Positions 1 through 39,107 of a stretch of DNA of 39,107 nucleotides are shown in pieces (within the stretch, counting starts at the first letter, position 1; every line of letters starts with the position of its first letter). The stretch comes from a virus, in the IMG/VR virus record IMGVR_UViG_3300045988_011822; one strand, written 5' to 3'. Below the pieces are notes generated by a model. That model did no database searches, was not told the origin of the DNA, and saw nothing but the letters and a program-made list of their open reading frames with translations. Both the position numbers and the translations under genes were made by a program.

Positions 1-55
1 CGTCGCAGGGTTGTACACAGACCAGCACGACAAACCGCACTTCGACCCGTCGCCA
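1..55. repeat. 55-nt exact terminal overlap, identical to 39053..39107 (circular-assembly overlap)
   Basis: cgtcgcagggttgtacacagaccagcacgacaaaccgcacttcgacccgtcgcca occurs at both window ends. An ORF reads in frame across the join. Confidence 0.95.
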
Positions 56-77
56 CGGCTGCCACCGAACAGGGCAA
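1..77 (-). repeat. DGR variable repeat (VR), 5' portion on the coding strand. The VR is 39025..39052 plus 1..77, 105 bp in total.
   Basis: 95/105 identity to 38682-38786. All 10 mismatches fall where the other copy has T on the plus strand, which is A on the coding strand. Confidence 0.9.
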
Positions 78-1179
78 CTGCAACGATCGTATTGTTGAAC
101 CATAACCCATCACATTCGTATGTGGTCTCACTTCCGGATGCAACGGTCGGGATTCTTCCGATGTCGGATGCCATTTCCATTCTTGAACAGTAGCCTCCGG
201 ATGTTCCGGACGGTGTCAGTCCTGTGTTTGTGTACCCCGCACCTGTTGAGTTGTACGGAGGAACTGCTTTCACATGATACACTCCGTTGATAAGCAGCAG
301 ACCTCTCAAACGTTTCCAGTAGTTCGCAAAGAAGTTCTCGCAGTAAAATACTTTGACTGCCTGTGTGGTCGATGTATAACCGAAAAACTGTCCTTTTCCG
401 TTGAGTGTTCCGGTCTGCAAGAAATTGTCGGACTGACTGTTTCCGTTTCCAAACTTGCCTTGTGAGTTGGTGCTGCATGTAATCATCGTACACATTTCAT
501 ACATGAGGTTGATTTCAGAAAATGACTGTTTATCCCATCTGTCACCGTTCTGCTTTGCTGCGGTCGTCTCCTGCTCGTCTGTCATGGACGCTGTCGGTGT
601 GAGACCGGAGAGTGAACGCATCCTGTTGTTGACAACCGAACCCTCGTACATCGGGAAATATGTCACAGGCAGGACATTTCCGTCTGCGTCGGTGTGTGCG
701 TATGCTTTGTATGTGTCATCGTACTGCTCCTCACAGAACACAACAAAATGATAATTGTTCTGTGTCCATCTCTTGACCCAAATCAGAGGAATCTCGGACA
801 TTGCATTTCCACCGTATGATGTTTTTGTGATGTCCGATGCTCCTCCGTTCAGCTTGAGAGCATGGTTTTCATGATTCAGTTCATAGTCAACCGTTCCGTC
901 AGTTCTTACCATGACCGGACGGTTTTTCTTTACGAACCAAATATCTCCCCAGTCTCCATAATCGAACCCGCCTCCTGCGAAATTCATTCCTGCGGGTGTC
1001 ATTCCAACCGCATCATAAAGATATTTGACACGGGTTGCCGGATTGCTGTCGAGGAGGTTGATTCTCATTCCGTATCTTTTCGGTTTTGCTTTTGCGTCCT
1101 CGATAATTTTCTTTGTGTTGGAAAGAATCTCCTGCGACGTGGATTCTTTCGCCATGAATATTCTGTCACCTGCTGCCAT
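1..1179 (-). CDS. DGR target protein (variable tail-fibre/receptor-binding protein), first 393 codons. The ORF continues across the circular junction to a stop at 38993 (412 aa in total).
   Basis: ATG at 1179 overlaps the TAA of the upstream gene (TAATG). I checked all plus-strand triplets in phase 1 from nt 1 to 1179 and found no tta/cta/tca. Translation runs MAAGDRIFMAKESTSQ...VFYCENFFANYWKRL...ALFGGSRGDGSKCGLSCWSVYNPATGVYTSIVASLSCKPPVAAA*. It is absent from the ORF track because it runs off the window edge. Confidence 0.85.
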   Translation of the reverse strand, partial: MAAGDRIFMAKESTSQEILSNTKKIIEDAKAKPKRYGMRINLLDSNPATRVKYLYDAVGMTPAGMNFAGGGFDYGDWGDIWFVKKNRPVMVRTDGTVDYELNHENHALKLNGGASDITKTSYGGNAMSEIPLIWVKRWTQNNYHFVVFCEEQYDDTYKAYAHTDADGNVLPVTYFPMYEGSVVNNRMRSLSGLTPTASMTDEQETTAAKQNGDRWDKQSFSEINLMYEMCTMITCSTNSQGKFGNGNSQSDNFLQTGTLNGKGQFFGYTSTTQAVKVFYCENFFANYWKRLRGLLLINGVYHVKAVPPYNSTGAGYTNTGLTPSGTSGGYCSRMEMASDIGRIPTVASGSETTYECDGLWFNNTIVAVALFGGSRGDGSKCGLSCWSVYNPAT

Positions 1180-1565
1180 TATTCACTTGCCTCCTTTGTG
1201 ATTTCCTCAAAATACAACGTACCGTTTGAGATACCCATTCGATACTTGATTTGTGTCGCATCGTCCTCCAGTTCGACAGTCGTTGCCAGTGCTTTCATTT
1301 CTGCAAGCAACTCCGTTCCCTTTTTGACCATGTCGTCATAGTACGTTTTTGCATCTTTGTCCATTCCGGTCTTGATTTCTCTGACCTCCTCGATGTCAAA
1401 TGCGACAGGGAGGCTCATGAACTCGGTCGAACCGTTACCGATTCGGATGATTCTGTGACCGCTTGTCGTGGTTTCGAGACCCAGTTCTCCATCATCGAGA
1501 ACCCTCTTGCTCTCCGTCCACTCTGCGGTCGTTCCCTTTTTCAGAGTGATTGTTGCTGTTGCCAT
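1179..1565 (-). CDS. Tail-fibre N-terminal domain protein (HylP/Mtd-N-like)
   Basis: ITLKKGTTAEWTESKRVLDDGELGLETTTSGHRIIRIGNGSTEFMSLP parallels the remembered phage hyaluronidase/Mtd N-terminal motif (..R.sa.eW......L..GE.GfEtDT...K.GDG...f..L.). Confidence 0.6.
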   Translation of the reverse strand: MATATITLKKGTTAEWTESKRVLDDGELGLETTTSGHRIIRIGNGSTEFMSLPVAFDIEEVREIKTGMDKDAKTYYDDMVKKGTELLAEMKALATTVELEDDATQIKYRMGISNGTLYFEEITKEASE

Positions 1566-1582
1566 TCTTTTTCACCTCTTTC

Positions 1583-2434
1583 TCAAATTGTGTGTGACGT
1601 TCCTGCGATGTACTTGTCATAATCGGTCGTGAACGGTGTTCCTCCCTTGACAAGCAGGAGGTCGGTTGATTTTGGTGTTCCTCCGTCCACATTGATGTTG
1701 ATGTCCGTCTCAAGTTCTCTGATGCGTTCATAGTAGTCTTTGACTGCTGCCAGTATCGCATCAAGACCGGACTGACTGATGATGATTTTGTTTGCCTCCT
1801 CGGTCGCTGTCAGACATTTCTTTGTCTGCTCGATTGCTGCCTCCATCGCCTCGACACATTTTGCAATCGCCTTTGCGGTGTCATCCTCTCTCCGGCTCTC
1901 TTTGATTTCTCTTGCCTTTTCAGCAGCCTCTCTCAACCGCTCCTGTGCCTGTCTGACCGCCTCTGCTGCATCAATGGTGTTCTGTGTGTCCTGTGCGATT
2001 TGCAGAGCCTCTCTCGCTGCTGCAATGGTGTTCTCCAGTCTTGTATATTCTCCGGAGTGAATGATTTCCGATTCATCCCGCTGTGACGGAAAAATCTCCA
2101 TCTCAAACGTCGCACTCGTCAGCAATGCACCATTTTGATACAACTGCACCTCACACAATGCTGTTCCGTGAACCTGCAACATGCCTCTTGTGAGAGGAAT
2201 GAGAGCCTCATTTCCGGACTTTTCTCCATCGTTGTGAACGTGTGTCTTGTCCGGTTTGGTCATGTTGATAATGACCTCCACATTGTCCGGTATCTCATAC
2301 ACGACACCGTCCTCCATGAGCGTCACTCCGATGTACCGTGTTCCCATATCCATCTGTTTCGCTGCAACTGCAAAATGCTGTGTGTCTCCATACAAATCCA
2401 CTTTGATGTGTCTAATGATTTCCAATTTTCTCAC
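1583..2434 (-). CDS. Baseplate/fibre protein with a BppU-N-like domain and a central coiled coil (start may be TTG 2425)
   Basis: 283 aa. N-terminus ...DTQHFAVAAKQMDMGTRYIGVTLMEDGVVYEIPDNVEVIINMTKPD resembles BppU_N. Confidence 0.5.
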   Translation of the reverse strand: MRKLEIIRHIKVDLYGDTQHFAVAAKQMDMGTRYIGVTLMEDGVVYEIPDNVEVIINMTKPDKTHVHNDGEKSGNEALIPLTRGMLQVHGTALCEVQLYQNGALLTSATFEMEIFPSQRDESEIIHSGEYTRLENTIAAAREALQIAQDTQNTIDAAEAVRQAQERLREAAEKAREIKESRREDDTAKAIAKCVEAMEAAIEQTKKCLTATEEANKIIISQSGLDAILAAVKDYYERIRELETDININVDGGTPKSTDLLLVKGGTPFTTDYDKYIAGTSHTI

Positions 2435-2438
2435 CTCC

Positions 2439-3449
2439 TCATGACAATTCTTGCTCGGTTCTCTGAACCTCCTCGAATGACAGTCTTGTGTTTGCCAGTT
2501 CGACCTTGTTCTTTTCTTTCGTCAACGGGTATTCATAGAATTTCACAATCCTGTGGCTCTCACGGATTCCCGTTGACTTGGAGATCAGCAGCACCGTGTC
2601 TCCCAGTGCTATACTGAACACCTCTTTGTACTGTTCTTTTTTCTCCTCGTCCTGCACTGCCTCAACAAGATTGATGATTTCTGCTGTGTACGACCTGTAT
2701 GGTTTGGAAAGTTCGTCCAGTTTCGCCTCCGCATCCTCTTTCAGTGATTCCGCATCCGTGTATCTTTCATCTTTCCACGTCATCGTTTTCACTTTCTTTG
2801 AATACTGGTGATTCTCAACATAATTTTTCCCGTCGATATTCAGCATCAATCCATCTTTCCCTATCGGAATGAGCCTTGTTGCAAAGTCGTATGAGTTTGA
2901 CTGCACCTGCAACCGCTTGAGGTTCAGACGTTCAATGAAATATGCTCCTCTGTCCTCTCCGTATTTCTCATATACCGAAATTCCCTTGTTCAGAGAATCG
3001 AACACCATCTCGCATCTATACGTTGTAATTGCCTGTTGAGCGACATCCCATGCAGAACAGTTCTGCTCTATCCGGATTGTTCTCTTTTTGGAAACATCGC
3101 ACCGGATGACTTTCCATCCAGTTCCGTCGATTGCCTCTGTTAGACATTCATCGACCGTCTTTTCCACAGTCTCGAATCCCTGCGGATATTGTTTGCCCTC
3201 CAGTTCCTCGACGTTCAATGTTCCGGTGCATTTGTACCATTCCCCGCTCGGCTCGACCTGCTTGATAACAAATTCGTCCGTGTCGGTTCTGATATATCCC
3301 TCCTCTTTGATGTCCGCTGCATACCTGTTTGTCTTTCGGAACTCGAATGTGATTTCCTTATCTCCAGTCTTGAGAGTGCTTGTGATGCACGTTTCTTTTA
3401 TTCCGGATAAAATACACACCTTTTCGTGTGAATCATTGTACAAATCCAT
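2439..3449 (-). CDS. Tail-associated protein (Tal / prophage tail endopeptidase N-terminal-like)
   Basis: Follows Dit. Start at MDLYNDSHEK, preceded by AGGAGG. Confidence 0.55.
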   Translation of the reverse strand: MDLYNDSHEKVCILSGIKETCITSTLKTGDKEITFEFRKTNRYAADIKEEGYIRTDTDEFVIKQVEPSGEWYKCTGTLNVEELEGKQYPQGFETVEKTVDECLTEAIDGTGWKVIRCDVSKKRTIRIEQNCSAWDVAQQAITTYRCEMVFDSLNKGISVYEKYGEDRGAYFIERLNLKRLQVQSNSYDFATRLIPIGKDGLMLNIDGKNYVENHQYSKKVKTMTWKDERYTDAESLKEDAEAKLDELSKPYRSYTAEIINLVEAVQDEEKKEQYKEVFSIALGDTVLLISKSTGIRESHRIVKFYEYPLTKEKNKVELANTRLSFEEVQRTEQELS

Positions 3450-3460
3450 CTGACCGCCTC

Positions 3461-4168
3461 CTATAACCACATAGGTTTATACTGCAATGTGACAAGTGCG
3501 TTATTGTCAGAGAAAATGAGATGATGTTCCTTTTCCTGCCCTGTTGTGAGATACGGAAATTCCATCAATGACACATCCTTGAACTTGTTCTCTCCGTCCA
3601 TCGTTGCGAATCCTGTTTCTCCGTCAATGATGACGGTTGCTCCTCTCGGAATCGTGTCGATAATAATTTCACCGCAGGAAAGACCGTTGATTCTTAACTG
3701 CTCAATGTACTCCGTTGCTGTGATTGTCAGTCTGCACGGTGTCGCCCTGTTTCCCTGTGCCTCAAATATTGCCTCATACGCTCCCTGCCAGTTCAAACTC
3801 ACTTCGTCGCTGAACCAGTACCCCGTGAATTTGAACTCTGCTGTGTACCGTGTTTTCGTTATTGTCTTGCTCAACGAGTTCCCCGTCATATATGCCTTAA
3901 AATGGCGACTGTACCCGTCCAGTGTAAGGACAACACCTTTCTGCAACTCTGCATTGAAATCACTGACATGTTTTTGAACCTCGTCTCTGTCTTTTCCTCT
4001 GAACAGGACTGTCACTGTCAGTCCGGACAATGGTGTGTATGTTTCGGATTCCGACGGTATCAATGCCCCGTCGAACATCTCCACCGTCACCCCCGTCTGT
4101 GGAGGCTCGAAATCAACTGTCAACTGCTTTGCATCGAATGACCGAATGTCTATGCTGTCAATTTTCAT
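3461..4168 (-). CDS. Distal tail protein (Dit-like)
   Basis: 235 aa immediately after the TMP. Confidence 0.6.
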   Translation of the reverse strand: MKIDSIDIRSFDAKQLTVDFEPPQTGVTVEMFDGALIPSESETYTPLSGLTVTVLFRGKDRDEVQKHVSDFNAELQKGVVLTLDGYSRHFKAYMTGNSLSKTITKTRYTAEFKFTGYWFSDEVSLNWQGAYEAIFEAQGNRATPCRLTITATEYIEQLRINGLSCGEIIIDTIPRGATVIIDGETGFATMDGENKFKDVSLMEFPYLTTGQEKEHHLIFSDNNALVTLQYKPMWL

Positions 4169-4172
4169 GTCC

Positions 4173-7100
4173 TCACCTCCGTTTTTTTGTTGCTATTGCA
4201 AGATTATCACTGACCTTTTCGGTCGTTCTGCTTGCCACTTCGTCTCCGTCAATATAGTTGTGAACCTCGATAAAAGCGTTCACATTCTGATTGATCGCTT
4301 TCAGCTTTCGGTCAAGCATTGAGTTCAATTCTGTGTAAAACTCTGCAAGTGGCAAGATTGCCTCTGCTCCTGCCTCTCCTCCGACCATGAGCCTCGTTCC
4401 ATTCATTCCGAACACTGTCGGACTTGTCATGATTCCTCCTGTTTTGTACCATTCAACACCGAATGACGGTACAGATGGAGGGTTCAGACTGAACGAACCG
4501 GATATACTAAAATGTGGCATTTTCAAATGTGGCAATGACCACTCAAAATTGAAAAATCCCTTGATTCTGTCGATAGCATTTGAGACCGCTGTCTTTGCGG
4601 ATTCCATCTTTTCGCTGAATTTTGCTCGTATGCTCTCCATGACTGAACCGACCGTTGAAAGAGCACCGTTCAATTTTGTCGAGAAAGATGACTTGATGCT
4701 GTCGAGTTTTCCACCTGTCAACGTGTTCGCTGTGGACATGAGTGAGTTCATCGTGTCCTTGATGCCTGTGAATGTAGCCGACACAATTCCTTTCATGCCC
4801 CCGCCTTTTTCGTTATAGGCAGATTTCATATTTTCCAGTTTTGTGGAAACATTGGTCTTTGCGGTCTCCATGAGATTCGTCGCTGTGTCCTTGATGTTTG
4901 TAAACCTCGTTGACCATCCCTGTTTTACGCTCTCGACCTTGTTTGTAAAATCGTTCTTGAGTGACAGGAGTTTGTTGCTCGCATCTGTGTTCCACTGCTG
5001 CATCGTCGTTGAAATCGTCGATTTCATGTGAGACCATCCGGTTGACACATAGGACTGTATTCCGGAAATCTTCGTCGTGAAATCGGTTCTGATTTCCGTC
5101 AGTTTATTTGATGCGTTTGTTTTCCACTCGGTCATCTTGGATGTGACCGTCGTTTTCATATTCTCCCAACCCTCGGAGACTTTCGTCTTGATTTCCGATG
5201 TCTTTTCAGAGAATTTTGTCTTGATTTCTGTCAGTTTTCCTCCCGACAGATTATCAACGAACGTGAATCCGGCTGTGTAATAGCCTTTGATTCCCTCCCA
5301 TCCTGCTGCAACTACTCCTTTAATACCGCCCCCGTTTTCCTCATAGGCGGTTTTCATGTTCCCCAGTTTCTCCTTTGCGGTGTCAACTGCTGCCCCCATG
5401 AACTTTGTGACAGTATTTTTCACCGCTGAAAACGTCTTTGTCGCTGCTTGTCCGACTGCACTATTCGCAACCGAATCTTTTATCTCGTTCACCTTATTCG
5501 TGACCGCCTCTTTTGCTTTCGAGAACGCTCCCGTTATGGTTTCCTTGATTGCGTTGAATTTCTCCTTGACGTTACTCCACAACTCGGATAATTTTTCTTT
5601 GACCTTATCCCAGTTTTTATATAAAGCGATTCCTGCTGCGATCAGTCCTGCAATCAGTGTCACAATTAAAATAATCGGACACAGATTCATGACTGCATTG
5701 AGGGCGGTCTGTGCCACCGTCATTCCTCCAGTCACTCCGGTCGCTGTCGCTGTTGCTGCGGTATGTGCTGCCTCCGCTGCTGCCCCTGCTGTGTCTGCTG
5801 CTGTTCCTGCTGCGGTTGCTGCTGTCTTGGCTGTTATCTTTGCGATGATTCCTCCGACAAACGATGCAAACTGTTGACCTGTTTTCACTGTCGTCGATAT
5901 TCCCTGTGCTACTTTTCCGAATCCGATTGCTAAAGGACCCACCGCAGCCACCACAAGACCGACCTTGATGATTGTCTGCTGTTGCCCCTCGTCAAGAGAG
6001 GTGAACCACTTTGTCAGTTCTTGAATCTTTGTCGTCACCTTTTCGATGACTGGTGCTGCTGCGGTCTGTGCTGTTGTCGCCAGTGTTGACAATGCCAGTT
6101 TTGCATTGTTCATCGCTATTGTTGCATTATCAATCGGGTCGAGTGTTCCGTTGTATGTGTCCTCGACCGTCGTTCCATATTCCGACATTGAGGATGACAG
6201 GCTTGTGAGGTCAATTCTGTTCTCTCGGATTGCTGTCGCCATTTCCGCAGCACCCTTTTTCCCGAACAGTTCTGTCGCAATCTGTAAAGCCTCTGTGTCC
6301 GTCTTTGCGTTCTTAATGCTGCCGATTGTCTCCTCCAGTGCGACATCCATTGACTTTCCCTCGGCTGTTGCGTTCTGCAATGCCTTTTTCAGTCCTGCCA
6401 GTGCTGTCGTAGAATCAACACCGTTCGCATCGAATTGAGCCATCAAATTGATTGCTTGTGGTAATGACAACCCCATCTCTTTGAACGCTGAATTGTTATC
6501 CAGTACATAACTTTCGAGTTTGTCAACGGAAATTCCTGTCTCCTGTGCTTTTGATGTCAGCAATCCCAACAGATTCCCCGTCTGTGATGTGTCTATGTTC
6601 CACGCTTTCATGATTTTGTCCACTTGGTCAACAGACTGTGTCACATTCGTTCCGTTTATGCTCGAAAACTGAATGAATTGCGTTGACAGGCTCTCCAGTT
6701 CCTCTCCTGTCGAATGAAATCTCGTGTTTACTTCACCGATAGCCTCTCCGACCGTTGACATGTCCTCCGGCATACTTCCGAAAACATTGTCCGCAGATGC
6801 GGTCAATCCCTCCAGTGCCTCTCCGGTTGCTCCTGTCTTTGTCACTATCGTGTCATATCCCTCGTCGAGTTCCTTGAACGCTGCGATTGATGCTGCTCCT
6901 ATTGCAGCAATTCCCGCAGAAACGACGGACATTTTCTTTCCGAAACTCTCCATCTTTTGTCCTGCTTTGTCACAACCGCTTGCAAATTCATTCAGTTTAT
7001 GATTTTTCAGTTCCTTGTTTACTTTTTCGAGTTCAGATTCCATCTCGACGAGTGATGCTTTTGATGCGTTCGTCTTTGTGGTCTGATTTGCAAGAGCAGT

Positions 7101-7526
7101 CTCCGTCTTTCCGATTGCTGTCTCGTTTGCCTTAAATTCCTGCTCCAGTTTGTCGAGTTCCTCTTTCAGTGCCTTTGACTGCTCTGAATTTGCTCCGGTC
7201 GCCTTTGTTGAATCCTCATAGGCTTTCTTTGCTGCCTCGACCTTTGTTTTCAATTCCTCCTGCTTTGTCTTTTGGTCTGAAAGTTTCTGCGTGAGTTTTG
7301 CTTGTTGCTCACTGTTTAATTGAACGATATTCTTTTGCAGAGTGATTTTTTGAGTGAGGCTCTCGGCTTTCGCCTTGAGTTGGTCTGCTGCCGAACCGAA
7401 CGCTTTTGCTTGCGTCTGTGCCAGTTTGAACTCACTGGATAACACTTTCATCTGTGACGCAGCAGATTTCATTTGTGACTGATAATCAGACGAATTTGCT
7501 GAAATCTTCACGCTTGTATGTGCCAT
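4173..7526 (-). CDS. Tail tape measure protein
   Basis: 1117 aa with long coiled coils, a central hydrophobic block (LCPIILIVTLIAGLIAAGIALY) and tandem W-periodic repeats. Canonical position. Confidence 0.9.
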   Translation of the reverse strand: MAHTSVKISANSSDYQSQMKSAASQMKVLSSEFKLAQTQAKAFGSAADQLKAKAESLTQKITLQKNIVQLNSEQQAKLTQKLSDQKTKQEELKTKVEAAKKAYEDSTKATGANSEQSKALKEELDKLEQEFKANETAIGKTETALANQTTKTNASKASLVEMESELEKVNKELKNHKLNEFASGCDKAGQKMESFGKKMSVVSAGIAAIGAASIAAFKELDEGYDTIVTKTGATGEALEGLTASADNVFGSMPEDMSTVGEAIGEVNTRFHSTGEELESLSTQFIQFSSINGTNVTQSVDQVDKIMKAWNIDTSQTGNLLGLLTSKAQETGISVDKLESYVLDNNSAFKEMGLSLPQAINLMAQFDANGVDSTTALAGLKKALQNATAEGKSMDVALEETIGSIKNAKTDTEALQIATELFGKKGAAEMATAIRENRIDLTSLSSSMSEYGTTVEDTYNGTLDPIDNATIAMNNAKLALSTLATTAQTAAAPVIEKVTTKIQELTKWFTSLDEGQQQTIIKVGLVVAAVGPLAIGFGKVAQGISTTVKTGQQFASFVGGIIAKITAKTAATAAGTAADTAGAAAEAAHTAATATATGVTGGMTVAQTALNAVMNLCPIILIVTLIAGLIAAGIALYKNWDKVKEKLSELWSNVKEKFNAIKETITGAFSKAKEAVTNKVNEIKDSVANSAVGQAATKTFSAVKNTVTKFMGAAVDTAKEKLGNMKTAYEENGGGIKGVVAAGWEGIKGYYTAGFTFVDNLSGGKLTEIKTKFSEKTSEIKTKVSEGWENMKTTVTSKMTEWKTNASNKLTEIRTDFTTKISGIQSYVSTGWSHMKSTISTTMQQWNTDASNKLLSLKNDFTNKVESVKQGWSTRFTNIKDTATNLMETAKTNVSTKLENMKSAYNEKGGGMKGIVSATFTGIKDTMNSLMSTANTLTGGKLDSIKSSFSTKLNGALSTVGSVMESIRAKFSEKMESAKTAVSNAIDRIKGFFNFEWSLPHLKMPHFSISGSFSLNPPSVPSFGVEWYKTGGIMTSPTVFGMNGTRLMVGGEAGAEAILPLAEFYTELNSMLDRKLKAINQNVNAFIEVHNYIDGDEVASRTTEKVSDNLAIATKKRR

Positions 7527-7546
7527 CGGTTCTCCTCCTCTCTGTG

Positions 7547-8071
7547 TTATGTGTTCTCGTTCACCGTTTCAAGTTCAAATTTCAGATATTTCAGCAGTTC
7601 AATGATATTTTCTTTCATGCACTGCCCGTATGATTCCCGCATGAGCCGAATCGCAATTTTTGTCACACGGTCAACGATTTCTCCGCATATCTTCCATGTG
7701 TTCTGTTCTTCCTGCTCCTCGTCCTCATACCCATTCTCACGGTCATATTCGTCGAACGCAGATGTCTCTCTTTCGATTGGCTCTGTCTCGACAATGTTCA
7801 GCAACGCATCGGAAACAATATCCTGCATGATGAAATGAATCCCCTTTGATGCTGTCAGAAATTCAATGACATCCACCTCACCCAGTTCATCGAGAGACAT
7901 CCTGTTTCCGAATATCTCTTGAATAATTCTTTTGTTGAAAAACAGTGCATCCGTTATTTTGTCCGAACCGTTTTTCTCCATGAGTGCAGCATATTTCTTG
8001 TACTGCTCAACCGTTATGTTATTGATGAATACTTTTCCTGTGCTGCAAGTGATTGTTATTTCCGGAATCAC
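7547..8071 (-). CDS. Tail assembly chaperone extension (gpT-like), in the -1 frame relative to the previous ORF
   Basis: This frame stays open upstream through the slippery AAATTTT at 8089-8083. It also has a GTG start overlapping the stop (GTGA). Confidence 0.6.
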   Translation of the reverse strand: MIPEITITCSTGKVFINNITVEQYKKYAALMEKNGSDKITDALFFNKRIIQEIFGNRMSLDELGEVDVIEFLTASKGIHFIMQDIVSDALLNIVETEPIERETSAFDEYDRENGYEDEEQEEQNTWKICGEIVDRVTKIAIRLMRESYGQCMKENIIELLKYLKFELETVNENT

Positions 8072-8403
8072 TTGCCACTCTGAAAATTTTTCATCATCTT
8101 GTCCATTCTCTTGTTCATTTCCTCTGCGATTCCCATGTCAATCATGTTGAACTCGATGACGATTCCTGCTGCATCCAGTCCGCTCTCTGCGTCCTTTAAC
8201 TCGTCAACCGTGAACTGATTTCCGTATGCTTTGCAGATGAACAACATCATCGCCTCAATTTCCTGTCGTGAGTATCTTTTTGACGCTCTCTCGGATGTCG
8301 CAGCGTCAATCTGTTCTGCAAGTTCGAGATATTCCATGTATGTGTCCGCAGACATTTTCTCCATTTTGAACTCTTTATGATTCACGATAATTTTTCTATT
8401 CAT
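8068..8403 (-). CDS. Tail assembly chaperone (gpG-like)
   Basis: 111 aa and acidic, directly upstream of a -1-frame ORF and the TMP. Confidence 0.65.
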   Translation of the reverse strand: MNRKIIVNHKEFKMEKMSADTYMEYLELAEQIDAATSERASKRYSRQEIEAMMLFICKAYGNQFTVDELKDAESGLDAAGIVIEFNMIDMGIAEEMNKRMDKMMKNFQSGK

Positions 8404-8435
8404 TGAATTATCCTCCTGTTATATCCTCTCTTGTT

Positions 8436-9071
8436 TTACGCTGCTGCGTCCGGTGCTTCCTGCACTTTTGAGAACCAGTCTTTGATTGCTGTTGCTGCAT
8501 CCGTGTCCTCTGCTACAAGGTTGGATTCATCAACAGATACCTCATACAGATTGTCGATGCTACGCTCGTAGAAACTGCCCTTGATGCTCTTGGTTGTAGG
8601 TGACAGTTTTCCCTCTTTAGTGCTTGCCTCCTCGCTGATACCCTCTGCAAACTTTCCGACATAAAGCCACTTGAACTCATATTTCCCGTTGAGTTTTCTT
8701 TCTCTCCATCCGACAGCGACCTCCGGTGCTCTGTCGTCAGATGACTTTCTCAAGAATCCTTTCTCGTACAACTGCCCGAACAGAATCACTCTGTCCTGCG
8801 GTGCAAGAGCATTGATTTCCAGTTCGACATCTGTTCCCTCGTATGAGGTGATGACCTCCTCGGTGTTATCGTCGGAGTAGATTTTCTCACTTGTCCACTT
8901 TTCATCAATTTTCGCTTTGATTGCCCTTGCTAATTTCACCGGAGTTCCGGCTGTGTATGCTGTTGCAGTATTGCTCTGCACCAGTGCGATGTAGAAATCT
9001 TTCAGACCGCAAGTTCTACTCCTTACAATCTGCTGTGTGGTTTCATTTACCTGTGTTACTGTTTCGCTCAT
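8436..9071 (-). CDS. Major tail protein
   Basis: 211 aa directly upstream of the chaperone pair and the TMP. Confidence 0.65.
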   Translation of the reverse strand: MSETVTQVNETTQQIVRSRTCGLKDFYIALVQSNTATAYTAGTPVKLARAIKAKIDEKWTSEKIYSDDNTEEVITSYEGTDVELEINALAPQDRVILFGQLYEKGFLRKSSDDRAPEVAVGWRERKLNGKYEFKWLYVGKFAEGISEEASTKEGKLSPTTKSIKGSFYERSIDNLYEVSVDESNLVAEDTDAATAIKDWFSKVQEAPDAAA

Positions 9072-9445
9072 GATTTTTCCTCGCTTTCATAATATTTTGT
9101 GAATCGCTGTGCTTTCATATAGATTCCATCCTCCGGTTTTGAATCGTCTCCGTTTCTCCCCTCGAATGAGAACCCATTCTCTTTCATGATAGACTTGATT
9201 TCCCTTGCCAGTTCCACCTCGTCCTCATTTGAGAAAATGGTGACTTGCAAGGAAAGTGTCACTCCCTCCGCATCATCATCCGAAAAATTATCATCGGTTT
9301 CGCCCAAATCCCACAATGTCACATGACATTTGTTGAGGTCTTTGTCATACCACCCCTGCATCACGGTGATTCCTCTGTCCTCTATCGGCTTGAGTGCGTC
9401 TGATGCGTCTTTTATGATGTCCGGACTGCTGTCCATGCTTATCAC
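9068..9445 (-). CDS. Tail terminator/completion protein candidate
   Basis: 125 aa. Assigned by synteny only. Confidence 0.4.
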   Translation of the reverse strand: MISMDSSPDIIKDASDALKPIEDRGITVMQGWYDKDLNKCHVTLWDLGETDDNFSDDDAEGVTLSLQVTIFSNEDEVELAREIKSIMKENGFSFEGRNGDDSKPEDGIYMKAQRFTKYYESEEKS

Positions 9446-9897
9446 CCCACTGTCCTGTCTAAATACGCTTGATATTCCTGCTCTGCTATCTTTTGCAGTT
9501 CTGCATCTGCCTCCCTGCCTGTTGCATATATGAACTCTTGTGGCGGTCTGTAAATCGTTCCCCAGTTAATAAAACGGACGTAGAAATGACCGCCCTCGTC
9601 CTGTGTGTTCTTTTCCCATCCGACATCTGCTGTCGCTCCCGTACCGTTCACCTTTACTTTCCCGATAGGGATTTCATCTGCTGCATGTGCGGACACTGAT
9701 GATTTTGAACCGAACCCTCGCCCACTTTTTTTGATGTCCTTTGACTTTGGGATTTTTCCGGACATGATTCTCTGTACAACTGGTTCTCCTTTTTCAGCGA
9801 TCGTTTTATTTACCTGTGCAATATCTTCATCCGATGCAGCACTTTCAAACGCTTTTACCAGTTCCTCCAGTCCTTTGAACTCAATGTCAATTTTCAT
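9442..9897 (-). CDS. HK97 gp10-like tail-completion/neck protein
   Basis: 151 aa. N-terminus MKIDIEFKGLEELVKAFESA is typical of the gp10 family as I recall it. Confidence 0.55.
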   Translation of the reverse strand: MKIDIEFKGLEELVKAFESAASDEDIAQVNKTIAEKGEPVVQRIMSGKIPKSKDIKKSGRGFGSKSSVSAHAADEIPIGKVKVNGTGATADVGWEKNTQDEGGHFYVRFINWGTIYRPPQEFIYATGREADAELQKIAEQEYQAYLDRTVG

Positions 9898-9909
9898 GTC
9901 CTCACCTCC

Positions 9910-9927
9910 GTGTCAGAATGTGACACC
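9910..9927. repeat. Inverted copy of the 18-nt palindromic element (GGTGTCAcattcTGACAC on the minus strand)
   Basis: Plus strand gtgtcagaatgtgacacc is the reverse complement of 16627-16644. Confidence 0.7.
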
Positions 9928-10244
9928 TATGCAACCGCACGACATTTCACAAACACCCATCCGTTATCTGTGAACATCGGTGATGCGTCATAGATGTCGA
10001 ATCGTGTTCCGTCATACTCTGCATAGAACTCTTTCATTTTCTTTCTGACCTCTTTCATCCGCTTGCAATTCCGAACCTTGAAAACAATGGTGTTCTCAAG
10101 ACCTGCTTGCAGTGCTGTGTATTTCTCATTTGTTCCCAAACTCTGAACATCGCACCAACACTCATAAAACACCTCTGTGGTCGGTTCTTTCCTGCCCTCC
10201 TTGATTTCTGTGGTCACTCTGATTATTTTCACCCGTCCGGTCAT
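9927..10244 (-). CDS. Head closure / head-tail joining protein
   Basis: 105 aa. Synteny, with a 4-nt overlap with the previous gene. Confidence 0.5.
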   Translation of the reverse strand: MTGRVKIIRVTTEIKEGRKEPTTEVFYECWCDVQSLGTNEKYTALQAGLENTIVFKVRNCKRMKEVRKKMKEFYAEYDGTRFDIYDASPMFTDNGWVFVKCRAVA

Positions 10245-10561
10245 TCACTGCTCCCTCCATACTTTTCATTGAGTAGCATGGTTGAGACCGCATTTGTGAG
10301 TTGCTGTGTACCGTTCTGATACTTCTCCCTGTGGTCATACAATTCCTTGACGAAAGAATATACAAGCAATCTCTGACGGGCGGTCAAATTGTATGGGTCG
10401 AAATTCGGAATCAGTTCCATCAATTCCTCTGATGCAATCGCCTCAACCATAGTCTCGACAATGTCCTTGTCGTCGTCATAGTCGATGTGATTGTATTTCA
10501 TGCAGTCCTCAACCAGTTTGTCTCTATACTCTTTCTTTTCCTCGTCCGTCATTTCATTCAC
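10241..10561 (-). CDS. Head-tail connector (gp6-like adaptor)
   Basis: 106 aa. Assigned by position and size, first gene after the capsid gene. Confidence 0.5.
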   Translation of the reverse strand: MNEMTDEEKKEYRDKLVEDCMKYNHIDYDDDKDIVETMVEAIASEELMELIPNFDPYNLTARQRLLVYSFVKELYDHREKYQNGTQQLTNAVSTMLLNEKYGGSSE

Positions 10562-10574
10562 CTGCTTTCAATCA

Positions 10575-10596
10575 CAGGGCGGGTGTTCCCGCCCTG
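10575..10596 (-). terminator. GC-rich stem-loop directly after the capsid gene (attenuator or partial terminator candidate)
   Basis: CAGGGCGGG-tgtt-CCCGCCCTG, a 9-bp stem with no clear U-tract. Confidence 0.4.
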
Positions 10597-10605
10597 CTGC
10601 ATTTC

Positions 10606-11973
10606 TTATCCCTGCACAACTTCCGTGATGTTGCCTTTGATGATTGCTCCATCATCAACAGGCTGCACGTCGAAACGGTCACGAACCTTGATTCCGGTCA
10701 TGTCTTTCTCCCACAAACCTGCTGCCTTGTCGTTCATGTCGATTGTGATGACATTTCTGTCAAATAATGTGATAGCCTCTTTTAAGTCGCCCATATACAC
10801 AGGATGCTTGTATGCGGACACCTTTGCATCGACTGTCGTTTCCTGCTCCTGTCCTTTGCAAGTTACAACATACTTTCCTTTCACGACTTTCCATGCTGTT
10901 ACGTCGGACGTTGCTGATGCGTCGATTGCTGTGGTTGTTCCGTCGATTGCTAATTTGCTACCGGAGATTGTGAACGCAGGTGAGTACACTGGTTCAGATT
11001 TCACAGTCCTGTTTGACACCTTGACAATCGGATATTTACCGAACAACATCATCTGTGTCGGCTGTGTAGGATTCGGTTGCAAAATGTACTTTCCATCCTT
11101 ATCCTTTAACTTGTCGAGGTAGTTGTACCCGTTCTGATTTGCGATGACCATTGCTCCGGTTGTGATAGCAGGGTCGAGACCCACGTTGAACACGTCCTTG
11201 AGGCTGTCGATTGTGGAAATCACAACCTCTTTTCCCTTTGTCATCTCGTTCGCAACCTTGAGAATCATCGCATTTCTTGTCGCCTTTGTTTTCTTGGCAA
11301 TCCATTTGTTGATGTATGCCATGACATTGGCTGCGGTGTCCTCAAACAGTTCTGCGGTGATTTTTAAGATGCCACCTTTTTTCTTGATTGCATACACAAT
11401 CTTTTTGAACTTCGGCTCATCCATGTCGGGGAAATCCGCCTCCTCGTCCACATTGTCGAACGGAGTGGAATCTGCATCGACCTCAATGTTTCGAGAACCG
11501 CTCTTTGTGGTCACTCCCTCCACATTGACATACTGCTCCAGATTGTCCTCTGAACGTCTTAACTCGATGATGTCTGTTCTGATGTCCTCCGGAACGGTGA
11601 CACCGATTCCCATTTCATCATCGTCTCCCTTTGTGGTGTCTGTGCTTAACGCATCCTTGTACACCTTGACATCTCCCTCGTCCGGTTCTCTCTTTAAGAA
11701 TCCGCACTTGACAATATTGACGAACGCTTTCACGAGGTTTTTCTTGTCTGCTTTTGCCCCGATGGTCTTTGCTGTTCCCGTCGCCACCTTGTCCTCGATC
11801 TCCTCATGTTCCTCCTCGTCCAAATCGAACAGGAGGTCAAACTTTTCCTGTAACTCTTTGAGTTCCTCTTTTGCCGCCTTTGCCTTGTCGAGTTTTCCAT
11901 CGTTCACAAGGCTCTTGACCTCATTCTTTTTGTCGTTGATTGCTTTCAACAGTTTCTGCATTTCCTTGTTCAT
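10606..11973 (-). CDS. Major capsid protein (HK97 fold) with an N-terminal coiled-coil delta domain
   Basis: 455 aa directly after the protease. The N-terminus is K/E-rich coiled coil. Confidence 0.85.
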   Translation of the reverse strand: MNKEMQKLLKAINDKKNEVKSLVNDGKLDKAKAAKEELKELQEKFDLLFDLDEEEHEEIEDKVATGTAKTIGAKADKKNLVKAFVNIVKCGFLKREPDEGDVKVYKDALSTDTTKGDDDEMGIGVTVPEDIRTDIIELRRSEDNLEQYVNVEGVTTKSGSRNIEVDADSTPFDNVDEEADFPDMDEPKFKKIVYAIKKKGGILKITAELFEDTAANVMAYINKWIAKKTKATRNAMILKVANEMTKGKEVVISTIDSLKDVFNVGLDPAITTGAMVIANQNGYNYLDKLKDKDGKYILQPNPTQPTQMMLFGKYPIVKVSNRTVKSEPVYSPAFTISGSKLAIDGTTTAIDASATSDVTAWKVVKGKYVVTCKGQEQETTVDAKVSAYKHPVYMGDLKEAITLFDRNVITIDMNDKAAGLWEKDMTGIKVRDRFDVQPVDDGAIIKGNITEVVQG

Positions 11974-11992
11974 GAATCATGTCCTCTCTTTC

Positions 11993-12820
11993 TTAAATTC
12001 CATACATGTCGAGGTCTGCAAGAATATCCTGCTTTTCTGCCTCGATTCTCTGTTTCTCTGCCTCTGCTGCTGCGTTGTTCCTGTTCTCCAGTTCCGCAAG
12101 CACCGCATCGACAATGTCCTTTGTGGCTGTTCCTTTGATGCTCTCCGGAACATGGTTGTATTTTTCAAAATAATCTGATGCACACGCTGCGACTGCTGCC
12201 TTTTCATCAATCAAAACGTCGAAATACTCTGCCAGTTCTGCACCGCTGAACCACTTTTCTTTCGCCATGAAAGACTTGATTTTGTCTCTCGTCACACCCT
12301 CTTTCAAGTGTTCCTCGTAAACGTCGAGAATTGAATCCTCGCATAAATCAAGTTGTTTGATGACCTCTTTGAAATCGTCTGCGTTGCCCCATGCCATACA
12401 TAAAGGCTTGTGAATCATCGCCTGTGCTCCTGTCGCAAAATGCAGTTCATCACATGCGAACATGATGACAGATGCGATTGACGCAGCCATTCCAACAACA
12501 TATCCGACTTTGTGTCCGGAGTATCGTTTCAACTGGTTATAGATTGCCAGTCCTGCGAATACATCACCGCCACCGGAATTGAAATAGATGTCGATGTCCT
12601 CATACCCATCCAACTGGTTGAGGAAATCTGCGATGTCCTGCGGGCATCTGTCCTCCTCGAACCACATGGATTCCCATGTTGCTGATACAATGTCACCGTA
12701 GAAATACAAGGAACATCTGCTCTGTTCCTCGTCCTGTTCCAAATCCAAATAGCCGACATTTTCAACTTTTCCGCTGCGTTTATTCTTTTTTGTGAAATCA
12801 AAACGTCTTTTCTTTGCCAT
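11993..12820 (-). CDS. ClpP-like (S14) prohead maturation protease
   Basis: IDIYFNSGGGDVFAGLAIYNQL...VVGMAASIASVIMFACD...AMIHKP. Confidence 0.85.
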   Translation of the reverse strand: MAKKRRFDFTKKNKRSGKVENVGYLDLEQDEEQSRCSLYFYGDIVSATWESMWFEEDRCPQDIADFLNQLDGYEDIDIYFNSGGGDVFAGLAIYNQLKRYSGHKVGYVVGMAASIASVIMFACDELHFATGAQAMIHKPLCMAWGNADDFKEVIKQLDLCEDSILDVYEEHLKEGVTRDKIKSFMAKEKWFSGAELAEYFDVLIDEKAAVAACASDYFEKYNHVPESIKGTATKDIVDAVLAELENRNNAAAEAEKQRIEAEKQDILADLDMYGI

Positions 12821-12822
12821 GA

Positions 12823-14253
12823 TTATTCACCTCCCTCCTGTTCTTCCTCGTCCTCTGCCTCGTCGGTTTCGTCCGGTTGTCCTGTTGTGTCCGGCTGCTC
12901 TGTGTCCGGCTCTGTTTCTTCCTCCGGTTGCTCCTGTTTTTCGGTCTCCTCTTGCTCGATTTGACCTTTCTGATATGCTGCTCCTGCCATTGTCAGCGGA
13001 ACGATGCTGCCATTTGCAAGTAAAGTGTCGCCACCCTCTCCATCGGGGAGGTCAAGTTTGCGTCGTGCCTCATTCGGTTTCATGATTGAGCCACTGACAC
13101 CGTTTTTCAGGTATTCCATTTGTGTCTTTGAATCTGTCCGGAAAAGAACTTTTTCATTGTATTTGTAATAAAAACCGTCATCCTGTTCCTCGTCCGTCAG
13201 CATTTTATAGTTGATTTCTTCCTCATACTGCTTGATGACGAACAGTTCTGTGTCAACGTAAAAAGACAACTGCTGCAACTCACTGTTCGCATAGGACGAC
13301 TTTGAATAGTCGTTGATTTGATTCGGTTTCACACCGAACGCTGCTGCGATCTGCAATGCAGTGTATTTTTTCAATTCAAAGAACTGTGAATCTGACAATT
13401 TGATGTCGAGTGGTGTCAGTTTCATCCCTAACGGTACGGGGATGATTTTTCCTGTGTTTCTCGCTCCGCTGCCGAAATCCTCAAACGATTTCACGAGTGC
13501 CTCTTTTGCTTTATCATTCAACTCTCCCGTGTATTCAAGCGTCGCTTTCGCTGTCAATCCGCTTTCATACAAGCTGTTCATGTACCTCTGTGATGCCGAT
13601 GCTCCGGAGATTGTGTCACGGAGAATCTGCTGCACTGGTAAACCCGTCACACCGTCAAAACTGAATGATGTTTTGAAGTGCATGACCTCACTCGTGTCAA
13701 ATACATACTGACTTCCGGATGTCGGGTCTGTGTAGACATACCACAAGCGTCCTTTTCCTGCGAATATGCCTGCATCATCCACAACAATCTGAACACAATT
13801 CGACTGCATCACCCACAGGTCAAGAATTTTGACCTCTCCTCCGTATTTCTTCCGGATGAATTTCTTTCTCATGTACACATAAGCGTTCCCGTAGTGATTG
13901 CGGTTGATTTCCACTGTGTTCCAAAATACCGTCGGTGTCATGAACGGGTTCGGTCTCTTGGTCAGCAGTCTCGACGTGTCCGTCTGTTCTGCCTCAATGA
14001 TTCCTTTGTCCGTTCTCTGATAATATTTGATAGGCATTTTCGCAAGAGTTTCCGACAGCATCTTGAGACATGTGAAATATGTCACCTCTGATGTTGTCTT
14101 TCTCCTCCTGCTCAAACCCATGCTCTCAAGGAATGACGGTGAGTTGAGCGTCATCACCCCGCCTGTCAGTTCCGTTGAATCACTGACCTCCGGTGCAGTT
14201 TCACCTTTCCACCAGTTCATCAAACTGTTTGCTATTTTTCTAAATGGGTTCAT
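12823..14253 (-). CDS. Portal protein (HK97-family-like) with an acidic C-terminal tail
   Basis: 476 aa between terL and the prohead protease, with a 4-nt overlap with terL. Confidence 0.85.
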   Translation of the reverse strand: MNPFRKIANSLMNWWKGETAPEVSDSTELTGGVMTLNSPSFLESMGLSRRRKTTSEVTYFTCLKMLSETLAKMPIKYYQRTDKGIIEAEQTDTSRLLTKRPNPFMTPTVFWNTVEINRNHYGNAYVYMRKKFIRKKYGGEVKILDLWVMQSNCVQIVVDDAGIFAGKGRLWYVYTDPTSGSQYVFDTSEVMHFKTSFSFDGVTGLPVQQILRDTISGASASQRYMNSLYESGLTAKATLEYTGELNDKAKEALVKSFEDFGSGARNTGKIIPVPLGMKLTPLDIKLSDSQFFELKKYTALQIAAAFGVKPNQINDYSKSSYANSELQQLSFYVDTELFVIKQYEEEINYKMLTDEEQDDGFYYKYNEKVLFRTDSKTQMEYLKNGVSGSIMKPNEARRKLDLPDGEGGDTLLANGSIVPLTMAGAAYQKGQIEQEETEKQEQPEEETEPDTEQPDTTGQPDETDEAEDEEEQEGGE

Positions 14254-16043
14254 TCTTTCTCACCGCCTTTCCCCATGTATTTCTCATACATTTCAAGCCA
14301 CTCATTCACAACCTCATTTGTGTCCGGCTTATACTCCTCTTTCATTGCTGCTTTCCATGCGTCGATGATTGCGTCAATCGGGTCGATTCTGTCTTCGTCG
14401 AGTGCCTTGTCGATTTTGATTTCACCGTAACTGTTCGAGATAGTCTTTGCATTTGCAATCGACCACGTCAGCAGTTCATCGAACGGAACAACCTTGCCTT
14501 TTCCGACTTCTGTTCCCTCAATCACGACGTTTCCTGCTTTTATCTCCAGTCTGAAATCAACTGTTGCGTCATTGAGTTCCTTTGCTGTCTGTGTAATTGC
14601 CACAGAATCAAATCCCAGTGCCTCAAGGTCTGACAGGAACGCAGATGCGTTGTGCGGGTCATAACACACAAGTTGAGGTTTCAAATCATTCTGTTTGATT
14701 AAATCCTCAAGGTACTTGATGATGTACTTGTAATCTGTCTTTATTCCTCCCAGTGTCTCCGTGACTGTCACGAGACCTTTTGAAATCCATACATCATACG
14801 GAACTTTGTCCGTCTTGATATGCTCGTCCACTCTGCTCGCAGGGATGAATGAATGAGTATGCACAAAATACTTTTTCACACCGTCAACCATGTACGGGAT
14901 GACGATTGCGATGGATGTCAAGTCGCCTCCGGACGACAGGTCAACTCCGACATAGCATTTTGAACCTCTGAAATCCTTGAGCGTTCGCAATGCAGCACAT
15001 CGTTTCCAGTCTTTAATGTCCTTGATGTACAGTGCGTTTGACCACTGCATCCACATGTTTAACTGCTTAACGAGGAAATCTCGCAAATCCTCCCCGCCCA
15101 TATCACGGGCAGTGTTCGCAATCGGAACGAGATTCTCCAGTGCATCCTCGTCATATTCGAGAATCGGGTTTGCTTTTATCCAGTTCTCTTTTTTGTATAG
15201 GTCATCCGCTGTGTCCAACTGTGCTATATACACGAACTGACTGTCGTTCTCAAACACACCTTTCAGCAGATTGCAGCAATACTCATATAACTTGTAGCAA
15301 GGCGATTTCAAATCGAACCCTGCTGTTGTTATGACGGAGATCAGTGCGGATTTTAATTTCTTAATACCGCCCTCAAGCAGTTTGTACATCTGATTTGTCT
15401 TGTGAGCGTGGTATTCGTCAACGATTCCCAAATATGCACGGTGTCCGTCCAGTGACTTGGTGTCTCCGGATAATGCCTTGATTTCCGAATGTGTACAGAG
15501 ACAATCTATCGTGTGATTATGCTCATGCACCTTGAACCACTCCGACAAATCCTCGTCGGAATTGATGAATTTTACAATTTCATCAAAAACAATGTTCGCT
15601 TGGTCTTGTTTTGTCGCAGTACAAAAGATTTTTCCGTATTTGTACCCGTCAAAATTGCCATAGTAACACGCTAAAATTCCGTTGATGAACGATTTTCCGT
15701 TCTGTCTGCCTAACTGCACATAGGACGTTCTGAACCGTCTGTGACCCTTTTCTTTCGTCCTCCACCCGTTCAATGACCCCAAAATGAAACACTGGAACGG
15801 GTACACTGTCACATTCTCCTGTTCGTCACCCTCTGCGATTGTTAATTCTTCCGCAAAATTGATGATTTCCTCGGACTTTTCAACGTCGAAATAGAATCTG
15901 TATGGTGCTGCTTTTGCTTTTTCAAGGTCGTCAAGATGCCTTTGACATGCCAGTTTGACATATTCACCTGCGACGATGACACCTGCAACGACATCAAGAG
16001 CGTATTGTGTGCAACGGTCGGTCACTGTTGCCCCTGCTGTCAT
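14250..16043 (-). CDS. terL: Terminase large subunit
   Basis: 597 aa. ATPase region ...VQLGRQNGKSF... followed by a nuclease-like C-terminal half. Flanked by terS and portal. Confidence 0.9.
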   Translation of the reverse strand: MTAGATVTDRCTQYALDVVAGVIVAGEYVKLACQRHLDDLEKAKAAPYRFYFDVEKSEEIINFAEELTIAEGDEQENVTVYPFQCFILGSLNGWRTKEKGHRRFRTSYVQLGRQNGKSFINGILACYYGNFDGYKYGKIFCTATKQDQANIVFDEIVKFINSDEDLSEWFKVHEHNHTIDCLCTHSEIKALSGDTKSLDGHRAYLGIVDEYHAHKTNQMYKLLEGGIKKLKSALISVITTAGFDLKSPCYKLYEYCCNLLKGVFENDSQFVYIAQLDTADDLYKKENWIKANPILEYDEDALENLVPIANTARDMGGEDLRDFLVKQLNMWMQWSNALYIKDIKDWKRCAALRTLKDFRGSKCYVGVDLSSGGDLTSIAIVIPYMVDGVKKYFVHTHSFIPASRVDEHIKTDKVPYDVWISKGLVTVTETLGGIKTDYKYIIKYLEDLIKQNDLKPQLVCYDPHNASAFLSDLEALGFDSVAITQTAKELNDATVDFRLEIKAGNVVIEGTEVGKGKVVPFDELLTWSIANAKTISNSYGEIKIDKALDEDRIDPIDAIIDAWKAAMKEEYKPDTNEVVNEWLEMYEKYMGKGGEKE

Positions 16044-16586
16044 TTATGAACTCGCATACTTGGCGAATTTGTTCTCCGGTTTTGTTTCCTTTACTTTCGG
16101 AACTACCAACCGACACCGACTGCTGACCGTCATTCCGAAATCCGATGCCCCCTGCCGACACTGTTTCATGCAGCGGTCTTGTATAATCATGAGACGCTCT
16201 CTCTCACCGTTCACAACCTCCCGTGTTCCGACCTGTACACGTTCCTTTTCTCCTGTGTCCGGATTCTCCTGCATCTCATAGACCGGAACATCTACCATCA
16301 ACGGAGTTTCTCTGATTTTGTCCGTTATCTCGATGTATTGGTCTTGTGCAATCAGTAATCTCGCCAGTGCATCACAATCCACATTCGCAATGAGTTTGAT
16401 TTCAAGCAATTCTTTTGACAATTTCCGGAATTTCTTTTTCTGTTCCGGTGTCAAATATGCCGGAGGCTTGACTTTGTCGTTTGGGGCGACCACCTCCGCA
16501 TTTTTTCTCGCCTCAATCTCTGCTTTTGTGAGGTGTTTTTTTCCTTTCATGACCACCAAATCGGTCGGTTGTCTCTGTCCTGCCAT
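16044..16586 (-). CDS. terS: Terminase small subunit (P27-family-like)
   Basis: 180 aa directly upstream of and abutting the large subunit. ...PPAYLTPEQKKKFRKLSKELLEIKLIANVDCDALARL is typical of P27-type TerS. Confidence 0.8.
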   Translation of the reverse strand: MAGQRQPTDLVVMKGKKHLTKAEIEARKNAEVVAPNDKVKPPAYLTPEQKKKFRKLSKELLEIKLIANVDCDALARLLIAQDQYIEITDKIRETPLMVDVPVYEMQENPDTGEKERVQVGTREVVNGERERLMIIQDRCMKQCRQGASDFGMTVSSRCRLVVPKVKETKPENKFAKYASS

Positions 16587-16626
16587 GCAGCATCAACCCC
16601 CTTTCCGTCCAGTGTTCACGAGTTTC

Positions 16627-16644
16627 GTGTCACATTCTGACACC
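16627..16644. repeat. 18-nt palindromic element GTGTCAcattcTGACACC (inverted copy at 9910-9927)
   Basis: Exact reverse-complement match between the two intergenic sites. Confidence 0.7.
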
Positions 16645-16650
16645 TTTTCG

Positions 16651-17337
16651 TCACTCCCCTGTGTCCTGATTTTCTCGTGGGGAGTTTTCTCCAAAGAAAA
16701 GAGGGGGTGCGACTAAGAAACGGTCACATAAAACTTTTTCATATCCCCCTGCCTCTTTGAAATGGTAATCAATCAGCGACCTCAACTGTGTCTGTGTTGC
16801 TTTCATGCTTGCATTGCTCTGTTTATATAGTGCTGTGATTGTGTTGTGTGTCCGATGGCTCAAGGGTATCAAGTTCAATGGGTTCAACCTCTGCTCCCAG
16901 TCCTCCTCAAGTTCTATGATGTGGTGGATGGGGTCTGAATCTTTCAGTGTTATCAACTGGTGTTCAACATACAGAGCATATATATCCACATACTCATACA
17001 CACTCATGATGACAGGTCTCAACTCCCGCCATTCCTTTGACAGATAGAACTCTGCTGCTCGTGGGTCTCTGCGTGTATTGTTATATGTCACATGCCTTGA
17101 CTGCTGCCTTGCCTCGCACTGCTCGCACATGGTCAATGCCTGTGGGATAAGGCGACCGCATCCCTTACATGCTTTCAATAACACACTGCTCACTCCTCTC
17201 TGTCCATCGGTCTCCTGCTGCCTCTCATGCCTTTCAAGAGGCGGGCATACATCGCACATGATAGTGTCCTGCTGCCCGCATATAACAGGAGGGCAAACAG
17301 GCAAGAAAAAAGCGACTGCATCTCTGCAATCGCTCAC
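16651..17337 (-). CDS. HNH endonuclease (packaging-associated). The start is uncertain (17337, 17259 or GTG 17184).
   Basis: CKGCGRLIP...CEQCE zinc-ribbon, then ...DPIHHIIELEEDWEQRLNPLNLIPLSHRTHNTITA (H-N-H). It lies next to the terminase small subunit. Confidence 0.75.
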   Translation of the reverse strand: MSDCRDAVAFFLPVCPPVICGQQDTIMCDVCPPLERHERQQETDGQRGVSSVLLKACKGCGRLIPQALTMCEQCEARQQSRHVTYNNTRRDPRAAEFYLSKEWRELRPVIMSVYEYVDIYALYVEHQLITLKDSDPIHHIIELEEDWEQRLNPLNLIPLSHRTHNTITALYKQSNASMKATQTQLRSLIDYHFKEAGGYEKVLCDRFLVAPPLFFGENSPRENQDTGE

Positions 17338-17355
17338 TCAACTGTTCACGTTATC

Positions 17356-17443
17356 ATATTAGCACGTTTATATTTGCTTTTGTTCACCCACTTTTTACCC
17401 CCGAAATCACCCTCATTTCACCCCGTTTTCACTCTCATTTCAC
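17356..17443 (-). promoter_or_regulatory. Candidate activator-dependent late promoter: two 15-bp direct repeats plus an extended -10
   Basis: Minus strand reads GTGAAATGAGaGTGA and GTGAAATGAGgGTGA (17443-17429 and 17421-17407, 22-bp period), then TGcTAATAT at 17364-17356. No good -35 is present. Confidence 0.35.
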
Positions 17444-17872
17444 TCCGATTTTGTCATTTTCGATTGCTTTTGCACCGAATAATTTGATTGAGAGACGTTC
17501 TGTCATTGATCTGCACCACTTTTTCGGTGAGTTCTTTCCGCATCCTGTCTCCCTCACAATATCCTCGTATGACTTGCCTTTGATATATACTGCCTCAAGT
17601 GCGTCGTACTTGTACCCCTCACCTGCTGCCTCTGCATCCTCTTTCAGCGATGCAAGAGCCTTTTTCATGTGCTCGAACAGAATGACCGTCTCTGCCTTAC
17701 ACTCTCTGATGGACTGGAGGAACGCTTTCTCTGCCGAAATGTTATATCTTGATACATCGTCAATCTGTGATACTTCCGAAATTGCATCCTTGATATATCG
17801 CTCTATTTCCCGATAATTCTCAAGATATACCTGTGTTTTCTGAATTGCTGTCATTTCTTTTTCTGTCTCCAC
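17435..17872 (-). CDS. Late-gene transcriptional activator candidate (ArpU/RinA-like, sigma-70 region-4-like HTH)
   Basis: It lies immediately upstream of the packaging genes. The C-terminal segment ALEAVYIKGKSYEDIVRETGCGKNSPKKWCRSMTERL resembles a region-4 HTH. Confidence 0.5.
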   Translation of the reverse strand: METEKEMTAIQKTQVYLENYREIERYIKDAISEVSQIDDVSRYNISAEKAFLQSIRECKAETVILFEHMKKALASLKEDAEAAGEGYKYDALEAVYIKGKSYEDIVRETGCGKNSPKKWCRSMTERLSIKLFGAKAIENDKIGVK

Positions 17873-18194
17873 GTCGTTTTCCTCCTTTTGACCTTTTCAG
17901 AGGCAATCCATGATATTTCCTCCAATTATTCGACTTTTCCTGCCTCCTCAGTCTGTATATGCTCTCAAATGCGGTCAATGCCTCTTTTGCACTGATTCCC
18001 ACTTTCAAAAGAGCATCTTGCAGGTTTTCTCCTCCTGCTGCCTTGATTTTCTCCGGATGCTCCGGAGATTCCGTCTTTTTCAAGACCGTTGCTGCCTCTG
18101 CTGCCTGTTCGATGATTTCAGACACCTCTTTCTCTGTCTTTCCCGCTGCCCGCAGTTTTGAAATGACGTTTTTCACCTTTTCCACGAATCCCAT
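17820..18194 (-). CDS. Hypothetical protein
   Basis: 124-aa ORF. Its basic C-terminus overlaps the next gene. Confidence 0.45.
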   Translation of the reverse strand: MGFVEKVKNVISKLRAAGKTEKEVSEIIEQAAEAATVLKKTESPEHPEKIKAAGGENLQDALLKVGISAKEALTAFESIYRLRRQEKSNNWRKYHGLPLKRSKGGKRRGDRKRNDSNSENTGIS

Positions 18195-18214
18195 GTTTCC
18201 ATCCTCCTCCGCAC

Positions 18215-18646
18215 CTAATTGAAAGGGAGTTCTTCGTCGATTCCGTCCGGAATATTCATAAAACCGTCACCTGCATCCGAATACCCTCCGTTGTTCCCGT
18301 CCTGCTGCCCTGCTGCTTTCTTACTCTCCGCAAATTCCTGTTCCTCGACAATCACGTCTGTGGTATAGACCTTTTGACCGTCTCTGTTCGTATATGACCC
18401 CGTCTGAATCCGTCCAGTGACAACCACTTTCGTTCCCTGCTTGAGATATTTTTCTGCGAACTCTCCATCTCGTCCAAACGCAACACAGGAAATGAAATCC
18501 GCTGACTGCTGCCCGTCTTTTGCTCCTCTGCGGTCAACCGCAAGTGTGTATCGTGCGATCGCCATTTCCTCCTGTGAATTATTCCTCGGTGAATATCTGA
18601 CATTCGGGTCTCTCGTGAGACGACCCATCAAAATGACCTTGTTCAT
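18215..18646 (-). CDS. ssb: Single-stranded DNA-binding protein
   Basis: OB-fold N-terminus MNKVILMGRLTRDP...VVVTGRIQTGSYTNRDGQKVYTTDVIVEE, a Gly/Gln-rich linker and an acidic tip DEELPF. Confidence 0.9.
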   Translation of the reverse strand: MNKVILMGRLTRDPNVRYSPRNNSQEEMAIARYTLAVDRRGAKDGQQSADFISCVAFGRDGEFAEKYLKQGTKVVVTGRIQTGSYTNRDGQKVYTTDVIVEEQEFAESKKAAGQQDGNNGGYSDAGDGFMNIPDGIDEELPFN

Positions 18647-19230
18647 CCGTTTTCCCTCTCTTTCTGCAAAATATACTCATTCTGTGCTTTCTGCAATTCC
18701 GTGATGCCCTTTTTGAACTGTGCATCATCTCCATTCATGCAGATTTCAAACAATTCCTCGTATCTGTCAATATTCTCGGTGATGAACGCTGCCTCTGTCT
18801 TTGAGCGTCTCTGCGTGAGGAACATTCCTTTGATTGTCTCTCTCATGGTCTCGCAGTTCTGTCTCTCCTCCTCCGTTTCCGGAGGAGTTTCTTTCAGCAT
18901 CTTATCGACAACCCTGTCCACCGCATCCGCAATCTGTTCTTTCCATCCAGATGACGCTTTTTCATCAATGAGTTGTGACTGGATGTCCTCGAACGATGCT
19001 CCCGCTGCTGCTCCCGTGATTCTGATGTCCTTTTTCCCTTTTGCTGCAATCAGAATCAAATCATCGTCATACGCTGCCATGTAATAGTCGAATTTTGCAT
19101 TGAAATTCTCTTTCGGATTGATGATGACCTCCGGTTCACTGCTACCCTCTGTCTGAATCATTACACCGATATATTTCTGACCTGTTCCCTTTGCCTCGAT
19201 GAATAATGCTTTTAATTGTCCTTTTTTCAA
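18643..19230 (-). CDS. Hypothetical protein, coupled to the MazF-like gene by a 4-nt overlap
   Basis: 195-aa ORF with no motif recognised. Confidence 0.5.
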   Translation of the reverse strand: MKKGQLKALFIEAKGTGQKYIGVMIQTEGSSEPEVIINPKENFNAKFDYYMAAYDDDLILIAAKGKKDIRITGAAAGASFEDIQSQLIDEKASSGWKEQIADAVDRVVDKMLKETPPETEEERQNCETMRETIKGMFLTQRRSKTEAAFITENIDRYEELFEICMNGDDAQFKKGITELQKAQNEYILQKERENG

Positions 19231-19841
19231 TTTCCTGTTCCTCCCATAGTCAGCAGCCTCTCAAATAGCTGCTCATATAGTGCCTTGAATGTGTCACGCT
19301 CGGTCTGAACTTTGATGATGTCCTCTGACTGTCTGCTTGCATCAACTTTCCTGTTCTCCTCGACATACACTGCTGCATCCTGTTCAATTTCTGCGATTCT
19401 GTCATCACATTCCTGCTGTAACATCTCAATTTCCCTTTTTAGGCTGTCGATTTCCTCCTGCTGCCTCTGTATCGTCTCATTGTACTGCTTTGATGTCTTT
19501 CCTCCACCGCTCAACTGTAAGGAAATCATGAGAGCGATGTCGATGTTTTTCATTTCTTGCTCCGATACCTGCCCGATGTAATTATTCACACGGTCGGTCG
19601 ATACTGACGATACCTGTTCACACAATACTGTGGATAATCGTCCGGTACTGCGGACGGTCACATGTGTCGGGAGGTCTGTTTTCGGTTGCGTCGTCATATA
19701 CACAACCTCAATCACTCCGGAGTGCTTGTTGTTCTCGTCATTGCTGACTACAACTGCGGGTCTGTCCGCAAATTGTTCACTCCCGTTTGTCGCCCCCCCT
19801 CGTGCGATATAGAATATCTCTCCTCGTCTGATGTCATCCAT
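19227..19841 (-). CDS. MazF/EndoA (PemK)-family toxin domain fused to a ~90-aa C-terminal coiled coil
   Basis: RGEIFYIARGGATNGSEQFADRPAVVVSNDENNKHSGVIEVVYMTTQPKTDLPTHVTV...VLCEQVSSVSTDRV...SEQEMKNIDIALMISLQL aligns by eye with B. subtilis EndoA (RGDVYFADL..VGSEQGGVRPVLVIQND...LPTHVEI...LLEQIRTIDKQRL). Confidence 0.8.
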   Translation of the reverse strand: MDDIRRGEIFYIARGGATNGSEQFADRPAVVVSNDENNKHSGVIEVVYMTTQPKTDLPTHVTVRSTGRLSTVLCEQVSSVSTDRVNNYIGQVSEQEMKNIDIALMISLQLSGGGKTSKQYNETIQRQQEEIDSLKREIEMLQQECDDRIAEIEQDAAVYVEENRKVDASRQSEDIIKVQTERDTFKALYEQLFERLLTMGGTGN

Positions 19842-19868
19842 TGCCTTTTCCTCCTTATTTCACCGCCA

Positions 19869-21227
19869 TCATTCAGCATCCTCTTTCATGAGTGATGTTG
19901 CCATGATGCAATATCCGTCCTCAAGACCTGCAAACTCCTCAAGGATATATGTCACAAGCACTCTCACGGTGCGTCCTGTGTTCTTTCCGTCCTTGAACTC
20001 CATCATCTCAAGGATGTCGCCTTTTTTATAGTCTCTGTCATTCTTCCGGAGTTCAAATGTCTTTTCTCCGGATGCAACCTCCTCAAAAAATGTCGCTCCC
20101 AGTTTAATGTGATGCACTTTCTGACCGTTCTCCTGTGTGTCTGACGGGAGGTTGTTCATCTTCTCCTCCTCTGCCTGTTCACGGAGTTTCTTTTTTGTCT
20201 CACGGTCGATTGCATCCTGCTCCTCGTTATATCTCTGCTCCTCGGTCTTGTAAGCCTCTGCACGGTTCTTGTACTGGTCGCATGAGGTACATGTTCCGGT
20301 CTTTACGTTGCAAGTCTCGTATTCGGTGCAGGAATAGCAGATTGATGTGATTCCCTCCGGATGCGGTGTCTCATAATCGTCGCCCGCTTTCTTTTCCTCC
20401 GGAGGATTCATGCTGTTTTCTGATGACTGCTGCCCTGCTGTGTCTGAATCTGACACGGTGTCCTGCTGCCCTGCTGCATCCTGCTCCTGTTTCTGCGGTG
20501 ATTTCATGTCCTTAATTTCCGTATAGGACAATTCTCCGTTTTCCTTGTACTTTGCAAGTGCCTCCTGCTGCATCTCCGGAGACATCCCACTCAACTCATA
20601 CGCTGCGGAGAATGTGAGACGCTCGTTGTTGAGTTCCTCTCGAAACTCCGGAATCAAATTGTTGTTGACGCTCTCAATCTGTGCGATCTTGGTCTTTGAC
20701 ATCTTGAGCATTGAGGCGATGACATCACGGAGGCGACCGGACTGGAGGTCATATCCTTTGATTTTCTTTCCATCCGTTTTCATACGCTCAAGACACGCTT
20801 TGAGACGCTGTTCCTCCTCGATGACATCCTTGAGAGACTTTGTCCGGTATGCGTTTGCGATGATGATTTCCACCTGCTCCTCGTCCTCGTCCTGCGGTGT
20901 GGTCAGTTTGCAGGTCGCAATCTCAAAATCTTTATATCCCTGCTCGACAAGGTGCTTGAGTGCAAGCCACCGTCTCTCACCTGCGACGATTCTATATTCA
21001 CCCTGCTCATTCGGCTCAAATACAACCTCAAGATTCTGTTTGAGACCATACATGAGGATGTCTCCTGCCAGTTCCTCAATATCTGCCAAATCGTAGAAAT
21101 TGAGTTTGTTCCGGTACATCTTGAAAATTGAAATGTCCTTTGTCCGGAATCTCGCCCTCGGTGATTCGTCAACTCCTGCCTTACTGTTCTTGTTCAGTGC
21201 GTCCATGACGCTGAATCCTGTTGCCAT
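19869..21227 (-). CDS. ParB-like nuclease-domain protein fused to a C-terminal ASCH/DUF3850-like domain
   Basis: N-terminus ...IEELAGDILMYGLKQNLEVVFEPNEQGEYRIVAGERRWLAL (ParB/Srx fold). C-terminus HHIKLGATFFEEVASGEKTFELRKNDRDYKKGDIL (DUF3850-like). A Cys-rich segment lies in the middle. Confidence 0.7.
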   Translation of the reverse strand: MATGFSVMDALNKNSKAGVDESPRARFRTKDISIFKMYRNKLNFYDLADIEELAGDILMYGLKQNLEVVFEPNEQGEYRIVAGERRWLALKHLVEQGYKDFEIATCKLTTPQDEDEEQVEIIIANAYRTKSLKDVIEEEQRLKACLERMKTDGKKIKGYDLQSGRLRDVIASMLKMSKTKIAQIESVNNNLIPEFREELNNERLTFSAAYELSGMSPEMQQEALAKYKENGELSYTEIKDMKSPQKQEQDAAGQQDTVSDSDTAGQQSSENSMNPPEEKKAGDDYETPHPEGITSICYSCTEYETCNVKTGTCTSCDQYKNRAEAYKTEEQRYNEEQDAIDRETKKKLREQAEEEKMNNLPSDTQENGQKVHHIKLGATFFEEVASGEKTFELRKNDRDYKKGDILEMMEFKDGKNTGRTVRVLVTYILEEFAGLEDGYCIMATSLMKEDAE

Positions 21228-21492
21228 GTTCTTTCCTCCTGTTTTCTCCCGTCAGTGCGGTCACGATTTCTTTGTATTCCATTTCACACTCGAAAATCTG
21301 TGCGTCGAGTGCGTCCAATCTCTTGTATAACTGGTTTTCAATGCTTTTCGGTACTTTCTCGCCATTCCGCAGTAATATACCGATTATCTGATATTTACTC
21401 TTGCAGGTCAGTTCCGTCAAAATCTGAATCTGTTGCTTTTGATTCTCTGCTCTCCGGAATGACCCGCATATCTCTCTTTCGGTCACACGCAT
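21181..21492 (-). CDS. Hypothetical protein
   Basis: 103-aa ORF. Its 3' end overlaps the next gene by 47 nt. Confidence 0.45.
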   Translation of the reverse strand: MRVTEREICGSFRRAENQKQQIQILTELTCKSKYQIIGILLRNGEKVPKSIENQLYKRLDALDAQIFECEMEYKEIVTALTGENRRKEHGNRIQRHGRTEQEQ

Positions 21493-21500
21493 CCGCTCCC

Positions 21501-21902
21501 CTATTCTGTTAGTTTCTGCTTTTTGGTCTCTGTACGCTCGACGTTTATCTCGCCTTTGCTATTCTGTGATATAGATGCTTTGACCCCACCTCGGAGGTTC
21601 AGAGTGACCTTTGCCAGTCCTCCGGTGTATATCTCCTCAACTGCTGCCTTGAGAATGTTCACGATGCCCTCACTGCATCTCTTTTCCGGTGCTGCTGCCT
21701 CTCCGAACAATGCAGCGACGTTCTGCATCGCCTTTTCTTTCCTCTGTTTCTCTTTCTGATACTCAACCGCCTGTTCGCAGGTGCAGGACATTGTCGCCTG
21801 TTCCTCTGCCTGTGGCTGTGTCAATTTCTCCTCGCTGTCAATCTGCACCATCTGTCCGCAGAATCGACACGGTGCTGTGTTGATGATGTTTCCCATGTTC
21901 AA
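21501..21902 (-). CDS. Hypothetical protein
   Basis: 133-aa ORF in the operon. N-terminal CRFCGQ...CTCEQ. Confidence 0.5.
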   Translation of the reverse strand: MNMGNIINTAPCRFCGQMVQIDSEEKLTQPQAEEQATMSCTCEQAVEYQKEKQRKEKAMQNVAALFGEAAAPEKRCSEGIVNILKAAVEEIYTGGLAKVTLNLRGGVKASISQNSKGEINVERTETKKQKLTE

Positions 21903-21921
21903 TCCTCTCTTTCTGTCGCTC

Positions 21922-22896
21922 TCATGCGACCTCCTGCAAAATTATCTTTCTGAATATGCTCTCAAATATCGGAACTGCAATGCTGTTCCCTGCTTGGTCA
22001 TATAAAGCCTTGTAGTATTTCCCGTTTCTTTCTTGAACTGCTTTCGCCCTGTCAAAATCCTCGTCTGAATATCCCATCAATCTCCAACACTCACGCTCTG
22101 TCAAATACCGATAACGTCCATCTCCTCGGTCGATGACCTGTGCAGGTGTCCGGTCTTGCCTTGTTGTGATTGTATATGCACAATCTTTGATGACCGTCGC
22201 TCTCCGGATTCCTTTTTCTCCGATACATGCAAGGACGGACGGTTGTGTCACATCGTAGATGTCCGGAACGTCATCCTCAAGGAACTCTTGCAGGTTTCGC
22301 ATCGGTGTCCTTATGAGGTCATCGAACTCAAATTTTTCACCATTCAGAACAGAAACCGTGAACACTCTTTCTCTCGCCTGTGGCAATCCGAACTCTCTTG
22401 CATCTAAAACCGCATAATTATTCGTGTACCCCAGTTTTTCCATCTCGTCCATGTATCTGTCGAAATTCGGTCTCATGTACTTTGATTTCACATTCTTCAC
22501 GTTTTCCCATATCACATAACGAGGTCGCCATTCTCCCATATTCTCAATGATATGTATTGTCTCCCACATGAGAGAGGAACGTGTTCCGCTCCCCTCGTCT
22601 GAACCTTTCCCTCTGTTGATTCTTCCGTCTCCTGTCGCTTTCCCTTGATGTCCTGCGATGCTCATGTCTTGACAAGGCGAACCATGAATCAAAATATCCG
22701 GTTTCAGATTCCATCCGACGACCGTCTGTGTTTTATATTCTAATTCCTCACGGAACATCGAATTGTATGACCGGACTGCTTTTTCATTGATCTCCACATA
22801 GTCGATTGCTTTTGTTGGGATGTTCAAATTTCTCAAGGCACATCGAGGCGAACCAATTCCCCCGAATAATTCAAGAATCTGTATTGTATCGTTCAT
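21922..22896 (-). CDS. dcm: DNA (cytosine-5)-methyltransferase
   Basis: ELFGGIGS (motif I), GSPCQDMSIAG (motif IV), WENVKNV (motif VI), QARERVF (motif VIII) and GNSIAV (motif X). Confidence 0.9.
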   Translation of the reverse strand: MNDTIQILELFGGIGSPRCALRNLNIPTKAIDYVEINEKAVRSYNSMFREELEYKTQTVVGWNLKPDILIHGSPCQDMSIAGHQGKATGDGRINRGKGSDEGSGTRSSLMWETIHIIENMGEWRPRYVIWENVKNVKSKYMRPNFDRYMDEMEKLGYTNNYAVLDAREFGLPQARERVFTVSVLNGEKFEFDDLIRTPMRNLQEFLEDDVPDIYDVTQPSVLACIGEKGIRRATVIKDCAYTITTRQDRTPAQVIDRGDGRYRYLTERECWRLMGYSDEDFDRAKAVQERNGKYYKALYDQAGNSIAVPIFESIFRKIILQEVA

Positions 22897-23032
22897 GTCC
22901 TGCTGCCTCCTGTTCCTTTATCATTAAATCCGGACATTCACGACAGTCTTGACCGTTTTCCTCGCACTGTTCCTGTTCGTGTTCCGTCACATCCTCCATG
23001 TCTTTTCCGTACCATCTGCAAAAACCGCTCAT
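22871..23032 (-). CDS. Possible small acidic Cys-containing protein (53 aa, below the track cutoff)
   Basis: My translation is MSGFCRWYGKDMEDVTEHEQEQCEENGQDCRECPDLMIKEQEAAGHERYNTDS. RBS GAGAGGAG. It overlaps the methyltransferase start. Confidence 0.35.
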   Translation of the reverse strand: MSGFCRWYGKDMEDVTEHEQEQCEENGQDCRECPDLMIKEQEAAGHERYNTDS

Positions 23033-23047
23033 GTTCAAATCTCCTCT

Positions 23048-23836
23048 CTAATCAAAATCAACGAATTGTTCCGCTTTGAATCGGTCTCCCATATCCATGA
23101 AATAACCGTATAAAAACTCTTTCTGTTGCTTTGTCAGATTTTTCATGTTTGTCACTATATATCCGGTATATCCGGATGGATTGTGAATCAAGCAATATCC
23201 CTTTACCTCTGATAGAAAATCTCTCATGAGATGGTTAATTTCATTGCCTCTATTTTCTTTCACCCAGTTCCAATATTCCTCCGTGAACCCTTTTTCCTCA
23301 CAGATTTGTTCTGCTGATTCCTCATGAGTTCCGAACGGTGATTCAGTGAAAACTCCTGTCGGAGACAACCACCCGAACTCTTTTTCCTCCTTGTCCTGCT
23401 GCCCTGCTGCGTCCTGCTCCTGCTGCATCTGTGGCATTATTCCATTGTTGAAATTTTCAAGATGCTTTGAAAACTTTTCCATGTTCATCTCACGCTCAAT
23501 GATTTCCTCGTATTTCAGAGGTTTTCCCTCTTTCCCGTCCTTGAGCATGACCATCCGGCACGTTCCCCATTCCATCTCACTGAATCCCAAATCGTAGCAC
23601 TCCATCACATAAAACAATCCCGTTTTCAAATCCGGATTCATGCGAATCTCGACCATGTCAATGAAATTTTTATTGTCCAGTGCATCCCATACAATGTGAA
23701 AGTAATATGCAAAACCTTTTTCAAACGATTTGCACTTTCCCGAACCGTCAAGTGTTATGCAGGTGTCGCATCCTCCATTAGTGTGATGTTTGCATGAGCT
23801 GTTGTTGCATGTGATTTTTCTCTTTCCCACGCTCAC
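23048..23836 (-). CDS. Hypothetical protein translationally coupled to parA (candidate partition adaptor or centromere-binding partner)
   Basis: 262 aa. N-terminal Cys cluster CNNSSCKHHTNGGCDTCITLDGSGKC. A 4-nt overlap with the parA stop. Confidence 0.55.
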   Translation of the reverse strand: MSVGKRKITCNNSSCKHHTNGGCDTCITLDGSGKCKSFEKGFAYYFHIVWDALDNKNFIDMVEIRMNPDLKTGLFYVMECYDLGFSEMEWGTCRMVMLKDGKEGKPLKYEEIIEREMNMEKFSKHLENFNNGIMPQMQQEQDAAGQQDKEEKEFGWLSPTGVFTESPFGTHEESAEQICEEKGFTEEYWNWVKENRGNEINHLMRDFLSEVKGYCLIHNPSGYTGYIVTNMKNLTKQQKEFLYGYFMDMGDRFKAEQFVDFD

Positions 23837-24612
23837 CCCTCCATTTCCTTGAGTAACTCATGAACCACATTGCGATAGTCCTGTGACACGATGCAGTTCT
23901 TTGAAAACTGTGGGAGGACTGCCATTCTCATGGATGCCTTTTCCGCTACAATCGACCGACGAATCGGTGTGACGAACATGTCAAATCCGGAACTGGTTTT
24001 CATCCACTCCTCGAAATCCAGTGATGTCTTGTTTTTCTGTCTCATGGTCACAAGACCTTTGATTCGGAGTTCCGGATTGATTTCCCGCAGGTCGTCAACC
24101 TGCTCCTGCAAATTGTGAATCGCCTCGTTTTCATATCCTCCGACCTTTACTGGTGCAATGACGAGTTCTGCTGCCAGTAGAATGTTGATGACCACCATAT
24201 CAAGCAGACGACCGCAATCACAAATGCAATAGTCGTATGCCTCGGATATTTCCTCCAGTGCATCCCGCAGCCTCGTGACTTGATTTGCCTCCTGCTTGAG
24301 CAGCAGTTTCATGTCTGTCTGCATGAGATACCCGTTTGCAGGAATGATGTCAATGTGACTGTACTGTGTGGGTCTTATCAAGTCCGTTGTCCGGTATGAC
24401 CCGCCCACACTCACATGACGCTCAAGCAGTTCACTCATTCCTGTTCCCTCCGGCTCGTATGCCTCGAATGTTTTGGATGTATCGCCCTGCGGGTCTCCGT
24501 CGAGAATGAGAACACGTTTCTCCTGCTCCTCTCCCAACATGTAGGCGATTGCATCCGATGTCGTTGTCTTTCCGATTCCACCTTTTGGTGACATAACTGC
24601 AATAATTCTCAT
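23833..24612 (-). CDS. parA: ParA/Soj-family partition ATPase
   Basis: Deviant Walker A motif MSPKGGIGKTTT, then LILDGDPQGD. Confidence 0.85.
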   Translation of the reverse strand: MRIIAVMSPKGGIGKTTTSDAIAYMLGEEQEKRVLILDGDPQGDTSKTFEAYEPEGTGMSELLERHVSVGGSYRTTDLIRPTQYSHIDIIPANGYLMQTDMKLLLKQEANQVTRLRDALEEISEAYDYCICDCGRLLDMVVINILLAAELVIAPVKVGGYENEAIHNLQEQVDDLREINPELRIKGLVTMRQKNKTSLDFEEWMKTSSGFDMFVTPIRRSIVAEKASMRMAVLPQFSKNCIVSQDYRNVVHELLKEMEG

Positions 24613-24645
24613 TTTTTGTTCCTCCTGTTATCCTCTTGTTACCTG

Positions 24646-24786
24646 TTACATGAAACCTCTGTCGTCCGGCTGTCTCCATCCGCAGCGGTGCAGGTGCATC
24701 CCCTCGCCCACCTTGTAGAGTGTATATGTGAACCCTGCTCCCAGTGCTATGACGACGACTGCTGCCACAATGATGATTTTCCTCAT
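24646..24786 (-). CDS. Small membrane peptide (46 aa, below the track cutoff)
   Basis: My translation is MRKIIIVAAVVVIALGAGFTYTLYKVGEGMHLHRCGWRQPDDRGFM. RBS GGGGAGGTGAGG. Confidence 0.5.
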   Translation of the reverse strand: MRKIIIVAAVVVIALGAGFTYTLYKVGEGMHLHRCGWRQPDDRGFM

Positions 24787-24801
24787 GTCCTCACCTCCCC
24801 G

Positions 24802-25086
24802 CTATATCGTGATTGTGTGGTATATACACAACTGCAAATCTCTGAAAGAATAGTCCGGTGTTTCCTCCGGTTTCATCGGTGCAATGAGACCCCGTTCCTT
24901 GTATTTCCTGTGAGTGATCTCCGGAATTGCTCGGAATCTCTTGACCTCTGCATCTCCTATCTGTGCGACGATGTCCTTGTCAACCTCCATGTTTGCAAAA
25001 TACTGGTTGTATATCTCCTCACCGTCCTTGATGACCCGAACCCTGTCCGGACTTTCAAGCAACGTCATAATATCCTTGACCGTCAT
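24802..25086 (-). CDS. Hypothetical protein (94 aa)
   Basis: Start at MTVKDIMTLLE, preceded by GGAGGTG. The longer track ORF overlaps the VRR-NUC gene. Confidence 0.5.
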   Translation of the reverse strand: MTVKDIMTLLESPDRVRVIKDGEEIYNQYFANMEVDKDIVAQIGDAEVKRFRAIPEITHRKYKERGLIAPMKPEETPDYSFRDLQLCIYHTITI

Positions 25087-25100
25087 CCTGCTGCACCTCC

Positions 25101-25616
25101 TCATTTCTTTCTCGGTTTGCTCTCTTTGATTTCCCCATTCTTGAGGATGCTGTTGTTCGGTATATCCATGACCATCTTTTCGATTGCGTCCTGCTTTCCA
25201 CTCGCTCGCCCCATCACAATCATGACATCGTTCATCCTCCAACTATTGAGAGATAAATATTTCTTGATGACCTCGATTGCCTCCTCTGCGGAGTAGCAGG
25301 TCGCCACGAAATGACCTGCCTCTGCCATGTCTTTGAGGAACTCTTTCTGTGATACCTGCTGCCTGTTGTCTCCGAACTTCATCTCGATGTATAGTCCGCA
25401 ATAAATTCCTTTCGGATATGGCAAGCAAAGGTCGCTCACTCCCGCCTTGACACCCATCTGTTTGAGTTTCACCGCCTCCTGCTTGTTCCTGCTGCCTCCG
25501 TTCGGTACATGGTGCAGCCATTTCAATTCCGGATAGCGGTTCATGTTCCAGTTCGCCCATGACACGACATTGATTTGCTCCGTGTCCTCACTTCTCATTG
25601 CATATCTCATGTTCAT
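25101..25616 (-). CDS. VRR-NUC domain nuclease
   Basis: ...KQMGVKAGVSDLCLPYPKGIYCGLYIEMKFGDNRQQVSQKEFLKDMAEAGHFVATCYSAEEA matches the remembered VRR-NUC pattern (G.. G.PDL...E.K...ls..Q). Confidence 0.7.
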   Translation of the reverse strand: MNMRYAMRSEDTEQINVVSWANWNMNRYPELKWLHHVPNGGSRNKQEAVKLKQMGVKAGVSDLCLPYPKGIYCGLYIEMKFGDNRQQVSQKEFLKDMAEAGHFVATCYSAEEAIEVIKKYLSLNSWRMNDVMIVMGRASGKQDAIEKMVMDIPNNSILKNGEIKESKPRKK

Positions 25617-25713
25617 TCTCTTTCACCTCTTTCCTGCTGCCTATCTCCTGCTTGCACATGTCATAATATTCGCAGAACAGACACACATGTCTGCAATCCT
25701 TGACCCTCAACAT
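25588..25713 (-). CDS. Possible 41-aa Cys-rich peptide (below the track cutoff)
   Basis: My translation is MLRVKDCRHVCLFCEYYDMCKQEIGSRKEVKENEHEICNEK. It overlaps the next gene start by 29 nt. Confidence 0.25.
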   Translation of the reverse strand: MLRVKDCRHVCLFCEYYDMCKQEIGSRKEVKENEHEICNEK

Positions 25714-25726
25714 GTGCAGAATCCTC

Positions 25727-26518
25727 TCAATCACCTGCATCTTGCTCCAGTTCCTCCTCGATTTCTTTCATCCGGCTCATGATGGTCTGATTGTACTCAT
25801 ACACATAGATTCCGTTTTTCCATAGATGTTGTTTTGCTCCCTGCTCCCCGTAGTTATACGCTGCAAGTGCATCTTGAATCGTTCCGTATCTCTCAATCAG
25901 TTCCGACAGGTAATCAGTCCCGACGAGTACGTTCTGATATGGGTTCGTGAGGTCTGTGACGTTCAGACGCTCCATCCTGTCTCTGTGGCACTCCTCATAT
26001 ATCTGCATGTACCCGATAGAATGACCATCATCACCAACCTTGTCGAATTTATATCCGGATTCTTTCTCAATCAAAGCGACCACAAGGTCATATCTGACCC
26101 CGTACTGCTTGCAGACGCAATATGTATATACCTGCATCTTTTCCGGAAAATAGCCACCTGTCCGACTGTATTCCTCCGGTATCTCATAGAGCACGAATCC
26201 ATCCTCCTCGCCTCCCCAGTCTGCCGACATGGTGTCAAATACTGCATACTTGTCCGGTTCTGTGTCCTGCTCCTGCTGCCATGTTCGCACCTGCTCAAGC
26301 ATTGCATTTTGTCCGGATGTCTCTCTTTTCTCGTCGATTCTCTGCATCCGTGCATTGAACTCCTGCGACTGCTGCTCATACTCCTCAAATTCCTTGTCAT
26401 CTCGCATGACAGAGCGTGTCAGACCTATGCTCACAGCGATCGCCAGTAATACCATCACCGCAATATATGTCAGTTCCCGTCTCCTCCTGCTCATTCTTCT
26501 CTTTCTTTTTGCTTTCAT
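25727..26518 (-). CDS. Membrane-anchored lytic transglycosylase (SLT domain)
   Basis: N-terminal basic stretch plus TM segment (LTYIAVMVLLAIAVSIGL). The SLT catalytic region is LIEKESGYKFDKVGDDGHSIGYMQI...AAYNYG. Confidence 0.7.
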   Translation of the reverse strand: MKAKRKRRMSRRRRELTYIAVMVLLAIAVSIGLTRSVMRDDKEFEEYEQQSQEFNARMQRIDEKRETSGQNAMLEQVRTWQQEQDTEPDKYAVFDTMSADWGGEEDGFVLYEIPEEYSRTGGYFPEKMQVYTYCVCKQYGVRYDLVVALIEKESGYKFDKVGDDGHSIGYMQIYEECHRDRMERLNVTDLTNPYQNVLVGTDYLSELIERYGTIQDALAAYNYGEQGAKQHLWKNGIYVYEYNQTIMSRMKEIEEELEQDAGD

Positions 26519-27435
26519 TGCTGCCTCCGTTTCCTCATTCTCGCCCGTATGTAGAACATTGAGTTGAAATCGTTGTAATAGATTCCCGCATCCGTAAAAT
26601 CAAAATCCGGATACCATTTCAACATCTGCTCACGAACCTGCTCATGTCCTTTTCTCATGGTCTCGACGTATGTTCCGATTTTCTTATATCCTCCGGCTTT
26701 TGCTGTCGGTCTCTTTGAATGAACCACCTTGATGTCGGGGTCTCTCAATCCCTGTGAGGAGTTCCACCGTTTCTCCGATTTCACCCTGTTCTTTTCCTCG
26801 ACGATATACTTTGCCATTCCTGTCAAACCGTTCTCGTCCTTTTGCAGCCTCCGAACCTCGTTCCTGCTGCTCTGTTTCCAACATCCCTCAACCACATCCA
26901 TGTCCATGTCGCCATCCATGACAATGTGATGATGCCACCGGATTTCCTCTGTCGGATTGTAGGCGGTCACATAGACATATCTTGCGTTCGGGAGACCCCT
27001 TTTCTTTCTCTGATAATTCACCCGTCGGATGAATTTCTGCACGTTCTTGATTGCTGCGTCGATGTCTCCGTCCGGAGGGAGATGCTCATTGTCGTATGTA
27101 AACGTGAGCCACAAATCTCTGTCCGTGAAATTCTCATTGATAAGACGCTCCACATATTTCCTTGCGTTCTTGTCGTTCAGATTCCTTTGAGCCTTGTCAT
27201 TGTCCTTTTTGATACTCCGACCCTCCGGAGGTACTTCATCCATTTTCTTGAACTGTGGATATATCTCAACCTCGAACTGGTCTCCTGCTCGTATCTCCTT
27301 GAGTGCATATACAACCTTTTTCCCATGCTTGAACATCTGCTCAACAAAAAACTCATTCATGTCCTCAAGGCTCTTGTTGTATGCTGCCTCATAGTCATAC
27401 GGGATGAACGTCATCCCTTTCTTTCTCTTTGCCAT
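26515..27435 (-). CDS. Rolling-circle replication initiator (HUH endonuclease superfamily)
   Basis: LWLTFTYD (motif 1), RWHHHIVMDG (HUH) and MAKYIVEEK (Y-x-x-K). Start placed at MAKRKKGMTF, preceded by AGGAGG. The track start at GTG 27534 is less likely. Confidence 0.65.
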   Translation of the reverse strand: MAKRKKGMTFIPYDYEAAYNKSLEDMNEFFVEQMFKHGKKVVYALKEIRAGDQFEVEIYPQFKKMDEVPPEGRSIKKDNDKAQRNLNDKNARKYVERLINENFTDRDLWLTFTYDNEHLPPDGDIDAAIKNVQKFIRRVNYQRKKRGLPNARYVYVTAYNPTEEIRWHHHIVMDGDMDMDVVEGCWKQSSRNEVRRLQKDENGLTGMAKYIVEEKNRVKSEKRWNSSQGLRDPDIKVVHSKRPTAKAGGYKKIGTYVETMRKGHEQVREQMLKWYPDFDFTDAGIYYNDFNSMFYIRARMRKRRQQ

Positions 27436-27558
27436 TCTGACACCGTTCCTCCTGCTGCCCTTATATATACTTTTCAACGACTTGTTACTATCCATCACAA
27501 GGTCGTCAAAAGGGTCTGAAACCCTTTGAATCACGGGGTTTTTCCCGCTTTTTCATGC

Positions 27559-27587
27559 TTGCAATATGGTGTCAGATTTGCTATAAT
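27559..27587 (+). promoter_or_regulatory. Near-consensus promoter on the plus strand, pointing away from all nearby genes
   Basis: TTGCAAtatggtgtcagatttgcTATAAT (17-nt spacer). Confidence 0.5.
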
Positions 27588-27593
27588 ATTTTT

Positions 27594-27660
27594 AGGTTTT
27601 AAGCGTCTGACACAGACTGCTAAACGGGAGACCGCTGCAACGGTCTCCTTTCTTTTTGCT
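27594..27660 (+). ncRNA. Candidate ~65-nt small RNA (promoter to terminator unit)
   Basis: Lies between the TTGCAA-17-TATAAT promoter (27559-27587) and the terminator hairpin (27627-27648 plus T-run). An internal hairpin GTCTG-aca-CAGAC is present. There is no ORF. Confidence 0.4.
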
Positions 27661-27667
27661 CTTTTTT
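27627..27667. terminator. Strong stem-loop with a T-run on the plus strand
   Basis: GGAGACCG-ctgcaa-CGGTCTCC followed by tttctttttgctctttttt, with an A-rich tract on the other side. Confidence 0.6.
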
Positions 27668-27690
27668 CTCATGCTCTGCATATTCATTTT

Positions 27691-28617
27691 TTAGGTGTAT
27701 TCCTCGTAAATCGCCCCCTCCATATCGAACGCAAGTTGACCGTCCATGTTGTCATCTTCCATCCACCACTTAAACACTTTCAGACCTGTTGACCACTTAT
27801 TACAATTCTTTAAGCCTCTTTTTTCTCGTTCAATCAGCATCTTGTCAAATGCTCTGATATATGCCTCTTTGTATTTTGGATAACGTTCAAATTCGCTCCA
27901 TCTCTTATCTCCTGCCATCGGGCAGCCGATACAACCAACCCTGCAATTTCCGCATCCGTATAGTGGATTTAGACAAATTGCATTTTTCTTTATATACCAC
28001 CACAGAAATTCATCATCCCAGTCTATCAGCGGATTTATAATGACCTTGTGCGTTCTGAAACAGTTTTCAACGGTTCTCCTCGTTTCTGCATTGTCGAGGT
28101 TCATCACAATCACCCCGCCCTTGTTCGTTGACAGAAAATTGTCGTCTTTTTCTGCCTCTTTTAATAAATCTTTTTTAGGTTTTGGGATTGTAATTGCACC
28201 TTGATTGTTTTTTCGATTATTGCTTTCTGCTTTTCTTACACCTGTGACGATTCTCTCCCCAAACTCTCCAGTGTTCTCTTTAAGGTCTGCACAGCAATAT
28301 CGCATCAAGCGTGTCGGCGGTGTGACATGCCTCACGATCAACTGCCACATGCTCTCTTTTGGATAATGAATTTCATACGGAATCCCCATCTGTTCAAACT
28401 TTCGTTTTTCTTCCCGAACAAAATAGACCGTTTCCGGTGCATCCACTGTTGTGTGATTATGACGAACTCTGAATTGCAACCCATATTTTTCTTTCGCTTG
28501 CAACGCTATGTGCTTTAGAACACTGCTGTCTTTTCCTCCGCTGTCGCAGATAATGCACTCACTTCTTTCACACATCATGTGCAATATTTCTATTGCATTT
28601 TTCTCCAGTCGTTCCAT
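27691..28617 (-). CDS. PAPS reductase-family (PP-loop ATPase) protein with a C-terminal Cys cluster
   Basis: SGGKDS PP-loop motif (IICDSGGKDSSV). C-terminal CGNCRVGCIGC. Start placed at MERLEKNAIE, preceded by GGAGGG. The upstream 48 codons of the track ORF overlap the 53-aa ORF. Confidence 0.8.
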   Translation of the reverse strand: MERLEKNAIEILHMMCERSECIICDSGGKDSSVLKHIALQAKEKYGLQFRVRHNHTTVDAPETVYFVREEKRKFEQMGIPYEIHYPKESMWQLIVRHVTPPTRLMRYCCADLKENTGEFGERIVTGVRKAESNNRKNNQGAITIPKPKKDLLKEAEKDDNFLSTNKGGVIVMNLDNAETRRTVENCFRTHKVIINPLIDWDDEFLWWYIKKNAICLNPLYGCGNCRVGCIGCPMAGDKRWSEFERYPKYKEAYIRAFDKMLIEREKRGLKNCNKWSTGLKVFKWWMEDDNMDGQLAFDMEGAIYEEYT

Positions 28618-28626
28618 CTCGCCCTC

Positions 28627-28788
28627 CTCATGCTGTTGCAACCGCTGTCTTTCCCTGCTGCTCCCACTTCTGACGTTCCTCCTGTTTTCCTGCCATATAT
28701 CCGGCAATATAGGACTTGTCAACGTCATCCATCTGTGTGAACCGCTCTGCGATGTTCTCAATCATTTCTTTTCTTTCATCCTTTGACA
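28627..28788 (-). CDS. Small hypothetical protein (53 aa, below the ORF-track cutoff)
   Basis: My translation is MSKDERKEMIENIAERFTQMDDVDKSYIAGYMAGKQEERQKWEQQGKTAVATA. It ends 7 nt before the PAPS-reductase ATG. Confidence 0.45.
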
Positions 28789-28794
28789 TATATG

Positions 28795-29016
28795 TCACGC
28801 TCCTCTCTTTCCTCTGATTCTCTCAAGTTCTGCCTGTATGTCTTTTCCGGAATAATCTGCAAGAAGTTTCTCCGAAATGTGATAAGTCCATATTGATGAC
28901 ATCTGCACCGCTGTTCCGATAGGGAGTTTCCCTTGCTGCATCGCTATTCGGATGAATTGCGGTGATACATTCAATATGACTGCTGCCTCTGTTGGCAATA
29001 TGCGTCCGACTTCCAT
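28795..29016 (-). CDS. Small HTH DNA-binding protein (excisionase/MerR-like fold, tentative)
   Basis: LPTEAAVILNVSPQFIRIAMQQGKLPIG. RBS AGGAGG. Confidence 0.55.
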   Translation of the reverse strand: MEVGRILPTEAAVILNVSPQFIRIAMQQGKLPIGTAVQMSSIWTYHISEKLLADYSGKDIQAELERIRGKRGA

Positions 29017-29074
29017 CCGTCTGACCTCCTGTTCTGACCTGCCTTGTCAATGCGTGGGCTGTCATCCCACACAG

Positions 29075-29100
29075 ACGGGCGACTGCTGCCCGTTTCGGCT
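29075..29100. repeat. Hairpin-containing repeat, copy A (acGGGCgactgctGCCCgtttcggct)
   Basis: See copy B. It lies immediately after the stop of the 105-aa gene. Confidence 0.7.
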
Positions 29101-29101
29101 C

Positions 29102-29419
29102 TCAATAGTCGTCCTCAATCTGTTCGTCTGCCTCTGTGTAATATTCCCCGTCATATCCTTTTGACATGATTCTCTGATAGCATCTGTCACACACCAGTCT
29201 GAACGGGATTCCATGACAATCCTTTGTGAAATACATATCCTCACGATCAACCTCATGTTCGCACACCGGACATGTCCGAATGTCACGCTCCTCGAATCTG
29301 CATGACAACCCGTTCTGTCTCCTCCTGCAATCCTCGACCGTTCCGTCTCGTCCTGTCATGAGTTGGTTTTTGCAGATGTCGCAATCATTTCCCTCGTTGA
29401 AATATTTCATTTCCTGCAT
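29102..29419 (-). CDS. Cys-rich (zinc-finger-like) hypothetical early protein
   Basis: 105 aa with CDIC...CPVCEH...CDRC. RBS AGGAGGAAACAGG before the ATG. Confidence 0.6.
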   Translation of the reverse strand: MQEMKYFNEGNDCDICKNQLMTGRDGTVEDCRRRQNGLSCRFEERDIRTCPVCEHEVDREDMYFTKDCHGIPFRLVCDRCYQRIMSKGYDGEYYTEADEQIEDDY

Positions 29420-29640
29420 CCTGTTTCCTCCTGTGGAGGCTCTCTCGGTCTGTTCATGACCTCGCCTCTGTTCCGGCTGAATTTACCGTGTTGTGTCTTT
29501 TCGCCTTAAAAAGTCACCGAAAACCTGTCATCCAACTATGAACCTTTTAGCAAGTTCACCCGCTGCCATGTTTCTCACGGTATTCCGACGCTGTCTTTCG
29601 GCTTGCCATCGTCAGAGCGTCGGTCGCCATCCGGACGCTG

Positions 29641-29668
29641 ACGGGGCGACTGCTGCCCCGTTTCGGCT
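29641..29668. repeat. Hairpin-containing repeat, copy B (acGGGGCgactgctGCCCCgtttcggct)
   Basis: Matches 29075-29100 except for one extra G and one extra C, which lengthen the stem. Confidence 0.7.
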
Positions 29669-29673
29669 TTTTC

Positions 29674-29702
29674 TTGTCCTGTTTTCTTTCCTGCCCTATA
29701 AT
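29674..29702 (+). promoter_or_regulatory. Promoter of the 107-aa gene
   Basis: TTGTCC-17 nt-TATAAT. Confidence 0.5.
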
Positions 29703-29742
29703 GAATGTGCGACCATTCTCAAATGACAGGAGGTGAAACAAT

Positions 29743-30066
29743 ATGGACGATTTGACTAAGGAACAAAAACATCTTCTTGTTTCCATGTATAAAGAAGTAT
29801 TGAACCGTCAACCTGCTCTTTCGATGGAAGATGCAAACAAGTTCGACGATTCCGACCAACTCATTGAACTCTTTTCTCTCAATGCGTCATCCGACTACGT
29901 CTCTGACTTATGTTGGAAACTGCATTCAAAGGGATATATCCAGTGTTATTCCGGAGATGACCTTGCGAATGATATTTCTCTATCTGACAAAACGATTGTC
30001 TGCATGGAGAACAGATTCAAAAACGGTCTGAAAGATGTTCTTTCTTTTCTCTCTAACTTTATTTAA
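29743..30066 (+). CDS. Hypothetical protein (possibly YjcQ-like winged helix; low certainty)
   Basis: 107 aa with RBS CAGGAGGTG and its own promoter at 29674-29702. Confidence 0.55.
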   Translation: MDDLTKEQKHLLVSMYKEVLNRQPALSMEDANKFDDSDQLIELFSLNASSDYVSDLCWKLHSKGYIQCYSGDDLANDISLSDKTIVCMENRFKNGLKDVLSFLSNFI

Positions 30067-30260
30067 TCCATGGAGGATGTTTCATTTCTTGAGACATCCT
30101 CTTTTTCATAGAAACTCCCGTTTTTGCATTTCCCTCGTCTCTCGAAATTCATCGCATGGCTGATGTCAGTCGTGTGTCTGCAATCTCCTCCGTTTTTATA
30201 ACAGTTTCTTTTCTTGCAATTTTCTCGTTCTCCATCGCAGAGATAAAAAATTTTTTCCAT
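30063..30260 (-). CDS. Small Cys-rich protein, first gene downstream of the consensus promoter
   Basis: 65 aa, MEKIFYLCDGERENCKKRNCYKNGGDCRHTTDISHAMNFE. RBS TAGGAGG. Confidence 0.55.
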   Translation of the reverse strand: MEKIFYLCDGERENCKKRNCYKNGGDCRHTTDISHAMNFERRGKCKNGSFYEKEDVSRNETSSMD

Positions 30261-30276
30261 CTTTTCGCCTCCTATC

Positions 30277-30345
30277 TGTTGCCTTTGGTTACATTATAGT
30301 GACCGAAGTTCACCTTGTCAATACTTTTTTGTTGCCTCTGGTTAC
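30277..30345. promoter_or_regulatory. Pair of 16-bp operator-like repeats TGTTGCCTYTGGTTAC flanking the consensus promoter
   Basis: 30277-30292 and 30330-30345 are 15/16 identical and 53 bp apart. Each is an imperfect palindrome (TGTTGCC-n3-GGTTACA). The first overlaps the predicted transcription start. Confidence 0.55.
30293..30321 (-). promoter_or_regulatory. Perfect consensus sigma-70-type promoter (TTGACA-17 nt-TATAAT) firing leftward; candidate early lytic promoter
   Basis: Minus strand reads TTGACAaggtgaacttcggtcacTATAAT. Confidence 0.65.
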
Positions 30346-30352
30346 TTTTTTA

Positions 30353-30381
30353 TTGATTTTTGTCAGTTACCGTGCTATGCT
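30353..30381 (+). promoter_or_regulatory. Promoter of the 126-aa regulator gene
   Basis: TTGATT-17 nt-TATGCT with TGc extended -10. The spacer contains tgtcaGTTACC. Confidence 0.5.
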
Positions 30382-30408
30382 TTAGAAAAAAAGAGGAGGT
30401 GATTCTAT

Positions 30409-30789
30409 ATGACGCAGGGTGAACGCATAAAGGATGTGCGAAATTCTCTCGGTCTTACACTTGAAAAATTCGGTGAAAAACTTGGTGTGACGAAAACTGC
30501 AATTTCCCGCATCGAAAAGGGTGAACGCAGTCTCACCGAACAGATGACAAAATCCATTTGTCGAGAGTTTAGCGTTGATTATATGTGGCTGACTACTGGA
30601 GAGGGAGAGATGTTCGTCGAATCCGACGACGACTTTTTTGAAAGAATTGACCGCATCATGGCGGGTGAGAATGAATCTCGCAAAAATATGATAAAAACTC
30701 TCTTGTATGCCTCGGACGCTGATATTGAGGCATTTGACAGACTTGTTGATTATTACATTTCTTTGAGAGCGGATAACAAAAAAGACTGA
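30409..30789 (+). CDS. XRE-family HTH transcriptional regulator, CI-like repressor candidate (no S24 peptidase domain seen)
   Basis: GERIKDVRNSLGLTLEKFGEKLGVTKTAISRIEKGERSLTEQ. Strong RBS AGAGGAGGTG. Confidence 0.85.
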   Translation: MTQGERIKDVRNSLGLTLEKFGEKLGVTKTAISRIEKGERSLTEQMTKSICREFSVDYMWLTTGEGEMFVESDDDFFERIDRIMAGENESRKNMIKTLLYASDADIEAFDRLVDYYISLRADNKKD

Positions 30790-30800
30790 CAGTCTTTTTC
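30781..30800 (+). terminator. Stem-loop terminator of the 126-aa regulator gene
   Basis: AAAGAC-tgaca-GTCTTT followed by ttc. The stop codon lies in the loop. Confidence 0.5.
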
Positions 30801-30950
30801 AACTGCCAGTCTCGTGGGTGTACAGATATAAAACGAATTTATATATCCTCTTGAGGACTTTTTCGCTTTGTATCTTACCGACTAACTCAATGATAGTCTC
30901 TTTGTAATGCAAGGGAACACCACCCCTTTCCGAAACACATCATATCACAT

Positions 30951-31000
30951 ATTTCCATGATTGTGGAAATATCGGAGTTCATTTCCATAATTGTGGAAAT
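30951..31000. promoter_or_regulatory. Two 20-bp palindromic sites (ATTTCCA-N6-TGGAAAT), 30 bp centre to centre
   Basis: 30951-30970 is atttccatgattgtggaaat and 30981-31000 is atttccataattgtggaaat (19/20 identical). Confidence 0.6.
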
Positions 31001-31041
31001 CGTCTCCCGTTCCCACTCACGGAACATGTCATGTGATACAA

Positions 31042-31239
31042 TTATTTGTATTCGGATTCAAACAGGTCGGTTATTTTGACCCCCAGTGCAATCGCTATCG
31101 TTTCGAGTTGAAACAATGTCGGTGACACCTTACCGTTTTCGATGTTGTTGAGCGTCGATTTTCCGATTCCGGATTTCTTCGCCAACTCCATCAACGTGAA
31201 CCCTTTTGAGGTTCTTGTTTCCCATAACAAAACTTTCAT
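31042..31239 (-). CDS. XRE-family helix-turn-helix transcriptional regulator (Cro/CI-like, 65 aa)
   Basis: FTLMELAKKSGIGKSTLNNIENGKVSPTLFQLETIAIALGV. AAGGAGGTG RBS before ATG 31239. Confidence 0.8.
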   Translation of the reverse strand: MKVLLWETRTSKGFTLMELAKKSGIGKSTLNNIENGKVSPTLFQLETIAIALGVKITDLFESEYK

Positions 31240-31311
31240 CCTGCTCACCTCCTTTCGCAAGGAAAAGTGTACAAGGTGATAGGTTTGTTCTAAAGAATGG
31301 AGGTGTTTTGC

Positions 31312-31764
31312 ATGAAATACGGTGTCAGAAAACCGAATGTCAAAAAGAGCATAAAGGCAAGGACTACCGGAAAAGTAAAGAGGCAGGTCAAAAAGGCTGT
31401 GAATCCTCTTTATGGTAAAAAGGGAATTGGGATTGTGAATGACCCGAAAAAGGCTGCTTATAATGCAGTGTATAGTCGAACGACCGTCGGGGTCTCTGAT
31501 GTGATGAAAAGTGCATCATCCGGAAACGGACACACATCCGCATCCTATGACACACCTGCTCCAGTGAAAAAGGAATATTCCGACCGGACATACAATGTCT
31601 GTGGAATTATCCTCATGGTTCTCGCTGTTGTGCTTGTGCTTTTGGGATTTCTCCTGCTGCTTGCTGTTCCTGTTGGCGGTGTTGCTGCCATCCTGTTGGG
31701 TGTCGGCTGTTTTGCCATCGGTCGCAAGTATCGGAAAATTGTGAAAGAACGCTCTGAAAAATAG
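31312..31764 (+). CDS. Membrane protein with a basic N-terminal domain and a C-terminal double TM (lysogeny-module accessory gene)
   Basis: GGAGGTG RBS before ATG 31312. C-terminus ICGIILMVLAVVLVLLGFLLLLAVPVGGVAAILLGVGCFAIG. Confidence 0.6.
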   Translation: MKYGVRKPNVKKSIKARTTGKVKRQVKKAVNPLYGKKGIGIVNDPKKAAYNAVYSRTTVGVSDVMKSASSGNGHTSASYDTPAPVKKEYSDRTYNVCGIILMVLAVVLVLLGFLLLLAVPVGGVAAILLGVGCFAIGRKYRKIVKERSEK

Positions 31765-31881
31765 ATTTACACATAAAAAGACGACCCGTGCTGCAACACG
31801 AATCGCCTTTGTGGAATCTCTTATCTCATGCCCTGCAAAAAGCATTTTGATAGATGAATCCTGCAAACACCATTCTATCAT

Positions 31882-31907
31882 AAAACCGTGCTTTTTGCAT
31901 TGGTTTT
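31882..31907 (+). terminator. Imperfect stem-loop plus T-run downstream of the 150-aa membrane-protein gene
   Basis: AAAACCgTGCtttttGCAttGGTTTT followed by attttttat. Confidence 0.45.
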
Positions 31908-31940
31908 ATTTTTTATACTCTTTTTTAGGATGGTGATTGA

Positions 31941-33032
31941 ATGAAACTACCGAACGGGTTCGGGTCGGTCTATAAATTATCCGGAAACCGACGAAATCCC
32001 TATGTCGCAAAAAAGACAAAAGGGTGGGAAATTGACCCTATAACCGGAAAATCAAAACAATTATATATAACCGTCGGATATTACCCGACACGCAAAGAGG
32101 CTCTCACTGCATTAGCGGAATATAACAAAGACCCCTTTGATTTGCACCATGCAACTATTACTTTCGAGGAAGTGTATGAGAATTGGTCAGAAATCCATTT
32201 TGAAAAAATCAAGGACACGAATGGTTACAAGGCTGCTTTTAACACATCGAAACCCCTGTGGAAAATGAGATTTGTTGACATCAAACTGGATCACCTGCAA
32301 GGTGTCGTCGATAGCTCCGGCAAAAATACTCCCACACTTAAAACCTTGAAAATCCTGTGGGGTCTCATGTATGACTATGCTGTCATTCACGAGATTGTGT
32401 CTCAAGATAAAAGAGACATGGTCAGATACGTCGATATAGGCAAGGCAGGAAATCCGAACGCATACAACCGGAAACCTTTTTCAAAGAAAGAGATTTCTAT
32501 TCTGTGGAAATGTAAGGATTCAAACATATATGTGACCGTCATTCTTATTATGATTTATTCCGGTGTCCGTATCGGGGAACTCCTCGACCTTGAGAAAAAG
32601 GACATCCATCTTGATGAACGATGGTTCTATGTGAAAGAATCCAAAACAGAGGCAGGAATCAGAGAAGTTCCCATTGCTGAAAAGATTGTACCATTCTTTG
32701 AATACTGGATGAACCGGAAATGTGACCATCTGATTTGTACACCCGACGACGAACCTTTTCAGTACCGGAATTATTATGATTCTTACTGGATTCCTCTGAT
32801 GCTTGAGTTCGGTTTCGGGAAATTCGTCATTGATGAAACGAAAAAAGAACCTGTCTATGACGGACACCGCCCGCATGATACAAGACACACCTGCATCTCT
32901 CTCCTCACCGAAAAGGAAGTTGACGAGAGATTCATCAAGAAAATTGTCGGGCATAAAGGACAGGGTGTGACCGAAAACGTCTACACCCACATTGAACTCC
33001 CGACCAAACTTGAGGCGATCAATTTGATTTGA
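31941..33032 (+). CDS. int: Tyrosine recombinase / phage integrase
   Basis: 363 aa. The C-terminal catalytic region is ...GVRIGELLDL..., RPHDTRHTCISLL, IVGHKGQGVTENVYTH (R..H-x-x-R..H..Y pattern). Confidence 0.9.
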   Translation: MKLPNGFGSVYKLSGNRRNPYVAKKTKGWEIDPITGKSKQLYITVGYYPTRKEALTALAEYNKDPFDLHHATITFEEVYENWSEIHFEKIKDTNGYKAAFNTSKPLWKMRFVDIKLDHLQGVVDSSGKNTPTLKTLKILWGLMYDYAVIHEIVSQDKRDMVRYVDIGKAGNPNAYNRKPFSKKEISILWKCKDSNIYVTVILIMIYSGVRIGELLDLEKKDIHLDERWFYVKESKTEAGIREVPIAEKIVPFFEYWMNRKCDHLICTPDDEPFQYRNYYDSYWIPLMLEFGFGKFVIDETKKEPVYDGHRPHDTRHTCISLLTEKEVDERFIKKIVGHKGQGVTENVYTHIELPTKLEAINLI

Positions 33033-33046
33033 TGGAGGGTAATGTC

Positions 33047-33385
33047 ATGAACAGAACAGAATACAAGAATAATTTTTATAAAGAGCATTATGAACGAATA
33101 AACCTCGCAGTTCCTAAAGGAATGAAAGATATTATCCGGACGCTCGCAGCAGACAAGGGAATGTCTATCAACGCATACATTCAAGACCTTGTCAGAAAAG
33201 ACCAGTGCGGAATGTTCGACACGATGCAGGTTGCAGAAAAGAACAGGGAAATGATTTCCGGAATCACTGGAAACATGCACGACGGATATGACATCATATT
33301 CAAGGACGGTCATTCCTGTCACTGCCGGACGAAAAAAGATGTCCGGTCATGTATCATTGAATACTGCAAAGAAAAGGGTGATTGA
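33047..33385 (+). CDS. Small DNA-binding protein candidate (ribbon-helix-helix/Arc-like N-terminus), possible recombination directionality factor or regulator
   Basis: ORF just downstream of int (14-nt gap at the preferred ATG 33047; the track start 33029 overlaps int by 4 nt). GGAGGG lies 7 nt before ATG 33047. N-terminus ...HYERINLAVPKGMKDIIRTLAADKGMSINAYIQDLV. Confidence 0.45.
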   Translation: MNRTEYKNNFYKEHYERINLAVPKGMKDIIRTLAADKGMSINAYIQDLVRKDQCGMFDTMQVAEKNREMISGITGNMHDGYDIIFKDGHSCHCRTKKDVRSCIIEYCKEKGD

Positions 33386-33463
33386 ATCGCCCTTTTTTCA
33401 TGCAAAAATGTGTCTTGCACAAGATTTCAAAAGTATTGCACAAGACACCTGTTTTCGTGTTAG

Positions 33464-33491
33464 TTACCTGTGTGTTACCTGTTAGTTACCG
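33464..33491 (+). promoter_or_regulatory. Three GTTACC repeats phased at 11 bp (candidate integrase arm-type or regulator sites; attP region)
   Basis: ttaGTTACCtgtgtGTTACCtgttaGTTACCgg. Confidence 0.45.
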
Positions 33492-33543
33492 GAACATTTT
33501 CGTGTGTTTTGATGGTGTCTGATAGATTTTCAGAATATAAAGA

Positions 33544-33574
33544 AAACCCCGAAAATACTGGATTTTCGGGGTTT
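33544..33574. terminator. Bidirectional stem-loop between convergent operons
   Basis: Perfect 13-bp stem AAACCCCGAAAAT-actgg-ATTTTCGGGGTTT with T-rich flanks on both strands. Confidence 0.55.
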
Positions 33575-33623
33575 GTTGCTCTTTTTCGATATTCGGTTGA
33601 ATTATCTCTTGCATAATTCCGAC

Positions 33624-33648
33624 CCTTGAAAAATAAGGCTTTTCAAGG
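33624..33648. terminator. Second stem-loop in the int/lysis intergenic region
   Basis: 9-bp stem CCTTGAAAA-ataaggc-TTTTCAAGG. Confidence 0.4.
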
Positions 33649-33649
33649 A

Positions 33650-33673
33650 TTTTGTCAGTTACCCGTGTGTTAC
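33650..33673 (+). promoter_or_regulatory. GTTACC/GTTAC pair phased at 11 bp. It contains a 14-mer that is also present at 30358-30371.
   Basis: ttttgtcaGTTACCcgtgtGTTAC. The string ttttgtcagttacc is identical at 30358-30371. Confidence 0.45.
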
Positions 33674-33728
33674 TCAAACCACTCGGAGAGTTCTCCCGTT
33701 GTTTTATTATAACACACCCGTCCGGAAC

Positions 33729-34454
33729 TTACACCTCAATGATGCGAACATGCTCCGGCTGACCGGACAGGAAAATTCCGTCGATAGTCTCAAGCATTTT
33801 CTTTCCCTCTACTGTGTGAATTGCCTTGATATAATACGACTGTCCTCTCACTGCACGTCCGCAGATACTTTCATTGCCCCATGATGCAGAACGACGGAGA
33901 TTCAGAGCACCATCACAATCAACGATCGCTCTTGTGGTCTTTTCCGGATAGATTGTGTCAGAATCGGACACCTGTTCCTCTGTTTTTCTTGCATCGTCTC
34001 CGGATGTCTCCTGCCCTGTTGCATCGTCTCCATCGCCGGAGGTCTGCTGTCCGTTCTCCTGCTCGCTATTTGCCCCATTCTGCCCGTTTTCCGGTTCTAC
34101 TGGTGTATTTCCTCCAGTGCCTCCGTTTTCGTCGTCTGTGGACGCTCCTGCGTTGCCCTGCTGCCCCTCTGCATCCTTTTCATCGGTGAGTGTTGTTGCT
34201 GCTTTGAGTTCCTCTGCGGTCATCGTGCCGACCTTGTTCCCGTCTGCATTGTAGGTGTTCACGCTACCGTCGGGATTTGTCTCCAGTGCTCCCTCCGGAA
34301 CATTGTCCGTGAGTGAGCCGATGACGTTTCCGTTTTCATCCCACACAACCAGTTCCTCGTTTTTTGCTGCTGCTTTCAACGCTCCCTCGATTGTCTTGTA
34401 TTCCTTGCAGTCCTCTTTTTTGAACTCCGTTCCTTTGCCTAAATAGTATAACAT
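33729..34454 (-). CDS. Hypothetical protein with an acidic G/N/Q-rich linker and a C-terminal SH3-like domain
   Basis: 241-aa ORF. The C-terminus AIVDCDGALNLRRSASWGNESICGRAVRGQSYYIKA is SH3b-like. It is the last gene of the minus-strand late operon. Confidence 0.5.
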   Translation of the reverse strand: MLYYLGKGTEFKKEDCKEYKTIEGALKAAAKNEELVVWDENGNVIGSLTDNVPEGALETNPDGSVNTYNADGNKVGTMTAEELKAATTLTDEKDAEGQQGNAGASTDDENGGTGGNTPVEPENGQNGANSEQENGQQTSGDGDDATGQETSGDDARKTEEQVSDSDTIYPEKTTRAIVDCDGALNLRRSASWGNESICGRAVRGQSYYIKAIHTVEGKKMLETIDGIFLSGQPEHVRIIEV

Positions 34455-34471
34455 GTTTTCGCCCTCCTCTG

Positions 34472-35287
34472 CTACTTTTTGAGATATTTGCTCGACGCAA
34501 ATCCCACCACGTTTTTATATGCTACATACAACCACTTCACTCCGGACACATCCGTGTAATATCCATAACACTGACACGTCTCTCCGCTCTGCATTGTCGT
34601 CAAGACTTTCTTGTCTTTTCCTGTTCCTGCTCCCGACCGTAGATTCAACGCTCCTGCTCCCGTTACCTTGTACGTTCCTGCAAGGCTCTTGTTGAACCCT
34701 TTTGCGGTCTCCAGTTTCACGTTGCTATTGATTGGAACTGTCTGCGATACACCTCCTCCGGATGCCTTTGCTCCATTGGTGAGGTTCGTCGCCACATGAG
34801 CACCATCGTTCAACAGAATGTCGCCCTCAAGCAAATACGCATCTGATGTCAGATATTTTTTATCTGTCAGCACCTCGAATCCTGCTGCCTTGAGTGCTGC
34901 CCGCAGGTTTCCGGTATAACATGCAGTGCTCACATTTTTCAGTTTCTCATTTTTCAGTCTATATCCTGCACCTTTTACGATTGCAGCAACACCGGACGAA
35001 CAGTCAGCCTCGCACGGAACTGTGATTTGAGCAGGGTCGAAATTTGAATCCGCAAGGTTCGTCCAAAATGTTCCCCTGTGCGACTGACAATATCCGACCA
35101 TATTGTTGACTGCTGCTGCCTTTGCCATCTGTGCAATGAGTTTTCTCGTTGCTGCATCCGGATGACGGAGAACGCATTTCCACGGTCTGTTATACCAGTT
35201 TATAACCTGCCACTCTGTTCCCGTCTGATCTCCGGCTTTTCCTCCGGAATATTTTCCTCTCTCGTCGTGTCCGCAATTTGAAATCAT
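34472..35287 (-). CDS. Endolysin: N-terminal cysteine peptidoglycan hydrolase-like domain plus C-terminal SH3b cell-wall-binding domain
   Basis: The N-terminus MISNCGHDERGKYSGGKAGDQTGTEW resembles peptidoglycan amidohydrolase-type phage lysins. The C-terminus TYKVTGAGALNLRSGAGTGKDKKVLTTMQSGE...VKWLYVAY is SH3_3-like. Confidence 0.75.
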   Translation of the reverse strand: MISNCGHDERGKYSGGKAGDQTGTEWQVINWYNRPWKCVLRHPDAATRKLIAQMAKAAAVNNMVGYCQSHRGTFWTNLADSNFDPAQITVPCEADCSSGVAAIVKGAGYRLKNEKLKNVSTACYTGNLRAALKAAGFEVLTDKKYLTSDAYLLEGDILLNDGAHVATNLTNGAKASGGGVSQTVPINSNVKLETAKGFNKSLAGTYKVTGAGALNLRSGAGTGKDKKVLTTMQSGETCQCYGYYTDVSGVKWLYVAYKNVVGFASSKYLKK

Positions 35288-35598
35288 TTCTTTTCCTCCT
35301 TTTGTTTCTTATCTCCGGAATCATCTATCACTGACATAATGAATATAAAAGCCAGTATGAACGGAACTCCTATCCATATCACCGCCACCAATACCGACAA
35401 AATGAAAAATGTCAGTTTGACCATGATTCTGTCCTGTTTCGTTTCCTGTTCCTCGTAGTATTCCGGAAACAACTCTTTTTCCCGCTCCTCTTTTTCGGAC
35501 TGCCTTTCAAGCATCCAAAAAATAACAAACGTCAAAACGAATGTAACTGCTGCCCCGATGATGTACACCGTCACCATCGTGCTCCAGTGCTGTGACAT
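35284..35598 (-). CDS. Small membrane protein with two or three TM segments (holin or antiholin candidate)
   Basis: Start placed at MSQHWSTMVTVYIIGAAVTFVLTFVIFWML. The upstream part of the 129-aa track ORF overlaps the previous gene. The stop overlaps the endolysin start. Confidence 0.5.
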   Translation of the reverse strand: MSQHWSTMVTVYIIGAAVTFVLTFVIFWMLERQSEKEEREKELFPEYYEEQETKQDRIMVKLTFFILSVLVAVIWIGVPFILAFIFIMSVIDDSGDKKQKEEKK

Positions 35599-35611
35599 GA
35601 AAATCTCAATT

Positions 35612-35977
35612 TCACTCACTGCCCTCACCTGCCTCGTTCGCAATGAGTTTCTGCACCGCCTCATTGCTGTCAAGCATCGTTCTCATTTGCTCAAGAGCCT
35701 CGTCCACCATCATGCTGAACATGTCGAATGTGATGACCTTTGCAAGCCACTCAAACCTTGCCACAAACATGTCGTACACATACCGGAGTTTGAGTTTTCC
35801 TGTTCCTGCTCCCAGTTCCTTTTCTGCTTTTGTCACCGCATACAAGAGCCACTCTCTGACCTTGTTCAACTGCTTATCAGATGGCATTTTCACAAAAGAA
35901 TAAATTGCGTACCCGATAGAGCCTCCCACTGCTGCTATTGCCACGATAACAAACCAATTTTCAACGATGAATTTCAT
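35612..35977 (-). CDS. Holin, LL-H-like family (tentative)
   Basis: N-terminal TM segment (WFVIVAIAAVGGSIGYAIY) followed by a soluble helical domain (...AVTKAEKELGAGTGKLKLRYV...). The architecture is as remembered for Holin_LLH. Confidence 0.5.
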   Translation of the reverse strand: MKFIVENWFVIVAIAAVGGSIGYAIYSFVKMPSDKQLNKVREWLLYAVTKAEKELGAGTGKLKLRYVYDMFVARFEWLAKVITFDMFSMMVDEALEQMRTMLDSNEAVQKLIANEAGEGSE

Positions 35978-36342
35978 CCCTGCACCTCCTCATTATTGTC
36001 TGCATTGATGTCATCCGGTTCGTTCTCGTGCTGTTTTCCTGTATCTTTCTTTGTAACCGTCTTTACTGACTTAATGAGTGCCATCGCACCGCCCTCCACT
36101 GACAGGAATCGAAATACATTCTCTGTCAATGTTGATGGTTCAGCACCCACTCTCACAAACACTATAATCGCCACAACTGTGTAGATAAATGCTGCAAGAA
36201 TCATACAGATAACAACACGATTCATGAACTGACCGGAGACTTTGTTTTTCCGCTTTGCTGCCCGCTGTTCTATCCGGTACAATTTTCTTTTATGCCGGAA
36301 ATACATGCGACGCTCTGCGTTCGTCATCCTGCTTTTGTTCAC
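35974..36342 (-). CDS. Membrane protein, possible holin component
   Basis: Basic N-terminus, one strong TM segment (VVICMILAAFIYTVVAIIVFV) and an acidic C-terminus. Located in the lysis cassette. Confidence 0.45.
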   Translation of the reverse strand: MNKSRMTNAERRMYFRHKRKLYRIEQRAAKRKNKVSGQFMNRVVICMILAAFIYTVVAIIVFVRVGAEPSTLTENVFRFLSVEGGAMALIKSVKTVTKKDTGKQHENEPDDINADNNEEVQG

Positions 36343-36390
36343 TTGTTGCCTCCTTTATGTGGTTGATTCTTGCCTGTTCCCGCCCTCCTG

Positions 36391-36705
36391 TTATTGGTCG
36401 GTCTTAATATTCAAATTCATCCCGTCCAGTCTCTTGTGATACGATTTCAATGACTGCTCAACTATGAGAACCCTGTCGTGTAAATCCTGCACCTCTGCCC
36501 GTGTCTCTTTGTAGTCACGTTTGATGTCTTTGACATCGTTGGCAATGTTCTCCAGTTTTGTCATCATGAGTGTGTTCGCTGTCGCACGTTCCTCCGTCTC
36601 CTGCTCTGCATCCTTTTTGTCATTCCGCTTTTTATTGGAAATCCCGAAAAAGATTGCAAATGCGACGGAAATCCCGCTCAACAACAATGAGAGTTCAATC
36701 ATCAC
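36391..36705 (-). CDS. Membrane-anchored coiled-coil protein (XhlA-like or lysis-associated, tentative)
   Basis: N-terminal TM segment (IELSLLLSGISVAFAIFFGI) followed by a coiled coil. It sits at the head of the lysis cassette. Confidence 0.45.
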   Translation of the reverse strand: MMIELSLLLSGISVAFAIFFGISNKKRNDKKDAEQETEERATANTLMMTKLENIANDVKDIKRDYKETRAEVQDLHDRVLIVEQSLKSYHKRLDGMNLNIKTDQ

Positions 36706-36934
36706 TCGGCTGCTCCTTTCCGAACGCTCCCACGTCGTCGGTGTCGCAGTATCGTCTCATGTGGTACTCAAGGACATCCAGTTTCCCGTCTGCCTCATTG
36801 ACCATGTTCCGGAGTTCCTCTTTGACCCCCTCCTCCACTTTTGAGCGTTCAATCATTTCTTGCTGCTTTTTCACGATTCCGGACAACTCCTCCGTTATCT
36901 CGCACAACCGTGATATTATTTCAAGCGGTGTCAT
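36695..36934 (-). CDS. Hypothetical helical protein
   Basis: 79-aa ORF, translationally coupled on both sides, between xkdX-like and the lysis genes. Confidence 0.5.
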   Translation of the reverse strand: MTPLEIISRLCEITEELSGIVKKQQEMIERSKVEEGVKEELRNMVNEADGKLDVLEYHMRRYCDTDDVGAFGKEQPSDD

Positions 36935-37083
36935 TTTGCCTCACCACCGGAATATTTTTCTCCCGTGATGTATTCATATTCCTCCGCTGAAATACTTCCT
37001 TTTGTGACACGCTCTGCGATCTGTTCCTCGGTGAGAGTGCCTTTCTTGTACATTCTTTTCAGACTTTCGACAAGCATTTTCAT
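36931..37083 (-). CDS. xkdX: XkdX-family small phage protein (50 aa, below the ORF-track cutoff)
   Basis: My translation is MKMLVESLKRMYKKGTLTEEQIAERVTKGSISAEEYEYITGEKYSGGEAK. The ...t.EeY..ITGe.Y signature is remembered from the XkdX family. The stop overlaps the next start (ATGA). Confidence 0.65.
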   Translation of the reverse strand: MKMLVESLKRMYKKGTLTEEQIAERVTKGSISAEEYEYITGEKYSGGEAK

Positions 37084-37084
37084 A

Positions 37085-37399
37085 TTAAATCAACCCCTCC
37101 TCAATCAACTGTTGTGTGTATTCGTCGATGACTGCATCTTTCTGAAACTGTGTCACGGATTCAACGATTCCTGTTGTGTTGGATGCAACAACCTCCTGCA
37201 TGAGCGTCAATCTGTCATATTCCTCCCGTGACATTTCACGCTCCTCTCGCTGCCATCCGGTGATTTTCTTTCCGTCTGCATCCTCTTTCGTTGCTTTCTT
37301 GATATTGCGTCTCTGATATACCGTTGTCGGTGACGCTGTTGTGTCGAACTCCTCCGGCTGTTCTGCCTCCGTTCCGAACACTTCTCTCCATTCTTTCAT
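37085..37399 (-). CDS. Hypothetical protein, possibly XkdW-like by position. Its 5' 164 nt overlap the RT 3' end out of frame.
   Basis: 104-aa ORF MKEWREVFGTEAEQ...QQLIEEGLI sits directly upstream of an XkdX-like gene. An alternative start, ATG 37234, lies just after the RT stop. Confidence 0.5.
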   Translation of the reverse strand: MKEWREVFGTEAEQPEEFDTTASPTTVYQRRNIKKATKEDADGKKITGWQREEREMSREEYDRLTLMQEVVASNTTGIVESVTQFQKDAVIDEYTQQLIEEGLI

Positions 37400-38534
37400 G
37401 TTTTTCTCGCTCCTTTCGCTTTGAATGTTTGCTAACTATTTTCTTTAATTTCTTAACATTCACATAAGGCTTGACCCTTTGCAGGTACATGTCGTATGTG
37501 TCTGTATTGCTCAAGTAACCCATGTATGACAGAATTGCGGTTGCATCGTACCATGTGATTTTCTCTTTCTTTGCGACACGGTTGACTTTCCGTGTGCAAC
37601 TCAACATGATGCTTTCCCGCAGAATCGTCTTGTCGTGATAGAACTGGAATCCCATGAAATCGAGTGGTCTCCCTTTTCTCTTTCCGGTCTTTTTCTCTGT
37701 GTAATCGAACCGGAACACCTGCCAGTTTCCTTTCATCTGCAAGTTGAACTTTTCTCTCAAGAATCTCTCAATCTCCTGCTGCATCCTGTGGAGTTCCTTT
37801 TTGTTCTTTCCGAACACCACCATATCATCCATATACCGGATATAATGCACCGCTTTCAACTGTTCTTTGATGAAATGGTCGAGAGGCTGCAACATGAAAT
37901 TTGACAACCACTGCGATGTGTAAAACCCTAAAGGCAACCCGACCTCGCTCCCGTCAATTATCAGTGCGAGGATGTACAACATTCTCTCGTCTCTGATTTT
38001 CTTCTTGAGCCACACTTTCAAGACATCATGGTCAACACTCTCGAAAAAGTGTCGAATATCCATCTTGAGAACATATTTGCAGTTCTTTTTGTCTCGCTGA
38101 ATCCACCTCTCGATGTACTTTTTCCCATAATGAGCACCCCTGTTCGGTACGCTCCCACACGAGAACTCATACATCCCTTTCATGAAAATGTCATAACACG
38201 CAGAGACGACAATGTGGTGAATCACCTGCTCATAATTGTATCGAGGTTTCTCAATCATTCTCACTTTTCTGCTCGTTCCCTCGTTGATGCAGACTTTCCC
38301 GTGTCTTGATGGTTTCCATGCCTTTTCCGGATGCGGTACGTCGTACCCCTCCGGTGCAGTGTTCTCAAGTTGCTCGACGACGTTCTTGACATGTCTCTGA
38401 ATGTTGGTCGGCTCTAATATCACCGCAACGTCCGGACGCTCTGTCTTGCCCTTTGCTGCTTTATGAAATTTTTGCTCAACATTGCTATGTTCTAACATAG
38501 GCTTGTACAGGTTATTGACGGATTTATTTCCCAT
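37236..38534 (-). CDS. DGR reverse transcriptase
   Basis: Motifs seen: VLKMDIRHFFESVDH, GLPLGFYTSQWLSNF (the [ILV]GxxxSQ motif typical of DGR RTs), IRYMDDMVVFG (YxDD) and LDFMGFQF. It lies about 135 nt downstream of the TR. I prefer the ATG at 38534, which is preceded by GAGGTGA; the track's GTG at 38546 sits inside that RBS. Confidence 0.9.
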   Translation of the reverse strand: MGNKSVNNLYKPMLEHSNVEQKFHKAAKGKTERPDVAVILEPTNIQRHVKNVVEQLENTAPEGYDVPHPEKAWKPSRHGKVCINEGTSRKVRMIEKPRYNYEQVIHHIVVSACYDIFMKGMYEFSCGSVPNRGAHYGKKYIERWIQRDKKNCKYVLKMDIRHFFESVDHDVLKVWLKKKIRDERMLYILALIIDGSEVGLPLGFYTSQWLSNFMLQPLDHFIKEQLKAVHYIRYMDDMVVFGKNKKELHRMQQEIERFLREKFNLQMKGNWQVFRFDYTEKKTGKRKGRPLDFMGFQFYHDKTILRESIMLSCTRKVNRVAKKEKITWYDATAILSYMGYLSNTDTYDMYLQRVKPYVNVKKLKKIVSKHSKRKEREKHERMERSVRNGGRTAGGVRHNSVTDNGISETQYQESNERGCRRKENHRMAARGA

Positions 38535-38681
38535 CTTTCTTATCACCTCAAGGTCTTTCTGATATTCTTACTCGACCCTGCCTGCATCGGTATTATTTCC
38601 ACTGGTTAGGTGTATTTCAACACCCTGCGGTGTAGGAAAAAGGTGTGCTTTTGGTTAAATGCTCCATAATTTGATAAGATT

Positions 38682-38786
38682 GGCTCGCCACGATGTTCGT
38701 GTTCACGTTCGTCGCAGGGTTGTTCACATTCCAGTACGACAAACCGCACTTCGACCCGTTGCCACGGTTGCCACCGAACAGGGCAA
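38682..38786 (-). repeat. DGR template repeat (TR)
   Basis: A 105-bp non-coding copy of the VR with 23 adenines on the coding strand, 10 of them substituted in the VR (6 A->G, 3 A->T, 1 A->C). The notional translation is Asn(AAC)-rich: ALFGGNRGNGSKCGLSYWNVNNPATNVNTNIVAS. Confidence 0.9.
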
Positions 38787-38841
38787 GGACGCACACCGAT
38801 TCCCCTGTCATGTCAAGGTCATCTTTTTTGTCATGTCGGAG

Positions 38842-38871
38842 ATTCTATCACAATTTTTTCTGTTTGTGTCG
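38842..38871 (-). promoter_or_regulatory. Candidate promoter for the TR-RT transcript
   Basis: Minus strand reads cgacac-18 nt-TGaTAGAAT (extended -10), about 55 nt upstream of the TR. The -35 is weak. Confidence 0.25.
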
Positions 38872-38923
38872 GATGTGCCTCCCGTTTCCATCATCGTGGA
38901 AAATCCTTGTCATACCGGACACC

Positions 38924-38977
38924 TCGGAGGGTAAACCCTCCGAACCTCCCTTTTTATTGCGGGGGAGTATCTCCCCC
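38924..38977 (-). other. Two GC-rich stem-loops just downstream of the target stop and VR
   Basis: 38961-38977 is GGGGGAG-tat-CTCCCCC. 38924-38943 is tCGGAGGG-taaa-CCCTCCGa. Neither is followed by a U-tract on the minus strand. Confidence 0.6.
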
Positions 38978-38992
38978 GTTCCCCCTCGCTGC

Positions 38993-39107
38993 TTACGCAG
39001 CAGCAACAGGCGGTTTACAAGAAAGGCTCGCCACGATGCTCGTGTACACGCCCGTCGCAGGGTTGTACACAGACCAGCACGACAAACCGCACTTCGACCC
39101 GTCGCCA
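38993..39107 (-). CDS. C-terminal end of the same DGR target ORF (39053..39107 duplicates 1..55; stop TAA at 38993-38995)
   Basis: The frame continues from nt 1 into 39052 as ...GVYTSIVASLSCKPPVAAA then TAA. This segment contains the 3' part of the VR. Confidence 0.85.
   Translation of the reverse strand, partial: GDGSKCGLSCWSVYNPATGVYTSIVASLSCKPPVAAA
39025..39107 (-). repeat. DGR variable repeat (VR), 3' portion plus the duplicated overlap
   Basis: Same alignment as above. The GC-rich 3' end CATCGTGGCGAGCC (coding strand) is shared with the TR and is IMH-like. Confidence 0.9.
39053..39107. repeat. Second copy of the 55-nt terminal overlap (duplicate of 1..55)
   Basis: Exact identity to nt 1-55. 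Confidence 0.95.

Follow-up and report, generated by a model that had tools for sequence, protein, structure and literature searches.

The window analyzed here, a whole stretch of 39,107 nucleotides of viral DNA, begins and ends within a single minus-strand gene. The locus raises the question of whether this gene encodes the diversified target of a DGR and, if so, how its product is carried on the phage tail.

An open reading frame across the contig junction

Positions 1-55 of the window are repeated exactly at 39053-39107, which gives a circle of 39,052 nt. Rejoining the ends and translating the minus strand bore out the original prediction of an unlisted 412-aa ORF over the circular junction. 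This ORF starts at an ATG (1179-1177), runs to nt 1 without a stop codon, and continues from 39052 to a TAA at 38995-38993; the peptides VFYCENFFANYWKRL and ECDGLWFNN are both found in its translation. It was missing from the ORF list because the list leaves out ORFs that run off an end. The features at the junction are as follows.

1..1179, minus strand: 5' part of the target gene, 1,179 nt, codons 1-393 of the 412-aa DGR target and receptor-binding protein
38993..39052, minus strand: 3' part of the target gene past the junction, codons 394-412 and the TAA
39053..39107, no strand: assembly overlap that repeats window 1-55 exactly and adds no sequence

The possibility that the contig is not circular, such that VR/TR-like repeats misled the assembler into a 55-nt repeat and the 412-aa ORF is a chimera, was weighed against the genomes of relatives. 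The contig break does fall within the VR, and public collections hold chimeras of the target with unrelated domains (P0004, P0024, P0050, and P0085), so assemblers do mis-join at the target. However, the terminal repeat corresponds to the VR and not to the TR, full-length homologues of 411-413 aa are plentiful, and 11.5-kb prophage stretches in the isolate genomes of Dorea ammoniilytica (L012) and Anaerosacchariphilus hominis (L013) are collinear over the junction at 99.2-99.4% nucleotide identity. The target ORF is likewise contiguous in L009-L013, and the homologues P0001 and P0002 are unbroken on other contigs. We therefore rejected the chimera as highly improbable. The original prediction had allowed that the ORF might be truncated; the repeat, the collinear prophages, and the unbroken homologues indicate that it is whole. 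With 959 homologues in the database at E<=1e-5, the 1,239-nt ORF is far beyond chance expectation.

The window represents a full circular gut-phage genome, that of a temperate siphovirus infecting Lachnospiraceae, in which the gene of a receptor-binding tail protein was split by an arbitrary contig start; the junction is no real end. A key host-range gene of this kind is invisible to ORF callers that treat the contig as linear, and assemblers tend to break or mis-join precisely at DGR variable repeats.

The variable repeat, its template, and the reverse transcriptase

The elements that lie at or downstream of the 3' end of the target gene are listed below.

1..77, minus strand: first 77 nt of the VR, from the TR/VR alignment; continues at 39052-39014
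39014..39052, minus strand: last 39 nt of the VR, where fixed differences from the TR follow the invariant GC-rich end CGTGGCGAGCC
38924..39013, minus strand: three stem-loops 3' of the VR, at 39013-38981 (over the stop codon), 38978-38960, and 38943-38924
38671..38786, minus strand: TR, 116 nt with 28 adenines
38547..38670, minus strand: non-coding spacer between TR and RT, by coordinates
37236..38546, minus strand: DGR RT, longest ORF 436 aa (RVT_1, E 2e-17; PHROG 1423)

The VR (77..1 joined to 39052..39014) covers residues 368-406 of 412, in keeping with its predicted place in the last ~45 residues. Over the 116 nt aligned with the TR (38786..38671) there are 14 mismatches, 13 of which fall on TR adenines (hypergeometric P = 8e-9). 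Together with the RT immediately downstream, this pattern agrees with the original assignment of the 412-aa protein as the DGR target. The 13 diversified codons are 374, 377, 380, 385, 387, 389, 390, 393, 394, 396, 397, 398, and 399. Behind them stand eight Asn, one Lys, one Tyr, two Thr, and one Ile codon in the TR, from which ~8.5e12 possible heads were computed (15^8 x 13 x 4^4). The GC-rich CGTGGCGAGCC stretch is the same in TR and VR. Codons 403-406, which follow it, are constant among the VRs of relatives yet unlike the TR, and from the sequence these fixed differences probably mark IMH versus IMH*.

Column entropy among relatives is maximal exactly at the TR-adenine codons. The VR peptides of the window, of the two prophages that are 99.2-99.4% identical to it (L012 and L013), and of L009-L011 (~90% identical) all differ, and the 90% cluster of P0001 comprises 18,398 different sequences. 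The differing VRs and the entropy at adenine codons, which come from compared sequences rather than reads, are consistent with ongoing diversification in nature.

The stem-loop region 3' of the VR has a DNA fold z of -4.7. All three stem-loops are kept in eight relatives and the middle stem shows compensatory changes, and together they are a candidate target-recognition structure. None of the three is followed by a T-run. A promoter and terminator scan of 38400-39107 returned one promoter-like site and zero terminators, no better than shuffles. By position, the spacer between TR and RT would correspond to the Sp RNA region of BPP-1.

The RT is the next gene downstream of the target, and no gene lies between the two in any relative. 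Its likely start is the ATG at 38534, preceded by a GAGGTGA Shine-Dalgarno sequence, which gives a 432-aa protein matching the gene call in L009. The translation contains YMDD as well as LGFYTSQ, which we take to be the DGR-type RT motif [I/L]GxxxSQ. No Avd homologue was found with Pfam, PHROGs, or NCBIfam among the small ORFs near the cassette (37085-37399, 36695-36934, 36391-36705, and 38617-38811). Avd, a four-helix bundle, is common among DGRs but not universal, and its absence is therefore compatible with DGR membership. The DGR here is minimal, made up of the TR, the spacer, and the RT.

Predicted fold of the head and its probable attachment to the tail

A CLec-type fold had been predicted for the 412-aa protein, and structure prediction gave the same answer. 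The AlphaFold (AF2) model has a pLDDT of 94.3 and a pTM of 0.91, and its significant PDB matches in Foldseek are DGR variable proteins only, namely TaqVP (5vf4, E 5e-12) and Mtd (1yu0-1yu4, E 1e-3 to 1e-2), with FGE and EgtB next in the ranking. These matches support a CLec fold core for the modeled protein. Its predicted layout is a disordered start, a helix at 12-29, and a globular TaqVP-like CLec body at ~35-412. Residues 35-190 of the model are beta-rich and the full chain aligns better to the single-domain TaqVP than to Mtd; as modeled, the head is nearer the TaqVP type. The protein has zero matches in Pfam and NCBIfam (including the FGE-sulfatase and DUF1566-type models) and zero among PDB sequences, and its kinship to FGE-subtype CLec proteins appears to be visible by fold only. 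It does match PHROG 5302, 'tail protein', at E 3.6e-133, with residues 3-410 on profile positions 127-547 of 548. The target family is large (PHROG 5302; 2,493 clusters), and numerous gut-phage fibre proteins in BFVD match the head model at TM 0.7-0.9. That the 412-aa protein is the DGR target, and that its head is of CLec type, we regard as almost certain.

Upstream of the target lie the following genes.

1179..1565, minus strand: 128-aa proximal fibre or adaptor gene, by its matches to Pfam Mtd_N and PHROG 38006
1583..2434, minus strand: BppU-like baseplate protein, 283 aa (PHROG 31398)
2439..3470, minus strand: Tal (Prophage_tail domain match)
3461..4168, minus strand: Dit (SPP1_Dit domain match)

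The gene order is TMP, Dit, Tal, BppU-like, 128-aa gene, and target, as expected for the receptor-binding position at the end of the tail module; Tal and Dit are distal tail genes, which puts the 128-aa/target pair at the tail tip. The 283-aa protein is probably BppU-like, since BppU_N is matched faintly by the 280-aa protein that corresponds to it in L009 and is present in the 333-aa protein at the same position in L005.

The original prediction placed a HylP/Mtd-N-like domain on the separate 128-aa gene, with a stop codon that overlaps the target ATG by 1 nt, and both parts held. Mtd_N (PF18454) matches residues 8-47 of the 128-aa protein (E 5.8e-6) at 26.6 bits, which clears the Pfam cut-off of 26.3 bits by 0.3 bits; most of its close homologues carry a precomputed PF18454 match, and Mtd_N is not found on the 412-aa protein. 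Besides 38006, PHROGs returned weak tail-fibre and hyaluronidase N-terminal matches. The domain is followed by a predicted long helix (58-93), a C-terminal beta-hairpin motif IKYRMGISNGTLYFEEI, and an acidic tail. AF2 of this protein is of low confidence (pLDDT 43, pTM 0.22, from a 22-sequence alignment whose members are all >=82% identical). The model is too poor for a fold search, and the Mtd_N/HylP resemblance therefore rests on profile matches; a PDB profile search with the 22-sequence alignment returned noise only. The 128-aa stop and the target ATG share one base (TAATG), and a Shine-Dalgarno sequence, AAAGGAGG, lies 10 nt upstream of that ATG; judged by this overlap and ribosome-binding site, the two genes are predicted to be translationally coupled. 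A 504-aa protein that does not adjoin the target (L021/L042) likewise has the hairpin motif at its C-terminus.

Is the Mtd-like architecture split across these two polypeptides, as originally proposed? The adaptor gene lies directly upstream of the target in 12/12 distinct loci with 409-428-aa targets, usually with overlapping stop and start codons. Most long targets (476-868 aa) have no adaptor upstream and carry N-terminal fibre domains of their own. Fused relatives were sought among 135 representatives with a local HMM, an N-terminus regex, and a targeted Pfam scan. The local HMM of the adaptor N-domain found no fused relative among these representatives because it was too narrow; the Pfam Mtd_N model found P0304, a DGR target that joins Mtd_N to the same core, and this fusion supports the pair in the window as a split fibre. 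Phage_tail_fib is similarly fused to the core in L036, P0255, P0261, and P0292 and is a separate gene in FP_Epona. The C-terminal hairpin motif is common to the Mtd_N-type and the Epona-type adaptors (E 2.8e-9). The synteny and the fusion speak for the proposed split, and physical contact between the two proteins is inferred from them. It is rather probable that the 128-aa and 412-aa proteins form one fibre, in which, from synteny and gene fusion, the former would physically carry the latter. Because TaqVP is monomeric and single-domain, the match to it does not imply a trimeric pyramid like that of Mtd.

One alternative keeps the 412-aa protein as the diversified head and makes the 128-aa protein an assembly factor or an independent small trimeric fibre of the fibritin kind (anchor, coiled coil, C-terminal hairpin), with the head mounted directly on the 283-aa BppU-like protein. 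The helix and hairpin layout could equally be that of a self-contained mini-fibre, in that the low-confidence model and the alignment give the adaptor an N-terminal domain, a long helix, and terminal beta-strands. The same hairpin on the non-adjacent 504-aa protein would fit this arrangement, and the motif may serve trimerisation in general and not docking. BppU_N-type proteins are, moreover, encoded just upstream of the adaptor, and in lactococcal phages such as TP901-1 proteins of this type hold the RBPs directly. Against this stand the strict co-occurrence of an adaptor immediately before every short target examined, the fusion of Mtd_N and Phage_tail_fib anchors to the same core in other phages, and the lack of an adaptor before most long targets; we consider the arrangement unlikely. 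Far less probable still is that the two ORFs are one ~540-aa Mtd-like fibre interrupted by an assembly or sequencing frameshift or read through by programmed frameshifting. The one-base overlap and fused relatives near that length (P0304, 539 aa) would suit such a fibre, but the split recurs in independent assemblies and isolate genomes at 48-99% protein identity, and the second ORF has its own Shine-Dalgarno sequence and a conserved N-terminus, MAAGDRIFMAKESTSQEIL. On reading the sequence, no slippery heptamer was seen before the 128-aa stop, and adaptors differ in length through the acidic tails at their C-termini, which a fixed fusion frame would not allow. Both the frameshift artefact and programmed frameshifting were rejected on these grounds.

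The best overall explanation, which we hold to be likely, is a two-gene receptor-binding device whose head is diversified by the downstream DGR. The 128-aa protein would form the proximal fibre, in which an N-terminal attachment domain of Mtd_N/HylP type is followed by a helical stalk and then by a beta-hairpin at the C-terminus; the distal head would be the 412-aa protein, with a short N-terminal helix and a TaqVP-like CLec body whose last ~40 residues serve as the ligand-binding variable region. The TR-RT transcript would be reverse-transcribed with misincorporation at template adenines, and the cDNA would replace the VR. The GC-rich IMH end would guide this replacement, probably together with the stem-loops 3' of the VR, whose part in it we infer. 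Altered receptor specificity would be the expected outcome, and in this way VR diversification may change host range.

More tentatively, and with less chance of being right than wrong, adaptor, head, TR, and RT could constitute a portable receptor-binding cassette with a conserved docking junction and a swappable anchor gene. The adaptor hairpin (Y-x-[ILM]-G-[IV]-x-x-G-x-[LI]-Y-x-x-E) would meet the head N-terminus (G-[DE]-[RK]-I-[YF]-[IM]-A-[KD]-[EK]-x-T), and the same head could be mounted on different baseplates by exchanging the anchor, Mtd_N in siphoviruses for Phage_tail_fib in myoviruses. If true, such a cassette and its DGR may explain why lysogens in different Lachnospiraceae genera carry a near-identical phage (99.2-99.4% nt) with a different VR in each. 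The docking junction, if real, would also offer a handle to engineer or swap receptor-binding heads in phages of hard-to-target gut Firmicutes. The gene fusions and fissions, for their part, show the hypervariable lectin head to be a module separable from the baseplate anchor.

Comparison with known systems

Mtd of Bordetella phage BPP-1 (1YU0-1YU4) is another receptor-binding protein diversified by a DGR; its CLec VR is at the C-terminus and its repertoire is ~1e13. A single Mtd chain carries beta-prism, beta-sandwich, and CLec domains, and the protein is an obligate trimer; in the window, the family of its N-terminal beta-prism (Mtd_N) occurs on the 128-aa protein. The structural match of Mtd to the head is weak (E 1e-3 to 1e-2, TM 0.26-0.30). 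The BPP-1 DGR has and requires Avd, whereas no Avd homologue was found in the window.

A member of the target family is gp17 of the Butyrivibrio phages Arawn and Idris (PHROG 5302), which is 41% identical to the window target and has an RT directly downstream and 9/9 TR/VR mismatches on A. These proteins are 523 aa long, carry an FN3-like insert after the N-terminal segment, and have no separate Mtd_N adaptor. The fused relative P0304 (L065; GCA_018396375.1, VKOM0100004305.1) is a 539-aa DGR target whose core is 44% identical over residues 36-386, with an N-terminal Mtd_N at 41.9 bits, an RT downstream, and 9/9 A-mismatches between TR and VR. It holds anchor, Ig-like spacer, and head in one polypeptide, whereas the window uses two genes and a spacer of helix and hairpin.

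TaqVP of Thermus aquaticus (5VF4) is the best structural match (probability 1.0 over ~381 columns, E 5e-12), albeit at 13% sequence identity and a modest TM of 0.44-0.47. Its FGE-subtype CLec fold bears large inserts, the VR lies at the extreme C-terminus, and the tail encoded by the IMH is invariant (Handa et al. 2019, PMC6328139). Its VR has nine variable codons versus 13 in the window, and it is monomeric and single-domain with no known fibre context (PMC6328139). Among gut phages, crAss-like phages also have TaqVP-like CLec proteins as DGR targets, namely the crAssE-Sib RBP and further tail fibre proteins (PMC11054128). The BFVD proteins of cr55_1, cr7_1, cr6_1, and cr85_1 match the window head at TM 0.70-0.74. 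Unlike the window, crAss-like phages are podovirus-like, have Bacteroidota hosts, and fuse the head to long N-terminal parts.

The two-gene layout has a precedent in the DGR of Faecalibacterium phage FP_Epona (MG711462), with AUV56474 ('tail-collar fiber protein'), AUV56475 ('BPP-1-like major tropism determinant protein'), and an RT (Cornuault et al. 2018, PMC5883640). As in the window, the stop codon of a small anchor gene overlaps the start of a 415-aa target, which is followed by TR and RT. This target is homologous to that of the window over its full length (28% identity, E 2e-33), all 13 of its TR/VR mismatches are on A, and its adaptor ends in the hairpin motif of the window adaptor. No Avd was found in FP_Epona by Cornuault et al. 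(PMC5883640). FP_Epona differs in being a myovirus with a P2-type baseplate, and its anchor is Phage_tail_fib (PF12571), not Mtd_N. The window adds a well-documented Lachnospiraceae case to the DGRs of gut phages and leaves the known picture of DGR function unchanged; with the two-gene layout already known from FP_Epona, it is an ordinary variant of a well-known design.

The junction-spanning target and its retroelement

The original prediction placed the target of a diversity-generating retroelement (DGR) on an unlisted minus-strand ORF running through the contig junction. Translation bears out the ORF: no stop interrupts the frame from 1179 to nt 1, and both peptides that had been quoted are found within the 412-aa product. 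The window's nt 1-55 are identical to its last 55 nt, so that it represents a circle of 39,052 nt plus an overlap left by assembly, and the ORF was missing from the mechanical ORF list because ORFs running off an end are not reported there. The features are as follows.

1179-1565, minus: 128-aa gene, here called the adaptor
ATG at 1179 to nt 1, then 39052 to TAA 38995-38993, minus: 412-aa target ORF (translation)
77-1 plus 39052-39014, minus: variable repeat (VR), encoding target residues 368-406
38924-39013, minus: three stem-loops directly 3' of the VR (z = -4.7)
38786-38671, minus: template repeat (TR), aligned to the VR over 116 nt
37236-38546, minus: reverse transcriptase (RT), the next gene downstream of the target, with an RVT_1 match, LGFYTSQ and YMDD

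A truncated ORF on a non-circular contig is argued against by the terminal repeat, by 11.5-kb prophage stretches in Dorea ammoniilytica Sanger_02 and Anaerosacchariphilus hominis NSJ-68 that are collinear across the junction (99.2-99.4% nucleotide identity), and by abundant uninterrupted homologues of 411-413 aa (959 homologous proteins at E ≤ 1e-5), one of which has adjoining genes matching those of the window. On the evidence of these prophages and homologues, the junction is an arbitrary cut rather than a genome end. The public proteins P0004, P0024, P0050, P0080, and P0085 carry the first 50-93% of the target, near-identical, joined to unrelated domains (AAA_31, GGDEF, REP_ORF2-G2P, RVT_1), two of which are encoded elsewhere in the same phage (23833-24612, 26515-27534); these probably reflect wrong joins made in assembly at the hypervariable VR.

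The role of the protein as DGR target, with the VR near its C-terminus, is confirmed by the TR/VR alignment, in which 13 of the 14 mismatches in 116 nt fall at TR adenines (P = 8e-9). Column entropy, taken over homologues with ≥70% identity outside the VR, is highest at codons with adenine in the TR (N374, N377, K380, Y385, N387, N389, N390, T393, N394, N396, T397, N398, and I399), and the repertoire computed from the TR codons is ∼8.5e12. Residues 403-406 are the same in every VR but not those of the TR, which is the pattern expected for the end elements IMH (VR) versus IMH* (TR). At 432-436 aa the RT is long; ∼90 residues precede RVT_1, and a basic C-terminal tail overlaps the next ORF. The DGR is minimal, consisting of target, TR, and RT: no homologue of the accessory protein Avd was detected among the window ORFs tested, including nearby ones within 36391-37399 and 38547-38992, and in the relatives examined the RT follows the target with no gene in between. 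The same lack of Avd was reported for related Faecalibacterium phages (Cornuault et al., PMC5883640).

The stem-loops are kept in eight relatives, with compensatory base changes in the middle stem, and no T-run follows any of the three. A role in target recognition is possible, by analogy with the BPP-1 hairpin. In RNAalifold, the IMH stretch GAGCCTTTCTT also pairs with AAGGGAGGTTC 70 nt downstream, a pairing that is invariant and thus untestable by covariation.

Among the listed ORFs, two short ones (62-64 aa) overlap the TR (38617-38811 and 38606-38794, both minus). The 64-aa one, 38617-38811, is the TR in the target's reading frame, with a C-terminal end matching PHROG 5302; it is a pseudo-ORF liable to be annotated as a gene. 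Downstream of P0117, a 528-aa target homologue, only a 47-aa RT remnant is present (L007 7684-7824, L008 2489-2629) and no TR is detectable; this is a decayed DGR, with a frozen receptor-binding head left behind.

Fold of the head and the probable split fibre

An AlphaFold2 model of the target, built from a 54-sequence alignment (pLDDT 94.3, pTM 0.91), starts with a floppy stretch and a helix (residues 12-29), and its compact body begins at about residue 35. Significant PDB matches are to DGR variable proteins only, with EgtB and FGE coming after. The best is the Thermus aquaticus variable protein TaqVP (5vf4; E 5e-12, TM 0.44-0.47 over ∼381 columns), a monomeric, single-domain C-type lectin (CLec) protein with large inserts (PMC6328139), followed by Mtd of phage BPP-1 (E 1e-3 to 1e-2). 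The refuting condition set beforehand, a fold without CLec character, therefore does not apply. In the model the head belongs with TaqVP and not with Mtd itself. Compared with viral models, it resembles dozens of fibre proteins from gut phages (TM 0.7-0.9), crAss-like ones among them; a TaqVP-like receptor-binding protein has already been described in a crAss-like phage (PMC11054128).

As predicted, the adaptor stop overlaps the target ATG (TAATG), with AAAGGAGG 10 nt upstream. The adaptor matches the fibre domain Mtd_N (PF18454) barely over threshold (26.6 versus 26.3 bits) and also matches N-termini of PHROG families annotated tail fibre or hyaluronidase, the latter name being carried by some homologues in their source records. 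Mtd_N-type and Epona-type adaptors have the same C-terminal hairpin motif (local hmmsearch E 2.8e-9), which is also found on one protein not adjacent to a target.

Across 65 related loci, an adaptor homologue lies directly upstream in 12/12 distinct loci with short targets (409-428 aa), which have an N-terminal motif in common. Most long targets (476-868 aa) are without one and instead bring FN3, coiled-coil, collagen, or Phage_tail_fib domains at their own N-termini. Clustering of a library at 50% identity puts the family at 2,493 clusters, in which the core nearly always makes up the last ∼380 residues of a longer fibre. In P0304 (539 aa), a strong Mtd_N (41.9 bits) is followed by an Ig-like spacer and the same core (44% identity); downstream come an RT and a TR/VR pair whose mismatches are all at adenines (9/9). 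Fusions of Phage_tail_fib (PF12571) to the core occur in L036, P0255, P0261, and P0292, whereas in the Faecalibacterium phage FP_Epona this domain occupies a separate, overlapping 183-aa gene ahead of a 415-aa target. By this gene-fusion (Rosetta-stone) argument, adaptor and target are most likely parts of one fibre, the adaptor being its baseplate-proximal anchor. The proposed split of an Mtd-like architecture over two polypeptides is supported: Mtd_N is on its own gene, and P0304 is a fused relative. The head is of TaqVP type, and assembly into one fibre is what we infer.

Family members of ∼520-530 aa are not adaptor-target fusions. The P0100/P0117 group has the N-terminal motif of the window protein (..AKESTSQEIL..), then a ∼115-residue FN3-like insert, then the core; this insert is also present in Butyrivibrio phage Arawn gp17 (L002 4590-6161), where the N-terminus ahead of it is divergent.

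Phage, hosts, and known systems

The window represents the complete genome of a temperate siphovirus, encoding an integrase, HTH repressor, Rep-like protein, ParA-like ATPase, C5 methylase, and ParB/ASCH protein; terminase, portal, ClpP-type protease, capsid, TMP, Dit, and Tal; and a BppU-like protein, adaptor, target, TR, RT, putative membrane (holin-like) protein, and endolysin. Its replication/early region includes, all on the minus strand, a ParB_N-DUF3850/ASCH fusion (19869-21227), a C5 cytosine methylase (21922-22896), and a PAPS-reductase-domain protein (27691-28761).

Its relatives occur as prophages in Lachnospiraceae and in other gut Clostridia. The same tail/DGR/lysis region, over the 11.5 kb compared, occurs in the above isolates of two Lachnospiraceae genera, and Bariatricus sp. 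and Blautia luti have ∼90% relatives; all taxonomy follows the record names. VR peptides differ among the window, the two isolates, and three loci ∼90% identical (L009-L011); a different VR in each copy hints at DGR-assisted broad host range.

The original call was correct and helps annotation. Short follow-up could be worthwhile for the anchor, fused in some phages and split in others with a common junction motif, and for a near-identical phage with different VRs in two Lachnospiraceae genera. The pair itself is a further instance of known biology, since the family has a PHROG, TaqVP-like DGR heads are described in gut phages, and FP_Epona has an equivalent pair, annotated 'BPP-1-like major tropism determinant protein' and 'tail-collar fiber protein'.

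Follow-up and report, generated by a model that had tools for sequence, protein, structure and literature searches.

The window analysed here is the whole 39,107-nucleotide stretch of IMG/VR record IMGVR_UViG_3300045988_011822, in which two similar copies of a 105-nt segment lie close to a gene for a reverse transcriptase (RT). The locus raises the question whether these parts make up a diversity-generating retroelement (DGR) that is at work today and, if so, how it operates in a genome where no gene for the accessory protein Avd is found. Among known systems of targeted protein diversification DGRs are the most extreme, and gut phages often carry them, which makes another one unsurprising in itself. 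We read the locus as an active, accessory-free DGR ('target-TR-RT' type) in a temperate, siphovirus-like phage whose hosts are human-gut Lachnospiraceae, and give this sequence-based reading a probability of about 95%. It is a well-documented further example of a known system and not a new kind of element. The features on which the reading draws are collected in Table 1.

Table 1. Features of the retroelement and of the adjoining genes (positions in the window).
Feature	Position	Strand	Remarks
DGR-type RT gene	37236..38534	(-)	ATG at 38534; conserved RT ends near 37440
Structured spacer RNA, match to Rfam RT-4 (RF03025)	38538..38634	(-)	RT ribosome-binding site GAGGTGA within its 3' end
Long-range RNA helix, 3' strand GCACACCTTTTTCCT	38634..38648	(-)	within the spacer
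IMH*-like TR flank AATCTTATCAA	38671..38681	(-)	constant in related TRs; unlike IMH
TR (template repeat)	38682..38786	(-)	105 nt, 23 adenines; 100% identical in 25 related loci; pi 0.000
Long-range RNA helix, 5' strand GGGGAATCGGTGTGC	38791..38805	(-)	just upstream of TR; pairs with 38634-38648
Hairpin CGGAGGG-TTTA-CCCTCCG	38924-38943	(-)	GC-rich, between target gene and TR
Hairpin GGGGGAG-ATA-CTCCCCC	38960-38978	(-)	GC-rich, between target gene and TR
Hairpin, core GCTGC-GTAA-GCAGC	38987..39005	(-)	spans the stop codon, ~20 nt downstream of the GC block
IMH-like VR flank TTTCTTGTAAA	39014..39024	(-)	constant in nearly all related VRs; unlike the TR flank
VR, 3' part	39025..39052	(-)	ends in GC-rich block TCGTGGCGAGCC (39025-39036), essentially never diversified
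VR, 5' part	1..77	(-)	coding strand 77->1, then 39052->39025 = full VR
Target gene, 5' part	1..1179	(-)	1179->1, on across the circular junction to 38993; 412 aa
Target gene, 3' end	38993..39107	(-)	stop TAA 38995-38993; 39053-39107 duplicate 1-55 (assembly overlap)
128-aa ORF, Mtd_N domain	1179..1565	(-)	directly upstream of target; stop overlaps target ATG (TAATG)

The repeat pair and its variation among relatives

The original prediction paired the TR with a variable region (VR) that runs across the circular junction of the contig, in a gapless alignment whose mismatches are confined to adenines. Recomputing the alignment of 38682-38786 with 39025-39052 plus 1-77 returns exactly the same result, coordinates included: no gaps and 95 of 105 positions identical. 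The ten mismatches all fall where the plus strand of the TR has T, that is A on the minus (coding) strand. They touch 10 of the 23 TR adenines and comprise 6 A>G, 3 A>T and 1 A>C, as had been stated. Ten mismatches scattered at random over the 105 positions would all land on the 23 adenines with a probability of C(23,10)/C(105,10) = 4e-8. Reading the VR across the junction is legitimate since the contig is circular, with a terminal overlap of 55 nt (1-55 = 39053-39107) and a true genome length of 39052; the ORF that holds the VR is also continuous across the junction. The TR translates to ALFGGNRGNGSKCGLSYWNVNNPATNVNTNIVAS and the VR to ALFGGSRGDGSKCGLSCWSVYNPATGVYTSIVAS, with eight recoded residues, as counted in the original prediction. 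The genome has only one VR. Every TR adenine occupies codon position 1 or 2, and up to 14 codons are recodable (eight AAC/AAT, together with AAG, TAC, two ACG, ATC and AGC), from which the genetic code gives about 3e13 possible peptides.

The same rule governs variation among relatives, assessed on related contigs in place of reads. Over 34 distinct VRs from related loci, 374 of the 379 TR-to-VR differences fall on adenines of the TR (187 A>G, 99 A>T, 88 A>C). Differences at non-adenine TR positions, named in the original prediction as the observation that would overturn it, were looked for in the window and in these relatives and are not the pattern found. A TR identical to that of the window occurs in 25 related contigs or prophages, each with a different VR (25/25); within this subset, whose RTs are ~99% identical, the VRs differ by 7-19 nt, TR adenines account for 282 of the 286 differences and no VR contains a stop codon. 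Among 23 near-identical copies, the VR has a nucleotide diversity (pi) of 0.127, higher than any other part of the region, while the TR is invariant (0.000). Elsewhere pi is 0.020, with values of 0.002-0.014 in the immediate flanks. Identical TRs, nearly identical RTs and such uniform flanks around 25 differing VRs require many recent independent homing events. An identical template in 25 copies whose variable regions are all different is strong natural evidence of activity.

Past the GC-rich block that closes both repeats, the next 8 nt read TTTCTTGT in the VR and AATCTTAT in the TR. These positions had been viewed as possibly mutagenised, leaving the repeat boundary uncertain. Across 35 related loci each version is the same in essentially all VRs or in all TRs; the difference is a fixed one between IMH and IMH*, not a product of mutagenesis. 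The proposal of an identical, GC-rich and IMH-like 3' end holds for the existence of a block common to TR and VR, while its extent has to be corrected: the A of CATCGTGG varies in relatives (T, G or C), so that the never-diversified 3' core is TCGTGGCGAGCC and not CATCGTGGCGAGCC. The A at position 101, inside GCGAGCC, is changed in only 1 of 25 VRs.

The gap between the repeats measures 238 nt, 206 nt of which separate the stop codon from the TR; no credible ORF lies in it. The DNA fold of 38880-39040 reaches z = -4.6. The hairpin that spans the stop codon keeps its core across loci with 79-99% RT identity and is a candidate target-recognition hairpin or cruciform. No T-tract terminator follows the two GC-rich hairpins (38924..38978), and the promoter and terminator scan found neither a sigma-70-like promoter upstream of the TR nor a terminator, including after the target gene. 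A hit to Rfam 'Clostridiales-2' in the gap, with 24 bits versus 58.6, was treated as chance.

Reverse transcriptase and spacer RNA

The RT ORF is intact and keeps the catalytic YMDD motif. It matches the profiles RVT_1 (E 2e-17) and phrog_1423 (E 1e-98), and its best solved relative is 8ub7 (328 aa, E 1e-23), ahead of a group II RT (2.5e-15). The motifs LGFYTSQ and YMDD align to IGSLTSQ and YMDD of 8ub7, which we take to be the bRT of Bordetella phage BPP-1 from recognition of its 328-aa sequence and motifs; a literature search for PDB code 8UB7 gave no result. Scores against other RT classes are all far below the NCBIfam cut-offs (88/300 for group II, 82/200 for Drt3a and 66/235 for retron), and RNA families of retrons or group II introns were not found in the window. 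Motifs, best solved relative and profile scores strongly support assignment of the protein to the DGR type. A functional C-terminal extension of the 436-aa ORF was considered and rejected. The tail is an alternative frame of the conserved downstream gene: it is not conserved, overlaps that gene out of frame and has variable ends (ORFs of 406 to 477 aa in relatives), so the read-through is probably incidental.

Avd is a basic four-helix-bundle protein of about 110-130 aa. The 50 ORFs covering the genome give no match to Pfam PF05635 or PF22296, whereas the same scan, as a positive control, detected bAvd in one of 56 distant relatives. The RT is followed by an acidic 104-aa gene (phrog_20201), which does not resemble Avd and falls into no family of Pfam or NCBIfam. 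By its predicted gene content the element belongs to the known accessory-free TR-RT architecture. The RT of the only DGR studied biochemically needs Avd for its activity (bioRxiv 10.1101/2023.10.23.563531), so on this point the mechanism here has to be a different one.

The lack of an Avd gene could also be taken as a sign that the repeat pair records past mutagenic homing only, and that the element here, or its whole lineage, is inactive now. Such elements can decay: in L086, an isolate prophage of Dorea ammoniilytica, the TR lacks 9 adenines, owing either to off-target homing into the TR or to a chimeric assembly. This fossil scenario is nevertheless very improbable. The RT of the window is intact down to its YMDD, the loci that share its TR all have different VRs inside nearly uniform flanks, and Avd is missing throughout the RT clade, which makes its absence a trait of the lineage and not decay.

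The spacer RNA matches Rfam RT-4 over the full length of the model (positions 1-118; 72.5 bits, E 1e-12), 1 bit under the gathering score of 73.5. This RT-4-like element is placed directly 5' of the RT, and its P1 and P2 stems covary in relatives. Seven of 16 distant relatives have the related RT-18 RNA at this position, and in BPP-1 another RT-class motif, RT-10, fills the same TR-RT interval (PMC5737381). The long-range helix that brackets the TR displays compensatory GC<->AU changes in relatives. The comparative structure, assessed on 15 related sequences that had in part also served to derive it, is 97.2% paired with eight pairs changed on both sides; none of 500 shuffles is as good and slid controls attain 30-53%. 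The fold of the whole TR-spacer RNA is no more stable than that of shuffles (z = -0.5), and the helices are visible by comparative analysis only. The spacer was searched by eye for a template:primer duplex with a priming adenosine, as Sp A56 in BPP-1, and convincing pairing was not found. Linked to a DGR spacer, the orphan Rfam motifs RT-4 and RT-18 would gain a role.

Target fibre, hosts and competing explanations

The original prediction placed the VR in a phage receptor-binding gene, and the target protein conforms to this view. It belongs to phrog_5302, 'tail protein' (E 4e-133), and its protein cluster at 90% identity counts 18,398 distinct sequences. Sequence searches against the PDB returned nothing and the fold search alone is informative. 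The AF2 model of the 412-aa protein (pLDDT 94.5) shows a predicted fold whose best PDB matches are the DGR variable proteins TaqVP (5vf4, E 1e-11) and Mtd (1yu0-1yu4, E 5e-4), those to FGE, EgtB and TvpA being far weaker (E 0.6-2.6); in BFVD it resembles a 'tail collar fiber protein' with TMq up to 0.91. The model supports a location of the variable residues in a C-type-lectin-like tip. The product of the 128-aa ORF (phrog_38006) matches PF18454 (Mtd_N, Major tropism determinant N-terminal) with E 6e-6 and 26.6 bits for a cut-off of 26.3, and is probably the attachment module of the fibre. The idea that this ORF and the target are split halves of 528-aa fused homologues was rejected for the homologue compared, P0101, to which BLASTP found no similarity. 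Dit, Prophage_tail, tape measure and XkdX are encoded in the neighbourhood.

These data bear on a second explanation, in which the TR is an ordinary duplicated fragment, a pseudogene of the 3' end of the target, the VR diversifies under positive selection or by recombination and the RT is unrelated (retron, group II intron or defence RT). Hypervariability of the receptor-binding tip is common in phage fibres even where no DGR is involved, and the RT does match Drt3a, group II and retron models weakly. But neither selection nor recombination can confine differences to TR adenines as seen across the related VRs, and this mismatch spectrum already refutes the explanation. Moreover, the non-coding copy is the invariant one, its adenines avoid codon position 3, the RT scores for other classes lie far under the curated cut-offs with 8ub7 as best solved relative, and the modelled fold of the target is that of known DGR variable proteins. 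An assembly artefact, by which mis-joined reads of a mixed population create both the end repeat and the VR/TR similarity, has equally negligible odds: the contig does end inside the VR, some related contigs are VR/TR chimeras with a 343-nt interval deleted and many break at TR/VR, but the two copies recur with the same spacing in >30 independent assemblies, including four isolate genomes, and a 55-nt overlap with an ORF continuous across the junction is the normal signature of circularisation.

The carrier of the element is a temperate siphovirus-like phage of human-gut Lachnospiraceae. Near-identical prophages reside in cultured isolates of four genera, Blautia, Dorea, Bariatricus and Anaerosacchariphilus, among them Blautia luti MSK.16.34, Anaerosacchariphilus hominis NSJ-68 and Dorea ammoniilytica. 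They have the same RT and TR in all four and a different VR in each copy; in two species the identity over the 9.1-kb locus is ~99%. The GenBank phage collection has no close DNA match, the best one (68% identity) covering only the RT.

Working of the element and known systems

RT, IMH and IMH*, spacer RNA and a target with a 3' VR are all present, in the canonical minus-strand order expected of a DGR: target gene with 3' VR, GC-rich IMH and hairpin, TR with IMH*, structured spacer RNA, RT. On the reading of an active DGR, a transcript would cover the TR and the 147-nt spacer and fold so that the long-range helix between the 5' flank of the TR and the spacer brackets the TR, followed by the RT-4-class element. 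The phage RT, functioning without Avd and possibly primed in cis from the spacer, would copy the TR to cDNA faithfully except opposite adenines, where any nucleotide may be inserted. In the tail-fibre-like gene, this cDNA would take the place of the VR at the 3' end. Homing would be directed by the GC-rich IMH (TCGTGGCGAGCC plus TTTCTTGT) and perhaps by the downstream hairpin, the TR being shielded by its differing flank, the IMH* AATCTTAT. Each event could recode up to 14 codons in the C-type-lectin-like tip, and would presumably alter receptor binding and host range.

A bolder hypothesis, which we regard as conjectural and rather unlikely to hold in full, is that mutagenic retrohoming is here Avd-independent, the RT-4/RT-18-class spacer with its bracketing helix, possibly with the longer N-terminus of the RT, forming a scaffold in place of Avd, and that diversification of the fibre tip lets one prophage lysogenise four Lachnospiraceae genera. 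If true, the lineage would be a tractable, abundant and active example of such retrohoming. Avd being essential in the only dissected DGR and absent here, the element could serve as a model of Avd-independent homing. The presence of the prophage in cultured members of the four genera makes host-range and homing experiments feasible.

The prototype DGR of BPP-1 (mtd-avd-TR-brt) shares many traits with the element. Both are phage-borne and have a single adjacent target, a tail-fibre gene whose product bears a C-type-lectin-like variable tip; the VR lies at the 3' end of this gene, ahead of a GC-rich IMH and a hairpin. Both TRs have 23 adenines, mostly in AAC codons, both RTs carry xGxxxSQ and YMDD motifs, and an Mtd_N domain adjoins the target. 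The covarying helix between the 5' flank of the TR and the spacer resembles the avd:Sp duplex of BPP-1 termed 'cPRT Stop'. The element differs by the absence of avd, the VR-TR gap being devoid of a credible ORF, by a spacer akin to the RT-4/RT-18 class instead of RT-10, by an Mtd_N domain on a separate 128-aa ORF, and by a host that is a Gram-positive gut anaerobe. With an E-value of 1e-23, its RT is no more than a distant relative of bRT, and its N-terminus is longer.

The gene arrangement finds its closest counterpart in the DGRs of architecture A1, which share the target-TR-RT order, the absence of Avd, HRDC, MSL and CH1, the single adjacent target and the association with phages (PMC5758913). 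This architecture (TR-RT without an accessory gene) makes up 29% of the DGRs surveyed by Wu et al. 2018, who proposed Avd-independent homing; their avd-less Lineage 3A was reported from Bacteroides and relatives, not from Lachnospiraceae (PMC5758913). For the target, the Thermus aquaticus protein TaqVP (5vf4) aligns with the whole 412-aa model (Foldseek E 1e-11, probability 1.0, ~390 aligned columns), at 12-13% sequence identity and a TM of only ~0.45, and is bacterial instead of a phage-tail protein. In lifestyle, the element comes near to DGR-bearing prophages of gut Bacillota and Bacteroides, namely Hankyphage (PMC6199706) and the Hodor-associated prophages (PMC12934698). Unlike here, these encode Avd upstream of the RT; like the present phage, they are temperate gut phages with a DGR between tail and lysis modules and a C-type-lectin-like tail protein as target, and occur as near-identical prophages in distantly related hosts.

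The adenine-specific repeat pair and its variation

The first 55 bases of the contig recur at its end (1-55 = 39053-39107), which makes it circular with a true length of 39,052 bp; the window's ends fall within the variable region (VR). The original prediction of a diversity-generating retroelement (DGR) was built on a template repeat (TR) that differs from the VR at adenines only. Recomputation reproduces this: the ungapped alignment of 38682-38786 to 39025-39052 plus 1-77, across the junction, has 95/105 identity, and all ten mismatches lie at a T of the plus strand, an A of the minus (coding) strand, of which the TR has 23. The spectrum (6 A>G, 3 A>T, 1 A>C) is also as first tallied, and ten randomly placed mismatches would all land on the 23 TR adenines with P = 4e-8. 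In frame, the TR reads ALFGGNRGNGSKCGLSYWNVNNPATNVNTNIVAS and the VR ALFGGSRGDGSKCGLSCWSVYNPATGVYTSIVAS, recoding 8 residues as predicted. A repeat search finds one VR copy only in the genome.

A scan of IMG/VR and GTDB genomes with the phage reverse transcriptase (RT) led to 157 loci, and 35 TR/VR pairs with 34 distinct VRs, from the window and 34 IMG/VR loci, were compared. TR adenines account for 374 of the 379 differences (187 A>G, 99 A>T, 88 A>C). The TR is the same as the window's in 25 loci, all 25 with different VRs that are 7-19 nt apart pairwise, have 282/286 of their differences from the TR at A and contain no stop codon. Each of the 23 TR adenines occupies codon position 1 or 2. 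Nucleotide diversity among 23 near-identical copies (MAFFT) is 0.127 in the VR, 0.000 in the TR, 0.002-0.014 in the immediate flanks and 0.020 in the rest, and the target protein's cluster at 90% identity comprises 18,398 distinct sequences. Such hypervariability is what repeated, recent mutagenic homing would predict; ordinary selection or recombination cannot be the source of this pattern. The DGR of this lineage is evidently active, judging from these sequences.

The suggestion that mutagenesis might extend into the 8 nt beyond the GC-rich 3' end shared by both repeats does not hold, these being fixed differences across related loci between the 3' flanks of VR (IMH) and TR (IMH*). They read TTTCTTG(T/C) in nearly all VRs and TCTCTTGC in two, AATCTTAT in nearly all TRs and TATCTTAT in two. 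Since the A of C-A-TCGTGG varies in relatives and that within GCGAGCC is altered in only 1/25 VRs, mutagenic transfer ends within TCGTGGCGAGCC. About 20 nt farther on lies a hairpin across the stop codon; its core, GCTGC-GTAA-GCAGC, is conserved and is kept in loci with RT identity of only 79-84%.

Several loci are irregular. The TR of a Dorea ammoniilytica prophage (L086:3760-3864, corresponding to 38682-38786), recognised by its IMH* flank, differs by nine substitutions, each at an adenine site, from the TR that is otherwise invariant. Of these, the VR of this prophage shares the six in the 3' half but none of the three in the 5' half. Off-target homing or gene conversion into the TR, with partial homing on the 3' side afterwards, looks like the source; an assembly chimera could also account for it. 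Loci L011:3760, L049:3760, L019:1277 and L042:3753 have a single chimeric repeat, with the target gene upstream, IMH*, spacer and RT downstream, and a few adenine-site changes at the 5' end; their missing 343-nt VR-TR interval reflects either a deletion by VR x TR recombination or assembler collapse. Many IMG/VR contigs stop 150-400 nt upstream of the RT, at TR/VR (L002, L003, L005, L015, L017, L021, L022 and others), suggesting that VR heterogeneity within samples broke the assembly graphs.

Target protein, reverse transcriptase and phage background

The target protein gives no family in a Pfam search and matches phrog_5302 'tail protein' (E 4e-133). Its AlphaFold model, with 59 homologues as input, has a mean pLDDT of 94.5. 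Among PDB structures the model is closest to two DGR variable proteins, TaqVP (5vf4, E 1e-11) first and then BPP-1 Mtd (1yu0-1yu4, E about 5e-4), the latter from the Bordetella phage with the prototype DGR; FGE, EgtB and TvpA match far more weakly (E 0.6-2.6). A viral structure library gives matches, with TM up to 0.91, to 'tail collar fiber' proteins from numerous gut phages, crAss-like ones among them. Directly upstream is an ORF encoding an Mtd_N domain, which takes its name from the major tropism determinant of BPP-1. The stop codon of this ORF overlaps the target ATG (TAATG), suggesting translational coupling of the two genes. A 528-aa homologue of the target was considered as a possible fusion of both, which was rejected because BLASTP shows no similarity of the 128-aa ORF to it. 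Farther upstream are a Prophage_tail protein, Dit and the tape-measure gene. On the 3' side of the VR follow, on the minus strand, 206 nt of non-coding sequence that contain three GC-rich hairpins, then the TR, a spacer of 147 nt and the RT gene (ATG at 38534). Next come an acidic 104-aa gene that is conserved but has no Pfam family (phrog_20201), XkdX, putative holins and an endolysin.

The RT has an RVT_1 domain (E 2e-17). Among solved structures its closest relative is 8ub7, a 328-aa RT (E 1e-23) that we take to be Bordetella phage bRT, with LGFYTSQ aligned to IGSLTSQ and YMDD to YMDD. RTs of group II introns and retrons match more weakly (2.5e-15 and worse), and the protein is far under every NCBIfam curated cut-off (group II 88 vs 300 bits, Drt3a 82 vs 200, retron 66 vs 235). 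The end of the RT ORF (37236-37440, minus strand) reads out of frame over the 104-aa gene (37085-37399, minus strand). The ORF lacks a conserved stop, measuring 406-477 aa among relatives, and its C-terminal tail is probably incidental.

The remaining genome is that of a temperate siphovirus-like phage, with integrase, Cro/CI-type repressors, terminase, portal, Clp protease, capsid, SSB, MazF, ParA/ParB-like proteins, a Rep protein and a C5 methylase. Besides the integrase, plasmid-like and defence-like cargo is found at 19227-28761 (minus strand).

Features of the phage genome
Feature	Position	Strand	Remark
Target ORF, 412 aa	start 1179, across junction, stop 38993	-	VR is its 3' end
128-aa ORF	1179-1565	-	Mtd_N domain; directly upstream of target
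MazF toxin	19227-19841	-	
ParB_N/ASCH protein	19869-21227	-	
C5 DNA methylase	21922-22896	-	
ParA-type ATPase	23833-24612	-	
VRR-NUC	25101-25616	-	
SLT transglycosylase	25727-26518	-	
Rep ORF2/G2P	26515-27534	-	
PAPS-reductase-like protein	27691-28761	-	
Integrase	31941-33032	+	

Four species have isolate genomes with a prophage whose RT is 98-99% identical: Anaerosacchariphilus hominis (L079), Blautia luti (L080), Bariatricus sp. (L082) and D. ammoniilytica (L086). They belong to different genera of Lachnospiraceae, and each prophage has a different VR. Over 9.1 kb, L079 and L086 share about 99% identity with the window. The GenBank phage collection holds no close relative, the best having 68% identity over the RT.

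Spacer RNA and the TR-bracketing helix

In Rfam, the spacer has a full-length match to the RT-4 RNA at 72.5 bits (E 1e-12), one bit below the gathering score, with RT-18 as a weaker second match. RT-18 RNA occurs at the same location in 7/16 distant relatives, ending right before the RT start. Weinberg et al. assigned just one such motif, RT-10, to a DGR, where it occupies the interval between TR and RT of BPP-1, and speculated about a role of the remaining RT motifs in further DGRs (PMC5737381); RT-4 would be such a case, by its sequence match at the present locus. A 72-nt stretch (38607-38678, minus strand), comprising the TR-proximal spacer and the start of the RT-4 motif, has 79% identity to unannotated DNA of the cultured Butyrivibrio phages Arawn, Idris and Closwp03, a hint that these may have related DGR RNAs.

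Comparative analysis reveals a long-range helix in which the 15 nt directly upstream of the TR (38791-38805) pair with spacer positions 38634-38648, with compensatory changes among relatives (GG/CC to AA/TT or AG/CT). The proposed six-helix structure is 97.2% paired in an alignment of 15 sequences, which are few and related and from which the structure was partly derived, with 8 pairs changed on both sides; 0/500 shuffles reach this level and slid controls give 30-53% pairing. Neither a priming nucleotide nor a template:primer duplex was found in the spacer by eye. Directly upstream of the helix, at 38806-38836 (minus strand; CCGACATGACAAAAAAGATGACCTTGACATGACAGGGG), GACATGACA occurs twice, the second copy within a TTGACA -35-like hexamer and preserved by the majority of relatives; a scan for a -10 box gave none.

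An accessory-free element compared with known DGRs

Adenine-only differences, RT class, target fold and population variation together support the DGR interpretation, and the reading as an accessory-free DGR of a known kind in a gut temperate phage is very well supported. The Avd families PF05635 and PF22296 are absent from the 50 ORFs covering the genome, and the VR-TR gap has no credible ORF. In 56 distant relatives, the ORFs lying up to 1.7 kb upstream of the RT include two HRDC and just one bAvd-like, the latter serving as positive control for the scan; with only this one, the clade is Avd-less. Such an organisation is not new in kind, since Wu et al. found the accessory-free Architecture A in 29% of DGRs and proposed Avd-independent homing (PMC5758913). 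BPP-1 bRT, in contrast, is inactive without Avd (bioRxiv 10.1101/2023.10.23.563531), so the mechanism here is not simply transferable from that phage. Cross-taxon spread like that of the present element is known for DGR-bearing gut prophages, but those contain Avd (PMC12934698).

The value of the locus lies in its natural-variation evidence, in the RT-4/RT-18 RNAs linked to DGR spacers, in a covarying TR-bracketing helix in an Avd-less element and in the existence of cultured lysogens. Target recognition in BPP-1 requires a hairpin/cruciform, which the stop-codon hairpin, its candidate counterpart, recalls by its position and form. The bracketing of the TR by a duplex of its 5' flank with the spacer has the same topology as the avd:Sp 'cPRT Stop' duplex in the BPP-1 cryo-EM structure (bioRxiv 10.1101/2023.10.23.563531).
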